Assembly (NCBI GenBank): GCA_965215195.1
Contig: CBDCDC010000002.1
Location: forward strand, 96,001-160,000
Origin: Candidatus Latescibacterota bacterium
Lineage (GTDB): Bacteria > Latescibacterota > UBA2968 > UBA8231
DNA length: 64,000 nucleotides
Direction of reading: 5' to 3'
Shown here: positions 1-64,000 of the stretch, piece after piece
Position numbering within the stretch: position 1 is the stretch's first letter
How the letters are laid out: every line of letters begins with the position of its first letter
Notes under the pieces: model-generated
What the model was told of the DNA's origin: nothing
Database searches by the model: none
Seen by the model: the letters and a program-made list of their open reading frames with translations, nothing else
Position numbers and translations under genes: made by a program

Positions 1-494
1 GCGTGATGGATAATCTCAAGGGTTAAATGGCATTCGTAGTGCAGCCCTTCGGGAACGGTCAGCGGGCGGTTGGGTTCGGTGGCGGCGTTGGGGTTGGGGA
101 CCATGAGTTGCGGAATGTCCACGACCGACTTGGAACACATCACCCGGTGGCAGTCTATATGGCCAAAGTAATAATCGAGAAACGCCTCGCTGTGCTGCTC
201 AATGCGCTGGCGCAGCAAGGGGTCGGTTACGTTGTCCGCGGTCATGGCATGGCGGCCCAAGGCGATGCCGTGAAATTCCACGGGCAACCAGCCGGTTTCG
301 TGCGCGTACAGCTCTACCCAAGTGTGGCCGAAGATGGGGTTGTCGTACGTGCTAATGCCATAGCGATCTGGTCCTTGCGGCGCGACAGCTAAGCCACCGG
401 TCACCTCGCGGGCCGGAATGCCCAGCAGACGGCACAGGGCCATGTAGGTGCGGCTCAGGGTAATGCAGTGGCCGCTGTCGTCGCGGAGCGTCAT
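1..494 (-). CDS. Transglutaminase-like domain protein, C-terminal part (runs off the window edge, probably 5'-truncated)
   Basis: Not in the ORF track. Manual translation gives MTLRDDSGHCITLSRTYMALCRLLGIPAREVTG...GHTWVELY...GWLPVEF, the Cys-His-acid transglutaminase core motifs. Confidence 0.75.
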   Translation of the reverse strand, partial: MTLRDDSGHCITLSRTYMALCRLLGIPAREVTGGLAVAPQGPDRYGISTYDNPIFGHTWVELYAHETGWLPVEFHGIALGRHAMTADNVTDPLLRQRIEQHSEAFLDYYFGHIDCHRVMCSKSVVDIPQLMVPNPNAATEPNRPLTVPEGLHYECHLTLEIIHH

Positions 495-501
495 GGCCGT
501 G

Positions 502-1139
502 CTACACGCTAGGCACCGGCCCGGCCGACGGATGGAACGGAGGCACATCGGCCAGCAGGAACGCGCTGCGGTGGGGCCGCTGCTGGGCGAAGTGTTCGGC
601 GAGGTATTCGTCAAAGCGGCCGGCTTGCCTCGGGAAGTAATCGGGCAGGCGAATGGGGCTGGAGTAGGTGGGCAGGTTGTACGCCGCGTCTATAAAGGCG
701 ATGTCGATGCCTTCCAAGGCGGCCGTGAGCCGCAGCGTGGGTCGCAAGTCGGCGATGAGCAAGGAGGGCTGCACTTGGCGCACCAGGGCTCGCTCGGCCT
801 CGACGCAGCGCCTGATCCACTCGTCGTCGTAGTATTCGTACTCGCCCCGGGCTACGTATTCGTCCATGCGCTGTTGCGGCATGGTTTCGATGTCGTAGAG
901 CGCGAAGCCTTCGTCCGCAATTGCGGCCCCCGCCCGGCGAAGACGACCTCGTACCCGCGCTGGCGCAGCGCACGTGCGACCACGAGCGGGCGAATCACGT
1001 GGGCCAAACTGTAGCCGTGACAGAACACGAGGAGGCGATGCTGGTTGCGCTGGAGGGCTGCCGCCCGCTCCGTTTTGGCCAGAAAGGCGTTCCAAACGGT
1101 CAACCAATCCCACAGCTTTTTGTTCAATTGTGCTAGCAT
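502..1139 (-). pseudogene. GT-B glycosyltransferase N-terminal half, frameshifted near 922 and truncated
   Basis: ORF 852..1139 gives LLVFCHGYSLAHVIRPLVVARALRQRGYEVVFAG. The homology continues in the frame of ORF 502..1158 (IADEGF...QVQPSLLIADLRP) and stops before a C-terminal nucleotide-sugar domain. Confidence 0.7.
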
Positions 1140-1191
1140 GGCGTTCTGCTTTCACCAAGGGGTGCAGGGTATTGCTTCTGCTAGCATTACT

Positions 1192-1207
1192 TGCAATTGT
1201 CGTGCCA
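1192..1207 (-). promoter_or_regulatory. sigma-54 -24/-12 promoter
   Basis: The minus strand reads TGGCAC-GACAA-TTGCA, matching the TGGCAC-N5-TTGCW consensus, about 50 bp upstream of the GT start. Confidence 0.85.
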
Positions 1208-1331
1208 GTCGTGGGCCAGCGGGGTGCAAACGGGCCGCTAAAAGTGATCTAAGTATCTGTTAGATAAGGGATTGTGAAAGTAACGAAAATTTTGTCGAGC
1301 CTTTTGCTGCGACTGCTTGCTCCTGTGAAAG

Positions 1332-1390
1332 TGCGATAATATAGCGCATAAATGCGTCGAATTATCGCGCTAATGCGATTAATCATCGCA
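1332..1390. promoter_or_regulatory. Three 17-bp palindromic boxes TGCG-N9-CGCA at 21-bp period; putative bEBP enhancer (UAS)
   Basis: TGCGATAATATAGCGCA (1332), TGCGTCGAATTATCGCG (1353) and TGCGATTAATCATCGCA (1374), 125-183 bp upstream of the sigma-54 promoter. Confidence 0.7.
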
Positions 1391-1458
1391 CGGGTGCGGT
1401 GGGCAGGCTCTGCTTACTGGAACGGTGCTGATGCCTGTGAGGCGGCGTTTGACGATTA

Positions 1459-1692
1459 ACTCCCGAAGAACGTCTGGCTAGGCTCAAGGGCGTTTACGAG
1501 CATCTAGCGACGCAGGCCCATATTAGCGAAGTCAAAGCCGAAGTTGGCGGAGTCAAAGTCGAAGTTGCCCGATTAGAGGGAGAGCTCAAAGCCGAAATTG
1601 CCAACCTCAAAGGCAGTTTTCGAACTTTGCTTATTGCACTATCTGCTGGTTTAGCTCTACTCAATATCATTTTGCGGTTCTGGTCTTCGTAA
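1459..1692 (+). pseudogene. DUF1640/CCDC90-like short coiled-coil protein with C-terminal TM helix; no start codon
   Basis: Reads TPEERLARLKGVYEHLATQAHISEVKAEV...LKAEIANLKGSFRTLLIALSAGLALLNIILRFWSS*. An in-frame TGA lies just upstream with no start codon in between. Confidence 0.55.
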
Positions 1693-1774
1693 TTTCGTTG
1701 ATGCGGTCGGCCGCGGAAACGGGCAGCCCGTCTATGAGCTGCCCGTTTCTGCTGCATTGCCTATTAAAGTTGAA

Positions 1775-2626
1775 TCACGTGGCATCAAATAGAAACAGAA
1801 CCGGCGCGTCATTAGGCGCGAAGGCTTCTACAAGACGCCATATATCTTGTCCTCGAATCCAGACGAGTCGCACGAAAAACGGATGGCGCACCGGCTCTGC
1901 AAAGCCAGCGAACTCCGCAGGCTCTTCGGCGATGAACGTGAACTCGGCCGCTACCCACTGCCCGCCCAACTTTAGTCCTTCCTCAATATCGCCTCTCAGT
2001 TCGGGAGACCACTCCGTATAGCGCATGGGGAGCAGGCCGCGGGTCTGAGCGTAGTCCCGATAGCTCTCGTAATAGTCGCCTTGCAGCTCGAACACTCGGT
2101 ACGCGCTGTCGAAAAAGGAGACCTTGTCAAAGCAGTAATCGCGCCTGTTCATGTGGAATTCGTCCCTCTTTACGTTGAGGCTGAACCTGTGCATGGCTTT
2201 GAAGAGGTCAAAAGGCGTCGCGTCAACGGGTAACTCGGGCATCTGTCTGTATCCCATGGTCTGTAGCTGCTGGGCGGTTAAGGGGCCACCCAGTTTAATG
2301 GCTGCAAGTTGCCTTTTTAGCTCTGCGATTCCTTCGGCATTGACGCCTCCGCGCAGGTAAAATTCGGCCGCGAGGCTGTCGTTGCCGGAGGCGGAGAAGG
2401 CGACTAAGAAGTCGTAGAGCCAAGCGCGCAGGTCGGCTTCTTGCGCGGGGGTGATGGAAAGGTCCGCCTCGACGGGGATGGCCTCGACGGCCTGTTGCAA
2501 TTGGTCGCCGGCCTCGATCTTGATCGTCGGGTGCCTGTCGGCATCGGGTGCGCCTCTAGGGACGGCAGCAGCCGTGCCAATGGCGAACCAAGCGGCGATT
2601 AGGGCGAAAATGGCTACGGGTTTCAT
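1775..2626 (-). CDS. Secreted hypothetical protein (paralogue of 2659..3456)
   Basis: Signal peptide MKPVAIFALIAAWFAIGTAAA, GAGGAGG RBS, and a block shared with its neighbour. Confidence 0.8.
   Translation of the reverse strand: MKPVAIFALIAAWFAIGTAAAVPRGAPDADRHPTIKIEAGDQLQQAVEAIPVEADLSITPAQEADLRAWLYDFLVAFSASGNDSLAAEFYLRGGVNAEGIAELKRQLAAIKLGGPLTAQQLQTMGYRQMPELPVDATPFDLFKAMHRFSLNVKRDEFHMNRRDYCFDKVSFFDSAYRVFELQGDYYESYRDYAQTRGLLPMRYTEWSPELRGDIEEGLKLGGQWVAAEFTFIAEEPAEFAGFAEPVRHPFFVRLVWIRGQDIWRLVEAFAPNDAPVLFLFDAT
2350..2457. repeat. About 108-bp near-identical direct repeat, copy 1 (copy 2 at 3132..3239)
   Basis: cgcgcaggtaaaattcggccgcgaggctgtcgttgccggaggcggagaaggcgactaagaagtcgtagagcca...gggggtgatgg occurs in both paralogues with about 2 mismatches. 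Confidence 0.9.
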
Positions 2627-2658
2627 GGTATCCTCCTCGGGTGGATGGTTAGGGGCCG

Positions 2659-3456
2659 TTATATGGCCGAGAAAAGGAACGAATGCGGCAGTTTGGCGTT
2701 ATAGACGACCTCGACAAAGCGCCACATCGCCCGCTCCGAATCCCAAACTAGTCGGCAAAAGAAGGGGGTGCAGACTGGCTCGGCCGAACCAGCCGATTCG
2801 GTCGGCTCTTGGGTGACAAATGCGACGTCGGTGAAAATCCGCTTCTCGCCCGCCCGCAGTGCCGCCTCAATCTCTTGCTGCAATTTGAACCTCGCCTTGA
2901 CCACGTTCCTCGGATGCGACCGATAGCGCTCGTAGCGGCCCTGCATCTCGAACACCTTGAACGTGCTGTGGCGAAAGAAGGCATTGCCAAAGCGGTAGTC
3001 ATAGCCTTGGTCGTCGAGTATGGCGCGGTGCATGGCTTGGAACAGGGCAAAGGGGGTGTCGCCTTTGGGGATGCCCCAACTCTCCAAGGTCTTCTGCATG
3101 TTCTTCAAGGCCGTGGGGTTGTTGACGCCCTCGCGCAGGTAAAATTCGGCCGCGAGGCTGTCGTTGCCGGAGGCGGAGAAGGCGACTAAGAAGTCGTAGA
3201 GCCAGTCGCGCAGGTCGGCTTCTTGCGCGGGGGTGATGGGGACGCCGGTGGCGATGGGGATGGCCTCAATGGCCTGCCACAGCTTGGGACCGGCCTTGAC
3301 CTCGATCTTCTCCACGGTGTGGGTATAGTCCAGCAAGCCTTGGAGTTTGTCGAGGCGGGGATCAAAGCCGCCGTGCGGGTACTTGGTCTCGACGGCCGCT
3401 GCGCTGGAGACGGCGATCAGCGCGAGAGATAGGATGCCAATGGCTAAGCGTTGCAT
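2659..3456 (-). CDS. Secreted hypothetical protein (paralogue of 1775..2626)
   Basis: Signal peptide MQRLAIGILSLALIAVSSAAA, AGGAGG RBS, shared WLYDFLVAFSASGNDSLAAEFYLR and PFFxRLVW motifs. Confidence 0.8.
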   Translation of the reverse strand: MQRLAIGILSLALIAVSSAAAVETKYPHGGFDPRLDKLQGLLDYTHTVEKIEVKAGPKLWQAIEAIPIATGVPITPAQEADLRDWLYDFLVAFSASGNDSLAAEFYLREGVNNPTALKNMQKTLESWGIPKGDTPFALFQAMHRAILDDQGYDYRFGNAFFRHSTFKVFEMQGRYERYRSHPRNVVKARFKLQQEIEAALRAGEKRIFTDVAFVTQEPTESAGSAEPVCTPFFCRLVWDSERAMWRFVEVVYNAKLPHSFLFSAI

Positions 3457-3505
3457 GATGCCCTCCTTGTGGAAGAGTGTGGGTTGTCGCTTCGATGAGG
3501 GCTAT

Positions 3506-3521
3506 TGCAACTATCGTGCCA
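3506..3521 (-). promoter_or_regulatory. sigma-54 -24/-12 promoter
   Basis: The minus strand reads TGGCAC-GATAG-TTGCA, about 50 bp upstream of the 3456 start. Confidence 0.85.
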
Positions 3522-3667
3522 AAGGAGGGACCAGCGGCTGCCAATCGCGCCGCTTGTTTGATTATTACTACATAACTGCCTGCTAAATAATACTTTATGA
3601 ACGTAAGGCGGTTTTTTATTTGTCTCTCAAATTCTTTTCAGCGGCCATTTGGGCGATCTACTCACTG

Positions 3668-3705
3668 TGCGTCAGCGGACAGCAGGTGTTCGCCAGCGGA
3701 CAGTA
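3668..3705. promoter_or_regulatory. Two 17-bp boxes at 21-bp period; putative enhancer for the 3506 promoter
   Basis: TGCGTCAGCGGACAGCA and TTCGCCAGCGGACAGTA, with the same spacing and similar distance as the 1332-1390 boxes. Confidence 0.5.
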
Positions 3706-3716
3706 GGAGAGCGCCT

Positions 3717-5120
3717 TCAGGGCCAGCGGCTGTACTGGCTCACGTCGATGTTGAACTGCTTGATCTTGCGCTGTAAGTTGCGCCGCCCCAACTGGATCTG
3801 CTGAGCAGCGTGGCTGATGTTGCCGCCGGTTTTCTCTAGGGCGTCGCGGATGAACTGCTCCTCAAAGCGCTGGCGCGCCTCGTGGAAGAGCGAGTCGGGC
3901 CGCTCCACCGCTTCGGCTTCTGCCGCGACTGGCTCATCCTGACGGCCGGTGTTCTCTACGATAGTCGCCGGCAGATCCTCCACCTCGATTTCCCGTCCTT
4001 TGGCAAGGGCTAGGGCGCGCATGAGCGCGTTTTCCATTTCGCGCACATTGCCCGGCCAGTCGTAGGCTTCGAGACACTCTAGGGCCTCCTTGCTGACCCC
4101 TTGTATCTGCTTGTTGAAGCGGTCGTTGAGGCGGTCGATAAAGAAGTGGCAGAACAAGGGGATGTCGCCCTTGCGCTGGCGCAGCGGCGGCACCTCAATG
4201 GTGACCGCGTTGAGGCGGTAGAACAAATCCTCGCGGAACTGGCCCGCGGCCACGGCCTCGGTCAAATTGCGGTTGGTCGCAGACAGGACGCGCACATCCA
4301 CCTTGTGAGTCTCGGTCGATCCCACCATCTCGAACTCCCCTTCCTGCAACACGCGCAACAGCCGGGTTTGCAAGCCCACCTCCATGTCGCCGATTTCGTC
4401 GAGGAACAGGGTGCCGCCGTCGGCTTCCATAAAGCGCCCCTTGCGGTTGCGCACCGCGCTGGTGAAAGCGCCTTTTACGTGCCCGAACAATTCGCTCTCT
4501 AGTACGCCCGGGTTCAAGGCCGCGCAGTTACAGCGCACAAAGGGGCCGGCCGCCCGGTCGCTGGCGCGGTGGATGGCCGCGGCCACGAGCTCCTTGCCGG
4601 TGCCGCTCTCGCCGCAGATTAGCACCGGCAGGGGGGTGGAAGCCACGTCTTGGACCAGCCGGTAGATTTGCCGCATCTGCTCGGTCTCGCCGACCATGCC
4701 CAACCCGGTGCCCTGTGCTTGGCGCAGGCGCTCGTTTTCGGCCCGCAGCTTTTGCAACTCGCGGATGTTGTTGATGTGGCTGAGGATTTCTTCGGCGTTA
4801 AAGGGCTTTGCCAGATACCCATAGGCGCCCAGCTTGACGGTTTCTACCGCGCTTTGGACATCTGCATACGCCGTTAAGATGAGCACTTCCTCGGGCCGCT
4901 GGCGCACGTTGAGCTGCCGCAGAAATTCGAGGCCGCTCATCTCGGGCATGTGCAAGTCGAGCAGGATGATGTCGAAGGACTCGTCGCGTAGGAGCGCGAG
5001 GGCCTCGCGCGCGTCTGAGCGGGTTTCCACCGCAAAGCCCTCGCGCCGCAAGATGCTGCTCGACAGCTTGAGCAGGTCCTGCTCGTCGTCGATCATGAGT
5101 ATTTTGCCGTCGTGGGCCAT
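3717..5120 (-). CDS. sigma-54-dependent response regulator (NtrC/AtoC/ZraR family)
   Basis: REC domain, GESGTGKE Walker A, GAFTSA loop, LFLDEIG, WPGNVRE and a Fis-type HTH. Confidence 0.95.
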   Translation of the reverse strand: MAHDGKILMIDDEQDLLKLSSSILRREGFAVETRSDAREALALLRDESFDIILLDLHMPEMSGLEFLRQLNVRQRPEEVLILTAYADVQSAVETVKLGAYGYLAKPFNAEEILSHINNIRELQKLRAENERLRQAQGTGLGMVGETEQMRQIYRLVQDVASTPLPVLICGESGTGKELVAAAIHRASDRAAGPFVRCNCAALNPGVLESELFGHVKGAFTSAVRNRKGRFMEADGGTLFLDEIGDMEVGLQTRLLRVLQEGEFEMVGSTETHKVDVRVLSATNRNLTEAVAAGQFREDLFYRLNAVTIEVPPLRQRKGDIPLFCHFFIDRLNDRFNKQIQGVSKEALECLEAYDWPGNVREMENALMRALALAKGREIEVEDLPATIVENTGRQDEPVAAEAEAVERPDSLFHEARQRFEEQFIRDALEKTGGNISHAAQQIQLGRRNLQRKIKQFNIDVSQYSRWP

Positions 5121-5123
5121 GTC

Positions 5124-7247
5124 TTATGCCTTTTCCTTTCTATGGTAAGGCAGCAAGAGCGCAAAGCAAGTGCCCTTGCCAACGCGGCTTGCAACCTCTA
5201 TGTGGCCGCCGATTTCCCGTAGCTGGCGCTGGGCAATGGCCAGCCCCAAGCCCGTGCCCTTCCCCGGGGCTTTGGTAGAAAAGAACGGCTCAAATATGCG
5301 GGAGAGTTGGGTTGGATCAATGCCGGTGCCAGTGTCGCAGATTTTTATGGCGACGCCCTTTTGCTCCGGGCGGGTGCTCACCTGCAAGCGGCCGCCTTGG
5401 GGCATGGCTTGGAAGGCGTTGCGGATGATGTTGAGGTAGATGTCCTTGAGCATGTCGCGGTTTATGAGCACGGCTGGCACCGGCTCAAACTGCCGCTCAA
5501 TCGAGATGCCGAGGTGCTCGGCGTGCTTGGTCTCCAAGTCGAGTAGCTGCTCGAGTACCTCGGTCGCGTCGATCCGCTCCACTAGGTGCTGGGCCGGTCG
5601 TGCAAAGTCGAGCAGGCTGCCGACGCGCTCGTTTATGCGGCGGATGGCATCGCGCATCATCTGCAAGGTCTCGTCGCGCTCTTTTTCTTCTTCGGGACCC
5701 AACCGAGGCAGCAGGTCGCAGATGTTCTGCACAATGGCGAGGGGGTTTTTGATTTCGTGCGCTACGCCAGCGGCTACCTCCCCGAGTGCCGATAGTTTTT
5801 CAGCCTGCATGTAGTGCAGTTCGAGCAGGTGCTGCTGGGTCTGATCTTCAATCACGACCAAGACTTGGCCGCGATGGCCCGCGCTCAGCTCGGCCTTGCG
5901 CAGGTTCCAGTAGTGCATAAGGCCCTCGGCGTCCTCGATTGCGAGGTTATCTACGACTTGCAGATTCGGGTGGGCTTTTAGCCAAGCGCGTATTTGGGCC
6001 CCGGCGTGGGTCGCATCCAATGCGGCGGCCCGTTCCGGCAGCAGCAATTTGGCCCACGCTTTGTTGCTCTGCACGATGCGGTACTCGGCGTTGAGCACGG
6101 CAATGGCGAGGGGGTTGTCCTCGATCAGGTGGCGCTGCAAGTCCAAGGTGCTTTCCAAGTCCCGCTGGCGCTCGGCTAGCGTTTGGTCCATCTCGACAAA
6201 AGCATCGGCTAGCTCTCCGATCTCGTCTCGGCGCGTAACGGGCGTTCCTAAGAGGGGATAGCCGTCCCGGCGGCGACGCACCGCGTGCGTGAGCAAGACG
6301 AGCGGTGCGACGACCGCGTTGCGCGTCAAGCCGCCCAAAATCAGGGCCCCTAATGCAGAAAGCACGCTGATCGCATAGAGGGAGTACAGCACGAGCGTGT
6401 ACGGGGCATAGGCCTCGTCTGCGCGCTGTTCAATGGCGACGATCCAGCTCCAGTCGCGCACGGGAGCAAAACTCGTGATCCACTGCGCGCCCCCTACATC
6501 GCGCCACAAGAGGGCCCCCGCCGGGCCGCGCATGGCCTCTAGGTGCGGGTGATTTCGCCACGTGTAGAAGGACTGGCGCATGGGCCGCGCCAGATAGCGC
6601 CCATCGTCGGCGTGGAGCAAGAGCGCGTGGCCGGTCCGGCCGATGCGGATGAGATTTATCTTTTGCCACACTCGGTGAAAGTCGAGGCGAGCTATTAGGG
6701 CTTGTTGAGGAGGCTGGCCATCCCGTTCCACCGGCAGGGCGACAAAGATCTTGGGCGTCTCTTTGAATGTTTCGATCAGGGCAACATATAAGCGGCCTGC
6801 TGCGGCCTGCTCCCAAGTCGCGTCCCAGTCGTAGGAAGCAGGCAGCGCAACCGACGTGCTCGCGGCCTGTATTTGGTTGTAGGCGTCCGCTAAGTAGAGC
6901 TCTTCTAGCTCGCTAGAGGCGAGTGCGGCCTTTTTGAGCAAAGCGGGCAAATCCTGCGGCTCGGTTCCCACATCTCGTGCCACGTATTTCAATTCAGAGA
7001 CTATTGGGGAAAAGATGTGGGCGATTTCCTCGGCCGTGCGGTGCGCCATTTCGCGGCGGCTGTCCAGCACGGCCTCTTCTAAGGCATCGCGGGCCGCGTT
7101 CAATACGACGAGATCGACCAGCAACACGGGCATCAGCCCCAAGGCGAGGTAATAGCCCAGCAGGCGCAGCCACAGCCGTTGCCTTTTACCGCGCCAGCCT
7201 TTGAGCTTTGCGGCCCTGATCATCCGTCGTACATGCCGCGCAACCAT
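5124..7247 (-). CDS. Membrane sensor histidine kinase (dCache-HAMP-PAS-HisKA-HATPase)
   Basis: Two TM segments, AHEIKNPL H-box, NIIRNA, DTGTGI and GTGLGL boxes. Confidence 0.95.
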   Translation of the reverse strand: MVARHVRRMIRAAKLKGWRGKRQRLWLRLLGYYLALGLMPVLLVDLVVLNAARDALEEAVLDSRREMAHRTAEEIAHIFSPIVSELKYVARDVGTEPQDLPALLKKAALASSELEELYLADAYNQIQAASTSVALPASYDWDATWEQAAAGRLYVALIETFKETPKIFVALPVERDGQPPQQALIARLDFHRVWQKINLIRIGRTGHALLLHADDGRYLARPMRQSFYTWRNHPHLEAMRGPAGALLWRDVGGAQWITSFAPVRDWSWIVAIEQRADEAYAPYTLVLYSLYAISVLSALGALILGGLTRNAVVAPLVLLTHAVRRRRDGYPLLGTPVTRRDEIGELADAFVEMDQTLAERQRDLESTLDLQRHLIEDNPLAIAVLNAEYRIVQSNKAWAKLLLPERAAALDATHAGAQIRAWLKAHPNLQVVDNLAIEDAEGLMHYWNLRKAELSAGHRGQVLVVIEDQTQQHLLELHYMQAEKLSALGEVAAGVAHEIKNPLAIVQNICDLLPRLGPEEEKERDETLQMMRDAIRRINERVGSLLDFARPAQHLVERIDATEVLEQLLDLETKHAEHLGISIERQFEPVPAVLINRDMLKDIYLNIIRNAFQAMPQGGRLQVSTRPEQKGVAIKICDTGTGIDPTQLSRIFEPFFSTKAPGKGTGLGLAIAQRQLREIGGHIEVASRVGKGTCFALLLPYHRKEKA

Positions 7248-7265
7248 GAAAACCTCGCTCTGCCT

Positions 7266-8036
7266 TCAGCGGCCGACGACCGCGGTCGAGAAGGTGAGGA
7301 TGCCGAAATGGGTGGCGCGGTGGAAGTCGGCTTGGGGCGTGCCGGTATCGGACCACAGCCCAAATTGGCCTTGGTAGCCCTTGGTGCGGTTGAGTCCGGC
7401 GCGCCATTGGTCGCCGTCCTGCGGCGGGATCTGCCCACCCAAGTGGCGGAAGTTGTCGTGGGGGATGGCGATTTCGAGGATCCAGCTTTGGTCAATGTCC
7501 GAGTGGTCGTTGAGGGTGCCGTCGTAGGTCGTGGCCATGACGACGCCCTCGCTTTGCCAAGACGGATGAATGGCCTTGGTGCGCTCCTTGCCGCCGCGGA
7601 AGGCGATGTAGTCGAGCAGGGTGCCGTTGATGTTCATCTCATAGCCATAGTAGTTGCCGGGGACGGCCGCGTTGGGCGCGGCGAAAATCTCGACAGCGTC
7701 CTCTTGGTACACCGGCCCATCGTGCGCGGTTACTTCGGCATGGAGATACGGATCGACGCACTCGTAGATGATGTAGAGGTTGTCGTCGTCCCACAGCAAG
7801 CGGGCGGTCGTGGATTGCGGTTCCTCTTTTTCGAGGTCGCTCCAAGGCATGACAAAGGCGATGGGCGCGGCGCGCTGCCAGTCGGCCTCATATAGGCGGC
7901 CATCGACTTGGATCCCCTCGTTGGTGCGGAGGACTTGGTAGGTGGGCAGCTCAGCGGGCGGAGCTTGGAAGCGGGTGGTCTCTTGGGTGCTGGCCGGGCC
8001 AGCGAGGGCGAGGGCGAAGAGCAGACTGTAGAGCAT
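7266..8036 (-). CDS. Secreted CBM9-like (carbohydrate-binding family 9-like) protein
   Basis: Signal peptide MLYSLLFALALAG, IQVDGRLYEADW, LWDDDNLYI, DAVEIF, WILEIAIP. Confidence 0.8.
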   Translation of the reverse strand: MLYSLLFALALAGPASTQETTRFQAPPAELPTYQVLRTNEGIQVDGRLYEADWQRAAPIAFVMPWSDLEKEEPQSTTARLLWDDDNLYIIYECVDPYLHAEVTAHDGPVYQEDAVEIFAAPNAAVPGNYYGYEMNINGTLLDYIAFRGGKERTKAIHPSWQSEGVVMATTYDGTLNDHSDIDQSWILEIAIPHDNFRHLGGQIPPQDGDQWRAGLNRTKGYQGQFGLWSDTGTPQADFHRATHFGILTFSTAVVGR

Positions 8037-8062
8037 GGTCAATCCTTTCGGTGGAGATGGGG

Positions 8063-8563
8063 TCAATCGCGGCGCAGGGAAGGGGTCTCGCCGCGGGAGA
8101 ACGCCTTGGCGAGCTGGTCGCAGCGCTCGTTGTTGGGGTCGCCGGCGTGGCCTTGGGTGTGTCGCCATTGGACGGCGGGCGTGTTGAGCCGGTCCAAGGC
8201 GCACCACAGGTCTTGGTTGAGCACGGGCTTTTTGGCAGCCGTGCGCCAGCCCCGCTTTTTCCAGCCGCGTATCCACGCGGTGATGCCTTGGCGCAGATAC
8301 TGGCTGTCGGTGATGAGGACAATGGCGCAGCCGGCCGTCGCGCCCATTGGGTCCGGTGAGGCAGCGGCGCGGAGGCCCTCAATGGCCGCTTGCAGCTCCA
8401 TGCGGTTGTTGGTCGTCTGCGGGGCAGAGCCGCCCAGCTCCAAGACGCGGCCGTCGCCGTAGAGCAGCCGCGCCGCCCAGCCGCCCGGTCCCGGATTGCC
8501 AGCGCAGGCGCCGTCGGTGAAAATGGTCAGCGTGTTCGAGGGATTGGTTTGCTGTTGTAGCAC
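8063..8563 (-). CDS. rnhA: Ribonuclease HI
   Basis: [38 protein letters not shown]. Confidence 0.95.
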
Positions 8564-8733
8564 AGGGATTGCCTTTATTTAAGAATGAGCCGCTAGTTTG
8601 GCTACGATAAAACATGGCGCGAGCAAGGGCAATTGAGGTGGGTATTGGCGGTGCTCTGCCGGTCCGATTTGTGCCCAAAGTGATTGCTTTTACATTAGGG
8701 CTTCCCATACTTGAACCTTAGAAAGAAAATGCA

Positions 8734-10128
8734 ATGGCAGCGTATGATGTGGCAATTATCGGCGGCGGCCCAGGCGGGTATTCAGCGGCCATTCGCGCGC
8801 GGCAGTTGGGGCTAAAAACCGCCCTGATCGAAGACGCCGAGTTGGGCGGGACCTGTCTCAATTGGGGCTGCATTCCCACCAAGGCCCTGCTCAAGCAAGC
8901 CGAAGTGTACCAGCTTTTCTTGCGCGCCGAGGAGTTTGGCCTGCGCGTCGCCAAGCCCGAGGTGGATTGGGATGCGGTCATTGGCCGGAGCCGCCAAGTC
9001 GCCGCGCAATTGTCCAAAGGCGTGGCCTATCTGATGCAGAAGAACCAAGTTGAGGTCTTCGCTGGAAGGGGCCGGTTGACGCCCAGCCGCCAAGTCGCGG
9101 TTGAGGGTGCCGAGGGCGAGGTCGTGGCCGAGCTGGACGCCGCGCACGTGGTGCTGGCCACCGGCAGCCGCCCCAAATCCATTCCGGGCGTAGCATTCGA
9201 CGGCGAGCGGATCATCGCCAGCCGCGAGGCCATGGTCGTGGCCGAGCCGCCCGCTTCCCTCGCCATCATTGGAGCCGGGGCTATCGGCGTAGAATTCGCC
9301 TATTTCTATCGAGCCTTTGGCAGCCGCGTCGTGCTCTTAGAAGCCCTGCCCCAGGTCTTGCCACGCGAAGACGAAGAGATCGCCGCGGGCTTGGCCGCCA
9401 GCTTGGAACGGCAGGGGATCGAAGTGGTGACCGGAGTGAGGGTCGAGGAGGTCAAAAGACAAAAGCGCCGGGTCGCGTTGCGCTACCGAGTTGGCGAGGA
9501 AGAGCAGACGCGGAGAGTAGATTACGTGCTGGTCGCCACCGGGGTTGCGGGCAATATCGAAGGGCTGGGGCTGGAAGCGCTGGGCATCCGCACCCGCGAT
9601 GGCGCGATTGTGGTTGACGAGCGGATGCAGACCAGCGCCAAGGGCATCTACGCGATTGGCGACGTGGCCGGCCCGCCGCTGTTGGCGCACGCAGCCGCGC
9701 AGGAAGGGATCGCGGCCGTTGAGTTCATAGCGGGCCGCAACCGGCCCACTTTGGACCCGCGCCAAGTGCCCAACTGCATCTATTGCCAGCCGCAAGTAGC
9801 CAGCGTCGGCCTGAGCGAAAGCCAAGCGCGCCAAGCTGGGTACGACGTCAAGGTCGGCCGCTTCCCGTTTGCGGCCAGCGGCAAGGGGCAAGCGGCTGGG
9901 GAAACTGAGGGGCTGGTCAAGCTAATTTTTGACGTGCGCTACGGCGAGCTGTTGGGTGGGGCTATTCTGGGGGCCGAGGCCACGGAATTGATCGCCGAGT
10001 TGACGCTGGCCCTCCGGCTCGAAGCCACGTATGAGGAGCTTTTGGCTACCGTGCATGCCCATCCGACCCTGTCCGAGGCCGTGATGGAAGCGGCCGGGCA
10101 GGCGTTTGGCGAGGCCATTAATTATTAA
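8734..10128 (+). CDS. lpdA: Dihydrolipoamide dehydrogenase
   Basis: GGGPGG, GGTCLNWGCIPTK redox motif, HPTLSE. Confidence 0.97.
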   Translation: MAAYDVAIIGGGPGGYSAAIRARQLGLKTALIEDAELGGTCLNWGCIPTKALLKQAEVYQLFLRAEEFGLRVAKPEVDWDAVIGRSRQVAAQLSKGVAYLMQKNQVEVFAGRGRLTPSRQVAVEGAEGEVVAELDAAHVVLATGSRPKSIPGVAFDGERIIASREAMVVAEPPASLAIIGAGAIGVEFAYFYRAFGSRVVLLEALPQVLPREDEEIAAGLAASLERQGIEVVTGVRVEEVKRQKRRVALRYRVGEEEQTRRVDYVLVATGVAGNIEGLGLEALGIRTRDGAIVVDERMQTSAKGIYAIGDVAGPPLLAHAAAQEGIAAVEFIAGRNRPTLDPRQVPNCIYCQPQVASVGLSESQARQAGYDVKVGRFPFAASGKGQAAGETEGLVKLIFDVRYGELLGGAILGAEATELIAELTLALRLEATYEELLATVHAHPTLSEAVMEAAGQAFGEAINY

Positions 10129-10196
10129 GAAGCGGTCTGCTTGACCGCGCCTTTAGGCGTGACAAACCCCTGTCGGGCTGCTTGACCGCTTCTTAA
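10125..10196. repeat. 72-bp element with 13-bp perfect terminal inverted repeats (hairpin, terminator or MITE-like)
   Basis: TTAAGAAGCGGTC ... GACCGCTTCTTAA, with an internal direct repeat ctgcttgaccgc. Confidence 0.6.
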
Positions 10197-10213
10197 GAGA
10201 TTGGGAATTAGGA

Positions 10214-11446
10214 ATGGGAAATGTAGAGTCGCTGGGTGGCGTTTGTGGCATAGAGGCCCCCGCGCTGCCACCGCTGGACCAGTTCCTGCCGGCCGAGCCG
10301 CTGTTGCTGATGGGGGCTGGGCCGGTGCCGGTGGCGGCCGAGGTCGCGCGGGCTGGCGGCATGGTTATCAATCACTTAGGGCCGACGATGGATCGGCTGG
10401 TCGAACACATCAAGCAATTGGCGGGCTATGCCTTTCAGACGGCCGACGAGCACATCTTGGGGATTGGAGGGCCGGCGTCGGCCGCCATGGAGATGGCAAT
10501 GGGCAATCTGCTCTGGCCCGGCCGCCGCGCCTTGGTCCTGCAAAACGGCTGGTTCAGCGGGCGCTTTGCCGAAATGGCGACCGGGGTGGGGGCTGAGGTC
10601 GAAGTGTTGGCCGCGCCCGAAGGGCAAGCCATCTGTGCCGAGCGCGTGGCCGAGCGCCTCAAGAGTCAGCGGTACGACGTGGTGACGATGGTGCAGGGCG
10701 AAACCTCCAGCGGCGTTTGCACGACCGATCTACCGGCGATTGCCCATTTGTGCCGCGAGCACGGGGTGCTGGCGGTCGTGGATGCAGTCTGCACCTTGAG
10801 CACCATGCCATTGGCAAAGGACGCTTGGGGCCTTGACGTGGTTTTCACCGGCAGCCAGAAGGGGCTGTCGTCGCTGCCGGGCGTGGCCCTGATCGCCTTT
10901 TCTGACGCGGCTTGGGAGCAGGTGCAGCAGCATCCCGGCCCTAGGCCGCACTGGTGCTTGGACGCGTTGCGGGCGCAACACTTTTGGCAGCAGCACCAGT
11001 ACCACTACACCGCGCCGGTCTCCGGGCTGTTGGCCCTGCACGAGGCCCTGCGGCTGGTCTGCGAGGAGACGCTTGAGTGCCGCTTTGCGCGGCATCGGCA
11101 CTCGTCGCTGGCCCTGCAAGCCGGCATTGAGCAGATGGGGTTGGTGCTGGCCGCGCCGCACGCTATTCGCCTCAACTCGGTGGTGGCAATTCAAGTGCCG
11201 GCCGGGGTGGATAACGCCCGCGTCCGCGCCGATATGTCGAGCCGCTTCAACGTCGAAATCTCCGGGGCCTTTGGCCTCGACATCGTGCGCATCGGCCAGA
11301 TGGGCGAGCAGTGCCGTGCCCCGCACTTGTTCCGCGTGTTGCACGCCTTGGGCGGTGCTCTAGCACACGAGGGGGCAGCCGTGGATACTAGCGCGGGTAT
11401 GGCGGCGTTGGAGAGCTATTTGGCGGGGTGTGGGGACGTGATCTAG
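10214..11446 (+). CDS. Class V PLP aminotransferase (alanine-glyoxylate / serine-pyruvate family)
   Basis: MGAGPVP, ETSSGV, VDAV, GSQKGL with the PLP lysine. Confidence 0.9.
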   Translation: MGNVESLGGVCGIEAPALPPLDQFLPAEPLLLMGAGPVPVAAEVARAGGMVINHLGPTMDRLVEHIKQLAGYAFQTADEHILGIGGPASAAMEMAMGNLLWPGRRALVLQNGWFSGRFAEMATGVGAEVEVLAAPEGQAICAERVAERLKSQRYDVVTMVQGETSSGVCTTDLPAIAHLCREHGVLAVVDAVCTLSTMPLAKDAWGLDVVFTGSQKGLSSLPGVALIAFSDAAWEQVQQHPGPRPHWCLDALRAQHFWQQHQYHYTAPVSGLLALHEALRLVCEETLECRFARHRHSSLALQAGIEQMGLVLAAPHAIRLNSVVAIQVPAGVDNARVRADMSSRFNVEISGAFGLDIVRIGQMGEQCRAPHLFRVLHALGGALAHEGAAVDTSAGMAALESYLAGCGDVI

Positions 11447-11465
11447 AAAGACGAGGAGCTAAAAC

Positions 11466-11783
11466 ATGAATGCGCGATTGATTCAGGAACAAGTTCCCCT
11501 TGAAAGTCAGGTTAAGTTTGTTCTTCAAGGTGGCGGCAACATCTCGGGCAAGCTGGTAGAAATCGGGCGAGAGCATCTCAAAATTGAAGCCGGAGAAAAC
11601 CAACCTCCAGTCACGATTCCCATTGATCGGGTTAGCTATTGGCAGCCCCTGACAGATGCCTCGCAAAATGGACAGAGTGATGAGCCTGTTTCGTCTTCTG
11701 ATAACACAGCCGAATCAAAGTCAGTCTTTTCAAAGAATGGCTTCTCGTTCATAAATCAGGAGAAACTCAATGACACAGTTTGA
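11466..11783 (+). CDS. Small protein with an Sm/LSm-like N-terminal fold (possibly an internally deleted larger gene)
   Basis: VKFVLQGGGNISGKLVEIG...TIPIDRVSYW, GAGGAG RBS, low GC, and overlap with the next start. Confidence 0.55.
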   Translation: MNARLIQEQVPLESQVKFVLQGGGNISGKLVEIGREHLKIEAGENQPPVTIPIDRVSYWQPLTDASQNGQSDEPVSSSDNTAESKSVFSKNGFSFINQEKLNDTV

Positions 11784-13296
11784 AAACCCGTTTGCAGATT
11801 ACGGCGGAATTGTTCACGGTGCCCGTTTTATCGAACGGCAAGAGAGCTTGAGTGTTATCGAGAGCCGGCTCATCCAACCGAGAGAGCCGGCAAATTTGGC
11901 AATTATCGGCCAGCCACGTAGTGGGAAAAGCAGCCTTGTTTACCAAGCACTCATTGAGCGGAAAGATCAACTCATAAAGGAGAATTTCATTCCAATATGG
12001 GTCAACCTTTCGATCTATGAGGAGTCGAGATCCTTCTTTCAGTCCTTGGTCACTGTATGCTTGGAGGAACTCGAGGACTTAGATCAGCTCGATGCGGTAA
12101 TTCAGCGTACAGCAGACCGAGCATACGACAGCCAGTTGCCATGGAGCGAAGGGTATCGCAGGATTCAACGCTTCTTCAAAAAAGTTCGAGGAACCGGATA
12201 CCGCATACTTCTCGTGTTAGACGAGTTTGACAGTGCTCGGTATCTTTTTAAGAACAGCGTTTCCGACTTTCAAAAATTGCGAGAACTATCTTATGCTCCA
12301 GACTTGGGCATTACCTTGATTACAACTTCTCGGCGCAGCATTAAGACGATTGAATTACAGGCAGGCGATATTTCTACACTGAGTGAGACTTTTCGGAGAC
12401 ACTATTTAGCGATGTTTGGCAATCAAGAGCTACAAGTATTTTTTGATCGACTTGCGTCGGCAGGCGTAAACGTCTGCGAAACGTTAAAAAGCGATATACT
12501 ATCTTATTGCGGCGGCTATCCTTATCTGCTGGATATGCTCGGTTGTGAGATTATCGAAATGTACCAAAAGGAGCAAGAGATTAATGTCGAGAAAGCTGTT
12601 GCCCAAATTGCCCAAGCCTTGTTCGGCCACTACGATCATATTGTCGATCTCTTAAAAGAAGATGGAAATTTAGATGGATTAATCCAAATTCTTTTTGGTC
12701 CCGTTATTGACGTCAGACAGGAAACTGTCAATGAATTTCTTGGATACGGCTTAATCCGAGAGACCGATGATGGAACGTACGAAGGATTTTCCGAGCACTT
12801 CCACGATTTCCTGCGGCTAATTGAGCGCAAAAACAGTGGTGGCGATCTATGGCCTACATGGCGGGATACTGAGCAAACGTTACGAAAGTTTATTGCGACT
12901 ACCATGTTTGAAAAGTATGGTGAGCAATGGGTAGAGGAGCTTGAAAGGAGGTATCCTAAACAGTTTCGCAAAGAAAACCCAAAAACGGGAGGCCCGGGCG
13001 TTTTTGAGAGTTGCCGAAAATCACAACAGAAAGATGAACGTGTATTTGGCAACCGCGCTTCTCAAAATCTGATAGATTATACTTATCCCCGAGACCTGTT
13101 TGATATTATCTCCGCAGAGTGGAATACCTTTGAGAATACTTTCGGCAAGACTAAACAATACTGGGACGAACGGGCACAATTTCTGTCTAAAGTTAGAACC
13201 CCATTAGCCCACAATCGCGACGCGGTCCTCCAAGAGTATGAACGGCAAATTGCCGAAGGCTATTGTAACGAGATTCTGAGCGCGCTTAATAGCTGA
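11770..13296 (+). CDS. STAND/archaeal-ATPase-like NTPase fused to a Swt1-like HEPN domain
   Basis: NPF...F.ER start motif, GQPRSGKSS Walker A, LLVLDEFD Walker B, GGYPY, C-terminal EQTLR...W and R-x4-H (RTPLAH). Confidence 0.8.
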   Translation: MTQFENPFADYGGIVHGARFIERQESLSVIESRLIQPREPANLAIIGQPRSGKSSLVYQALIERKDQLIKENFIPIWVNLSIYEESRSFFQSLVTVCLEELEDLDQLDAVIQRTADRAYDSQLPWSEGYRRIQRFFKKVRGTGYRILLVLDEFDSARYLFKNSVSDFQKLRELSYAPDLGITLITTSRRSIKTIELQAGDISTLSETFRRHYLAMFGNQELQVFFDRLASAGVNVCETLKSDILSYCGGYPYLLDMLGCEIIEMYQKEQEINVEKAVAQIAQALFGHYDHIVDLLKEDGNLDGLIQILFGPVIDVRQETVNEFLGYGLIRETDDGTYEGFSEHFHDFLRLIERKNSGGDLWPTWRDTEQTLRKFIATTMFEKYGEQWVEELERRYPKQFRKENPKTGGPGVFESCRKSQQKDERVFGNRASQNLIDYTYPRDLFDIISAEWNTFENTFGKTKQYWDERAQFLSKVRTPLAHNRDAVLQEYERQIAEGYCNEILSALNS

Positions 13297-13339
13297 TGCA
13301 AGTGCGAGAACGCAACATAATAGAAACGAGAAGAACACA

Positions 13340-14443
13340 ATGAGCGGCCAACTCGACTACCCAACCTACGAAAGCCTCGGCGTCCGCCCCCTGATCAACT
13401 GCCAAGGGACCTATACCATCATCAGCGGCTCGCTGATCTTGCCGCAGGTGCGGCAGGCCATGGTCGAAGCCTCCAAGCAATACGTCCATCTCGACGAACT
13501 GATGGAGGCCGTCGGAGCGCGCATCGGCGAGCTGATGCAGTGCGAATGGGGGCTTGTTACCAATGGTTGCGCCGCGGCCTTGTGCCAAGTTACGGCCGCT
13601 TGCGTGGCCGGCACCGATCCCGAGAAGATGGCGCGGTTGCCCGACACTACGGGCATGAAAAACCAAGTCATCGTCCAGCCGAGTCACCGCCACGGGTACG
13701 ATCACGCCGTGCGCATGGTCGGCGTCGAAATGGTCGAGGTCGAGACCCTCGCCGCGCTCGAAGCGGCTCTGTCGGACCGCACGGCCATGCTCTTGGTGTT
13801 TGGCGATGCGGCCGAGCGGGGGCCGATCTCGGTGGCAGACATGGCCGCGGCCGGGCAGCGGCACGGCGTACCGACCTTTGTCGATGCGGCCGCCGAGCGG
13901 CCGGACGCGCCCAATTGGTATCTGGAGCAGGGGGCCGATGCGGTGGCGTATTCGGGCGGCAAGTGCCTGCGCGGGCCGCAGGCGTCGGGCTTGGTCTTGG
14001 GGCGCAAGGACCTGTTGCAGGCAGCTTTCCTCAACGGGGCGCCGCACCACGCGCTGGGAAGGCCGATGAAGGCGGGCAAGGAAGAAATCATGGGGCTGTT
14101 GGCGGCCGTGGAGCAGTGGGTGGTGCGCGACCACGCAGCCGAGTGGCGGGAATGGGAGCAGCGCTTGGCGGTGATCGCCGCGGCCGCGACACCGTTCCCC
14201 TCAGTGACGACCCAGGTCAAGCAGCCCGGGCGCTCGAATGTCGCGCCGAATTTGGCGGTGCGCTGGGATCGGGGTCGGCTGCCCCTCAGCGGCCACGAGC
14301 TGGCGCGCCGACTAGCGGCCGGCCAACCGCGGATTGAGGTCGCCGCCCACGAGAGCGGCTTTGGCGTTAATCCCTATATGATGGAGCCGGGCGAGGAAGA
14401 CATTGTGGCGCGGCGGGTGGGGGAGGTTTTGGCCGCGGTTTGA
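13340..14443 (+). CDS. SelA-like PLP enzyme (DgaE / D-glucosaminate-6-P ammonia-lyase family)
   Basis: GVRPLINCQGTYT, VDAAAE, YSGGKCLRGPQASG, RPMKAGKEEI. Confidence 0.8.
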   Translation: MSGQLDYPTYESLGVRPLINCQGTYTIISGSLILPQVRQAMVEASKQYVHLDELMEAVGARIGELMQCEWGLVTNGCAAALCQVTAACVAGTDPEKMARLPDTTGMKNQVIVQPSHRHGYDHAVRMVGVEMVEVETLAALEAALSDRTAMLLVFGDAAERGPISVADMAAAGQRHGVPTFVDAAAERPDAPNWYLEQGADAVAYSGGKCLRGPQASGLVLGRKDLLQAAFLNGAPHHALGRPMKAGKEEIMGLLAAVEQWVVRDHAAEWREWEQRLAVIAAAATPFPSVTTQVKQPGRSNVAPNLAVRWDRGRLPLSGHELARRLAAGQPRIEVAAHESGFGVNPYMMEPGEEDIVARRVGEVLAAV

Positions 14444-14451
14444 GCGCACTC

Positions 14452-16494
14452 TCAGTTGGGCCGCTCCCCTCGACGCAAGGCCACGGACAGCGGCTGCACC
14501 CCGTCCTTGTTGGGCTTTGAGCGCACCTTGCCGGTGCGGGGATCCACGCTGTAGATTTTCACGTCTGCGGGCAGGTCAAAGTCCTTTTCCGGCCGCCCCT
14601 CATTTACTGCGATCATAAAATCCGCCCAGATGGGCACGGCGCCGTTGCCGCCGGTGATTTGCACCCCGCGCGTATCCACTAGCTTATGGGTGCGTCGGTC
14701 GTCAAACCCCACCCAGACGCTGGCGATTAAGTCCGGGGTGAAGCCGGTGAACCAAGCGTCGGTATTGTCGTTGGTCGTGCCGGTCTTGCCGGCGGCTGGC
14801 CGCGCAAAGCCCAACTTGCGCACTTGGTGGCCGGTGCCGCGGTCCACGGTCTGGCGCAAGAGATGGACCATTTGCGCGGCGAGGTCGGGCGCGATGGCTT
14901 GGCGGATCTGCGGCTGGTGGGTAAAGATCGGCTGGTCGTCGGCATCGACGATTCGCTCTATTAAGGTCGGGGTCACCTGCAAGCCGTAGTTGGCGAAAGC
15001 CCCGTACGCCGCGGCCATTTCCAACACGGTGACTTCGTCGACGCCCAAGGCAATGCTCCTGTAAGCTCCTATTGGCCCGGCAAAACCCAAGCGGTGAGCC
15101 ACCTCGGCGACGCGGACTGGGCCGACGCGTTCGGAGATTTGTATGGCCGTTGAGTTGACTGAGCGAACTAAGGCCCACGCCGCGGTCGTCCGCCCTAAGT
15201 AGCGGTTCCCGTAGTTGCGCGGTTGCCATTTTTGCCCGTTGACGATATAGGTGCGCCGCTGGTCGTTAAAGAGGGAAACCGGGCTGATCGTACCTGCTTC
15301 CAAAGCCGCTAGGTAGGCCATTGGCTTAAAGCCGGAGCCGGGCTGGCGGCGGGCGGTGAGGGCCCGGTTGTAGTAGCTGACGAAAATGTCCCGGCCCCCG
15401 ACCATGGCCAGCACTTTCCCGGTCGGCGACAGGCACACCAACGCGCCTTGGACGTAGGCCGGGCGCTCGTCCAGCGACGCTTCCGAATAGGGCTTAAACC
15501 CCAGCCGCTCATCCAATTCGACCATGCCCTTGGCCACGGCCGCTTCGGCCGCTTCTTGCATGGCAATGTCCAAGGTAGTATAGACCTTCAAGCTCCCGGA
15601 GTTCAGGGCCGATGGCCCCCACTGCCGCTCGATTTCCGCGTTGATGGCTTCGACCCAATAGGGCACCGGGTTGCGGGGTGGGTAGCCGGGGTCGATGAGG
15701 TCTTCGGCGCGGAGAGCGGCGTATTCCCGGCGCGTCTGTGGGTCGAGAAAGCCGCTGGCGACCATGCGGTTGAACACGTGTTGCAGCCGGGCAGTGGCCC
15801 GTTGGGGATGCCGCAGGGGATTGTACTTGGTTGGGGCGTTGATTTGGCCGATGAGCATGGCGGCGCGAGGCAGGCTCAGCGAGTCTGGGGTCGTGTTGAA
15901 GAAGGTGGCCGCGGCGTCGTAAATGCCATAGGCGTTGGTGCCGTAGAAGACCTCGTTGAGGTACAGCTCTAGGAGGCGATCTTTGTACGCCGGGTGGCCA
16001 GCGGCATTGGTGTCTGGGTACGAGGCGGCAAAAAACACTTCTAGCTGCACGGCGAGCAGTGCTTCCGACAGCTTGCGTTCAAAGGTCTTTTTCGGCGAAA
16101 AGAACAGGCGCTTGACGAGCTGTTGGGTCAAGGTGCTGCCGCCGCGAGTGAGGCTGACCGCTAGCAGGTTGTCGCGCATCGCGCCGACAATGGACAGCAG
16201 GTCAATGCCGCGGTGGTGGTAAAAGCGCGCGTCCTCAGTGGCGATGAGCGCGTTGCGCACGTGGGGGGTGATGTGTTCGAGGGGCACCCATTGGCGGCTC
16301 TGATTGAAGGTGTAGATGCGCTCGCCAGAGGCCGCGTACATCTCCGTGCCCGGGCGGATGCCCAGCTCGCGCGGGTCGGTGGGCAGGCTGGGCAAGCTCG
16401 GGGCCATGCGCTGGACGGCGTACCCCACGCCCAGCCCAGTCGCCAAGACGAGGAGTGCGGTCAGGACTGCGCCGCTGAGCAGCGGGCGTCTCAT
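14452..16494 (-). CDS. Class A penicillin-binding protein (PBP1A family)
   Basis: EDARFYHHRGID, GGSTLTQQLVK, RKLSE, SGFK, SVN, KTGT. Confidence 0.93.
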   Translation of the reverse strand: MRRPLLSGAVLTALLVLATGLGVGYAVQRMAPSLPSLPTDPRELGIRPGTEMYAASGERIYTFNQSRQWVPLEHITPHVRNALIATEDARFYHHRGIDLLSIVGAMRDNLLAVSLTRGGSTLTQQLVKRLFFSPKKTFERKLSEALLAVQLEVFFAASYPDTNAAGHPAYKDRLLELYLNEVFYGTNAYGIYDAAATFFNTTPDSLSLPRAAMLIGQINAPTKYNPLRHPQRATARLQHVFNRMVASGFLDPQTRREYAALRAEDLIDPGYPPRNPVPYWVEAINAEIERQWGPSALNSGSLKVYTTLDIAMQEAAEAAVAKGMVELDERLGFKPYSEASLDERPAYVQGALVCLSPTGKVLAMVGGRDIFVSYYNRALTARRQPGSGFKPMAYLAALEAGTISPVSLFNDQRRTYIVNGQKWQPRNYGNRYLGRTTAAWALVRSVNSTAIQISERVGPVRVAEVAHRLGFAGPIGAYRSIALGVDEVTVLEMAAAYGAFANYGLQVTPTLIERIVDADDQPIFTHQPQIRQAIAPDLAAQMVHLLRQTVDRGTGHQVRKLGFARPAAGKTGTTNDNTDAWFTGFTPDLIASVWVGFDDRRTHKLVDTRGVQITGGNGAVPIWADFMIAVNEGRPEKDFDLPADVKIYSVDPRTGKVRSKPNKDGVQPLSVALRRGERPN

Positions 16495-17375
16495 TGTGCA
16501 AGCCCGAGGCGCTGTTGCACGAGCTGGGCCGGCAGCACGAGCGCCGTGGCCTCGTGGCCCGGCACTAGCGCGTACGCGGCAAATTGGTTCCCAGTGCGGG
16601 TCAGGCGCAGTTCAAAGCTGTCGGTGCCGTCCCAAGCCGCGAGCAGGCGCTGGGTCTCGCTCTGGCGCAGGGAGTCGGCCCGCGCTTGCACGATCTGCGC
16701 TAAGGCCGCCGAGATGATCGGCCCGGCATCGCTTTGTGCGCGATCGGGGTCGGCGCTCAAAAGCGGCGCTAGATGCGTGCGCCAGTAGGCCGTGTCTTCC
16801 TCTTTCATTTTCAGAAAGGTCCAGGCTTCTGGCTCGTCCTTTGCCCGCAGCCGCTTGTGGAGCTGGTGGAAGAGCGAGCCGTCCTCTAGGGCTATTTGTG
16901 CGCCGATGAGGGCGTGGAGATGCAGGACGTCGCTGGGTATGGCGGCTTGGGTTAGCAGGTAGCGGCCCTGCTCGTAGATCTGTAGGGAATAGGCCAGCTC
17001 GCGCAGGGTCTCCGGGCCGAGGTGATCGGATTGGAGGGCGGTGTCCCGCCGCGCGACCGCAAAGAAAGCCGCGTGCGCGCCGTGGTACTGGAGCTGGTAG
17101 TGGTTTTGCAGAACGGGTAGCGGGGCTTGGCTCGGCTCTAGTGGTGCCTCGGCCAGCGAGTCGGACAGGGCCATGCGGGTCTGCCGGCTGGCGAGAATGC
17201 CCTGCCAGAGCGCACCGCTTGGCTGGCGCTCTGGGTTTTGCCGCATCAGGTATTGGCCGATGAAGCGAGCCGCGTATTGGGTTTGGTATTCGATGAAGAA
17301 GAGAGCGCAAGCCGTGCCGAAAGGGACCAACGCACATAGGGCGATGCGGCTGAGACGCAAATAAAAAGACGCCAT
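16491..17375 (-). CDS. Hypothetical membrane-anchored protein
   Basis: N-terminal hydrophobic segment; coupled to both neighbours. Confidence 0.7.
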   Translation of the reverse strand: MASFYLRLSRIALCALVPFGTACALFFIEYQTQYAARFIGQYLMRQNPERQPSGALWQGILASRQTRMALSDSLAEAPLEPSQAPLPVLQNHYQLQYHGAHAAFFAVARRDTALQSDHLGPETLRELAYSLQIYEQGRYLLTQAAIPSDVLHLHALIGAQIALEDGSLFHQLHKRLRAKDEPEAWTFLKMKEEDTAYWRTHLAPLLSADPDRAQSDAGPIISAALAQIVQARADSLRQSETQRLLAAWDGTDSFELRLTRTGNQFAAYALVPGHEATALVLPAQLVQQRLGLAQ

Positions 17376-17379
17376 CTAT

Positions 17380-18369
17380 TTATTTGGCGACCTTAAAACT
17401 CTCAACCCGACTCACCGAATTCTCAAGCCCATCGACGTGCGTACTGGCCACGACCTTCCAGTAGTACACCTGCCCAGGTTCGAGGGCGACCAAGCGCCCT
17501 TCCTTAATGCGACCGGTAAATACGGCTGTGGTGTCGCTAGTCAGCGGCATGTCCGACACTTCGCCGCTAGTCAGCGAGGTAGTGACGATCACCTGGAAGG
17601 CACGCGCTTCGGGCAAGCGACCCCAAGTAAAGGTCAAAGGGGCAGAGGTCTCTTCCCCAGCGACCGGGACCAACAGCTCCGGCGAGGGCAGCGCGACGTC
17701 GCTTACCGCCTCAGAGACAGCGCTTTCCTTGCCGCCGCGATCTAGTGCCGTAATCCGGTAGTAGTACACTGTGCCAACCTCGATCTCCTCGTCGACAAAA
17801 CCCGGCACCGACACCTGCATTAGCAAATGCTCAAGGGTTGGCATAAAACCCGCCTCGGTTGAGCGATAGATGCGGTAACCAATAAGATCAGTCTCTGAGT
17901 TTTCATTCCAGTTGAGCGTAATGCCGAGCTGGCCGAGAACTTCGAGGTGGTGCGCTAGGGCGCGCAGCGAGGTCGGCACCTGCGGGGTCAAGCTGTTGAG
18001 GGGCTGTCCACTGATGGCATTTGAGGGGTCACTTTCGCCGCCGCTGGTTATCGCGGTTACTCGATACGTGTACTCCAGCTCGTATTGTAGGCCCTGATCC
18101 TTGAACCGGGTCTGGAACGTGGAGTCAATGGCCACGGCGGCGGCGTTCCCCACTGAGCGATAGACGACATAGAGCACCTCGTCCTCGCCCTCGGCGGCCT
18201 GCCAGTTGAGCCACACCTCGCCGTCGCCGATGCGCTCCACGCTCAGTGCGCGCGGTGCCTGCGGGGGATTGACGGACGCGACCGGCGCGGTGCCCTTTTC
18301 GCCATCGCCGCCGCAATGCCACAGCCCGACGACAGCGACGACAATCCATGCAACTGTTAGGCGTTTCAT
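17380..18369 (-). CDS. Fibronectin type III repeat lipoprotein
   Basis: Lipobox-like LWHC, plus repeated W...Y.YRVTA / YYYRITA FN3 motifs. Confidence 0.85.
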   Translation of the reverse strand: MKRLTVAWIVVAVVGLWHCGGDGEKGTAPVASVNPPQAPRALSVERIGDGEVWLNWQAAEGEDEVLYVVYRSVGNAAAVAIDSTFQTRFKDQGLQYELEYTYRVTAITSGGESDPSNAISGQPLNSLTPQVPTSLRALAHHLEVLGQLGITLNWNENSETDLIGYRIYRSTEAGFMPTLEHLLMQVSVPGFVDEEIEVGTVYYYRITALDRGGKESAVSEAVSDVALPSPELLVPVAGEETSAPLTFTWGRLPEARAFQVIVTTSLTSGEVSDMPLTSDTTAVFTGRIKEGRLVALEPGQVYYWKVVASTHVDGLENSVSRVESFKVAK

Positions 18370-18482
18370 ATTTTTCTACCTCCCCAGATAGAGTACTCGC
18401 CTCTCTGCCAAAAGTACCATTAGCCTCCTAAAATAGGCAAGCACTTTTGACACGTAGCCACCCCGCAGCTATTGTCTCGCTG

Positions 18483-19802
18483 ATGAACGCGGATTTAGAC
18501 CTTGGGGCCCTGCGCGTCGTCGAGACCTTGCGCCGGGCCGGCTTCCAAGCCCTGCTGGCCGGTGGTTGCGTGCGCGACTTGGCGTTGGGCCGCGCACCCA
18601 AGGACTGGGATGTGGCTACGGATGCCGGGCCGGAAGAGGTGGCTGCGCTCTTTGAGCACACAGTGGCGGTGGGCGCGCAGTTTGGCATCTCGGTGGTAGT
18701 GCTCGACGAGGGCCACTACGAGGTGGCGCGCTTCCGCCGCGATGGCCCGTACCGCAATGGCCGCCATCCCGCATCCATTGAGCCGGCCAATGCCCGCGCC
18801 GACGCCCAGCGCCGCGACTTTACCATCAATGGCCTGTTCTACGACCCGGAAAGCGGTGCGCTCCTCGATTACGTCGGCGGGCAGCGCGACCTCCGCGCCA
18901 AGGTCATCCGCGCCATTGGCGACCCGGCCGCACGCTTTGCCGAAGACGACCTGCGTCTGTTGCGGGCCGTGCGCTTTGCGGCCCGGCTCGGCTTCGCCAT
19001 TGAACCCGCGACGTGGGACGCGCTCTGCGCCCGGGCCGGGTGCCTTGCCGGCGTCAGTGCCGAGCGCCTCCGCGACGAGCTGACCCTGCTGTTGACCGAG
19101 GGCGGGGCCGGGCGCGGCTTATGCCTGTTGGACCAGTCGGGCCTGCTGCCAGCCGTGCTGCCGGAAGTCGCGGCCATGCGGGGCGTGCCGCAGGAGGCTG
19201 AATTCCATCCCGAAGGCGACGTGTGGACCCACGTCCAGCTCCTCTTTGAGCATCTCGACGAGCCGTCGGCCACACTGGCTTGGGGCGCGTTGCTGCACGA
19301 CATTGGCAAGCCGCCAACGATGGTAAAGGCCGAGCGCATCCGCTTCCACGGCCACGACGCAATTGGGGCCAAAATGGCCGCCGCGATCTGCGGCCGGCTG
19401 CGGATGTCCAACGAGGTACGCGAGCGCATCAGCAGGCTCGTGGCCGACCACATGCGGATCGGCCACGTGCGCCAGATGCGCCCGAGTACGCGCCTGCGCC
19501 TGTTGCGCGAGCCGCACTTTCCCGAACTGCTCCAATTGCACCGCGCCGATTGCTTGGCCAGCCACGGCCAGCTCGACCTGTACGAGTTTTGCCAAGAGCA
19601 GTTGGCCGATCTAAAAAAGGAGCAATTGCGCCCGCCGCGCCTGATTTCGGGGAGGGACCTGATTGCTTTGGGATTGCAGCCTGGGCCGCGCTTTAGGGAA
19701 ATTCTCACCGCTGTCGAGGATGCTCAGTTGGAAGGGCGGATCGACAGCCGCGAGGAGGCGCTGCGTTTTGTGCGGCGCAATTTCAGCACCGGCCCTGCCT
19801 AG
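18483..19802 (+). CDS. cca: CCA tRNA nucleotidyltransferase with HD domain
   Basis: GGCVRD...DWDVAT, RRDFTIN, EDDLRLLRA, LLHDIGK. Confidence 0.9.
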   Translation: MNADLDLGALRVVETLRRAGFQALLAGGCVRDLALGRAPKDWDVATDAGPEEVAALFEHTVAVGAQFGISVVVLDEGHYEVARFRRDGPYRNGRHPASIEPANARADAQRRDFTINGLFYDPESGALLDYVGGQRDLRAKVIRAIGDPAARFAEDDLRLLRAVRFAARLGFAIEPATWDALCARAGCLAGVSAERLRDELTLLLTEGGAGRGLCLLDQSGLLPAVLPEVAAMRGVPQEAEFHPEGDVWTHVQLLFEHLDEPSATLAWGALLHDIGKPPTMVKAERIRFHGHDAIGAKMAAAICGRLRMSNEVRERISRLVADHMRIGHVRQMRPSTRLRLLREPHFPELLQLHRADCLASHGQLDLYEFCQEQLADLKKEQLRPPRLISGRDLIALGLQPGPRFREILTAVEDAQLEGRIDSREEALRFVRRNFSTGPA

Positions 19803-19954
19803 TCGGCGGGCTGTTGGATCTGTTGAGTGTAGGGTTTGCAGACGGGTGCTGTTGGAACCGTTCCCATTGCGCAGCTTGCGCGGTAAAGTTCCCGATCTTC
19901 AATGGCAAATACGGCGGTAGCCACTATGTTTCCGTCCCAAGTGTGCTCAGCGAC

Positions 19955-20068
19955 CCCGCGTTCAAACAGCGGCTTGACGAGGTGCGATCCATTAAGCAAG
20001 GTATGATACAGCAGCTTCTCACCGGCCGGGTGTGGGTGGTGAAATTTGCCCAGTGGAACTGGCTATAG
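19955..20068 (+). pseudogene. C-terminal remnant of a type I R-M specificity subunit (HsdS)
   Basis: KQRLDEVRSIKQGMIQQLLTGRVWV matches the typical HsdS end (KQGMMQxLLTGxxR). Confidence 0.6.
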
Positions 20069-20142
20069 AAGGATTGCAGGCTTGGAGAAGCACATGACGC
20101 GATCAACCAACTACAAAGTTAGAGTTCTCGAATTGTAGGAGG

Positions 20143-20796
20143 ATGTACATGAAACGTCCCGAAGTCGTGCTGATGGCCATGGCGGCCGGTGGAGCAGGGG
20201 CGCAATTCGACCCAGTGCGAGTGCAAAAGCTTCTCTTTTTGGTCGATACAGAGATCCCACAGTTCCTTGAGGGGCCGTACTTTGATTTTAAGCCCTACGA
20301 CTACGGTCCATTCGATGTGGCCGTGTACCGAGAGCTCGATAAGTTATCTATGGAAAACGAAGTGAGCATCAACTATTCTGACAGGTATCGCCTGTACTCA
20401 CTGACGGACTCTGGTCACGCACGGGGTACGGCGATGTTGGCAGAGCTTCCGCAGTTGGTCGCTCGCTATCTGAAGGACACTGCCCAATGGGTTCTCTCGC
20501 GGACACTCAGACAACTGCTGGCCGCCATTTATCAGCGTTATCCCGCTATGGCGGTGAACAGCATCGTTCCATACGTAGCCTCGCCGCACCTTCGGACGTC
20601 GTATCTGTTGCCGACGCCTTCCTTCCTCTCCGGCATGGCGCGGACTTTGGATTTCATGGGAACTCTCGACGACCTGCCTATCGGGGAAAAAGAAAAACAG
20701 ATGGATGCCTTGGCGATCCGTAAGGATTGGATCGCAACTGGATACGATATAGAAGGTGCCATGGAGCGGGCGCAATCATCCGGTAATTTTCAGTGA
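20143..20796 (+). CDS. SocA/Panacea (DUF4065)-like protein with a C-terminal domain typical of DUF2335-partner proteins
   Basis: VQKLLFL...FKPYDYGPF; C-terminus SFLSGMARTLDFMG...DALAIRKDWIATG. Confidence 0.6.
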   Translation: MYMKRPEVVLMAMAAGGAGAQFDPVRVQKLLFLVDTEIPQFLEGPYFDFKPYDYGPFDVAVYRELDKLSMENEVSINYSDRYRLYSLTDSGHARGTAMLAELPQLVARYLKDTAQWVLSRTLRQLLAAIYQRYPAMAVNSIVPYVASPHLRTSYLLPTPSFLSGMARTLDFMGTLDDLPIGEKEKQMDALAIRKDWIATGYDIEGAMERAQSSGNFQ

Positions 20797-20978
20797 GCCG
20801 CAAACGCCGCCAGCAGCGTCGATCTACCAAGCCGCAATTGCCTGCTAATCGCGAAGCTACGGACGATTCGGTCGAGACCTCCGACGAGTTGGAGGCCGTT
20901 GTTCGGAGGGAGGTCAGTAATTTTGCACAGGAAATACTGGTTGCCGAACAAGAATTGTTTTTAGGGCCGCTCCCTTAA
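20793..20978 (+). pseudogene. Truncated DUF2335-like gene
   Basis: Stops right at FLGPLP, the start of the conserved FSGPLPPP domain; the TM part is missing. Confidence 0.5.
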
Positions 20979-21145
20979 TGACTGGCGAATCGTCGCCCCC
21001 TCCATCGCTGCCTCGTTCTCCGCAATAGCAAAATCCTCCCCGCAAGATCCACGACTTCACGGTCTGCGACGCAGTTGAGCGTCCGCAACCCAAGCGCACC
21101 GCCGCGTGTCGCAGTGGGCACCAGCAACTGCGGGCTAGACGAATG

Positions 21146-22369
21146 CTACGAGGCCGGCGGCTCAATTTGGTCTAATAAAGCGATGACGTCTTTGGGCTGA
21201 ACCTTGTTTTTAAAGAAGAAGATCCCCCCAGGTACATCGGTGAAATCATCCTCGCTGACGTTGAGGTTGGACGAGACGGCCACGAGCAAGTCCTTGCGCT
21301 GAGCTTGGCGCAGTTTTTCGAGCTTGCGCCTTAGGTACTCGGGCCGCCAGTAGCCCATGATTTCCAAAAGCGCCGTGCGGCCGTCGGGATGGCGGAAGGT
21401 AAAGTCCGGGATCATCACCGTCTCTTTGAGGTTGACGATTTCGCTTTCCCGCTCTAGCTGCCATTGGGTTTTGGCCTTGGCAAAGCGCGCGACAAACGTT
21501 TCCTCCAGCAGGGAGTCGTACAGGGTCTGGTCCCGGTAGTGGGAGACTAGGCCCGACTGATCGTCGAGGACGAAGTGCTGACGGCGGCCATCCTTGCGGA
21601 CGATAGCGGCTTGCATTGACCAGCGGGTACACAGCAATAGGGCCGGGAGGAAAATCGCCATTTGCAGGCCGTATTTCTGCGAGTGGCGGAACATACTCAC
21701 CGGGCCATCGAGCCCGATCTCATAGCCGGCATCGACATCGCCTTCAATGGTGTGGATCAGCCGGTAGAACTTGATGAACTTGAAAAGCTGCTTGTAGCGC
21801 ACCGGCAGGTTGCGGTACACGCTTAGGCGCAGGACTTCGCAGCGGTAGAGCATGGCTTGGGCTAGTGCCACGTTGTAGCGCAGGAGCAACTCGTTGGGCG
21901 AGGGCGCGGCAAAGGTCGCAAGCTGGTGGTTTTCGGGCAGGTCGGCGTACAGCCCTGCGAGTACGTCTGCGCTGTTGATCTGGTGTTTGAGGGCGACCTG
22001 TTCGAGCAGATCCTCGCGCTTGACTGGGTAGATGAGGCTGGTCTCGCGGACGACCGGATGGTGGGCGCGGGCTAAGGTAAAAACGGCGCGGCGCAATTCT
22101 TCGGGGGGCTGGGGGCTGGCGACGTGGAATTCGCAGTAGTGATCGCAGAGTAGCTTGGCTAGGCCGCGCTGGATGCGGTAGTCGGTGCGGTCCCCGGCGA
22201 GCAAGTGGAGGGCGTGTTGTAGCTCTCGCCGGGTTTTGCCTTGGTGTTCGGCGTGGACCTCGATGAGTGCTTGGGCTAGGTCGATCAGGGCCGGGTCCTC
22301 AACGGCGACATAGCGCGGTTCAATATAGGGGCCGCGCGAGCGAGTAAGCAGCAGATCCGAGGTCAGCAC
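21146..22369 (-). CDS. DUF790 family endonuclease (Bax1-like)
   Basis: GTG start LTSDLL, LYADL, RYNVALAQ, DGPVSMF, IPDF...LEIMGYW (PD-ExK-like). Confidence 0.85.
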   Translation of the reverse strand: MLTSDLLLTRSRGPYIEPRYVAVEDPALIDLAQALIEVHAEHQGKTRRELQHALHLLAGDRTDYRIQRGLAKLLCDHYCEFHVASPQPPEELRRAVFTLARAHHPVVRETSLIYPVKREDLLEQVALKHQINSADVLAGLYADLPENHQLATFAAPSPNELLLRYNVALAQAMLYRCEVLRLSVYRNLPVRYKQLFKFIKFYRLIHTIEGDVDAGYEIGLDGPVSMFRHSQKYGLQMAIFLPALLLCTRWSMQAAIVRKDGRRQHFVLDDQSGLVSHYRDQTLYDSLLEETFVARFAKAKTQWQLERESEIVNLKETVMIPDFTFRHPDGRTALLEIMGYWRPEYLRRKLEKLRQAQRKDLLVAVSSNLNVSEDDFTDVPGGIFFFKNKVQPKDVIALLDQIEPPAS

Positions 22370-22374
22370 GGTGC

Positions 22375-23730
22375 CTACTCGTAGGCTTCGTGGCGGCGGC
22401 GGCGGTCGCTGATGCGGTCTTCGACCGTGTCCTTGGAGACCACTTCGTAGAGCACGGCCTCCTTGCCTTGGCGGCGGCGCAGGATGCGCCCGAGGCGCTG
22501 GACGTGCTCGCGGATAGTTCCCGAGCCAGAGAGGACTACCGCGACGTTGGCTTCGGGGATGTTGACGCCCTCGTTGAGCACTTTTGAGGCGACGAGGGCG
22601 AGGTACTCCCCCTTGTTGAAGGCTTCGAGAATGGCCTTGCGCTCCCGCGTGCGGGTGCGGTGGGTAATGGCCGGGACTAGGAAGGTGCGGGAAATTTGAT
22701 GGACGGTCTCGTTGTCGTTGGTAAAAATCAACACGCGGTCGCGCGGGTGGGCCTTGAGGATATCTTCGAGGACGCGGACCTTGGCGGTCGCGCCGAGGGC
22801 GAGCTGGCGGTGGCGGCGGTAGGCGTGCATGGCGCGCCGGCCGCTGGTGCTTTGGGCCGAGAGCATGACGAAGTGCCGCCAGCCATCGGCCGTGCCGAGG
22901 CGGATGTTCTTGTCGGCGAGGAAGGCCCGGTACTCGTCGCGGGCGGCCTCGTACTGGACGCGCTCCTCGGCGACCATATCCACTTGGCGGCGCTCGACGC
23001 GGTAGTCGGCCAAGTACTCGCCGGACAAGGCGCGGATGCCGCGCTCGTACGCGAGCGGACCGACGAGGGTGTCGAGGAGCACGTGGCGGCCATCGGCGCG
23101 TTCCGGCGTGGCCGTCAGCCCTAGGCGGTAGGGTGCTAGGCACATTTCAGCGGCGTGGCTGTACATTTCGCCGGGCAGGTGGTGGACCTCGTCGAAGACT
23201 ATGAGGCCGAAGCGGTTGCCGTAGCGGTCCATCTGCATATAGGCACTGTCGTAGGTGGCGACGGTCAGGTCGGCTAGCTCGTGGTAGCCGCCGCCGAGCA
23301 GGCCGACCTCAACAGCAAACGAGCGGCTGAGCAGGTCGTACCACTGGTTCATTAGGTCAATGGTCGGAGCGACGACGAGGGTGCTGCGCTGGACTTCTTC
23401 CATAGCCATGAGCGCGACCTGCGACTTGCCCGTGCCCGTGGGCAAGACGACCACGCCGCGGCAGCCGTGCTGTTGCCAAGCGGCGATGCTTTCGGCTTGG
23501 TGCGGGTGCGGCTCAGGTGCGGTGCGCAGTTGCAGGGAAAGGGTATTGTAGCGCGGGGCCGTATTCTTGAATGCGACTCCGTGCCGCTTGAGGTGTTCGA
23601 CGCTTTCGCGGTAGAAGTGGGCTTGGGCGCGCCAGTGATCGACGCGCACGTCCCAGACAAAGGCCGGGGGCGCATCCGCTCCCCGATAGTCGCGCAGGAG
23701 CAAGGTTCCTTCTTCAAAGGTCAGACGCAT
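22375..23730 (-). CDS. XPB/Rad25-like SF2 helicase
   Basis: LPTGTGKS, DEVH, GLTATPER, QRLGRILR. Confidence 0.9.
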   Translation of the reverse strand: MRLTFEEGTLLLRDYRGADAPPAFVWDVRVDHWRAQAHFYRESVEHLKRHGVAFKNTAPRYNTLSLQLRTAPEPHPHQAESIAAWQQHGCRGVVVLPTGTGKSQVALMAMEEVQRSTLVVAPTIDLMNQWYDLLSRSFAVEVGLLGGGYHELADLTVATYDSAYMQMDRYGNRFGLIVFDEVHHLPGEMYSHAAEMCLAPYRLGLTATPERADGRHVLLDTLVGPLAYERGIRALSGEYLADYRVERRQVDMVAEERVQYEAARDEYRAFLADKNIRLGTADGWRHFVMLSAQSTSGRRAMHAYRRHRQLALGATAKVRVLEDILKAHPRDRVLIFTNDNETVHQISRTFLVPAITHRTRTRERKAILEAFNKGEYLALVASKVLNEGVNIPEANVAVVLSGSGTIREHVQRLGRILRRRQGKEAVLYEVVSKDTVEDRISDRRRRHEAYE

Positions 23731-23815
23731 AGGCACAGATTGATTAGGAGGAAGGGAAATGATACATTGGGGCCACAGAGCGAGCAAGACATCATCAACC
23801 AAGGAGACATGCGAC

Positions 23816-24763
23816 ATGGACCTAGCCCGAGTGGGTTTGGCGCGCGCCGGTGCGCGGCGGGCCAACGTATATCAAGCGCTAAATTGGGTGCGCGAGGACG
23901 TCGAGCCTAAGCTGGCCGCCCAAGTGATGCTCAAGCCGAACTTCCTGTCCAGCGAAAATCCCCTCGCCTCAACCCACGCCGACGCCATGCGCGGTGCGAT
24001 TGACTTCCTGCTCAGCGCGGCGCGGCCACCCGAGGAGATCGTCATTGCCGAAGGCGGCAACGAGAAGTATTCGGGCGAGGCGTTTGCCAATTTCGGCTAT
24101 GGCGCACTCGTCGAAGAATACCCGCTGCCGATTCGCTTGGTCGATCTGCATCAGGAGACGCGGTGGGAAGAGACCACAATTCACATGGCCGGCGGCGTTG
24201 AGGCGACCGTGCGGATGCCGAGCGCGGTGCGCGAATGCCCCTGCACCATTTCGGTGGCCGTGGCCAAAACCCACGACGTGTGCGTGGTCACGTTGGCGCA
24301 GAAGAATATGATCATGGGGACGCTGCACAAAGAGGATCGCATCAAGATGCACGGCTATCCCTCGCACGCCGAGCGCGTGTTGCCCAGCGAAGCCGAGGTG
24401 CTCAACGTGAACTTGATTCGCTTGGCCCAGTACCTCAAGCCGGACATTGGGATCGTCGATGGCACGGTGGGCTTGCAGGGCAATGGCCCCGGGGGAACCG
24501 ATGCTGTTCCTATGGGTGCAGCCGCGGCATCGGCCGATGTGTTTGCCGTGGATGCGGTCGTGGCCAAGGCCATGGGCTTTGAGCCGATGGAACTGGGCCT
24601 TTTGCACTACGCCGACACCTTGGGCTACGGCGTGGCTGACTTGGAGCGGATCGAGGTGCGGGGCGTGCCCATTGCCGAGGTCGCCTGTGCCTTCAAGCCG
24701 CACGCGACGACCGCGCAGCAGATGCAGTGGCGCAGTGCGGCAACAGCGCAGTTTTTGCCGTAG
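23816..24763 (+). CDS. DUF362 family protein
   Basis: LKPNFL...TH, KTH...TLAQKN, IVDG..G.QGNGP, DVFAVD. Confidence 0.8.
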   Translation: MDLARVGLARAGARRANVYQALNWVREDVEPKLAAQVMLKPNFLSSENPLASTHADAMRGAIDFLLSAARPPEEIVIAEGGNEKYSGEAFANFGYGALVEEYPLPIRLVDLHQETRWEETTIHMAGGVEATVRMPSAVRECPCTISVAVAKTHDVCVVTLAQKNMIMGTLHKEDRIKMHGYPSHAERVLPSEAEVLNVNLIRLAQYLKPDIGIVDGTVGLQGNGPGGTDAVPMGAAAASADVFAVDAVVAKAMGFEPMELGLLHYADTLGYGVADLERIEVRGVPIAEVACAFKPHATTAQQMQWRSAATAQFLP

Positions 24764-24781
24764 GGAGTGTTGGAATCCGCA

Positions 24782-26089
24782 ATGCGTATAGACCGCCTCG
24801 ACATCCAGAATTTCCGCTGCTTTGCAGACCAGGCGTTTGTCTTTGACCCCCGATTTACCTTGCTGATCGGCGCAAACGGAACCGGTAAAACGGCAATTCT
24901 CGACGCCTTGGCCGTTGCCTTGGGGGCTGCATTGATCCCGATTCCCCATGTACAGAGCAGGGGGATCGGCCATCGAGATGTTCGTCGCACCTATCGATTC
25001 ACGGGTGAGACCGGACACTTTGTGGAACACTATCCGGCCCGCATTGAGGCGAGCGGAACCGTTGGGGAAAGGGAACTGGTTTGGGTGCGCGAGTTGAAGT
25101 CTGCAAAGTCCCAGACGACCCGGGCAGGAGCTTATGCAATCAGGCAAGCAATGGGGGACTTGGTCCGTCGAAGCACTGACAACGATCGCATCGCTTTCCC
25201 CTACATCGGCTACTACGGCACTAACAGGTTTTGGCTTGAGCAACGGTCAACAGCTAAAGGAAAAGTCGATCCGGTCGGGCGTAGTTCGCGCTACATTGGT
25301 TATCAGACTTGCCTAACCCCAATCTCGTCCACGCGGTACCTAACCGCATGGGTCAAGCGCCTCGCCCTCATTGAGGCCCAGCGGAGGGAACGCCTAAAAA
25401 CGCTTCACGCCGTTTACAAGGCCATTGCCGCTTGCGTCGAGGATGCCATCGCCGCGGAGTTCGACTTTGAAGAAGATGACATCGTCGTTGAGTTTGGCAA
25501 AGACGCCCACATTCCCTTTCAACTGTTGAGCGACGGCCAACGAAGTATGGCGGCCATTGCTGCCGACATGGCCATGCGCTGCTCCCAACTCAACCCGCAC
25601 CTGAACGAACGAGTGCGCATGGAGACCCCCGGCATTGTGTTGATTGACGAGCTCGATCTGCACCTTCACCCACGATGGCAGCGCGGCGTCATAGAAGACT
25701 TGCTCGAGACGTTTCCCCGGCTGCAGTTCATCGCGACTAGCCACTCTCCGTTTGTCATTCAGTCCGTACATCAGGGCGGTGTAATCAACCTCGATCAGGG
25801 CGATGACGGCCCCGAGACGCCGGAGTTGCAGAGCATTGAGGATGTCGCCGAAAACGTCATGGGCGTTGACCTGCCGCAACAAAGCCTGCGTTTTCAGAAA
25901 ATGGTGGCCGCGGCCGAGGAGTATTATCGTCTCATTGAAAGTAGTTCAACTGAGAACGACTCGGAGGTCAAAGCCCTCCGCGAGCGACTTGACGAACTGG
26001 AAGAACCCTTCGCAGACAATCCGGCCTATGTCGCATTCTTGCGCTTACAGAGGACGGCCAAAGTTGGACCAACTCATGCGCAGAGTTGA
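24782..26089 (+). CDS. ABC-type ATPase, PtuA/Septu-like
   Basis: GANGTGKT, LSDGQR signature, LIDELDLHLHPRWQ, ATSHSP. Confidence 0.85.
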   Translation: MRIDRLDIQNFRCFADQAFVFDPRFTLLIGANGTGKTAILDALAVALGAALIPIPHVQSRGIGHRDVRRTYRFTGETGHFVEHYPARIEASGTVGERELVWVRELKSAKSQTTRAGAYAIRQAMGDLVRRSTDNDRIAFPYIGYYGTNRFWLEQRSTAKGKVDPVGRSSRYIGYQTCLTPISSTRYLTAWVKRLALIEAQRRERLKTLHAVYKAIAACVEDAIAAEFDFEEDDIVVEFGKDAHIPFQLLSDGQRSMAAIAADMAMRCSQLNPHLNERVRMETPGIVLIDELDLHLHPRWQRGVIEDLLETFPRLQFIATSHSPFVIQSVHQGGVINLDQGDDGPETPELQSIEDVAENVMGVDLPQQSLRFQKMVAAAEEYYRLIESSSTENDSEVKALRERLDELEEPFADNPAYVAFLRLQRTAKVGPTHAQS

Positions 26090-26702
26090 GCGAGGACCGT
26101 GGCCTCTGGACGACGCGAACAACCCCAAGAGTTTCCAGCCTTACAACAAAGCAAAGGCCGATCTGCTCAGCAGACTCGGCGAATACTGTAGCTATTGCGA
26201 GCGCCTAGGCGACCTGCACGTCGAACACGTCGTTCCCAAGCGTTATCGGCCCGACTTAGAGCAAGAGTGGACGAATTTTTTGCTCGGCTGCGCGAACTGC
26301 AACGCAATCAAGGGCGATAGAAACCTTTCCCGGAACGGCTACATGTGGCCGGATCAAGACGACACCGAGGCCGTCTTCTCCTATTTGCCCGACGGAATTG
26401 TTCGAGTGCGAGACGATCTTTCCGAGCCAATCCGAACAAAGGCGCAGAAGTTGTTTGATCTCGTCGGACTCGGCCGTTGTCCGGTAAATGAGTCCCGGGC
26501 GCGGGATTTGAGATGGCGCAAGCGCCGCGAGGCGTGGGGGCTGGCCAAGTCCGCACAGCAGCTAGTCAAACAAGGAGCCGATATTGACTGGATGATCCAG
26601 TTGGCGAAGGCAGTTGGCTTCTTCTCAGTATGGATGACTGTATTCGCCGACGATCCTCAGATGTGTGATCGCCTGCGCCGGAGCTTCCTTGGGACGCGAT
26701 GA
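26076..26702 (+). CDS. HNH endonuclease, PtuB/Septu-like
   Basis: YCSYCE, VEHVVPK, W.NFLLGCANCNAIKG; overlaps the ATPase stop. Confidence 0.85.
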   Translation: MRRVERGPWPLDDANNPKSFQPYNKAKADLLSRLGEYCSYCERLGDLHVEHVVPKRYRPDLEQEWTNFLLGCANCNAIKGDRNLSRNGYMWPDQDDTEAVFSYLPDGIVRVRDDLSEPIRTKAQKLFDLVGLGRCPVNESRARDLRWRKRREAWGLAKSAQQLVKQGADIDWMIQLAKAVGFFSVWMTVFADDPQMCDRLRRSFLGTR

Positions 26703-26903
26703 AAGGCAGTTTCACGATGTATGCGTGATGACCACGCAATTCAACGGCGTAGTAGCTCCAGTAGCGCGAGGCGTCAATGGCGCGTTTTTGCTGGGAAGCG
26801 TTGGTTTAGGGTAACATTTTGCGTCGGCACAGGTGTTTCAAGGAACGAAAAGACAGCATTTAAGAGCCTATCCCTTTCGGGGCAATTCTAAATAGGACCA
26901 ATC

Positions 26904-29900
26904 ATGACGCCACTCTATTTCACCGCTTGCGCTCATCCGCGAGTTGCTCCTGCCCTAGCGACCCAGGGCCGCGAAAGCCTGCGACCCTACACTGCGTACC
27001 TGAAGTCCGCGCTCGCTGCCGCCAAGAAGCGCGAGTCGCGGTCGGTGTGCCGGTGGGAGCCCGTCCCGCGGGAATATCCACTGCGGCTCACCCCGATGGA
27101 CTCGCTCCTAATCATGGAAGCCGAGGGCTTCAGCTACCGCCTCAAAGGCTGGTCGGGCGACGCGCCGGGCATGCCGTTGTTCGTCGGAGACCAGTACCGG
27201 CCGATGACCCCCAAGCGCGTTGAGCAAGTTGCCGACGGATTGCTCCTCGTGCTGGACAGCGAGGTTGACCCTGACGATCAAGTCTTTTGGGCGGGCAGGT
27301 CCTGCACATTGACTCCCGCAGATCCGATTTGGCCGGCGGAGTTGGTCGCACGGCGTCTCGACAGCACGGTCGCGCACCTGTTCCAACGCAGGGAAGCAGA
27401 CAGAAATGTCTTCCTAGTCGTCGAAGGCTGTGCCCCTTTTGTCCTCGAAGACGAGCATGGCACCGAGTTGCCCCATCGGGTGGCCGAGCCCCATGAAGAT
27501 GCCACGCGCCTCCATGTCGGCAGAGAGGAGATCCTTTGGACCGGCCAGCGAACCCTGACGCTGGAGAAACCGCCAGATCAAGACGTCCTCCTCGCCGACA
27601 ACGGTGTCCGGTGGCGTTGGTCGGACGACGGAGGTCGTGGCCGGCGACAGCGCGGGGTCTGGGTTCAGCTCCTGCCTCCCGACGAGGTGGACAGCGAGGC
27701 GACCTTGGACATCCGGGCGGCGTACATGGAGGAGGGCGTTCGCGAAGTTCGGACGAAAAAGGGCAACAACCCCCAGCATGCTTTCAAGGTCTGGGGATTC
27801 CGCCGCGACAACTACCAGCTCGAGTTAGAGCGGCTCCCACCCGAGGGATCGACCTTGTTCATTCCGTCTAGCACTTCGGGCCTACAACGCCAGCAGCAGA
27901 CGGTGTTCCGTTTCATGGGCAGCCCATTGCCCCACCATGGTGCCCTTCTAAGACTCTGCGAAGCACCCGACAAGGTCCGTTGGCCGAGGTGCATACCAAA
28001 GGCCGTTTCCCACTGGCACTTGCTTGACGACGAGCGTTGGTCGGGCACCATCCAGCAGCGGGAGTTCGTAGAAAAGGCCCTTGGCACGGAGGACTTCGCG
28101 TTTCTCGAAGGACCGCCCGGATCGGGCAAAACCCACGCCATCTGCGAGTTGGTGCTCCAGTTCATCGATCAAGGACTAAATGTGTTGCTCTGCTCCACGA
28201 CCCATGTCGCCGTGGACAACGTACTGGAGCGGCTCGTCGGTAAGTTCGAGCAAGTTGAGGCCGTGCGTATTGGACTTGCGGACCGAGTGGACCAAACCAT
28301 CCGCAAGGTGCAAATTGATGAGCGCATCTCGGCCTTGGCGAAAACTTGGCGCGACGCCGGAACCTTCGCCAACTTGGACGATGACGCCTTGGAGAGAGTC
28401 GCCGAGACGACGATCCTATCATCCGTGAACCTCACCTGTGGCACGTCCACGGGCATCCTCGCACACCCCTATATAAGGCGCGAGAACGACACAGGGCCGC
28501 GTTGGCCTTACTTTGATGTCCTGATCATTGACGAAGCTAGCAAGACGACCTTCCAAGAATTTCTAGTCCCTGCCCAACTCGCCCGCAAATGGATCATAGT
28601 CGGCGACGTCCGGCAACTCCCGCCCTTCTCTGAGCCTAAAGACCTCGAAGCGAGCATTGCCGAAGTCAGCGACGAGAACGCCGCAACGTTCTCCGACGCC
28701 CATCAGGCGGCACTGCTGATCCTGTTCCGTCTCCAACGCCCGGAAGCGGGGGTCAGGAGGGTCAGGTGGTTGATCGAGGAGTCGGACGATGTACTCGACG
28801 CGCTGAGTGCGGAAATTAAGGCTCGGGTTGTACGCGACGACCCTACGCCAGAGATCGTGCGGGTTGTCCGGGGCCAGTCCGCAGGTAATGAGGTGTCCAT
28901 CGCCGACATTGAGGCTGGCCAACCCGTGGCGCTGTACTTGTCGACAGCCGATTGGATTCTCTTTTCACCTGAGTTGCGGAGTCGCGTTGAGCCCTATCTA
29001 CCGCCGGACGGACTCGCGCTAAGCGACTGGGCCCCGGATTCGATCCGTGCGTACCGATTCGTACACTGGCTCAACCAACGAGGCCGCTTCAACAGGCCCG
29101 TTCGAGAGCGGCGGCAGCGTTTCCAAACCGCCGATGAACTGGCTGCCCGCCAGCAGTCCTTCCTGCGCGAGGAATCTTGGGCCAAGCAAATATCGTGGCG
29201 ACTCGGGAGGGTTCACCAACTTGCCAGTGCTCGAGACGATAGACAGCGTGAACGACGCCAAGGCGAGGTTGATAGCCTTATGCCCGCTGTGGATCCCTAT
29301 TCTAAATGGGTGCCCCCGGCCATTGACGCAATCCGGGATGTCGGAGTTCGCAGCGTGATTGAGTCCTTCCGGGTGCGTAGGAGCAACCATCGGGTTCGCC
29401 GCCTGAGTGCCCTCACCGAGGCACTTCCACCGGATGTTTGGAAAGAGCGGGCGGTGCTGATCGAGTACCAGCACCGTATGCATCCGGACATCTCAAAACT
29501 ACCGCGAGACCAGTTCTACGAGGGAGAGGCACTGAAGGACGCAAATACCCTTGATGAGCGCGACAAACGAGATGGTTGGTCTTTCATGCCCAAGGTGCCT
29601 GCGCGACGAGTGTGGGCGGATGTGCGCGGCCGTGAGGACCGTGGCGTCAACCACGCCGAGATCAAAGCTATGCAGGACTGGTTGGAGGCTTGGAGAGATT
29701 ACGCCAAAACCCACCCGAGAAACGATGGCAAGGACTGGACGGTGGCCTGTCTCTCGTTCTACAACCGGCAGGAATTGGGGACGCGGGACATGCTCCGGCG
29801 ACTCACCGGAAGACATCGTGCTGAGACGCGCTTCCCGCTTCCCAATACAACGATTGTGTGCGCAACGGTTGACCGATTCCAAGGCCGAGAGGCCGACCTC

Positions 29901-30098
29901 GTGTTGCTGAGCCTCAGAAACACCTCGAGGCCCGGTCATATGGACAGCCCCAATCGGCTGAATGTCGGGATTACCCGAGCCCGGTTCCTGCTCGTCGTCT
30001 TTGGACACCGGAAGTACTTCGCCGAGGATTGCCCGTCCGAGGAACTCAACGCGCTTGCAGAGGCCACGCCGTTGTTCAATCTTGGGAGTATGCGATGA
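26904..30098 (+). CDS. Upf1/DNA2-NAM7-like SF1 helicase with a long unknown N-terminus and a large internal insertion
   Basis: GPPGSGKT, IIDEAS, VGDVRQLPP, YQHRMHP, TVDRFQGREAD, RLNVGITRAR. Confidence 0.9.
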   Translation: MTPLYFTACAHPRVAPALATQGRESLRPYTAYLKSALAAAKKRESRSVCRWEPVPREYPLRLTPMDSLLIMEAEGFSYRLKGWSGDAPGMPLFVGDQYRPMTPKRVEQVADGLLLVLDSEVDPDDQVFWAGRSCTLTPADPIWPAELVARRLDSTVAHLFQRREADRNVFLVVEGCAPFVLEDEHGTELPHRVAEPHEDATRLHVGREEILWTGQRTLTLEKPPDQDVLLADNGVRWRWSDDGGRGRRQRGVWVQLLPPDEVDSEATLDIRAAYMEEGVREVRTKKGNNPQHAFKVWGFRRDNYQLELERLPPEGSTLFIPSSTSGLQRQQQTVFRFMGSPLPHHGALLRLCEAPDKVRWPRCIPKAVSHWHLLDDERWSGTIQQREFVEKALGTEDFAFLEGPPGSGKTHAICELVLQFIDQGLNVLLCSTTHVAVDNVLERLVGKFEQVEAVRIGLADRVDQTIRKVQIDERISALAKTWRDAGTFANLDDDALERVAETTILSSVNLTCGTSTGILAHPYIRRENDTGPRWPYFDVLIIDEASKTTFQEFLVPAQLARKWIIVGDVRQLPPFSEPKDLEASIAEVSDENAATFSDAHQAALLILFRLQRPEAGVRRVRWLIEESDDVLDALSAEIKARVVRDDPTPEIVRVVRGQSAGNEVSIADIEAGQPVALYLSTADWILFSPELRSRVEPYLPPDGLALSDWAPDSIRAYRFVHWLNQRGRFNRPVRERRQRFQTADELAARQQSFLREESWAKQISWRLGRVHQLASARDDRQRERRQGEVDSLMPAVDPYSKWVPPAIDAIRDVGVRSVIESFRVRRSNHRVRRLSALTEALPPDVWKERAVLIEYQHRMHPDISKLPRDQFYEGEALKDANTLDERDKRDGWSFMPKVPARRVWADVRGREDRGVNHAEIKAMQDWLEAWRDYAKTHPRNDGKDWTVACLSFYNRQELGTRDMLRRLTGRHRAETRFPLPNTTIVCATVDRFQGREADLVLLSLRNTSRPGHMDSPNRLNVGITRARFLLVVFGHRKYFAEDCPSEELNALAEATPLFNLGSMR

Positions 30099-31192
30099 AG
30101 GCCAGCCTCAAAACAGAAGTCGAGATCCGAGACATCGTGGTGTTCGCCGAGATCGCCGTGTGGGAGAAGAGACCAGACCTTCAGGTTCTGTGCGCTACGG
30201 CTCAGGCTCAAGGTGCTCTCAACGGAGACGCGGTTGATACTGTCCTACCGGGACTGTCATGTCGTGCAAGGGAAAACCTGCTGCGCCACTTGCGCTACAT
30301 TGGGCTTGTTCGGAACGGAGCACTTACCGCCCTCGGACGCCGTTGTGCATCGTCGGGCGAGGCCCCCGCTTGGGAGCAGGGTGTATATCGCCTGCTCGTG
30401 GCATCCCATCCGCTCTTTGATAGCCATGTCCTTGACTTCAGACGCACCCCCGGCGATTGGCGTGACCGCGACTTCGACAACCACGAGCCACTTCCGTCAT
30501 GGCTCTCGCCCAACCGTGACCGAGTGTTCACGTCGATATTCCAGTCGAAGCGGTTCAACATATCGAGATTCCCGGCATCACAAGGCCAAAATCCGGTCTG
30601 CCGCATCGAAGGTATGACCACGGGAAAGTTGCAGTGGGATATTGACCTCGCGTCAGGCGACAACAAGTGGACGATAGAAGGACAGGTGAGCGGAGACTGG
30701 AACCGGCGAGGCAAGTTCCAGTCCGCGCCTGAGTCGGTAGAGCCGGGAAAGTTGGTCGATATTTTCGCGGACTGGGAGCCGCAATGGGATATGCAAATGG
30801 GTCGCCTCGCCATGGAGTATGACGGCAAGATCGGGCAGGGCGGACGCGAGTCGTTCCGGCGGTCTCGGCAGTACAATGATAAGCAGGTCAGGAATTTTGG
30901 CCCGTTCGATGAGATCGTGGTCCGAGATGTACCGGTCAGCCCGGCAACGAAGGATGATGCTCGCACTTGGGCAACCGCCATCCTCGTCGCTCGATCCGAG
31001 GCCGATGATAGCTATATAGTGCCCGACGGTTGGCGGGCGGAGTGGTCAAATGTTATCGAAAATACCCCGCTGGCAGAGTGGGCCGGAGATGCCCCCGATC
31101 TGGTGGCACTCTCCGAGGTAAACGGCCGATCCCTCGCCGCCCGGACGAGGTGGCTGCTCGCCGCGGGTACTGATCTGGAGATGGGGACATAA
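30095..31192 (+). CDS. Hypothetical protein (possible N-terminal winged helix), coupled to the helicase
   Basis: ATGA overlap with the helicase stop; LRHLRYIGLV...LTALGRR is wHTH-like. Confidence 0.75.
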   Translation: MKASLKTEVEIRDIVVFAEIAVWEKRPDLQVLCATAQAQGALNGDAVDTVLPGLSCRARENLLRHLRYIGLVRNGALTALGRRCASSGEAPAWEQGVYRLLVASHPLFDSHVLDFRRTPGDWRDRDFDNHEPLPSWLSPNRDRVFTSIFQSKRFNISRFPASQGQNPVCRIEGMTTGKLQWDIDLASGDNKWTIEGQVSGDWNRRGKFQSAPESVEPGKLVDIFADWEPQWDMQMGRLAMEYDGKIGQGGRESFRRSRQYNDKQVRNFGPFDEIVVRDVPVSPATKDDARTWATAILVARSEADDSYIVPDGWRAEWSNVIENTPLAEWAGDAPDLVALSEVNGRSLAARTRWLLAAGTDLEMGT

Positions 31193-33444
31193 TGCGTAGC
31201 GGACCGATCCAACCCGAAAAGGTAAAGAAACCGATTAACCTGAGGGCGGAGGAGCTTCCGCTTTGGGAACATGGCAAGGGCGCGAACATCGACCTTCCTT
31301 GGACCGAATTGAACCGTCCCGACGCCCTCAATGAGGTGCAATCGCTCGTGAAGAATGCTCGCAGTGTCGTCGTCGCGATCGGTGCGACGAAGCCTTCTCT
31401 TGCACTGCTCAATGCTGTCTTTCAGTCTCTTGTTGCGCCTTGCCGACTCTACATCTATGGGGACCGCGCCCTTGAGGCCGACGCTGCATTGGTTCAAAAG
31501 ATCGCGGGCATGGGCGACCGGGTCCTCGTCCGCTTGGGACATCGCCCACCTGCGGACTGGCTCATCGTTGATCAAGGACGCGACGGGCACCTTGTCGTAG
31601 GGCCTACCGCCGAGCACCGAAGATGGGTGATCCCCGTCGGCGACGCCTTGGCGCGGTCGTTGTTTGAGGCTTTTTGTGTGCTGTTTTGGTTTCACACAAC
31701 GAAAGAGGCTCTACCGGACGCTAACGGCGATGTCGCTTTCCGTCCCCCGCTGGAGGCACCGTTCAACTCCCCTGATACCGACACTGACATCACACTCCCG
31801 GCTGGTAGGCTCTGGCTTGACGGAGACCTTGACGATCCAATTCCTGATGCCGAGTTCCGAATTTCACCGAACGCTTCGGATCCTGGACGTGCGCGGGTGC
31901 TGTTCGTTCCTCCCACTAGCGACTTGGCGAGCGGCGGGACAGGTGGCACCGTTGACATCGAACTCCCGACGGAGCTCTGCCGCCGAGGGCACCGAGTGCT
32001 GTGGGTTGACACTGGCCTTCCGAGGACGACGGTTACACGTCAGCGCATAGTTATGGATCTTGTAGAAGCACAGATCGCAATCCAGCTCGAATGGCCCCGC
32101 AGCGAGGCGATAAATCTCTTCCACGGTCTCAATCGCATGGCCCAGCAACCCACTTGGGAGTTCCATCCTGCGCGGCGGCTCGACGCCGTCAAGGGTAAGG
32201 TGCTATTGGACAGAGCAACGCAGCCTGACAAGATCGTCCGGTCTGTCTCGCTGGACGCTGGCGATGTGGAAGTGCCGCTGCTGGACTTCGACTCTGCCCG
32301 GCCCGCTCGCTTTCCCGACATCCCACCCCTCGCCTTGGAAGCGACCATCCAGTGGCGGCGAGTACCGGCTGCTTTGCCGCCGGGTGCCCGCCGCGCCGAG
32401 ATAGTCCGCCGTTGGACAGCAGTGGATGAGTGGACGTCACGGACAGTGGAAAGCCTCCGCGACGAGCTTAACGCGCTTGAGAGTCAAGAAGGACTGTTGA
32501 GCCGGCTTCGCCAATGGCTCCCGTCGCGGGATGGGAACTTGGCCTCGGAACGCGAACAACTCCGCGACGAGCTTGACGAAATCGGCGAGTCGCCTCCAAG
32601 TCAGATAGCGGATCAGGCTAAGGATCGCATGAGACGCCTCGCTGAGATCGCCAGCCGTTTGGATGGATTGCGGCGTACCACCCACGACCAGCGGCAGGCC
32701 GCCGAGGATGCCAAAGAGGAAGAAAGTCAAAGAGATAGCTGGGAGAAGCGCATCGAAGATGCCAAAGCCAAGCTGGAAGAAGTTCGACAGAAGCTAGCGG
32801 AGAACGAGGAAGCCCAAGGCAAGGCGGAAGAAAGACGGCAAGAAGCACAGACTGCCCTTGATAACGTTGTGGCTTCCAAACGCCAAGATCGGGAGGTATT
32901 CTTGGAGAAGGAGCGGGTCGATCTCGAAGCAAAGTTGGAGGAAGTACGCACACACCAGAAGTCCCTCAAAGACGGCAAGGGCCGGTCATCCAAGTCGGAA
33001 CGGAGGGAGGCGAACCGCCACGTGAGCGACGCGAAACAGGCAGCCGCCCGCAACAAGCAGGACCGCGAGAGCATGGCGGATTGGTCTCCGCCCGCATCAG
33101 AGCTTGGCGAGGCGTCCGTGCTTCTCAATAAGGCGGAAAAGGAGATCTCCACCCTTCGGTCTCAAGCAGACAGTCTTTCCAAGGAGAGCAAGAAACACAA
33201 TCGCGCCGCGTCGGAAGAATTTCGTTTCGAGAAACTGCCTCGGCTTTCAGGGCCGTCGATGAGCGAGGTGGATTCGCACCCGCCTATTCCGTCAGAGGCA
33301 CCGCCTGAGATAGGGGAGCTCTACGAACATCGCGGAGAGCGCTTTCTCTCCATCCGCACATGGGAACAGCTTAGGCCGGCGGAGCCTGTTGCGAAACGAC
33401 TTCATGCCAAACTCGTGGCTGTCGCGAACCCTTCAAATACGTAG
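31192..33444 (+). CDS. Hypothetical protein: degenerate PLD-like N-terminus plus a long coiled-coil C-terminal half
   Basis: TAATG overlap; HRPPADWLIVD...FCVLFW resembles a decayed HxK-x4-D PLD motif; about 250 aa E/K/R/Q-rich heptad region. Confidence 0.7.
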   Translation: MRSGPIQPEKVKKPINLRAEELPLWEHGKGANIDLPWTELNRPDALNEVQSLVKNARSVVVAIGATKPSLALLNAVFQSLVAPCRLYIYGDRALEADAALVQKIAGMGDRVLVRLGHRPPADWLIVDQGRDGHLVVGPTAEHRRWVIPVGDALARSLFEAFCVLFWFHTTKEALPDANGDVAFRPPLEAPFNSPDTDTDITLPAGRLWLDGDLDDPIPDAEFRISPNASDPGRARVLFVPPTSDLASGGTGGTVDIELPTELCRRGHRVLWVDTGLPRTTVTRQRIVMDLVEAQIAIQLEWPRSEAINLFHGLNRMAQQPTWEFHPARRLDAVKGKVLLDRATQPDKIVRSVSLDAGDVEVPLLDFDSARPARFPDIPPLALEATIQWRRVPAALPPGARRAEIVRRWTAVDEWTSRTVESLRDELNALESQEGLLSRLRQWLPSRDGNLASEREQLRDELDEIGESPPSQIADQAKDRMRRLAEIASRLDGLRRTTHDQRQAAEDAKEEESQRDSWEKRIEDAKAKLEEVRQKLAENEEAQGKAEERRQEAQTALDNVVASKRQDREVFLEKERVDLEAKLEEVRTHQKSLKDGKGRSSKSERREANRHVSDAKQAAARNKQDRESMADWSPPASELGEASVLLNKAEKEISTLRSQADSLSKESKKHNRAASEEFRFEKLPRLSGPSMSEVDSHPPIPSEAPPEIGELYEHRGERFLSIRTWEQLRPAEPVAKRLHAKLVAVANPSNT

Positions 33445-33471
33445 CAGATCAAAACAACTTCAACACGGAGG

Positions 33472-33505
33472 AGAATCAATGGAACACGAAGAATCAATGG
33501 AACAC
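33472..33505 (+). repeat. 16-bp direct repeat duplicating the start codon region of the vWA gene
   Basis: agaatcaatggaacac at 33472 and 33490 gives two in-frame ATGs (33479, 33497). Confidence 0.85.
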
Positions 33506-34195
33506 AAACTCCCAGGCGGGCCGATCGCGAACAGGCCCCTCCATTTCATCTTTCTCGCAGACTGCTCGTCCTCAATGTCGGGCGACAAGATTCAAGCACT
33601 CAACCACGCGATCAGAGAAGCCATCCCACACATGCGGGATGTCGCGCACGGCAACCCGAACGCCGAGGTTCTGGTGCGGGCGATCAAGTTCTCGGCCGGT
33701 GCCCAATGGCACGTTTCGCAGCCGACGAATGTCGATGAGTTCGAGTGGACCGACCTCTCGGCCTATGGCATGACCGAAATGGGACGGGCCCTGTCTCTGG
33801 TCACTGACGCGCTCAAGACCCCGCCCATGCCGGAGCGTGCGCTACCTCCTGTGTTGGTGCTCATCAGTGATGGACAGCCCACGGACGACTTCGAGGGAGG
33901 GCGGCAAGCCCTGATGGACGAACCTTGGGGCAAGAAGGCTGTGCGCCTCGCGATCGCCATTGGCTCGGACGCGGATATCGATGTCCTTCAACGCTTCATC
34001 GGACACCCAGAGATCCAACCGCTGCAAGCCAACAACGCTCAAGATCTGGTCAATTATATCCGCTGGGCGTCCACCGCAGTTCTTCAGGCTGCCTCCGCGC
34101 CAGCGAGCCAGACATCGAATGCTCCGGCCGGGGTCAACGTACCACTGCCTCCGTCCCCAAAGCCCGATCCCGCAGACGCCAGTGACGTCTGGTAG
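33479..34195 (+). CDS. TerY-like vWA domain protein
   Basis: RPLHFIFLADCSSSM (MIDAS DxSxS), T, SDGQPTD; GGAGGAG RBS. Confidence 0.88.
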   Translation: MEHEESMEHKLPGGPIANRPLHFIFLADCSSSMSGDKIQALNHAIREAIPHMRDVAHGNPNAEVLVRAIKFSAGAQWHVSQPTNVDEFEWTDLSAYGMTEMGRALSLVTDALKTPPMPERALPPVLVLISDGQPTDDFEGGRQALMDEPWGKKAVRLAIAIGSDADIDVLQRFIGHPEIQPLQANNAQDLVNYIRWASTAVLQAASAPASQTSNAPAGVNVPLPPSPKPDPADASDVW

Positions 34196-35111
34196 CCGCG
34201 AAATCAGCCGAGGCCCTACATTCGCCATTGAGCGCGTCATCGGTGCGAACCACCTGCGGGACGGCAAGCCCTGCCAAGATGAAGTAGGGGTCTTTGCAGT
34301 CGCCGATACCGTGGCCGTGGCTGTCGCTGACGGCCATGGTACGAGCAAACACGCCGATGTCGGTGCCTGGCTCGCAGTCCATGTGGCTCTTACCGCGCTC
34401 GTGCAGTTCGCCGGGAATCTAGGTGAACGTGCTTCAAATCTGGTGGAGGTCCAGAAGTACGCCGAACATCCTCTCCGCGTTCAGATCGTCCGGGAATGGA
34501 CGGCGCAGGTTCGCGCCAAGGCTGGAGACGACGAAACGCCGCTCTTGGATTATGGCTCGACAATTTTGGCCGCCCTAGCAACGCCGGACTTCCTGCTCAT
34601 CGGACAACTCGGTGACGGCGACATCCTACTCGTCGCCGAGGATGGAACAGTCGAGGTCCCACTACCCGCCGACCTTGCGGCGTTTGCCGACGAAACTCCC
34701 AGCCTGTGTCTGCCGGAGGCATGGCACTCACTCCGTGTGCGAGTCCTGCCGACACCGAGGCAAGAGACGCTTCTCCTGCTTTCGACCGATGGGTACAGCA
34801 AATCGTACCCCACAGACGCCGACTTCAGGCAGATTGGCCCCGATTATCTCGACCTCATACGCAAGGATGGGGTCTCCGGCTTAACCCCTCACTTGAGGGG
34901 CTTCCTCGAAAAAGTCACCACCCAGGGGAGTGGTGATGACATTGCCCTCGCGCTTCTCCACTGGCCGCCACCGGATTCTCCCGTCGTCTTGTCGGATGGC
35001 GATTCGCCCATTGGGGACGCCGAGATTCAGTCAGATCTAACTGGGAAGGAAGAGGATGCGAGCTCGCTTCCGGGAGAGACGGGGCCTCTGAGTGCCAAGC
35101 GAGCGAAATAA
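34182..35111 (+). CDS. PP2C-like phosphatase of the TerY-P triad
   Basis: G.NH....PCQD, VADGHG, GDG, STDG, GDD. Confidence 0.88.
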   Translation: MTSGSREISRGPTFAIERVIGANHLRDGKPCQDEVGVFAVADTVAVAVADGHGTSKHADVGAWLAVHVALTALVQFAGNLGERASNLVEVQKYAEHPLRVQIVREWTAQVRAKAGDDETPLLDYGSTILAALATPDFLLIGQLGDGDILLVAEDGTVEVPLPADLAAFADETPSLCLPEAWHSLRVRVLPTPRQETLLLLSTDGYSKSYPTDADFRQIGPDYLDLIRKDGVSGLTPHLRGFLEKVTTQGSGDDIALALLHWPPPDSPVVLSDGDSPIGDAEIQSDLTGKEEDASSLPGETGPLSAKRAK

Positions 35112-35126
35112 GAACGAAAACTCGAA

Positions 35127-36428
35127 ATGATGGAGAAATCACCAATGCAAAAGCCAGAATTACTGAAAACCGCTGACGGAACGCGCATCACCGCCGACAG
35201 CCTGCTTGGTCAGGGAAGCCAAGGCGAGGTCTGGAAAGCCACTGACGGCGGGAAGCCTGTTGCGGTGAAGGTCTATCACCGAAATACGGCTACCCCGGAA
35301 CAGAAGGCGGTACTTGAGCGGTTGGTCGAAAAAGGTCCGCCTGCACCGCACTTCCTGTGGCCGCTGGCGATGGTGGAGGATACCCGGTCAAAAACGTATG
35401 GTTACATCATGGATCTCCGAGAGCCTAACTTCCGGGCACTCGAAGATTTCATGGCACGGCGGATCCGCCCATCAATGTGTGCATTGCTCACGGCTGGCAG
35501 GAAACTCGCAAATGGCTTCCTCCGCCTCCATAGCCATGGTCTTTGCTATCGGGACATTTCCTTCGCCAATGTATTTTTCGATCCGCAGACCGGGGACATC
35601 CGCATCTGCGACAACGACAACGTCGACATAACGGGTACCGAAACGGGCGGTGTGCTGGGTACCCCGCGTTTTATGGCCCCCGAGGTGGTACGCAGAGAGA
35701 AGCCACCATCTGCTGATACTGATCGCTATTCGCTGGCGGTACTACTGTTTTTTCTTTTGTACGGTGGGCACCCCCTCGACGGTCAACGAGAGGCAAATAT
35801 CCGCTGTCTTGATGTTCCTGCCTACGAGCGACTCTACGGCTTCGCCCCGCTTTACATCTGGGATCCGGACGACGATTCCAACCGTCCCGTCCCCGGCATT
35901 CACGTCAACCCCATCGCTTTTCACGGCATGTACCCGGAGGCACTGACCGCCTTGTTCCAGCGGTCATTCACGGACGGGTTGCACTACCCGTCCAAGCGCG
36001 TACGCGAGTCGGAGTGGCGGAATGCCTTTGCCAGTACCATTAACAGCATCTGGCTTTGCGTGTGCAGTGCCGAAAATTTCTATGAGCCGACGGCAACGTC
36101 CGGTGGCAAGCACTGCTGGGCCTGCAAGAAGTCGCTGGTTCTCCCACCGCGCATCAAAATTGGCGACGACATTGTTTTGCTCAACCGCACTACCCAACTG
36201 TTCGGCTACCATGTCGGCTCGACTCGAGACGACGACACCCCGATCGCGGAAGTAGTTCAGAACCCCCAAGTTCCGCATCTCTTCGGCCTGCGAAACCTGA
36301 CAGCAGAGAAGTGGACACTGACCAAGCCGGACGGGGCAGTGGTTGATGTTCCCTCCGGCCGTGCAGCGTCGATTCTGAATGGCAACCGTATCAACTTCGG
36401 GCTGCAAACAGGGGAGGTAAGGGTATGA
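35127..36428 (+). CDS. Ser/Thr kinase of the TerY-P triad, with zinc-ribbon and FHA-like tail
   Basis: LGQGSQGEV, VAVK, YRDISFAN, CDNDN, GTPRFMAPE, CVC...CWAC. Confidence 0.9.
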   Translation: MMEKSPMQKPELLKTADGTRITADSLLGQGSQGEVWKATDGGKPVAVKVYHRNTATPEQKAVLERLVEKGPPAPHFLWPLAMVEDTRSKTYGYIMDLREPNFRALEDFMARRIRPSMCALLTAGRKLANGFLRLHSHGLCYRDISFANVFFDPQTGDIRICDNDNVDITGTETGGVLGTPRFMAPEVVRREKPPSADTDRYSLAVLLFFLLYGGHPLDGQREANIRCLDVPAYERLYGFAPLYIWDPDDDSNRPVPGIHVNPIAFHGMYPEALTALFQRSFTDGLHYPSKRVRESEWRNAFASTINSIWLCVCSAENFYEPTATSGGKHCWACKKSLVLPPRIKIGDDIVLLNRTTQLFGYHVGSTRDDDTPIAEVVQNPQVPHLFGLRNLTAEKWTLTKPDGAVVDVPSGRAASILNGNRINFGLQTGEVRV

Positions 36429-36553
36429 TTCCGGTGGACGTCAGCGTCACCTAAGTGGCTATAGGCGAGTGTCAGTCGCTCCTTGTGCCTTGTTGCACGG
36501 AGTCGTAACTTAGCAAAAAAAAGAGACTTAGCTCGACAAAGGACGCTTCCGCC

Positions 36554-37978
36554 ATGACGCCCCCCAACATCCTCTGGATTTGCACGGATCAGCAGCGCTA
36601 CGACACCATCGGCGCACTCGGTTATTCCCACGTTGATACGCCGCACGTCGATCGACTGGTGGCCGAGGGAGTGGCCTTTACCCACGCCTATTGTCAAAGC
36701 CCGATCTGCACGCCGAGCCGGGCGAGCTTTCTCACCGGCCAGTACGCCAGTGCCGTCCACATCAACGGCAATGGCCTCGATAGTTTTCCCGACCACCCGC
36801 CGCTTGTCACGCGGATATTGGCCGAGGCCGGGTACGACTGCGGCCTGATTGGCAAGCTGCACTTGGCCAGCGCCTATGGCCGCATTGAGCCGCGCGTCAA
36901 TGACGGGTATCGCTACTGGGAATACAGCCACGCGCCCCGCGACGACTGGCCGCAGGGGCACGGCTATGCCGACTGGGTGCGGGAAAGGGGGGAAGTCTTA
37001 GGCGAGCTGATGAAGCAATACCCCCACGGCCTGCCCGCCGAGTTCCACCAGACGACGTGGTGCGCCGAGAAAACCATTGAGTTCATGGGCCAAAAGCGCG
37101 ACGGCCCTTGGCTGGCCAGCGTCAATATCTACGACCCGCATCCACCGTTCAATCCGCCGCAGAGCTACCGCGACCGCTTTGACCCAGCGGCCATGCCCGG
37201 GCCGCTGTTTGCCGACAGCGATTTGGCGCAGCAGGAAAAGCTAGCGGCGATTGATTTCCAGTCCAAGGGACGGCGGCCCGACCAGCTCGACATTCGCGAC
37301 CCCTTGCACCAAGACCGCCCCACGCCCGGGGCCGACGCCCGCGTGTTGCAGGCCGCGTACTGCGCGATGATCAAGCAGATCGACGACCAAGTGGGCAGGA
37401 TGCTGGCCGCGCTCGAAGACATGGGTCAGCGCGACCATACCGTGGTGATTTTTACGTCCGACCACGGCGAAATGCTCGGCGATCACGGGCTGATCCAGAA
37501 GGGATGCCGCTTTTACGAGGGCTTGGTGCGGGTGCCGCTGATCTTTTCTTGGCCGGGGCACTTTGAGCAGGGCTTGGTGCGCGGCGATCTGGTTGAGTTG
37601 ACCGACAAAGCACCGACGCTTTTGGAACTGGCCGGGCTGGAGGTGCCGGAGCGGATGACTGGCCGCTCGCTCTTGCCGATTTTGCACGGCGAAAGCGCGG
37701 CACCGCACCGCGACTTCGTCCGCTGCGAGTACTACGACGCGCTAGCCGCGCCCGATGGAACCTTTGCCACCATGTACCGCGACGAGCGCTACAAGTTAGT
37801 GCTCTACCACGGGCACGACTTGGGCGAGCTGTACGACTTGGAAGAGGATCCGGGTGAGTTTGAAAACATGTGGGACGAGCCGCAAGCGCAGCCGCTCAAA
37901 TTGGAGCTGATGCAAAAGAGCTTCGACGCTTCGATGCTGGCCATGGACCGGGGCCCCCGGCGCGTGGGGCCGATGTGA
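36554..37978 (+). CDS. Cys-type sulfatase
   Basis: PNILWICTDQQR, CTPSR, GKLH, SDHG. Confidence 0.93.
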   Translation: MTPPNILWICTDQQRYDTIGALGYSHVDTPHVDRLVAEGVAFTHAYCQSPICTPSRASFLTGQYASAVHINGNGLDSFPDHPPLVTRILAEAGYDCGLIGKLHLASAYGRIEPRVNDGYRYWEYSHAPRDDWPQGHGYADWVRERGEVLGELMKQYPHGLPAEFHQTTWCAEKTIEFMGQKRDGPWLASVNIYDPHPPFNPPQSYRDRFDPAAMPGPLFADSDLAQQEKLAAIDFQSKGRRPDQLDIRDPLHQDRPTPGADARVLQAAYCAMIKQIDDQVGRMLAALEDMGQRDHTVVIFTSDHGEMLGDHGLIQKGCRFYEGLVRVPLIFSWPGHFEQGLVRGDLVELTDKAPTLLELAGLEVPERMTGRSLLPILHGESAAPHRDFVRCEYYDALAAPDGTFATMYRDERYKLVLYHGHDLGELYDLEEDPGEFENMWDEPQAQPLKLELMQKSFDASMLAMDRGPRRVGPM

Positions 37979-38796
37979 TGCAGCGGCAGCAGCGGGTCGC
38001 GCAGCGGCCGATCTGGCGCTTCCGCGAGGCCGACAAAGCGGCCGCAGACGACTGCGTAACGGTTGAGGAGCCGCTGGAGATCCGCGTGGCGGAGACGCCG
38101 ATAGCAGTGATCATGCGCACCCCGCGCCACGACTTTGAGCTAGCGGCCGGCTTCTTGTGTACCGAGGGCCTGATCCAATCGCCGCAGGAGCTGGGCGCGA
38201 TCTCGTACTGCACGGCTGCGGAGCCGCCCAACGAGGAGAATATCGTCGAGGTCAAGCTAGCCGCTGGCGTGGCCTTTGATCGGCAGCGGCTCCAGCGCAA
38301 CTTCTACGCCTCGTCGAGTTGCGGGGTTTGCGGCAAGGCCAGCATTGAGGCCATCGCCTGCGAGGCCCCGGCGCTGACGGGGGATTTTACCGTGCCGCTA
38401 GCCATGCTCTACGGCCTCGGCGACCGCATGCGCCAGGCCCAGGATGTATTCGAGCAAACCGGCTCCCTGCACGCGGCGGCCCTGTTTGATCAGTCGGGCG
38501 GCTTGCTCGTCCTGCGCGAGGACGTGGGCCGGCACAACGCGGTCGATAAGCTCATCGGCCACTACGCGCTGCGCAACGAGCCGGTGCCAGCCAAAAGCGT
38601 GCTGATGGTCAGCGGGCGCACCAGTTTTGAGATTGTGCAGAAGGCGCGGATGGCGGGGATTGCAATGGTCGCTGCCGTATCGGCACCGTCGAGCTTGGCG
38701 GTGGATCTGGCGCGGGAATCGGGCATGACGCTGTTGGGGTTTTTGCGCGGGCGGGGATTCAATGTGTATGCGGGGGAAGGGCGAATTGCCGTTTAG
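37978..38796 (+). CDS. fdhD: Formate dehydrogenase accessory sulfurtransferase
   Basis: VEEPLEI, MRTP, SSCGVCG, EDVGRHNAVDK, SAPSSLAV. Confidence 0.95.
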   Translation: MQRQQRVAQRPIWRFREADKAAADDCVTVEEPLEIRVAETPIAVIMRTPRHDFELAAGFLCTEGLIQSPQELGAISYCTAAEPPNEENIVEVKLAAGVAFDRQRLQRNFYASSSCGVCGKASIEAIACEAPALTGDFTVPLAMLYGLGDRMRQAQDVFEQTGSLHAAALFDQSGGLLVLREDVGRHNAVDKLIGHYALRNEPVPAKSVLMVSGRTSFEIVQKARMAGIAMVAAVSAPSSLAVDLARESGMTLLGFLRGRGFNVYAGEGRIAV

Positions 38797-39047
38797 GAAC
38801 GGGGGGTTTCTCCTCATCCTTCCCGTGCGAGATCGGCGCCCCAACGAGGCTATAACGCTGTCATGCCATAAGAAATGTCCCGGAAGAAGTGCGCGCCGCG
38901 TTGGCCGTCCGCGCCGCCCGGCAACGCCAATCTATGCAGGCATTCCTGCGCGGCGAGTTGGAGCGAATCGCGTCGCGTCCCTCGGTCAGCGAGAATCGGG
39001 GCGCATCGGGCATCGCCGTTTAATTTTTCCATGTAAAGGAGAGGACA

Positions 39048-39923
39048 ATGGCCGAGAAAAAGCAGGCTAAAAGACCGCAACTCAAACTCTGCGCCGCGGC
39101 GTGGACCCTGACCAATTACCCGTCCGAGGCCAAGCAGTGGTCGATGGAGCGCAAAGTCGGTGCGGCCAAGGACGCTGGCTTTGTCGGCTTTAGCGCCGGG
39201 GCCGATCCCGAGATCGCCGCGGCGTGCGCCAAACACGGGCTACAGCTCATCGGCGGGGTTGATGTGGCCACAGTAGCGGAAGCCGGTCCGAAATTGGCGG
39301 CTTTTAAGGAAGCTGGGGCCGAGCACGTCAACGTCCAGCTCTGCGACCACGACACCGAGATCCGCAAGGCAGTGACCGTGGCGCGGGCGGTGATGAAGGC
39401 GGGAAAAGAGCTCGAGCTCAAACCGGCGATTGAATGGCACCGCGACACCTGCACCGAGACGCCGGAGAAGGGGCTGGCGCTGGCGGCCCAGTACGAGAAG
39501 CGCTACAAGGAAAAGCTGCGCACCAATTTCGACCACTCGCACCCGGCGATCATCAAACAGCTCCGGCCCGCCAACTTCTGGGAGCGCATGGCCGAATACC
39601 GCCCGGACCTGCTCAAAATGAGCGAGTTGATTCACTTCCGCACCTTTACCGGCAGCCATTGCCAGACGCCGGTCACCAATGGCCGCGGGGAGTTGGACGC
39701 GGATTTTATCACTTGGCGCGACAACTTCCTCAAGCCCCTGCTCTACCACTGGGTCAAAGGACAGCGCGGCACTACTGAGCTATGGGCGGTCGTCGAGCTG
39801 GGGCCGAAGGGTTCGGGCTATGCGCTCGACTGTTTTCCCGACGTGTGGAAGGACGCAATCGCCGCACGCGGCGAGATTGAGAAGGCGTTCAAAGGGGCAC
39901 TGAGGAAAGCGAAGAGAGAGTGA
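39048..39923 (+). CDS. Xylose isomerase-like TIM barrel protein
   Basis: EWHRDT, DHSH, H.R and ELGP metal-ligand pattern. Confidence 0.7.
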   Translation: MAEKKQAKRPQLKLCAAAWTLTNYPSEAKQWSMERKVGAAKDAGFVGFSAGADPEIAAACAKHGLQLIGGVDVATVAEAGPKLAAFKEAGAEHVNVQLCDHDTEIRKAVTVARAVMKAGKELELKPAIEWHRDTCTETPEKGLALAAQYEKRYKEKLRTNFDHSHPAIIKQLRPANFWERMAEYRPDLLKMSELIHFRTFTGSHCQTPVTNGRGELDADFITWRDNFLKPLLYHWVKGQRGTTELWAVVELGPKGSGYALDCFPDVWKDAIAARGEIEKAFKGALRKAKRE

Positions 39924-39999
39924 TAGCTGAGCACATGGTCGGAGGGGCAGTTGAGGCAGCGCAGACGCCGGCCCTGCATGCCGCGATGTGCTGTTTTGT

Positions 40000-40235
40000 G
40001 GCGGATTGGTTGGCAAGCCAAGCCGCTACACCGGGATCGGGTTTGGGGCGCATCAATTCCGAGACAACGTTGGTATCGAGCAGGATCATCCCCGCACCTT
40101 AACCCAACTGGGGTGGCTCGCGCATCGGCTCGCGTGGCGGTATGTCCAGTTCTACGCCGCCCAAGGGCGCAAATCGAGCGCGTATGGCGCGTACCAGATT
40201 GGCAGGGGGCGCAGGCTCGGTGAGTGCCGTGCGCA
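40000..40235 (-). pseudogene. FitAB/VapBC toxin-antitoxin remnant, truncated at both ends
   Basis: Antitoxin C-terminus AIRARFAPLGGVELDIPPREPMREPP* is followed by the PIN N-terminus MILLDTNVVSELMRPKPDPGVAAWL, after which homology is lost. Confidence 0.75.
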
Positions 40236-40242
40236 ACTTTGT

Positions 40243-41088
40243 TTAGACGATTCCCCACGTCACTCGTCCCAACTCGCGCGAGCGCTCCCGCTCGTATGCT
40301 GGATCAATGGCGAATTCGCGATCCAGCCACAACACCTCCCGCTGCTCGGGGCTCAGGGCATTGAGCAGCTCAGGCGTCAAGTAGTCCCCCCAGGTAAAGC
40401 GGTGGTTGTCGATCGCGTGCGGATGGAACAGCCAGTGGCTCAGATACCGGCAGGCACTGGTGCGGTTGAGCCACGTGGAGTGAAACAGCTTGGCATGGCG
40501 CACGATTAGCTGGTGGGGTTCGACCTCTAGGGAAATCTCGTCGTCGAGTGCGACGTCTTCCCAGCCGTCATCAGCCTGCGAACCGGGAATTCCCCGTTCA
40601 TCCCGCAGCCGGGCGGCCGTCTCCTCGAGAGCGTTGGGTAGCCGAGTGTGACTGCCTGGAACGATGCGCAGACACCCGTTTGTGCGCGAAGCCCCAGAGA
40701 AGTAGTGCATGAACTCCGTCCACCCCGGCCCCCCGTCGACGTGCCACCCCACCGATCGGTTCGGGGCCTGCTCGTTGATGCCGCCATTGCGCAGATAGAT
40801 ATCCCTGTCCCCGTTCAGTTGGCGGGCCAACTCGATGATTTCGGGGTGCAGGATGATCTGCATGAACGGCAGGGCGTGATCGAGGGAACACCAGTACGAG
40901 TCTTCTAGCTGTGGTCGCAGCCGAAAGTGATTCCTCTTGCTGCCGTCCGCCGGCCCCTCCGTTGGATCTTGGGCCGCCTTTGCGACCGCGGCCATGCACG
41001 CCTCGGTGAGACTCGCGGGGAACGGACAGTCGATGATGACGTAGCCGTAAGAGTAATACTGGTCTAATTGTGCTTCGCTGAATTTCAT
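40243..41088 (-). CDS. Phytanoyl-CoA dioxygenase (PhyH) family Fe/2OG oxygenase
   Basis: GWHVD, NGCLRIVPGSH, H....N....R. Confidence 0.85.
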   Translation of the reverse strand: MKFSEAQLDQYYSYGYVIIDCPFPASLTEACMAAVAKAAQDPTEGPADGSKRNHFRLRPQLEDSYWCSLDHALPFMQIILHPEIIELARQLNGDRDIYLRNGGINEQAPNRSVGWHVDGGPGWTEFMHYFSGASRTNGCLRIVPGSHTRLPNALEETAARLRDERGIPGSQADDGWEDVALDDEISLEVEPHQLIVRHAKLFHSTWLNRTSACRYLSHWLFHPHAIDNHRFTWGDYLTPELLNALSPEQREVLWLDREFAIDPAYERERSRELGRVTWGIV

Positions 41089-41207
41089 GCTGTTTTCCTC
41101 GCGCAGGGTGGCTTCACTGCAACCTCGCGGGCCGCGCCGATGGCAGTGGCGCGGCCGAGGCCGGTCGCCGCGCCAGTGACGATCGCTACCTTGTTTGCGA
41201 GTTTCAT
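41085..41207 (-). pseudogene. SDR oxidoreductase N-terminal fragment
   Basis: MKLANKVAIVTGAATGLGRATA, then a stop after about 40 aa. Confidence 0.75.
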
Positions 41208-41211
41208 GCGC

Positions 41212-42837
<1,626 letters not shown>

Positions 42838-43022
42838 TGAGATCCTCAGTTAGTGGTCAATAGGGAGGTGCTCAACCTATGCTTGCAATGGCTGTTGGCA
42901 GCGGCGAGGGTATCGCGGGTAAAGAATCCGCTGGATGCGCTTAGACATGGAATATATTGCAAAAGCGCACTTGGGGGAAAAGGTCGTTGTCCGAAGCGTC
43001 CGGGTCGTCGCGGATGCGATTC

Positions 43023-44180
43023 TCAGACCGCGACCTCTTCGAGCCACGGCAAATCCACCTCAATGCCAAAGCCGGGCGCGTCGCTGGGCACGAGGTAGCC
43101 ATCTTGGATGGCTGGCGTGCCGGGCAACAGGGTCATTTCGCCGAGCGGCACCCCGGGCGGCGACACGCTTTCCGAGCGCTCGCCCCAGACGATGGCCGGC
43201 ATGGCAAAAGAAAGGTGCTGGCCGTAGGGGTAGTTCATGCCGCCGTGGGCAATGACCGAGACGCCCGCGGCCTCGGCGAGGTGGCAAATTTTGACCCCGG
43301 CCGTTATGCCCCCGGCCCACAGCACGTCCGGTTGCAGGATATCGACGAAGCGACCGTTGAGTGCTTGGGCAAAGGTGCGCGGCAAGTACCAGTGCTCGCC
43401 CGCGGCGAGGGTCTGCCAAGGGAGCCGCTGGCGCACTTGGGCGTAGCCGGCCCAATCGTCGGCAGGCAGGTAATCTTCTATCCACTTGAGGCGGTAGGGA
43501 CGGAGCATCTCGGCGAGGCGGACGAGGTGCTCCACGTCCTGCGACAGCCAGCAGTCGAGGCACAGCTCGATGTCGTCGCCGATGAGCTGGCGCGTACTAG
43601 CCACGAGCTCTTCGATTTTCACGAGCCCGTCGAGGCCATCGGCCGCGCCCCACGGGGTGAAGAGCTTGGTCGCCTTAAACCCCAGTTCCATGTACCAAGC
43701 CTGTTCAAACCCGGAAGCATAGCAGAAAATTTGCTCCTTTTGCGGGCCGCCGAGCAGCTCGTACACGGGTTTTTGCAGCAGCTTGCCCTTGAGGTCCCAC
43801 AGCGCGGTGTCCACGGCGCTGATGGCGTAGCTGGCCAGCCCTTGGCCGCCGTAGGGTGCGGTGGAGCGCACCATGACGTCCCACAGCTTTTCCGTGGCCA
43901 TGCAGTTTTCGCCGGCGAGCAGCGCGGCAAAGTGATCGTTGATGATGGGCAGCACTGGAGGCGAGTGGACGGTCAGCCCGAGGCCCCAGGTGCCGTCCTC
44001 GGCCGTGGCCACGCAGGCGATGCGTTGCCAGTCCGGGGAGCCGGTGCGGCCGGCGCGGAAGCGGGCATAGCGGTCAAGCGGGCGGTGCAAGGCGTGGCCG
44101 GGGCGTTGGGCAGGGCGCGGGGGCGTCTTCTGGGGGGGCGCGAGCGCGATTTGCGCGGCGCGGATTTCCTTGATTTTCAC
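43023..44180 (-). CDS. Mandelate racemase-family acid-sugar dehydratase (L-rhamnonate dehydratase-like)
   Basis: AISAVDTALWDLKGK, D.W, WIED, GEH, QPD, H. Confidence 0.85.
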   Translation of the reverse strand: MKIKEIRAAQIALAPPQKTPPRPAQRPGHALHRPLDRYARFRAGRTGSPDWQRIACVATAEDGTWGLGLTVHSPPVLPIINDHFAALLAGENCMATEKLWDVMVRSTAPYGGQGLASYAISAVDTALWDLKGKLLQKPVYELLGGPQKEQIFCYASGFEQAWYMELGFKATKLFTPWGAADGLDGLVKIEELVASTRQLIGDDIELCLDCWLSQDVEHLVRLAEMLRPYRLKWIEDYLPADDWAGYAQVRQRLPWQTLAAGEHWYLPRTFAQALNGRFVDILQPDVLWAGGITAGVKICHLAEAAGVSVIAHGGMNYPYGQHLSFAMPAIVWGERSESVSPPGVPLGEMTLLPGTPAIQDGYLVPSDAPGFGIEVDLPWLEEVAV

Positions 44181-44190
44181 CGGGGCCTGC

Positions 44191-45453
44191 TTAGCTGAGT
44201 TGGGAAAAGCGGTTGGGGTCAAAGAGGGTCTGGAGGGTTTGGGCGATGCCGGCGCGGGTCACTTGCCGGCCGGCGCGGTGCAGGTCTTGGTATTTTTCGG
44301 TTAGGACCTTGGCGAGGATTTCGCGGAAGCGCTGCCACTTGGGGATGAGGTTTTCCAGTACGCGGGCGTCCGAGTTGAAGGGGATGAAGCGGTCGCCGGT
44401 CATCTCCAAGCGCATCCGCAGGTCCTGTTCGACCAAGCCCGGATGGTAGTTGAACCACCAGTGGCCAATGACCATGACGTTGTCGTTGTGGCAGGAGAGG
44501 ACGCTGGCGTCGTATTGGTTGGCGTTGTGGAGCGGCGTGATGAAAAAGGCGTTGTCGGGATGGCGGCGCACCAACTGCTGATAGGGGTACATGTCGGCCA
44601 GCCCCACGCCGTCGCCGGCGTCGCGCCACTCGGGCTTGAGCTGGCGGATGGGGCCGGGCATCATAAAAAAGGGCAGCTTAAACTCGCGCAAGGCCGGCAG
44701 TACCGCGTAGTGGAGGACGGCGCCTTCGGGGGTGCTGAGGTCGTGGACTTGGCAGTGGGGCGGGAACGAGCACGCGCCGTATGCGACGCTGTGCAGCTTG
44801 CCATACCAGTCGGCGAGGAAGCGGCGGATCGCATGGGCTGTGCCGGGCTGGCTGGGGTCGTTGCCAACGGCGTAGCCATAGGCGTTGAGCTGCACGGCCG
44901 CACGCGGGTAGTGCAAGACGAGTTCGTCGAGGCGGTAACCGGACAAATAGCACTCGTCCCACTCGCCGCTTTCGTAGTAGGTGCGCTCTTGGTCGTTGAA
45001 CACGTCTTGGGTGCCGACGATGCGGCGCACGCCGGCCAGCTCCATGCAGCGGCGCTGTAGTTCTGCTGGGTCCGTATCCGCGTAGAACTGGCGCGCTTGG
45101 TTGAGCGTGGCGGCGTTGGGGTCGAGGCCGAGGGCTTCTAGGGCTACGACCACGCCGCGACAGCCTTCGTCGAATGGATCGGAAGCAGCGCTGGCAAACA
45201 GCTTCTGCCAAGTAAAATCGCCTTGTTGTTCTAGGCTATAGGAGTAGAAGGTAGCCGGGTCGATGTGGCCGGCCGCAAAGAGCTTGCGGCGCACGTAGTG
45301 ATAGGCGAGCTGCTGGTCGATGCCGTACAGGCAGAGCTGGGGGCCGGCTTGGGGGCCGAGGAGATGGGTGTGCCAGTCGTCCACGATCAGCCGTTGGGCC
45401 GAGGTTTCCTCGGCGACGACGTCGGGGATTTGGTCGCGGAATAGGGTGCTCAT
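44191..45453 (-). CDS. Uronate (glucuronate) isomerase-like amidohydrolase
   Basis: D.HTHL, WWF, NSDARVLE..KW. Confidence 0.75.
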   Translation of the reverse strand: MSTLFRDQIPDVVAEETSAQRLIVDDWHTHLLGPQAGPQLCLYGIDQQLAYHYVRRKLFAAGHIDPATFYSYSLEQQGDFTWQKLFASAASDPFDEGCRGVVVALEALGLDPNAATLNQARQFYADTDPAELQRRCMELAGVRRIVGTQDVFNDQERTYYESGEWDECYLSGYRLDELVLHYPRAAVQLNAYGYAVGNDPSQPGTAHAIRRFLADWYGKLHSVAYGACSFPPHCQVHDLSTPEGAVLHYAVLPALREFKLPFFMMPGPIRQLKPEWRDAGDGVGLADMYPYQQLVRRHPDNAFFITPLHNANQYDASVLSCHNDNVMVIGHWWFNYHPGLVEQDLRMRLEMTGDRFIPFNSDARVLENLIPKWQRFREILAKVLTEKYQDLHRAGRQVTRAGIAQTLQTLFDPNRFSQLS

Positions 45454-45597
45454 GGGGGAGGCTCCTGTCGGGTAAGGGCCATAACAGTAGGCCAAGAGCA
45501 ACAGGGCGTCAAAGTTGCCCTTATATGCCGACGGCCCAAGAGCTTTCGCCGTTACTGCGTCGCGTATTATTTTTTTGCAACAACAACGAGGTTTTAT

Positions 45598-45789
45598 ATG
45601 GCTACAACAGTTACTTTAGACTCGAAAATGGTCCAGGCCATCCAGCAGGAGACAAAGCAAAAAAGCAAAGCCTCGGCCGTGCGCATGGCATTAAATGAAT
45701 ACCTGCGTTGGCAAAAGCTCCGCCAACTAGCCGATCTAGCCGGTACTGTTGAGCTACGCTATTCCAACGACGAGTTGGAGGCGATGTAA
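45598..45789 (+). CDS. Orphan VapB-type antitoxin
   Basis: MATTVTLD...SKASAVRMALNEY RHH-like; no downstream PIN gene. Confidence 0.65.
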   Translation: MATTVTLDSKMVQAIQQETKQKSKASAVRMALNEYLRWQKLRQLADLAGTVELRYSNDELEAM

Positions 45790-45840
45790 GAGTCTGGTCT
45801 CCACAAATAGGTGTCTGTGAGATTAGAAGCTGTTTCAAAA

Positions 45841-46104
45841 CTAGCGTCGGGTCGCATCAAGGATCGTCAAGTGCCTTCGCATGGAGCGTTTTTCATCGGG
45901 CGAGACGCTTTTGAGCCGACGCTTTTTCTTCACACAAGGAACCGAATCCGGAGTTTTGGGACCACTTCCTACGTATCCTGCCTCAAAGGGATTCGCGAAA
46001 GGAAGTTGACGAAATACAATGTCTTCTGCTCGGCGTTGAGTCTCTTTGGGAAGAGATGCAAGTTCCTTCAAGAATGTCTTTGTGTAATCAACCTTCCAGT
46101 CCAT
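45841..46104 (-). pseudogene. RelE/ParE toxin with its C-terminus replaced
   Basis: WKVDYTKTFLKELASLP...NPF, then loss of the YRIRxGDYR region. Confidence 0.65.
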
Positions 46105-46297
46105 CTTTTAATGCTCTATAGTGATGATAGGCACTCTCTCCTGTAAGACGTTCCTCGTCTTGTACTTCATCTATTAGTTGTGCGAGACCATAATTTTCAA
46201 TGACTTCTTCTATACGCTCAAATTCCGGCAGCGGAATCTGCACGGCTATTGGATTTTGGTTCTCATCGAGAACGTAATGCTTGTGAATTTCCAACAT
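46088..46297 (-). CDS. Antitoxin partner of RelE
   Basis: YVLDENQNPIAVQIP..EFERIEE; overlaps the toxin start. Confidence 0.7.
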   Translation of the reverse strand: MLEIHKHYVLDENQNPIAVQIPLPEFERIEEVIENYGLAQLIDEVQDEERLTGESAYHHYRALKDGLEG

Positions 46298-46356
46298 TTT
46301 TATTTCCCATTCGGCAGTGGGTTGTAAGAGTCCGTCACGTCGCCTTCCATTGTAAG

Positions 46357-49086
46357 CTACCCAGCGACCTCACTTTCAACCAGCGCCTCAATGCGCACCG
46401 GGCAGACCTTGAGCTCGGCGGTGTCGGTGACCGGGTCGTACCCGGAGCCGGTGAGGACGTTGATCGGCACGTCGTTAAAGCTGAAGCTGGCAAAGACCGT
46501 GCCGCGCGGCGAGCGGGTGGTGGCCCGGAGGCGGATTTCGATGGCACCGCGTGCGCTCGATAGGCGGCACAAGCCCCCGTCTTCGAGGCCCCACGCGGCG
46601 AGGTCTGCGGGGTGGATTTCGAGGCGTTCTTCGGCGAGCAGGTAGTCGATGCCTTGGGCGCGGCCGGTCTGGGTGCGGGTGTGGTACGATTGGAGGCGGC
46701 GGCCGGTCGTCAGCCAGACCGGGAACTCGGCCGAAAGGGTCTCAGCTGGGTCGCGGTAGCGGATGATTTTGAAAAGGCCGCGGCCGTTTTTGAAGGCCCC
46801 CTCGTGCAAAATCGGCGTCCCCGGATGGCCCTTTGCGGGCACGGGCCAGTGGTACTCGCCCTTGTCGATTCGGTCCCAATTGAGGCCGGCGTAGATGGGC
46901 GAGAGCCCGCACAGTTCGTTGAACACTTCCTCGGCCGAAGTGTAGTCGAAGCCGCTAAACCCGAGCCGCTGGGCGAGCTGGCTTATGATCCACCAGTCGG
47001 GTTTGGCCTCGCCGGGCGGGGGCACGGCGCGGCGCAGGCGCTGGACCCGGCGCTCGGTGTTGGTGCAGACCCCGTCGGTCTCGGCAAAGGCGCTGGCCGG
47101 GAAGACCACGTCGGCCAGCGCGGCCGTCTCGGTGAGGAAGATGTCGATGACCACGAGGTGATCCAAGCTCTTGAGCGCGTGCTCGCAGTGCTGGCGGTCC
47201 GGGTCGGAGACGACGGTGTTTTCGCCGTCGATAATCATGGCAAAAATCTCGCTGCCGCAGCGGTTGAGCGCTTGCACCTTGGTGATGCCTTTGTCCGGGT
47301 CCATGTCCCGCCCGTAGAGCGCGGTGAATTTTTCCCTGCTTTCAGGCAGGTCCACCGGCTGGAAGCCGGGATAGTTCGAGGGAATGGCCCCGGAGTCGCC
47401 GGCACCTTGGATGTTGTTCTGCCCTCGCATGGGGTTGATGCCGGTGCCCTCGCGGCCGACGTTGCCGGTTAGCAGGGCGAGATTGCACAGGCTCTGGACG
47501 TTGTCCACGCCGCAGATGTGCTCGGTGATGCCGAGGGTGTAGTAGATGGCGGCCTTGTCGGCGGCCCCGTACCAACGGGCGGCCCGTTCAATGTCGGCCG
47601 CCGGCACCTCGGTGATGGTCGAAGCCCATTCGGGCGTGAATTCCACGACGTGCTCTAGGAACGGCTCAAAGTCGGCCGTGCGCCCCGCCATAAAGGCGCG
47701 ATCGGCCAAGTCGTCGCGGACGATCACGTGCGCCATAGCCAACAGCAAGGCCACGTCCGAGCCGACGCGGATGGGCAGGTACAGGTCGGCCATGTGCGCG
47801 AGCTCGATCTTGCGCGGGTCGGCGACGATCATCTTGGCCCCTCGCTTGAGGGCCTTTTTGATGCGGGTCGCCGCCACCGGGTGGCACTCGGTCATGTTGG
47901 TGCCGATGCAGAAGATCAAGTCCGGTTTTTCCATGTCGGCCAAGGGGTTCGACATGGCACCGCGTCCGATGGTGGCTGCCAGACCGGCAACCGTGGGCGC
48001 GTGTCAGGCACGGCTACAGTTGTCTATGTAGTGCGTGCCATAGCCCCGGCGGATGAACTTCTGCAAGCAGTAGTTGGCCTCCGAAGGCGTGCGGCCGGAG
48101 GCGACGCCGTAGATGGCGTGGCGACCGCGCTCGGCGAGCACCTTGGCAAAGCCTTGGGCGGCGCGGTCGAGCGCAGTGTCCCAATCGGCGGGATGGAGCT
48201 GGTCGTCCTCGCTGCGGACTAGGGGCCTTGTGAGCCGGTCGCGGTGCTGGACGAAATCAAAGGCGAACTGGCCCTTGACGCACAGTGCGCCCTCGTTGGC
48301 CGGGCCGTCCATCGCCGGTTGGATGCCGACGAGTTTATCTCCTTTGGACAGCAGATCCACCGCGCAACCAACGCCGCAGTACGGGCAGACTGAGCGGGTC
48401 TTTTCAATCTCGCCGGGCAGGTTGGCGGCGCGCAGGGCCTTTTTGTCGGCGAGGGCACCGGTGGGGCAGGTCTGGACGCATTGGCCGCAGAAGGTGCAGG
48501 ACGAATCCTTGAGCAGGCCATTGAACTCGGTGGTGATCTGCTTGTGGAAGCCGCGCCCCATGGCGGCAATGGCGTGGTCGCCTTCCTGCTCGGCGCAGAC
48601 GCGGACGCAGCGGTTGCACGAGATGCACAAGTCGTAGTCGCGCAAGATGAAGGGGTTGTCGTCGGTGGGATGCGACTGCCCGGACTGGGCCCCTTGGAAG
48701 CGGCCGGAGCGGGCTTGGTAGCGCTCGACGAGGTCGGTTAGCTCTTGCGAAGCGTATCCGCGCAGGGGATCCACCTCGACTGCGCGGTTTTCCGAGACGA
48801 GCATTTCGAGCAGGGTCTTGCGGTGCTTTTCGAGGGCCGTGGTCGCCGTTTTGACGACCGTGCCGGGCATGGCTTGGGCCGTGCAGGAGGCGACCGGATT
48901 GCGCGCCCCTTCGATTTCGACCACGCAGAGCCGACAGGCCCCAAAAGGTTCTAGGCGCGGATCGTAGCACAGGGTGGGAATGTGCCGGCCATGGCGTTGG
49001 GCGACCTCGTACAGGGTCTCGCCAAGAGCAAAGGAGACTTCTTTGCCATCTAAGGTCAGGGTGGGTTGTTTCCCATTGGTATTCAT
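46357..49086 (-). CDS. fdhF: Formate dehydrogenase alpha subunit, selenocysteine-containing (in-frame UGA at 48004-48006)
   Basis: The two ORFs are in frame across NCSRA-U-HAPTVAGL; 2Fe-2S/4Fe-4S motifs, CPYCGVGC, RGQNN; SECIS follows. Confidence 0.93.
47974..47992 (-). promoter_or_regulatory. Bacterial SECIS hairpin
   Basis: GGUUGCC-GGUCU-GGCAGCC starts 11 nt after the UGA, closely matching E. coli fdhF SECIS geometry. Confidence 0.9.
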
Positions 49087-49100
49087 GGTAAGGCCCTCGT

Positions 49101-50756
49101 TCAGGCGCAGACGCGCTGGGCTACTTGGTCTGGAAAGTACTTGAGGAGGCTATCGGTGATAAAGGGAGCGGCCATGCCGAGGCCGCAGGCGCTGGTGGCC
49201 TTCATGGTGTCGCCGATGTCTGTTACTTCGGTGCGCCACGCGGCTAGGTCTGCTGGCCCGTCGCCATTGAGCCGCTCGGTCAGCCGCTGGGTGCCAATGC
49301 GGCAGGGGAAGCACTTGCCGCAGGACTCTTCGGCGAAGAAGGCCATGGCTTGGCGGGCGATGGCCACCATGTCGCGGCGGTCGTCAAAGGCCATGATGCC
49401 GCCCGCGCCGAGCATAGAGCCGCGGGCGCGGATGGCCGGCTCGTCGAGGGTGACGGAGAGGTCGTCGCTGGCGAGAAAGCCGCCGGAGAGGCCGGCCATA
49501 GTAACGGCTTGGATTGGACGGCCGCGGCTTGGCCCGCCGGCCCACTCGTGGAGTAGGGTGGGAAGCGGCAGGCCCAAGGGGACTTCGTAGTTGCCCGGCC
49601 GCTGCACGTCGCCCGACAGGCTGATGACCTTGGTGCCCGGGTGGCCGTCGAGACCCAGCGCGCGATACCACGCGGCCCCGCGCCGCACGATCGGGGGCAC
49701 CGAGGCCAAGGTTTCGACGTTGTTGACGGCCGTGGGCAGGTTTGCAAAGCCGTGCGTCACCGGGAAGGGCGGGCGGTTGCGCGGGTAGGGGTGTTTGCCT
49801 TCGAGGCTGTTGAGCAAAGAGCCTTCCTCGCCGCAGATATAAGCCCCGGCGCCGCGGCGGATGTGGAGCGCACAGGAGAAGTTGCTGCCGAGGATGTGCT
49901 CGCCGATTAAGTTGGCGGCGCGGGCCTCGGCCAGTGCGTTGGCGAGAATGGCGTGGATTTCTGGGTATTCGTAGCGCAAATAGATAAAGGCGCGGGTAGC
50001 GCCGGTGGCGTACGCGGCGAGGAGCATGCCCTCGATGACCGCGTGTGGGTCCCATTCGAGGAGGGCGCGGTCCTTAAAGCAGCCCGGCTCGCCCTCGTCG
50101 GCATTGCAGACGACGGTTTTGGGTGCGCCCGGGGCCTCGGCAACGGCCTGCCACTTCTGGCCGGTGGGAAAGCCCGCGCCGCCCCGGCCGGCGAGTTGAC
50201 TGTCGGCAATGAGGGCTACCAGTTCGGCTGGCTTCCCGGCGAAGGCTTGTTGCAGTGCTTGGTAGCCGCCGCTTTGGCGATAGCCGGACAGGGTGGCGCG
50301 GCCCGGAGCGCGGATGTCGGCGAAGACGCATTCCTCATAGCCGCCGGGATTGGGCACGGGCCGGGGCGAGGGGCTGGGCGCAAGGCCGTCCGCAGCGGTC
50401 CCGACCAGCACCTGATGGCCTTGGAGGACCGGAATGGGATCGTCGCAGCGACCGGCGCACGGCATGGGCGTGGCGTTGGCGAGGCTGGCGCAGAGCGCGT
50501 CGGCTCCGCGCAGCGCGCAGATCGGACCGGTGCAGACGCGCGGGGCGCTTTGGCCGGGTGCTTGGCGGGCGAAGTGGTGGTAAAAGGTGACGGTGGCAAA
50601 AAGCTCGGCGAGGGGGATTTTCAGGCCCGTTGATACGGCCTCGATCGCTTCTTCCGACAAATAGCTGTCGCGGTCGTGGAAGGCGTGCAGGAGCGGCAAC
50701 AGGGGCGCAGTTTCGTCCTGCCACTGTGCGACGAGCGCGGCGTCTGGGGAGATCAA
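49101..50756 (-). CDS. NuoE-NuoF-like fused NAD(H)-binding subunit of formate dehydrogenase (start approximate)
   Basis: TFYHHF, C-x4-C...C-x3-C, GRGGAGFP, NADEGEPG, YICGEE, ESCGKCFPCR. Confidence 0.9.
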   Translation of the reverse strand: MISPDAALVAQWQDETAPLLPLLHAFHDRDSYLSEEAIEAVSTGLKIPLAELFATVTFYHHFARQAPGQSAPRVCTGPICALRGADALCASLANATPMPCAGRCDDPIPVLQGHQVLVGTAADGLAPSPSPRPVPNPGGYEECVFADIRAPGRATLSGYRQSGGYQALQQAFAGKPAELVALIADSQLAGRGGAGFPTGQKWQAVAEAPGAPKTVVCNADEGEPGCFKDRALLEWDPHAVIEGMLLAAYATGATRAFIYLRYEYPEIHAILANALAEARAANLIGEHILGSNFSCALHIRRGAGAYICGEEGSLLNSLEGKHPYPRNRPPFPVTHGFANLPTAVNNVETLASVPPIVRRGAAWYRALGLDGHPGTKVISLSGDVQRPGNYEVPLGLPLPTLLHEWAGGPSRGRPIQAVTMAGLSGGFLASDDLSVTLDEPAIRARGSMLGAGGIMAFDDRRDMVAIARQAMAFFAEESCGKCFPCRIGTQRLTERLNGDGPADLAAWRTEVTDIGDTMKATSACGLGMAAPFITDSLLKYFPDQVAQRVCA

Positions 50757-51037
50757 GCTAGGGACCTTGCGGAAGCTGCCGCCGACGTAGGATGAGGCGG
50801 CTGAGTTGAAGTCTATTGCTATTTGGATAACTATAGGCGTTGCGCCAACTGAGGGCAATTCATCTACATCAATTATCCTGCATGGCTTCCAGCATAAGGG
50901 CGCGCAATTCGCGGTCAACCTCGATCCCGAATGCCTTGAAAGGTTTGACGCGGTTTTGTTATATACGCATTTTAACCCTATAAAAATATGCGTGTAAGAG
51001 TTTTGTCACGGTTATATTAGGTGCGTAGAGGAATGAC

Positions 51038-52411
51038 GTGTTTCGAGCCGCAATTTGCAATCTGAAGACTTGGCAGACCAAGCCAAAGCGCAAACCGCTG
51101 GTGGTTCGGGGTGCCCGGCAGGTGGGGAAGACCTACCTGATCCGGCAATTTGGCCACGAGTGCTTCCACAATACGGTGGAGTTGAACTTCGAGAGACAAC
51201 CCGAGCTGGCACAGCTATTTGCGTCCAAAGACCCCAACGAGGTCCTCCCGTTGATCGAGTTGCAGTACAACGCAGCTATCAACCCCGGGGGAACGCTCCT
51301 GTTCCTCGACGAGATCCAAGCGGCACCACAGGTCTTTGAGGTGCTGCGCTACTTCTTTGAGGAACGGCCCGATATCCACGTCATCGCCGCGGGTTCACTG
51401 CTCGAATTCGCGCTGGCCGAACCATCCTTTGCAGTGCCTGTTGGCCGCATTGAATACTTGTACCTCGGTCCTATGACCTTTGAGGAATTTCTGCTGGCCC
51501 AAGGCAAAGAGCGCCTCGTTTCTTTTCTTCGTTCCTTTGAGTTCCCCGCCACCATACCCGACCCTTTGCACCGTCAGCTACTGGACGCCGTGCGGCAGTA
51601 CCTCGTGGTGGGCGGGATGCCGGCCAGCGTGTTTGCCTACACCCAGTCCGCGTCGCTTGCCGATACCGAGTCTGAGAAACAATCGATCCTCGAGACCTTT
51701 GTCGAGGATTTTGGCAAATACGCGCGCAGGGCCGATCCCGACCGGCTGCGCAAGGTCTTCACCCGTCTCCCGCTGCTGATTGGTCGGCGGCTGAAATACG
51801 CCCATATTGACCGGGACGATCAGGCGAGAAACCTGGCCCATGCCTTGTCGTTGTTGTGCAAGGCCCTCGTCGCTTGGCGCGTCCATCACAGCGCCTGTAA
51901 CGGCGTCCCGCTGCGGGCGGAAATCAAAGAGACCGCGTTTAAGCCGCTGTTGCTCGACGTCGGCTTGATGTCCAGCGCCTGCGGCCTCAACCTGCTGGAC
52001 TTTACCAGCGCAGACGTGCTGCAAGTGAACCAAGGGAGTGTCTGCGAGCAGTTTGTCGGACAACATTTGCTCTACGGGCAGCCTTCCTTCGTCAGGCCGG
52101 AGCTGTTCTTCTGGATGCGGGAGAAGCCATCTTCCAATGCCGAAGTCGATTACGCGATCAGCATGGGTACTAAAATCATCCCCGTCGAAGTCAAGGCGGG
52201 CAAGACCGGCACGCTCAAGTCGTTGCAGGTCTTTCTCAAGATCAAGGCACAGAAAATAGGGGTGCGCGTGAACAGCGCTCCTCCCACTAGGCATACGGCC
52301 AACTATGCCTTGCCCGGGATGGCGGACCAATCCTTTGAATTGGTCTCGATCCCTTTCTACCTAGTGGGGCAATTGCGTCGGTTATTAGGCGAAAAACAAA
52401 GCGGCGGCTAG
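51038..52411 (+). CDS. AAA_14 ATPase with DUF4143 / PD-(D/E)xK tail
   Basis: GARQVGKT, LFLDEIQ, VGGMP, AEVDY...PVEVK. Confidence 0.9.
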   Translation: MFRAAICNLKTWQTKPKRKPLVVRGARQVGKTYLIRQFGHECFHNTVELNFERQPELAQLFASKDPNEVLPLIELQYNAAINPGGTLLFLDEIQAAPQVFEVLRYFFEERPDIHVIAAGSLLEFALAEPSFAVPVGRIEYLYLGPMTFEEFLLAQGKERLVSFLRSFEFPATIPDPLHRQLLDAVRQYLVVGGMPASVFAYTQSASLADTESEKQSILETFVEDFGKYARRADPDRLRKVFTRLPLLIGRRLKYAHIDRDDQARNLAHALSLLCKALVAWRVHHSACNGVPLRAEIKETAFKPLLLDVGLMSSACGLNLLDFTSADVLQVNQGSVCEQFVGQHLLYGQPSFVRPELFFWMREKPSSNAEVDYAISMGTKIIPVEVKAGKTGTLKSLQVFLKIKAQKIGVRVNSAPPTRHTANYALPGMADQSFELVSIPFYLVGQLRRLLGEKQSGG

Positions 52412-52504
52412 TGCATTGTGCGAATTTGGCTGACTCGTGAGCATGCCCTTTATTTTGTCTTAATCCGCGAAGATAGGGAACGTTCGCCGCCTTTACACAT
52501 TGCT

Positions 52505-55500
52505 ATGGACCCAAGCCTTTCGCCTCGCTGCCTTTCGCTCGACCTCGAAGTCGGCAAGCAAAATCGCCGCATTCATGCCTTCGCCGCGGTGCGCTTGGAT
52601 GTCGAGCAACCGCTGGTCTTCCACGGCGGCGACTTGGCGGCAGCGTTGGCAGCACTCGACGAATTCGCTGATGGCGCGGACTTCCTGCTCGGCCACAACC
52701 TAATCGCTTTCGATCGGCCCCAGCTAAAAGCAGCCAAGCCCGATCTGCGGCTGTTGAAGCTGCCGGCGGTGGATACGCTGCGGCTCAACCCCCTCGCCTT
52801 TCCCCGCAATCCCTATCACCACCTCGTCAAACACTATCAGGACGGACAGCTCAAACGCGGGCGACGGAACGACCCGGAACTCGATGCCCGGCTCGCGCTA
52901 GAGGTCTTTGGCGATCAGCAAACCGCGTTACGCAATGCGCCGCGTGGCTTGCTCGCCGCGTGGCATTGGCTGACCGGAACAGGCGCGGGATTCGACGCTG
53001 TTTTCACCGACATACGGGACGCGCGCCGGCCAACCGACGCGGCCGCAAAAGCGGCGATCGGCGAGCAGCTTGCGGGCAATGCCTGTCAGAATCGCGGTCG
53101 GGATGTTCTCGAGCATGTCGCCCAAAGCGGTTGGCCGCTAGCGTACGCGCTGGCTTGGCTGTCCGTTGCGGGCGGCAATTCCGTGATGCCGCCGTGGGTT
53201 CGACATCAGTTCCCAGAAGCCGGTACGCTGGTTCGCCGACTACGGGATGTGTCCTGCGGCGCGGCGGACTGCGATTGGTGCCGGGAGAGACACGACGCGC
53301 GCAAGGAGCTTAAACGCTGGTTCGGTTTTGACGATTTTCGCCCGGAGCCGCTCGACGAGGCCGGCCGGCCCATGCAGCAGGTCATCGTCGAGGCGGCAAT
53401 GGCCGGAGAGCACGTTCTGGGGATTCTGCCCACCGGCACCGGCAAGTCGCTCTGCTACCAGATCCCGGCCCTGTCCCGCTACGACAAAATCGGCGCTCTC
53501 ACGGTGGTTATTTCGCCCCTCGTAGCGCTCATGGCCGATCAGGTGGCGGGGCTGGAGGCTCGTGGAATCGGCTCGTGCGTGGCCATCAACGGGTTGCTGT
53601 CCATGCCCGAGCGGGCCGATGCGCTGGAGCGGGTGCGCTTGGGGGATGCAGGTATTCTCGTCATCTCGCCGGAGCAACTCCGCAACCGCTCCCTGCGCCG
53701 TGCGCTCGATCAACGCGAGATCGGGGCTTGGGTGCTGGACGAAGCCCATTGTCTCTCGAAGTGGGGGCACGACTTTCGCCCGGATTATCGCTACGTGGGG
53801 CGCTTCATCCGCGAAAAGGCGGGACAGGACCCGATCCCGCCGGTGCTGTGCCTAACTGCAACCGCCAAGCCCGATGTAGTAGCGGACATTGAGCAGCATT
53901 TCCAGGACGAGCTCGATACAGGACTGAAGGTTTTGGACGGCGGTGCCCAGCGCACCAATCTGGACTTCACAGTGGTGCCGACGACCGGGGGAGAGAAATT
54001 CGCGCATATCCATCAGCTTCTGATGGCCGACCTGCCGCCGGATGCGCCCGGCGGTGCCATTGTCTATTGTGCGACGCGCAAGCGGACCGAAGAGGTGGCC
54101 GAGTTTTTGCAGAACAAGGAGCTCGCGGCAGACTACTTCCACTCCAAGCTGTCGCCGGAGACCAAGAAGGATGTGCAGCGGCGCTTCATCGGCGGCGATC
54201 TGCGCGTGATCGCGGCTACCAATGCCTTTGGCATGGGCATTGACAAGCCAGACGTGCGACTGGTGATCCACGCCGACATCCCGGGGTCGCTGGAGAACTA
54301 CATGCAGGAGGCCGGCCGCGCCGGCCGCGACCGTGATATGGCTCGTTGCGTACTGCTCTATGCGACGGATGACGTGGAGAGACAGTTCGGCCTGTCGGCG
54401 AGTTCGCGGCTCACTCGGCGAGAGATTCACGGCGTGCTGAGATCCCTGCGCAACTTGGACCGGAAGAAGCGTCTGAAAGGCGAGGTCGTGGCTACCACCG
54501 GCGAGATCCTCGACGAGGACGAGGAAAAGGTCTTTGAGCGGGACTCCGCCACCGACGATACCCGCGTACGAACCGCCATATCTTGGCTTGAGGAGGCGGT
54601 GCTGCTGACCCGGGAAGAGAACCAAGTGCAGGTGTTTCCTTCGTCTCTGCGGGTGGACTCGGTGAAGGAAGCACGCCGTCGGTTGGCAAAGGCGTCCGCG
54701 ACCGATGACTACCGGCAACGGCTGCTCAGAATCGCCGAGACGCTGATTGACGCCGACCCCGACGAGGGCATCTCTACCGACGCTCTGATGGGCGTATCCG
54801 GCCTGAGTGCCGAAGGTGTGCGCGCTGCCCTGTACGACTTGGAGCGGCTGGGTATCGCCCGCAACGATACGGCTCTGACCGCCTTTGTCCACGCGGGGGT
54901 GGAGCGCAACTCGCGGAAGCGCTTTGATGAGGCGGCGGAATTGGAGACCGCCCTGATCGCGCAGATGCGCGAGGCCGCACCGGATATGGACAAGGGAGAC
55001 ACCGCACCCCTGCATTTGCGCGTGGCCGCGCAAACCCTGCGCGATGCGGGAGTGGCTGATCCGCTGCCGGAACGGCTGCGGCGCATTCTCCGCAGCATCG
55101 CCCGCGACGGGCGCGGCGAAGGGGGCGGCACTGGCAGCATCGGAATGCAACAGCGGGATGCGGAAACGGTGCAGGTGACGCTGCGGCGCACGTGGGCGGA
55201 TTTGGAGGAGCTCGCGTCGCGCCGACGCAATGGGGCCAAGCTCCTGCTGAATCACTTGCTCGCTTGCCTGCCGCCTCGGAGTCGGGGCACGGACTTGCTG
55301 GCTGAGACCACCCTCGGCAAGCTGTTGGAAGCGATTACGTCCGACCTGTTTCTAAAGAGCAAAAATCCCGAGAAGTTGCTGGACCGCGCCCTGTTATGGC
55401 TACACGAGCAGGAGGTCATTCGCCTGCACAAAGGTCTAGCGGTATTCCGTCCGGCCATGACCATCCGGCTAGCTGAAGAGAGGCGCGGCTTTGCCAACGC

Positions 55501-57667
55501 CGACTTTGAGCCGCTTAAGCTCCACTACAAGGGGCAGGTACTGCAGATCCACGTGATGGCGGAGTTTGCCGAGCGGGGCTGCGAGGCCATAACCGATGCC
55601 ATGCGTATGGCCATGGACTACTTCAGCCTAACAGAGGAGGAATTCCTCGGCCGTTGGATGCCAGAGCGGGACAAGGAGACTGAGCGGCAGACCACGCCCG
55701 AATCGTGGCGAGCCATCGTCGAAAGCCTGAAGAATCCCATCCAGCAACGCATCGTCGCGGATGATCGAGAGCAGACAAACGTGCTGGTGCTGGCTGGTCC
55801 CGGTTCCGGCAAGACGCGAGTGCTAGTGCATCGCATCGCCTATCTGGTGCGCGTAAGGCGCGAGAATCCCCGCGGCATCCTAGCTTTGGCCTACAACCGG
55901 CACGCAGCGGTCGAGATCCGGCGACGCCTCATGGATTTGATCGGCGACGACGCCCGCGGGATAACCGTGCTCACCTGTCATGCGCTGGCCATGCGCATAG
56001 TCGGCGTCAGCTTCGAGGAGCGGGAGAGGAAGCTACTGGACGATGGTGCATTCCGGGAGGTGTTGCGCCAAGCCGTGGCGCTGTTGCGCGGCGAGGGGCT
56101 GGAGCCGGAGGAAGCCGACGATCAGCGGGAACGACTCCTCGCGGGTTTCCGCTGGATACTCGTGGACGAATACCAAGACATCGGGGCGGATCAATACGAG
56201 TTGATATCGGCCTTGGCCGGCCGGACCCTAAAGGATGAGGATCGCAAGCTCACCCTCTTCTCAGTAGGCGACGACGATCAGAACATCTACGCCTTCAATG
56301 GCGCTTCAGTGGAGTTCATTCGCCGTTTTGAAGCGGATTACGGGCCGAAGCCCACCTACTTAATCGACAACTACCGTTCCACCGGCCACATCATCGCAGC
56401 GGCCAATGCGTTGATCGCGCCGGCTCGACAACGGCTTAAAACCGGACATCCCATCCGCATCAACCGGGCCCGTGCGAAAAATCCGCCGGGCGGGGACTGG
56501 TGTGCGTTAGACTCGGTCGCTCAAGGCCGGGTACAACTTCTGCCGGCGCGGCACGACCCGATCTCGCAAGCGCAGGTGGCGATGCTGGAGTTGCAGCGCC
56601 TCGCCACCCTCTCACCGGACTGGGACTGGTCCCAGTGCGCGGTGATCGCCCGCGAATGGAAGTATCTGGATCCGGTCCGCGCCTTCTGCGAACTCCACCG
56701 CATCCCGGCGCAGATGGGGAACGAAGAAATCCCGAGCTTCTGGCACCTGCGAGAAACCCGAACGCTTGTCGAATGGCTGCGCGGACGCGAGACCCGGATC
56801 GTGGGCAGTGCTGAGCTGAGGGATTGGCTGGACGCGCAAACGCCCGGCCCATGGAACGACCTGCTGCGGCAAGCCCTAGACGAGCGTTCCCTAGAAACCA
56901 GCGACGCGGAAATGCCGGTGGACCACTTCATTGAGTGGCTGGCCGAGTGGGGGCGAGACATACGCCGCCGCCAGCGCGGGCTCTTGCTGCTGACCGCACA
57001 CCGCGCCAAGGGATTGGAGTTCGACCACGTGGCCGTGCTCGACGGAGGCTGGGACAAAGTCGATAAGGGCGAGGACCCGGACGCGTCGCGTAGGCTCTAC
57101 TACGTGGCCATGACGCGCGCCCGGCAGACCCTTGCGCTCGTGCGTTTTCAAGGATCGCGCCCCGCAGTAGGGACTGGGCGGCCTGATTTTGTAAAGGAGC
57201 CTGAACCGCCGGCATACTTGGGGCGCTTGCACCCGCTGCCGTATGCCCTTCCGAACAACGGCTCGATTTTGCACCGCACGTCCGATGGCTTGCAACCGGA
57301 AACCTTGGAACTCTCGCGTCAATATCGGCGGCCCAGCCTGGGCGAAGTCTATTTGGGCTTTGCCGGGCGTCTGCACGCCAATCATCCGTTGCATCGTGCG
57401 ATTGCCTCTTTGTCGCCCGGCGATCGCTTGGAAGCGCGGATTGCCCAAACAGGCTCTTGGGAATTGCTAGACCGGTCGGGGATGGTGGTGGGTCGCCTTG
57501 CCCGAGCCTTTGAACCCCCACCGGGAACGCGGTGCAGGTCCGCCGCGGTTTTCGCTGTGGTGGCTTGGAGCCGCGAAGCGTCGGAGCCGCAGTACCGCGA
57601 TCGTGCGAAATGCGATGCTTGGGAGGTCGTGGTGCCGGAGCTGGTGTTTGAGCCGGAGCGCGAATAA
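52505..57667 (+). CDS. RecQ-UvrD double-helicase fusion with an N-terminal RNase H-like exonuclease-type domain
   Basis: DLE...GHN..FD; PTGTGKSLCYQ, DEAH, AFGMGIDK, QEAGRAGR; AGPGSGKT, VDEYQD, GDDDQNIY, HRAKGLEF, YVAMTRA. Confidence 0.9.
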   Translation: MDPSLSPRCLSLDLEVGKQNRRIHAFAAVRLDVEQPLVFHGGDLAAALAALDEFADGADFLLGHNLIAFDRPQLKAAKPDLRLLKLPAVDTLRLNPLAFPRNPYHHLVKHYQDGQLKRGRRNDPELDARLALEVFGDQQTALRNAPRGLLAAWHWLTGTGAGFDAVFTDIRDARRPTDAAAKAAIGEQLAGNACQNRGRDVLEHVAQSGWPLAYALAWLSVAGGNSVMPPWVRHQFPEAGTLVRRLRDVSCGAADCDWCRERHDARKELKRWFGFDDFRPEPLDEAGRPMQQVIVEAAMAGEHVLGILPTGTGKSLCYQIPALSRYDKIGALTVVISPLVALMADQVAGLEARGIGSCVAINGLLSMPERADALERVRLGDAGILVISPEQLRNRSLRRALDQREIGAWVLDEAHCLSKWGHDFRPDYRYVGRFIREKAGQDPIPPVLCLTATAKPDVVADIEQHFQDELDTGLKVLDGGAQRTNLDFTVVPTTGGEKFAHIHQLLMADLPPDAPGGAIVYCATRKRTEEVAEFLQNKELAADYFHSKLSPETKKDVQRRFIGGDLRVIAATNAFGMGIDKPDVRLVIHADIPGSLENYMQEAGRAGRDRDMARCVLLYATDDVERQFGLSASSRLTRREIHGVLRSLRNLDRKKRLKGEVVATTGEILDEDEEKVFERDSATDDTRVRTAISWLEEAVLLTREENQVQVFPSSLRVDSVKEARRRLAKASATDDYRQRLLRIAETLIDADPDEGISTDALMGVSGLSAEGVRAALYDLERLGIARNDTALTAFVHAGVERNSRKRFDEAAELETALIAQMREAAPDMDKGDTAPLHLRVAAQTLRDAGVADPLPERLRRILRSIARDGRGEGGGTGSIGMQQRDAETVQVTLRRTWADLEELASRRRNGAKLLLNHLLACLPPRSRGTDLLAETTLGKLLEAITSDLFLKSKNPEKLLDRALLWLHEQEVIRLHKGLAVFRPAMTIRLAEERRGFANADFEPLKLHYKGQVLQIHVMAEFAERGCEAITDAMRMAMDYFSLTEEEFLGRWMPERDKETERQTTPESWRAIVESLKNPIQQRIVADDREQTNVLVLAGPGSGKTRVLVHRIAYLVRVRRENPRGILALAYNRHAAVEIRRRLMDLIGDDARGITVLTCHALAMRIVGVSFEERERKLLDDGAFREVLRQAVALLRGEGLEPEEADDQRERLLAGFRWILVDEYQDIGADQYELISALAGRTLKDEDRKLTLFSVGDDDQNIYAFNGASVEFIRRFEADYGPKPTYLIDNYRSTGHIIAAANALIAPARQRLKTGHPIRINRARAKNPPGGDWCALDSVAQGRVQLLPARHDPISQAQVAMLELQRLATLSPDWDWSQCAVIAREWKYLDPVRAFCELHRIPAQMGNEEIPSFWHLRETRTLVEWLRGRETRIVGSAELRDWLDAQTPGPWNDLLRQALDERSLETSDAEMPVDHFIEWLAEWGRDIRRRQRGLLLLTAHRAKGLEFDHVAVLDGGWDKVDKGEDPDASRRLYYVAMTRARQTLALVRFQGSRPAVGTGRPDFVKEPEPPAYLGRLHPLPYALPNNGSILHRTSDGLQPETLELSRQYRRPSLGEVYLGFAGRLHANHPLHRAIASLSPGDRLEARIAQTGSWELLDRSGMVVGRLARAFEPPPGTRCRSAAVFAVVAWSREASEPQYRDRAKCDAWEVVVPELVFEPERE

Positions 57668-57789
57668 TCCGCCGGCGACTAGCCCCGCGCCGCGGATTCG
57701 CGTCGCATGGTACTCGCGGGGGCAAGTTGACAGCCTGTGTGGGAGCGGCCTTATTTGCGCTCCAACCAACAGCCAAAGGAGCCTGAGAA

Positions 57790-58341
57790 ATGCCGGATGT
57801 TATCGTCGTAGGAGATGGGCCGGGCGGATTGAGCGCCGCGCTCTTTCTCGCCAAAAACGACATGAGCGTCACCGTCTTCGGCCAAGACAAGACCCTGATG
57901 CACAAGGCCATGCTGTACAATTATTTGGGCATTCCCAAGATCGCCGGACCCGAGTTCCAGCAGATCGGCCGCGAGCAGGTGCGCGGCTTTGGCGGGGAGA
58001 TTCAGGACACTGAAGTCAGCCGCGTCGAAAAGGGCGAGGGGGGCTTTGCTGTCGAGACCGCTGATGGCCAAAGTCACGAGGCCAAGTACCTGATCTTGGC
58101 TACCGGGCCGAGCAACCCGCTGGCCGACCGCCTAGGCGTGGCCAAAGAAGCCGACGGGTTGGTGGCCGACCGCCATGGCCGCACCGCGGTCGAAGGGCTG
58201 TACGTCATTGGCTGGAGCACCCGCCTGAAGAAGATTCAGGCCATTATCTCGGCCGGCGACGGGGCCTGCGCCGCGCTGGACATCCTCTCGGCCAAGGCTG
58301 GCGAGGACATCCACGACTTCGACCTGATCGAAGACGAGTAG
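57790..58341 (+). CDS. Short FAD-dependent oxidoreductase (thioredoxin reductase-like)
   Basis: VVGDGPGGLSAA, NYLG, ILATG, SAGDG. Confidence 0.85.
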   Translation: MPDVIVVGDGPGGLSAALFLAKNDMSVTVFGQDKTLMHKAMLYNYLGIPKIAGPEFQQIGREQVRGFGGEIQDTEVSRVEKGEGGFAVETADGQSHEAKYLILATGPSNPLADRLGVAKEADGLVADRHGRTAVEGLYVIGWSTRLKKIQAIISAGDGACAALDILSAKAGEDIHDFDLIEDE

Positions 58342-58342
58342 G

Positions 58343-59305
58343 CTAAAGCGAGACGACGCGCCCTTCTATGGCGGATTGGGTGGCCGCGAGCGTCACGGCT
58401 AAGGTTTTGACCGCCTCTGCGTAGGAGCAACGGATGCCGGCGGCATCGCCGCTCTGCACGGCTTGGAGAAAGGCGCGATCCTCGGCTTGCGTTGGGTTGT
58501 TGCCCAGCGCGACGACTTCCCGGCCGCTGGGGCGGTCGATGGTGAGCGCGCCGGAGGCGAGGCGCAGGACTTGGTTTTTCTGGTAAATGTCCAAGCCCAC
58601 CTGCCCGCCGGCCGAGAGCATACAGGCCGAGGTGATGCTGGCCACTGCGCCGCTTTGGAAGCGGAGATTGGTGACCGAGGCGTCGTGGACATCGTAGTTT
58701 GGCACGTCTTCCATCAGGCCGGTGCGCGCCATCGCGTGGACGCTCTCCACCTCTCCTATCAGGTAGCGGGCCAAGTCGAAAATGTGCGTGGTTTGCTCGA
58801 CGATCTGGCCGCCGCTCTCGGCCAACACCCGCCACCAAGACACCCCGGGCATGCCGCCGGTCCAAGCGCCGAGGGCAAAGCCCACCGGCTCGTCGCCGAG
58901 GCATGCGATTGCTTGGGCGGTCGTGTCCATGTAGCGCCAGTGATAGCCCACGGCGCTGATCAGGTTTTGGTGGCCGATGGCCGCTGCAACGGCGCGGGCT
59001 TGTTCGAGAGAAGTCGCCACGGGTTTTTCCACGAAAATGGGCAAGCCGCGCTCAATGGCCGCTAGTTCGGGCTGGGCGTGGGCAAAAGGCGGCAGGCAGA
59101 TATAGACCGCGTCGAGGGCCTCGCTGTCGTACAGGGCCTCGTAGTGGCCGTAGGCCCGGCCGCCGTACTCGCTGGCCGCAGCGAGGGCCTTTTCCTCAAC
59201 TACGTCGCAAAAGGCAATGAGTTCGGCCTCGTCGAGCTGGGCGAGGGTGCGTAGGTGGTGGTTGGCGATGCCGCCCGTGCCGACAAAGCCGATTCTGACC
59301 GTCAT
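58343..59305 (-). CDS. Gfo/Idh/MocA family oxidoreductase
   Basis: GFVGTGGIA, EKP, H.FD. Confidence 0.9.
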   Translation of the reverse strand: MTVRIGFVGTGGIANHHLRTLAQLDEAELIAFCDVVEEKALAAASEYGGRAYGHYEALYDSEALDAVYICLPPFAHAQPELAAIERGLPIFVEKPVATSLEQARAVAAAIGHQNLISAVGYHWRYMDTTAQAIACLGDEPVGFALGAWTGGMPGVSWWRVLAESGGQIVEQTTHIFDLARYLIGEVESVHAMARTGLMEDVPNYDVHDASVTNLRFQSGAVASITSACMLSAGGQVGLDIYQKNQVLRLASGALTIDRPSGREVVALGNNPTQAEDRAFLQAVQSGDAAGIRCSYAEAVKTLAVTLAATQSAIEGRVVSL

Positions 59306-59382
59306 AGCGACCTCCTTTTACCAGATTCAATGATGGGCAAGGTGTTATACAGCGCGGTGGGGCCGCTGTCAAGCTGAGTATC

Positions 59383-60879
59383 ATGGCTGGACAGGGTGGA
59401 CGAGGTCGGCTGACGCGCAAGATCGGCGTCGTGGCCGCTGGGCGCACGGCCAATACCGCCAGCATCATAGCTGTCTATGCGCTGATTGCCCGCACTTGGC
59501 CCCCGGAAGAATGCGGGCTTTTTATGGCGGTCTGGGTGGTGGGCAACGCCCTGATCCCGGTGTTTTTGCTCGGGCTGCCCACGAGTTTGCTCTACTTCTT
59601 TCCCCGGCAGCGCGAGCCGCGCTTGCTCGTCGGCCAAGTGCTGAGGTGCTTGGCGGCGTCGGGCTTGGCATTGGCCGGAATCCTGTGGTTGTGGGGGCCG
59701 CAGTTGGCCGCGGTGCTGGTGCAAGAGGCCAGCGATAGCGAGCAGGTTGCCGCGTACCTGCTGCCGTTCTTGCCCTATCTCTTTGCGGTGATCGCCGCCG
59801 GTGGCGCCGAAGCGGCCTTGGTGGCCGCCGACCGCGAGCACTATTTGGCGTGGCTGCAACTGGCTATGGGCGGCGCATTAGTCGCTGGTGCAGGGGGTGC
59901 TCTATGGCTGGGCTGGATGCCCGCGCAGGTACTGGCGCTGTTTTCCGGGTTGGGCGTGTTGCGCTTGCTCGCCATCTGCGGACTGGTGCGCTTGGCATTG
60001 GGCGGCGGGCACTGGTGGGGGTGGGAAGGGTTAGGTGAGTTGATGCGCTATACGCGCTCGGTTGGTTTTAGCGACGCAGTAGGCAGCCTCTCGCGCTATG
60101 TCGATCGCTTTGTGGTAATGCACTTCTTCGCGGCCGGCGCGTTTGCCGAATACCACTTCGGGGCCATTGAGGTGCCGATCAGCCTGCTGCTGTCGGCGGT
60201 GACATCCGTGTTGATCCCGGAGGTCAGTCGGCTCTTTCAGGCGGGACAGCTCGGCCAGATACTGGCGCTGTGGCAGCGCGCGGTCTCGCGCTTGGCCCTG
60301 TTGGTGTTGCCGCTGGCGGCCTTCCTGCTCGCTTTTGCCGGGCCGCTAATCGGCTGGCTCTTCCCGGAATACGACCGCTCGGCTTGGGTTTTCCGCATCT
60401 ATCTATTGGTGCTGCCGCTGCGCTGCGCCGCGTACAATCCGCTGCTGGTGGGCATGGGCAAGGCCCGCTGGGCCCTGTGGGGTAGCGCGGGGGATATGTG
60501 CTGCAATATCGGCTTGAGCTTGGCGCTCGTTGGGTACTTGCAGGGGGTGCGCCCGGAGTGGGCCTTCCTCGGCCCGGCCGTGGCTACCACCTTGGTGACG
60601 TACTTACAGGTGGCCTTCTTGTTGGCGGCTATTGGCTGGCACTTGCGCTGTGATTGGTATCGGCTCCTGCCGTGGGGCCGCTTGCTGAGGATCGGCGCGA
60701 GTGCCGCAGCGGCCGCAGCGATCAGCCGCTGGATTAGCGCGGGCTTGGGCGGCGACTTTTTGCAGGTACTCGTAGGGGGGGGGTGCTTTGCGGTGCTGAT
60801 AGCCGTCTTGACTTGGGCCTACCCGCAAGACCGCGCAGAACTAGTGCACACTTGGCGGGCGTTGACTGGTGTGCGTTAG
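59383..60879 (+). CDS. Wzx/MurJ-like oligosaccharide flippase
   Basis: About 12-14 TM segments, VDRFVV, GPAVAT. Confidence 0.8.
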   Translation: MAGQGGRGRLTRKIGVVAAGRTANTASIIAVYALIARTWPPEECGLFMAVWVVGNALIPVFLLGLPTSLLYFFPRQREPRLLVGQVLRCLAASGLALAGILWLWGPQLAAVLVQEASDSEQVAAYLLPFLPYLFAVIAAGGAEAALVAADREHYLAWLQLAMGGALVAGAGGALWLGWMPAQVLALFSGLGVLRLLAICGLVRLALGGGHWWGWEGLGELMRYTRSVGFSDAVGSLSRYVDRFVVMHFFAAGAFAEYHFGAIEVPISLLLSAVTSVLIPEVSRLFQAGQLGQILALWQRAVSRLALLVLPLAAFLLAFAGPLIGWLFPEYDRSAWVFRIYLLVLPLRCAAYNPLLVGMGKARWALWGSAGDMCCNIGLSLALVGYLQGVRPEWAFLGPAVATTLVTYLQVAFLLAAIGWHLRCDWYRLLPWGRLLRIGASAAAAAAISRWISAGLGGDFLQVLVGGGCFAVLIAVLTWAYPQDRAELVHTWRALTGVR

Positions 60880-61164
60880 GCGCTGAGCAGGGCGCTGGCG
60901 ATTTCCTCCCATTCTGCGGGCAGCGACGCCTCGCTATGGGGCTTGCTCGCCCGCCGGTACCAATAGCCGGCGTTGTTTTCGTCGCCCTCGACCCGGTGTA
61001 AATTAAGCGTGAACCCAAGCTCCGGTGGGGTCGGGTGCTTGTTGGGCGAGTTCGTGGGCTTTGTCCCATTGGCCCTTGGCCTCGTACCAGAGTGCTTGCA
61101 GGGCGTGGGAGGTCGCCGGTGGGGTTTGTTCTTGGAGGCTCAGTTTGAAGGTTTTGAGGTCCAT
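60876..61164 (-). pseudogene. Conserved hypothetical protein with a 1-nt insertion frameshift
   Basis: WDKAHELAQ...AWVHA, then TAAT in place of TAT, and LHRVEGDENNAGYWYRRA in the next frame. Confidence 0.7.
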
Positions 61165-61311
61165 AGCGGAAGGCTCCGGTTGTCGTGGAGCCTTTAATAT
61201 AAGGTATAGCGGCGCGGCCATCCACCGGGGTGCCCGCCTTGCCAAAAAAGCGCGGAACCCGCTATATTTAGGGCCTTTAACTTAATACTAAACAAGGAAT
61301 TGGGCAAAGAT

Positions 61312-62604
61312 ATGCCAGTAGGAGTGGGCTTGATCGGTTTGGGCACGGTCGGCAGCGGCGTGGTCGAGTTGTTGCAGGATGCGCCCGCGTCGCTGCGGCG
61401 GCGCAAGCACGTGGATTTCGCATTGCAGCGCGTGGCCGTGCGGACCTTGGACAAACCGCGGAGCCCCGCCCTAGCCCCGGCGCTGTTGACCACAGACGCC
61501 GGCGCGGTCGTAGCCGACCCGGATGTGCAACTGGTGGTGGAACTGACCGGCGCACCCCCGGCCTTTGAGTGGGTCCGCGAGGCCCTGCGGCAGGGCAAGG
61601 ACGTGGTGACGGCCAACAAGGCCCTGCTCGCCGAGCGCGGCGAGGAGCTTTTTGAACTGGCGCTGGCCAATGGGGCGGATTTGATGTTTGAAGCCAGCGT
61701 CGCGGCCGGCATTCCCATCATCCGCTCGTTGCGCACTGGCTTGGTGGCCAATCGGGTTGAGTCCCTGTACGGCATTCTCAACGGCACCACCAACTACATG
61801 CTCACGCGCATGAGCCGCGGCGCGGGCGACTACGCGGCCGTCCTCAAAGAAGCCCAAGACCAAGGCTACGCCGAGCCCGACCCGACCATGGACGTGAGCG
61901 GCATGGACGCCGCGCAGAAGTTGGCGATCCTCTGCCGCATTGGCTTTCACTGCACGGGCACGGGCCGCGACGTATTTTGCGAGGGCATTGAGCAGATCGA
62001 GAGCCGGGACATTGAATACGCCCGCGAGCTGGGGTATGCGATCAAGCTGCTGGCCATTGCCAAGCAGCAGGACGGGCGCGTTGAGGCCCGGGTGCATCCG
62101 GCCATGGTGCCACAGGACGCGCTGTTGGCCAACATCCACGACGAATTCAACGCCATTCAGGTGCAGGGGTCTGCGGTGGGGCCGCAAGTGTTTTCCGGCC
62201 GCGGCGCTGGGCGGCTGCCCACGGCCAGCGCGGTAGTGGCGGATATGGTCGAGTTGGTTGAGCGCAAGGCGGCCGGGGCCAGCACGTCCATCGGCGACAT
62301 GATCTTGGGCGAGGACGCGGCCGCGGTCGTGTCCATTGAGGACGTGCAGATGCGCTACTTCATGCGCGTCTTGGTCCGCGATCAGCCCGGGGTGCTCGCC
62401 GGGATCGCGCGCATCTTGGCCGAAGAGCGCATCAGCATTGCCTCGGTCATCCAAAAGGAGCGCGACTTCGAGGGCGGCTCGGTGCCGTTGGTCATTGTCA
62501 CCCACGAGGCGCGCGAAGCCGCGATGCAGCGGGCGCAGCAGGCCGTGGCTGCACTCGATGCCGTGCAGGGGGCGGTCAAGCTCATCCGCATGGAGGATCT
62601 GTAG
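61312..62604 (+). CDS. hom: Homoserine dehydrogenase with ACT domain
   Basis: GLGTVGSG, VTANK, EASVAAGIP, NGTTN, GYAEPDP. Confidence 0.96.
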   Translation: MPVGVGLIGLGTVGSGVVELLQDAPASLRRRKHVDFALQRVAVRTLDKPRSPALAPALLTTDAGAVVADPDVQLVVELTGAPPAFEWVREALRQGKDVVTANKALLAERGEELFELALANGADLMFEASVAAGIPIIRSLRTGLVANRVESLYGILNGTTNYMLTRMSRGAGDYAAVLKEAQDQGYAEPDPTMDVSGMDAAQKLAILCRIGFHCTGTGRDVFCEGIEQIESRDIEYARELGYAIKLLAIAKQQDGRVEARVHPAMVPQDALLANIHDEFNAIQVQGSAVGPQVFSGRGAGRLPTASAVVADMVELVERKAAGASTSIGDMILGEDAAAVVSIEDVQMRYFMRVLVRDQPGVLAGIARILAEERISIASVIQKERDFEGGSVPLVIVTHEAREAAMQRAQQAVAALDAVQGAVKLIRMEDL

Positions 62605-62605
62605 C

Positions 62606-63796
62606 GTGCGCTACGTCGTATTGGTGCCCGATGGGGCGGCCGACTATCCGCTCGCCGAGCTGGGTGGGCAGACGCCGTTGGAGGCGGCCGCTACCCCCTG
62701 TATGGATCGCTTGGCCCGCGAGGGGGCCGGGGGATTGGTGCAGATGATCCCGGCGCAGCGGCATCCGGGCAGCGACATTGGCAACCTCGAAATTTTCGGG
62801 TACGACAGCCGGGTTCACTACACGGGTCGCGCGCCATTGGAAGCCGCGAGCATGGGCGTCGATCTGGGCGACGACGGGGTGGCCTTCCGCCTGAACCTGA
62901 TCTACGGAGAAGGCGACGTGCTGGTTGATTACAGCGCCGGCCACATCCCTAGCGCAGAAGCGGCCGAGGTGGTGGGGGCCTTGGCGGCCGAGCTGGGGGG
63001 GCCGTCGTTGCGCTTCTATCCCGGGGTGGGCTATCGCCACTTGCTGGTGTGGGACTGCGGCCCGGAAGAAGTGGCGACCTATCCGCCGCACGACATCATG
63101 GGCGCGTCCATGGCCGCGCATGGGCCTACGGGCGTAGGAGCCGAGAAAATTCGCGCCCTCATGGCCGCGGCCGGCCCCATTCTCGCGGCCTCGCCGGTCA
63201 ATGCCGCTCGCTCCGCGCGCGGGGAGCGGCCGGCCAACGCAATATGGCTGTGGGGAGCTGGGCGCGCGCTGCGCTTGACGCCCTTGGCGGTGCGCTACGG
63301 GTTGCAGGGCGGCGTTATCTCGGCCGTTGACTTGGTGCGCGGGATCGGCAAGAGCGCGGGCTTGGAGGTCATTGACGTGCCCGGTATTACCGGGTATCTC
63401 GACACCAACTACGAGGGCAAGGCCGCATACGCGCTGGCAACCTTGCAACGCGCCGATTTTGTCTATGTCCACGTTGAGGCCCCGGACGAAGCCGGGCACA
63501 ACGGCGACCCGCAGGCCAAGGTGCAGGCCATCGAGGACTTCGACGCCCGCGTCGTCGGCCCGATCTTGGCCGGGCTAGCGTCGATGGGGCCGCATCGGGT
63601 GCTGCTCACCCCAGACCACCGCACGCCCATTGCGCGGCGCACCCACAGCCGCGAGCCAGTGCCCTTTGCGCTGTGGGGGACGGGGATTGCGGCCGATGCG
63701 ATGCAAACCTATGGAGAGCGGGCAGCCGAGTGGGGTAGTATGCAGGTAGAGCACGGACATGTATTGATGGATTATCTCACGGGGAGATGCAGGTGA
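62606..63796 (+). CDS. apgM: Cofactor-independent phosphoglycerate mutase (ApgM family)
   Basis: DGAAD...TPLE, PGSD, YTGRAPLEA, HVEAPDEAGH, PDHRTP. Confidence 0.9.
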   Translation: MRYVVLVPDGAADYPLAELGGQTPLEAAATPCMDRLAREGAGGLVQMIPAQRHPGSDIGNLEIFGYDSRVHYTGRAPLEAASMGVDLGDDGVAFRLNLIYGEGDVLVDYSAGHIPSAEAAEVVGALAAELGGPSLRFYPGVGYRHLLVWDCGPEEVATYPPHDIMGASMAAHGPTGVGAEKIRALMAAAGPILAASPVNAARSARGERPANAIWLWGAGRALRLTPLAVRYGLQGGVISAVDLVRGIGKSAGLEVIDVPGITGYLDTNYEGKAAYALATLQRADFVYVHVEAPDEAGHNGDPQAKVQAIEDFDARVVGPILAGLASMGPHRVLLTPDHRTPIARRTHSREPVPFALWGTGIAADAMQTYGERAAEWGSMQVEHGHVLMDYLTGRCR

Positions 63797-64000
63797 CCGA
63801 CACGTACAACGTAGCTATTATGGGCGCGACTGGTGCCGTAGGGCAGGTGCTGTTGGAAATACTCGCCGAGCGCGACTTTCCCGTCGGCGAGTTGCGGCTG
63901 TTGGCCTCGGCCCGCTCGGCTGGGCGCGCCATTTCCTTTGGCGGCGACGCGCTTCGGGTGCAGGAGCTGGGGGAGGATTCGTTTGCCGGCGTGGATATCG
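63793..64000 (+). CDS. asd: Aspartate-semialdehyde dehydrogenase (partial, runs off the edge)
   Basis: VAIMGATGAVG...ERDFPV..LRLLASARSAG. Confidence 0.93.
   Translation, partial: MTDTYNVAIMGATGAVGQVLLEILAERDFPVGELRLLASARSAGRAISFGGDALRVQELGEDSFAGVDI

Follow-up and report, generated by a model that had tools for sequence, protein, structure and literature searches.

A six-gene helicase and TerY-P cassette from a Latescibacterota bacterium is probably related to the anti-phage systems Mokosh and CoCoNuT

RESULTS

Organization of the six-gene operon

Six adjoining genes in a 64,000-nucleotide stretch of Candidatus Latescibacterota DNA (the window) have, in our judgment, about an even chance of being a single mobile composite conflict unit, most likely anti-phage, in which a helicase trio is coupled to a phospho-switch. 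The six genes (g1 to g6) are co-oriented and tightly joined on the plus strand from 26904 to 36428, and all the open reading frames were found at the coordinates listed here.

26703..26903, plus strand: intergenic leader of 201 nt from PtuB (Septu) to g1; presumed operon promoter region, judged from sequence
26904..30098, plus strand: g1, Upf1-like SF1 helicase, 1064 aa (Pfam AAA_11/AAA_12)
30095..31192, plus strand: g2, adaptor, 365 aa, winged-helix and beta-rich domains (AF2/VIA fold)
31192..33444, plus strand: g3, pseudo-PLD with coiled coil, 750 aa (AF2, Foldseek, VIA)
33479..34195, plus strand: g4, TerY-like vWA protein, 238 aa (Pfam VWA_2)
34182..35111, plus strand: g5, PP2C-family phosphatase, 309 aa, GTG start (Pfam PP2C_2)
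35127..36428, plus strand: g6, Ser/Thr kinase, 433 aa, four-Cys zinc ribbon (Pfam Pkinase)

The g1/g2 junction reads ATGA (30095-30098) and the g2/g3 junction TAATG (31190-31194); a 34-nt gap with GGAGGAG ahead of the ATG at 33479 separates g3 from g4, g4 and g5 overlap by 14 nt (34182-34195), and 15 nt precede g6 at 35127. Coordinates and junctions were read directly and bore out the original prediction of six co-oriented genes with overlapping or tiny junctions. Its domain calls for the helicase, vWA, PP2C, and kinase proteins were confirmed by Pfam, which left its two unknowns without a family. A consensus scan of the operon found no sigma-70-type promoter (shuffled sequences, mean of 2.6) and no excess of terminator-like sites (7 versus 8.3 in shuffles), with no terminator in the g3/g4 gap. 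In the leader, the scan found no sigma-70 consensus; a terminator-like hairpin lies at 26771-26783, 3' of the upstream gene.

Conservation as one unit

All six genes were present, in identical order, in each of the 10 genome loci and each of the 3 metagenome loci of sufficient length; these 13/13 loci are spread over several phyla, with g2/g3 identity as low as 36 to 50%. The arrangement is far beyond chance, and since all 13 loci fall in one clade, the co-occurrence represents one evolutionary event inherited repeatedly rather than 13 independent ones. Across loci, g2 and g3 evolved fastest (36 to 81% identity) versus the most conserved gene, g4 (vWA, 77 to 91%), and no seventh conserved gene was found, no flanking ORF family being common to more than 2 of 14 loci. 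The part of the original prediction that called this one composite system thus stands insofar as one inherited unit is concerned. That a Mokosh-like helicase trio and a TerY-P triad of the stand-alone sort are two independent systems, merely lying side by side, is improbable. Defense systems do cluster in islands, and each module was found alone elsewhere (trios at L033-L035 and at CARF-linked loci, triads at L022 and L023). However, the 13 loci hold both modules in one order while their flanks all differ, identity drops in step over all six genes, and the modules are separated here by only 34 nt that carry a ribosome-binding site and no terminator found in the scan.

Genomic setting

Septu lies directly upstream (PtuA, 6.6e-135; PtuB, 3e-69), and the cassette neighbors are Septu, DUF362, sulfatase, and FdhD genes. 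In genomes of the same genus, the DUF362 gene abuts the sulfatase gene in 2/6, and other inserts occupy the site in 4/6. The adjacent Septu and a site whose content varies within the genus mark the neighborhood as a defense island, and in some genomes this variable hotspot is empty. Homologues were found with TerY-P (13/13), an association on which the original prediction had depended. In the flanks of the other loci, defense-gene matches were single ones among 84 ORFs, a figure for the flanks together and not a per-locus count.

The setting also bears on whether the cassette is instead a phosphorylation-regulated host machine for RNA/DNA quality control or repair, with no role in defense, which is very improbable. 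In eukaryotes, Upf1-like helicases work in RNA surveillance, the cassette yielded no toxic domain, and the conserved neighbors XPB and DUF790 have a repair-like look, all of which would suit such a machine. Against it stand the patchy distribution (the g2 query matched in 2/41 related genomes, the g2-family profile in 8/168 genomes of the phylum), the hotspot left empty in some genomes of the genus, the adjoining Septu, and the occurrence of sister trios on plasmids and beside CRISPR cas1/cas2.

The helicase

Pfam assigned AAA_11 (1.3e-30) and AAA_12 (4e-26) to g1, and its closest PDB sequences were SMUBP-2, SEN1, and UPF1, with DNA2 also matched. Helicase motifs I, II, III, V, and VI were kept in every homologue that covered them. 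In PADLOC, g1 matched the MkoA model PDLC03920 (1.8e-77), with residues 303-1043 aligned to model positions 543-1083 of 1112 only, i.e., the helicase half, leaving the kinase part of MkoA uncovered. An insertion of ~270 aa separates the two RecA-like halves, and an N-terminal region of ~290 aa has no assigned domain; for the latter, Atlas gave weak leads (0.83-0.90) to 1B beta-barrels only, and a profile search of PDB gave no match.

The g2 adaptor and its predicted contact with g3

No Pfam, PADLOC, or NCBIfam family matched g2, nor did Pfam find a HEPN domain in it. The AF2 model of g2 (pLDDT 92), which had no Foldseek match in PDB at E<=0.001, predicts, from the N terminus on, a beta-hairpin, a winged helix (residues 25-88), middle domains that are rich in beta structure and have no assigned fold, and C-terminal helices. 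For the modeled winged helix, the VIA wide comparison indicated a MarR/PadR-type wHTH over residues 24-88 only (Z 8.3-6.7; best alignment, Z 8.3, rmsd 2.1, 62 aligned). Homologues of g2 formed 120 clusters at 90% identity, and the g2-family profile gathered 643 clusters at 50% identity. Members of ~540-590 aa are numerous and carry a C-terminal extension with an invariant His followed by a near-invariant Asp-Arg-Tyr, which weakly matched the PLD-like MIT_C (E 0.21), and two distant relatives have N-terminal extensions with weak HEPN matches (4.8e-4 and 4.5e-3). No link between g2 and an MkoB-like protein was detectable by hhalign (E 0.27).

When g2 and g3 were co-folded, ipSAE values of 0.82, 0.82, and 0.81 were obtained in three runs, versus 0.00 for the best of 3 controls, with at least 94% contact agreement between runs and a partner pLDDT of 84. 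In calibration, the ipSAE mark was reached by 58/80 solved complexes and 2/110 mismatched pairs, counts that are only roughly valid because the analysis's own alignments were used. In the predicted complex, the C-terminal helices of g2 dock on g3, and the predicted interface is made of invariant or near-invariant residues in both families. Binding of g2 to g3 is therefore predicted from the co-folding models.

A degenerate PLD fold in g3

Sequence-family searches (Pfam, PADLOC, NCBIfam) gave only weak coiled-coil matches for g3, and the PADLOC MkoB model matched nothing in the cassette. The AF2 model (pLDDT 88.8) comprises a two-lobed PLD fold (~31-345), a coiled coil of ~270 aa (~403-673), and, at the C terminus, a small conserved domain (~700-745). 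Foldseek matched PLD4, PLD3, Streptomyces PLD, F13, Zucchini, and NucT in PDB (E 3e-6 to 7e-4; probability 1.0 for the best), and VIA aligned 251-264 residues within 31-345 (Z 14.5, rmsd 3.3-4.4). HxK(x)4D is absent from both lobes, and column counts over 70 sequences showed no His/Lys pair in either; H117 was kept in only 42/70. In a weak hhalign match to an active relative (probability 2.5%), the relative's HAK stands opposite a gap in g3. Fold and absent HKD motifs together sustained the earlier description of the 750-aa protein as a degenerate PLD. Because both HKD motifs are missing, the PLD nuclease effector of Mokosh style that had also been implied is unlikely in this branch; with the PLD degenerate, nothing in the cassette could be assigned a nuclease or any other toxic activity.

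The vWA/PP2C/kinase triad

The TerY-P triad is said to have been described by Anantharaman and colleagues in 2012, and g4 to g6 share with it the adjacency of genes for a TerY-like vWA protein, a PP2C phosphatase, and a Ser/Thr kinase, their motifs intact. In g4 (VWA_2, 2.3e-7; VWA, 3.8e-6), the MIDAS site (DxSxS, Thr, Asp) was intact in 14/14 sequences; homologues of g5 (PP2C_2, 9.6e-43) keep the DGHG and DG motifs; and g6 (Pkinase, 4.7e-22) retains the VAVK Lys, YRD, DxD, and APE motifs. The g6 kinase ends in a zinc ribbon (CxC...CxxC, 14/14 sequences) followed by a beta-rich tail. In PADLOC, g4 and g5 had no match at E<=0.01, and g6 matched the mad6 and PD-T4-6 models as well as MkoA positions 17-222. 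The cassette differs from other TerY-P triads in that its triad is welded permanently to a helicase trio and in that its kinase bears a zinc ribbon, whereas the validated stand-alone form is described with an OB fold.

Divergent helicase/g2-like/PLD trios

Proteins were compared in eight divergent g2-like loci (L020, L021, L033-L036, L041, and L042). A helicase lay directly upstream in 8/8, and a PLDc_2-type protein lay downstream in seven, with a g3-like pseudo-PLD in the eighth; a ninth locus, plasmid L043, has the identical four-gene layout by annotation only. An RtcR-like CARF-AAA-HTH gene follows the trio in 5/9. Homology of g2 to a plasmid "hypothetical" protein was found by BLASTP (3e-8) and hhalign (89%, E 2.2e-6, 302 columns). 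The Vibrio and Pontibrevibacter plasmid cassettes of this kind, and those of other genomes, share with ours a helicase (33-40% identity), an adaptor of equal length, a two-lobed PLD, gene order, and overlapping junctions. They differ in that the PLD keeps a normal HxK motif (PLDc_2, 3.1e-23) and has no coiled coil, the helicase is without the 290-aa N-terminal extension, and a CARF-AAA-HTH regulator (PADLOC RtcR_PspF1, 9e-126 to 4.5e-209) takes the fourth position in place of TerY-P. At L041, on a 9.2-kb contig, a trio with a g3-like pseudo-PLD has no TerY-P gene in the remaining 1.8 kb downstream, which suggests that TerY-P is an add-on to a trio that can exist by itself. From these gene orders, g1 to g3 constitute a separate module. 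The helicase recurs beside homologues of g2 and g3, with TerY-P at 13/13 loci and with CARF instead in the sister lineage. The front module, which the original prediction did not recognize as a named system, does have known relatives (the MkoA-like helicase and the CoCoNuT layout).

DISCUSSION

In Mokosh type I, MkoA and MkoB provide a Upf1-like helicase (COG1112), a PLD-fold partner, and a Ser/Thr kinase, as summarized for that system (Millman et al. 2022; 10.1101/2022.05.11.491447), and the cassette has all three. It differs in that its kinase is encoded by a gene of its own within the triad, with no fusion to the helicase, in that g3 lacks the active site that the Mokosh PLD is described as needing, and in the extra adaptor gene, g2. 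CoCoNuTs of Type II and of Type III-A combine a UPF1-like helicase, a winged-helix partner that carries or recruits a nuclease domain, and TerY-P with a kinase-zinc ribbon, accompanied by the defining McrBC homologues CnuB/CnuC (Bell et al., eLife 2024, PMC11090510). By this published description, the features shared are an SF1 helicase with a large insertion, a TerY-P triad with a kinase that terminates in a zinc ribbon (frequent, not core), and relatives linked to RtcR-like CARF regulators; the next protein in CoCoNuTs, which has a winged helix and coiled-coil regions and carries a nuclease-type domain, has a candidate counterpart in g2 plus g3. In that account, CnuH carries a helical insertion and, at its N terminus, SmpB-like and RelE-like domains, where g1 has a helicase with its ~270-aa insertion, and CnuE joins an elongated wHTH to one or more HEPN domains, where g2 has a modeled wHTH. 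The same authors state that CnuH relatives are "typically" followed by wHTH-effector genes, a full survey being beyond the scope of their paper. The cassette differs from CoCoNuTs in that it ends at g6 without McrB/McrC homologues, has no HEPN found by Pfam, divides adaptor and PLD-fold part between two genes, and has a catalytically degenerate PLD fold.

The signal might run in reverse within a composite system, with the g1-g3 complex as sensor and the TerY-P kinase as output, aborting infection; this is possible but rather unlikely. The kinase would then phosphorylate host or phage proteins, PP2C would be a safety catch, and the coiled coil would serve signaling. Because TerY-P-like triads are reported as stand-alone defense (PMC11090510, citing Gao et al. 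2020), the kinase as output fits equally well, and a related triad without any helicase lies on a Methylomonas plasmid (vWA 69% identical). The loss of the g3 HKD motifs, against full retention of those of the kinase, the phosphatase, and the MIDAS site, points the same way, as does the rapid evolution of g2 and g3 relative to vWA, which is expected of phage-facing parts. Arguing against the reversal are the L041 trio without TerY-P beside it, the description of TerY-P as accessory by the CoCoNuT authors (PMC11090510), and the sister lineage, which carries a transcriptional regulator as its fourth gene and so favors a regulatory role for that slot.

For the composite unit controlled by a phospho-switch, which we favor, we infer substrate, direction of control, phosphorylation target, and toxic output as follows. 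The g1 helicase would act, 5' to 3', on phage-derived RNA or single-stranded DNA, and the g2 adaptor would hold the first lobe of g3 through its C-terminal helices. The PLD partner would be an ordinary HKD nuclease in the sister lineage; in the cassette lineage, both HKD motifs would have been lost and the ~270-aa coiled coil and small C-terminal domain gained. Because both motifs are gone, g3 here would be a scaffold or nucleic-acid-end binder and not a nuclease, and the toxic output may lie in the 290-aa N terminus of g1 or the beta-rich middle of g2. The triad would be a fixed add-on that sets the machine on or off by reversible Ser/Thr phosphorylation, with the g5 phosphatase holding the off state while the cell is uninfected and a partner peptide being clamped by the MIDAS site of the vWA protein. 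Eukaryotic UPF1 is controlled by SMG1 and PP2A, and by analogy we would guess that the helicase or g3 is the phosphorylation target. Gene g2 represents an adaptor that stands outside the existing Pfam, PADLOC, and NCBIfam families, and the cassette that contains it, which has no name of its own, is most likely related to the anti-phage systems Mokosh and CoCoNuT rather than a new category.

Organization and conservation of the six-gene cassette

The original prediction of a composite helicase/two unknowns/TerY-P anti-phage operon was built on six tightly joined plus-strand ORFs, and both their positions and their junctions were borne out when ORFs were called and the junctions were read in the sequence. 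The cassette comprises a "trio" (g1 to g3) and a TerY-P "triad" (g4 to g6), as follows.

26904-30098, + strand: g1, translated ORF, putative helicase
30095-31192, + strand: g2, translated ORF, 365-aa putative adaptor
31192-33444, + strand: g3, translated ORF, 750-aa PLD-fold protein
33479-34195, + strand: g4, translated ORF, vWA protein
34182-35111, + strand: g5, ORF with GTG start, PP2C phosphatase
35127-36428, + strand: g6, translated ORF, kinase-zinc-ribbon protein

Read directly, the g1/g2 junction is ATGA at 30095 and the g2/g3 junction is TAATG at 31190. A gap of 34 nt, with a GGAGGAG ribosome-binding site ahead of g4, separates g3 from g4, while g4 and g5 overlap by 14 nt and g5 and g6 lie 15 nt apart. 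A leader of 201 nt follows the 3' end of the upstream gene. No sigma-70-type promoter was found within the cassette stretch by consensus scan, and terminator-like sites there were no more frequent than in shuffled sequences.

One genome per species was scanned with a narrower alignment, which reaches relatives of at least 50% identity. MAGs bearing the labels Latescibacterota, Gammaproteobacteria and Rickettsiales contributed 10 loci, and the six genes were present in identical order in all 10. A metagenome scan that included more distant members gave 7 loci, of which the 3 that were long enough again held six genes; the others were one duplicate of a locus already counted (L005), which was dropped, one ending inside g3 and two that were too short. 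The layout was thus found in 13/13 sufficiently long loci. Identity to the window was 77-91% for the vWA protein, 62-86% for the kinase, 57-85% for the helicase, 54-77% for PP2C, 41-81% for g2 and 36-74% for g3, dropping in step across the six genes, though unevenly. Since the six-gene loci form one clade, the count reflects stable co-inheritance and not repeated independent association. No family of flanking ORFs was common to more than 2 of 14 loci; therefore, the unit consists of exactly six genes, without a McrBC-type partner. The cassette is a real, conserved and mobile six-gene unit, the function of which is probably anti-phage.

Genomic setting

Directly upstream of the cassette is a complete Septu system (24767-26702).

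24767-26089: PtuA (PADLOC, 6.6e-135)
25803-26702: ORF of PtuB with HNH domain (PADLOC, 3e-69), true start probably near 26076

In the window's genus, DUF790-XPB-DUF362 on one flank and a sulfatase gene on the other are conserved. DUF362 directly adjoins the sulfatase gene in 2/6 same-genus genomes inspected, and the other four carry inserts of approximately 1 to 5 kb of different content, PtuA or PtuB remnants included; in the window, the insert amounts to 11.8 kb and consists of Septu and the cassette. The g2 query was matched in 2/41 related genomes and the g2-family profile in 8/168 genomes of the phylum and in 3/401 sampled in another phylum. Single PADLOC matches (E<=1e-10) among 84 flanking ORFs of 12 other loci, taken over all 84 ORFs together, were to HmaB/C, TmtA, methyltransferases, DrmA/D, a type III restriction enzyme, PD-T4-6 and MkoA. 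This pattern is that of an accessory cassette that is mobile and resides in defence islands.

Compared with the corresponding same-genus sites (L044-L049), the DUF362-sulfatase site (window 24763-36554) is a variable hotspot. It is empty in genomes G005 and G001; G018 has a PtuB remnant there, G022 has a PtuA remnant, and G144 and G009 carry other inserts. In G144, G019, G002 and G013, the initial 270 nt of the sulfatase gene recur approximately 0.75 to 1.7 kb upstream of its full copy, and these additional copies may be scars of repeated insertion. On the minus strand at 21146-23865, an XPB-type helicase (ResIII, Helicase_C, XPB_DRD; PADLOC PbeA, 1.4e-56) adjoins a DUF790 protein (7.3e-122), a pair that resembles archaeal XPB-Bax1. 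The pair is kept at 89-96% identity across the six same-genus genomes inspected and is therefore core, not mobile. Elsewhere in the window, a 217-aa ORF at 20143-20796 had no Pfam match and matched PADLOC PDC-M19A (5.4e-11) and a type I specificity subunit (2.3e-4), and the stretch 12001-14000, with a G+C of 0.518 against approximately 0.60 to 0.65 around it, may be foreign DNA.

The putative helicase and the g2 family

Judging by its sequence, g1 (1064 aa; Pfam AAA_11 and AAA_12) is a Upf1-like SF1 helicase; among solved sequences, SMUBP-2, SEN1, UPF1 and DNA2 come closest to it. Motifs I, II, III, V and VI of the helicase were kept wherever covered in the window and up to 14 homologues. The PADLOC MkoA model matched g1 at 1.8e-77 over the helicase part alone (model positions 543-1083 of 1112). 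In NCBIfam, g1 matched a "PLuB system helicase-like protein" below threshold, a name on which no paper was found in the literature searched. In the ESM Atlas, g1 residues 1-380 and 1-290 scored 0.83-0.90 to UPF1/SMUBP-2 1B barrels, which are weak leads only. The first approximately 290 residues of g1 are absent from the helicases that accompany apparently active PLD proteins in related loci; for most of these loci, the alignment starts between g1 residues 263 and 302, and for L034 it starts further on.

Searches of Pfam, PADLOC and NCBIfam gave no family for g2. Its AlphaFold2 model, made with 114 homologues, was confident (pLDDT 92) and matched nothing in the PDB (Foldseek, E<=0.001). In a wide structural search, residues 24-88 resembled a MarR/PadR-type winged helix (rmsd 2.1, 62 aligned, and a best Z of 8.3, a range that the tool deems common), an assignment made because approximately fifty winged-helix proteins cover the same 64 residues; the winged helix was all that this search returned, with the beta-rich remainder barely probed. 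Profile searches of PDB sequences gave coiled-coil or chance matches only, whether made with g2, its long variants, g3 or the g1 N-terminus (approximately 290 residues).

At 90% identity, g2 forms 120 clusters and g3 forms 81, nearly all from unnamed metagenome assemblies and none with a Pfam domain on record. A g2 profile search reached 643 clusters at 50% identity, 297 of them at 1e-10. Many family members are 540 to 590 aa long and carry a C-terminal extension of approximately 190 aa, with an invariant His followed by a near-invariant Asp-Arg-Tyr, that weakly matched the PLD-like MIT_C family (E 0.21). In a large subfamily of g2-like proteins of this length (among P0125 and P0225-P0342), the consensus of the extension is "RVLLCDRYVRG...PHDRYL...MSNSPL". 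Two members, P0329 and P0335, have an N-terminal extension instead, with weak HEPN matches. Since g2 homologues adjoin PLD proteins and also carry fused extensions, g2 behaves as an adaptor, carrying or recruiting nuclease-type domains.

The pseudo-PLD protein g3 and its predicted contact with g2

Apart from weak coiled-coil matches, g3 (750 aa) matched no Pfam, PADLOC or NCBIfam family. Its model (pLDDT 88.8) has a two-lobed PLD fold, and the top Foldseek matches were PLD4, PLD3, Streptomyces PLD, vaccinia F13, Zucchini and NucT (E from 3e-6, probability 1.0). A second structural search placed residues 31-345 among PLD folds (Z 14.5); the first lobe alone matched Nuc/NucT (Z 11.9) and the PLD-like domains of TrmB/TrmBL2, which are non-catalytic (Z 12). 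Past this fold lie a helical region (approximately 403-673) and a small conserved domain (approximately 700-745). Neither lobe contains an HxK(x)4D motif. The sole nearby His, H117, was kept in 42/70 sequences, and the invariant residues of the family are Arg, Gly, Pro, Ala, Asp and Trp. The label "degenerate PLD", given to this protein before any database search, proved apt.

When g3 residues 1-400 were co-folded with g2, ipSAE was 0.82, 0.82 and 0.81 in three runs, and the best of three controls gave 0.00; the mark used is reached by 58/80 solved complexes and 2/110 mismatched pairs and is a rough guide here, own alignments having been used. Contacts agreed by at least 94% between runs, with a partner pLDDT of 84. 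In the predicted interface, g2 contributes its C-terminal helices (302-309 and 348-363) and g3 its first PLD lobe (57-60, 85-87, 108-112, 128, 159-166 and 174-194). R85 and Y87 on the g3 side were kept in 70/70 sequences, and W353, A357 and D360 on the g2 side are invariant or near-invariant. Moreover, long g2 variants have their fused PLD-like domain at the g2 C-terminus, the predicted g3-docking end. The modelling supports binding of g2 to g3 as a prediction.

The TerY-P triad

Pfam identified g4 as a vWA protein, g5 as a PP2C_2 phosphatase and g6 as a Ser/Thr kinase. Wherever covered (window and up to 14 homologues), the sequences retained the MIDAS residues of the vWA protein, the Asp motifs of PP2C and the Lys, YRD, DxD and APE motifs of the kinase, and a C-terminal CxC...CxxC zinc ribbon was present in 14/14 g6 sequences. 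The g6 kinase matched the PADLOC mad6 and PD-T4-6 models; g4 and g5 had no PADLOC match. A Methylomonas plasmid (CP157007.1, 13977-16880; L023) carries a kinase/vWA/PP2C triad in a different gene order and without any helicase. Its vWA protein is 69% identical to g4 and its kinase 44% identical to g6, the vWA protein being unusually conserved across contexts.

Related trios and the direction of signaling

The three top matches of g1 in a tblastn search of plasmids were from Vibrio rumoiensis, V. aerogenes and Pontibrevibacter. On all three plasmids, in one case by annotation only, lies a four-gene cassette encoding a helicase (843-909 aa), a "hypothetical protein" (365-369 aa), a PLD-like protein (506-510 aa) and a "sigma-54 interacting regulator". 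The "hypothetical protein" matched g2 by BLASTP (3e-8; 8e-4 over full length) and by hhalign (89%, E 2.2e-6, 302 columns) and is, on these alignments, a g2 homologue. The plasmid PLD looks active, being a normal PLDc_2 protein in which an HAK motif is present. Compared with it, g3 gave no BLASTP match and an hhalign E of 0.018 at 2.5% probability; because this sequence comparison failed, the kinship of g3 with PLD proteins rests on the fold. The regulator is an RtcR-like CARF-AAA-HTH protein (PADLOC RtcR_PspF1, 9e-126 and 4.5e-209), and one of these cassettes adjoins cas1/cas2.

Six more divergent loci (L033-L036, L041 and L042) have the order helicase, g2-like protein, PLD protein, with a CARF gene in two. 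In L041, the third protein is homologous to g3 and has no HKD (hhalign 82.6%, E 9.7e-6, 320 columns; C-terminal domain, 1.5e-7), and no TerY-P genes were found in the remaining 1.8 kb downstream. We dropped the idea that HKD loss is coupled to TerY-P gain, L041 being a pseudo-PLD trio without an adjoining triad. Yet another type of neighbor occurs in L033 (genome G087, 3588-8012), in which the genes after the trio are a 1474-aa ORF, which gave matches to a type I methyltransferase and a specificity subunit (2.2e-56), and a STAND-like NTPase.

As the likeliest mode of action, we propose that the trio would be a machine driven by its helicase, with phage RNA or single-stranded DNA as substrate, that its PLD partner g3 would have turned scaffold in the window's lineage, and that the vWA/PP2C/kinase triad would gate the trio through reversible phosphorylation. 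The searches assigned no toxic activity to the six proteins, and candidate sites of one are the g1 N-terminus and the middle of g2. In a serious rival, signaling would run in reverse: the trio would be the sensor, and the kinase would deliver the output. This rival would account for a g3 nuclease that is apparently dead, its HKD motifs missing, and for g2 and g3 being the fastest-evolving genes, and stand-alone defence has been reported for TerY-P-like triads (cited in PMC11090510). However, a CARF regulator fills the slot of the triad in the sister lineage, and the pseudo-PLD trio of L041 stands without a triad; for both reasons, a regulatory role of the triad is favored over a kinase output.

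Relation to known systems

According to the Mokosh report (10.1101/2022.05.11.491447), Mokosh combines a Upf1-like helicase with a PLD nuclease, the active site of which is required, and in type I the kinase is fused to the helicase. By that account, the cassette shares the helicase but has neither the kinase-helicase fusion nor an apparently active PLD. In the CoCoNuT study (PMC11090510), Types II and III-A encode CnuH, a UPF1-like helicase, together with CnuE and McrBC homologues; CnuE is a wHTH protein with a coiled coil and HEPN or, in Type III-C, two PLD domains; and Types II and III-A very often include a TerY-P triad with a kinase-zinc-ribbon protein, frequently beside RtcR-like CARF genes. 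The cassette resembles CoCoNuTs in its helicase, predicted wHTH partner, PLD theme, coiled coil and triad, but it is without the defining McrBC pair, and Pfam found no HEPN in it. The study states that CnuH relatives typically precede wHTH-effector genes, a full survey being beyond its scope (PMC11090510). No description of the six-gene layout was found in the literature searched, and an earlier TerY-P paper or the CoCoNuT supplement may list it. TerY-P contexts were reportedly first described by Anantharaman et al. in 2012. The cassette is best described as belonging among systems of the Mokosh, CnuH-CnuE and TerY-P kind.

A plasmid of Agrobacterium tumefaciens (NZ_CP039900.1, 4336-11150; L037) encodes a full-length MkoA kinase-helicase (8.5e-220) and next to it a 490-aa MkoB-like protein, which matches model positions 3-406 of 610 only and perhaps lacks the PLD part, a PP2C phosphatase and a DUF3800 protein. 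The g2 profile showed no link to this MkoB-like protein (hhalign E 0.27). L037 is a Mokosh-like variant with a phosphatase; therefore, the pairing of kinase and phosphatase with Upf1-like helicases is a recurring theme.

Implications

The cassette bridges Mokosh and the CnuH/CnuE part of the CoCoNuTs, until now described separately, and one helicase core appears to be wired to alternative control modules, either an RtcR-like CARF regulator or TerY-P. The PADLOC models applied name the helicase and kinase only, so annotation from these models may miss the whole unit. Its points of interest are a Pfam-less adaptor family, a putatively dead PLD scaffold and interchangeable regulators. The g2 family is conserved and confidently modelled yet absent from Pfam, PADLOC and NCBIfam; by fusion or predicted binding, it links PLD-type partners to Upf1-like helicases. 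From its motif loss, g3 would be a natural nuclease-dead PLD in an otherwise intact system and an entry point to the function of the TerY-P triad. It is conceivable, though we consider it unlikely, that bacteria have in this cassette an equivalent of the UPF1 phospho-cycle of eukaryotes: a Upf1-like helicase complex with a dead coiled-coil PLD scaffold would be read out or gated by the triad, and immunity would be achieved via phosphorylation, not nuclease. If so, the g2 family (643 clusters) would be a general adaptor of Upf1-like helicases to interchangeable effectors, namely, active PLD, HDRY PLD-like, HEPN and pseudo-PLD, throughout a broad, as yet unnamed class of systems.
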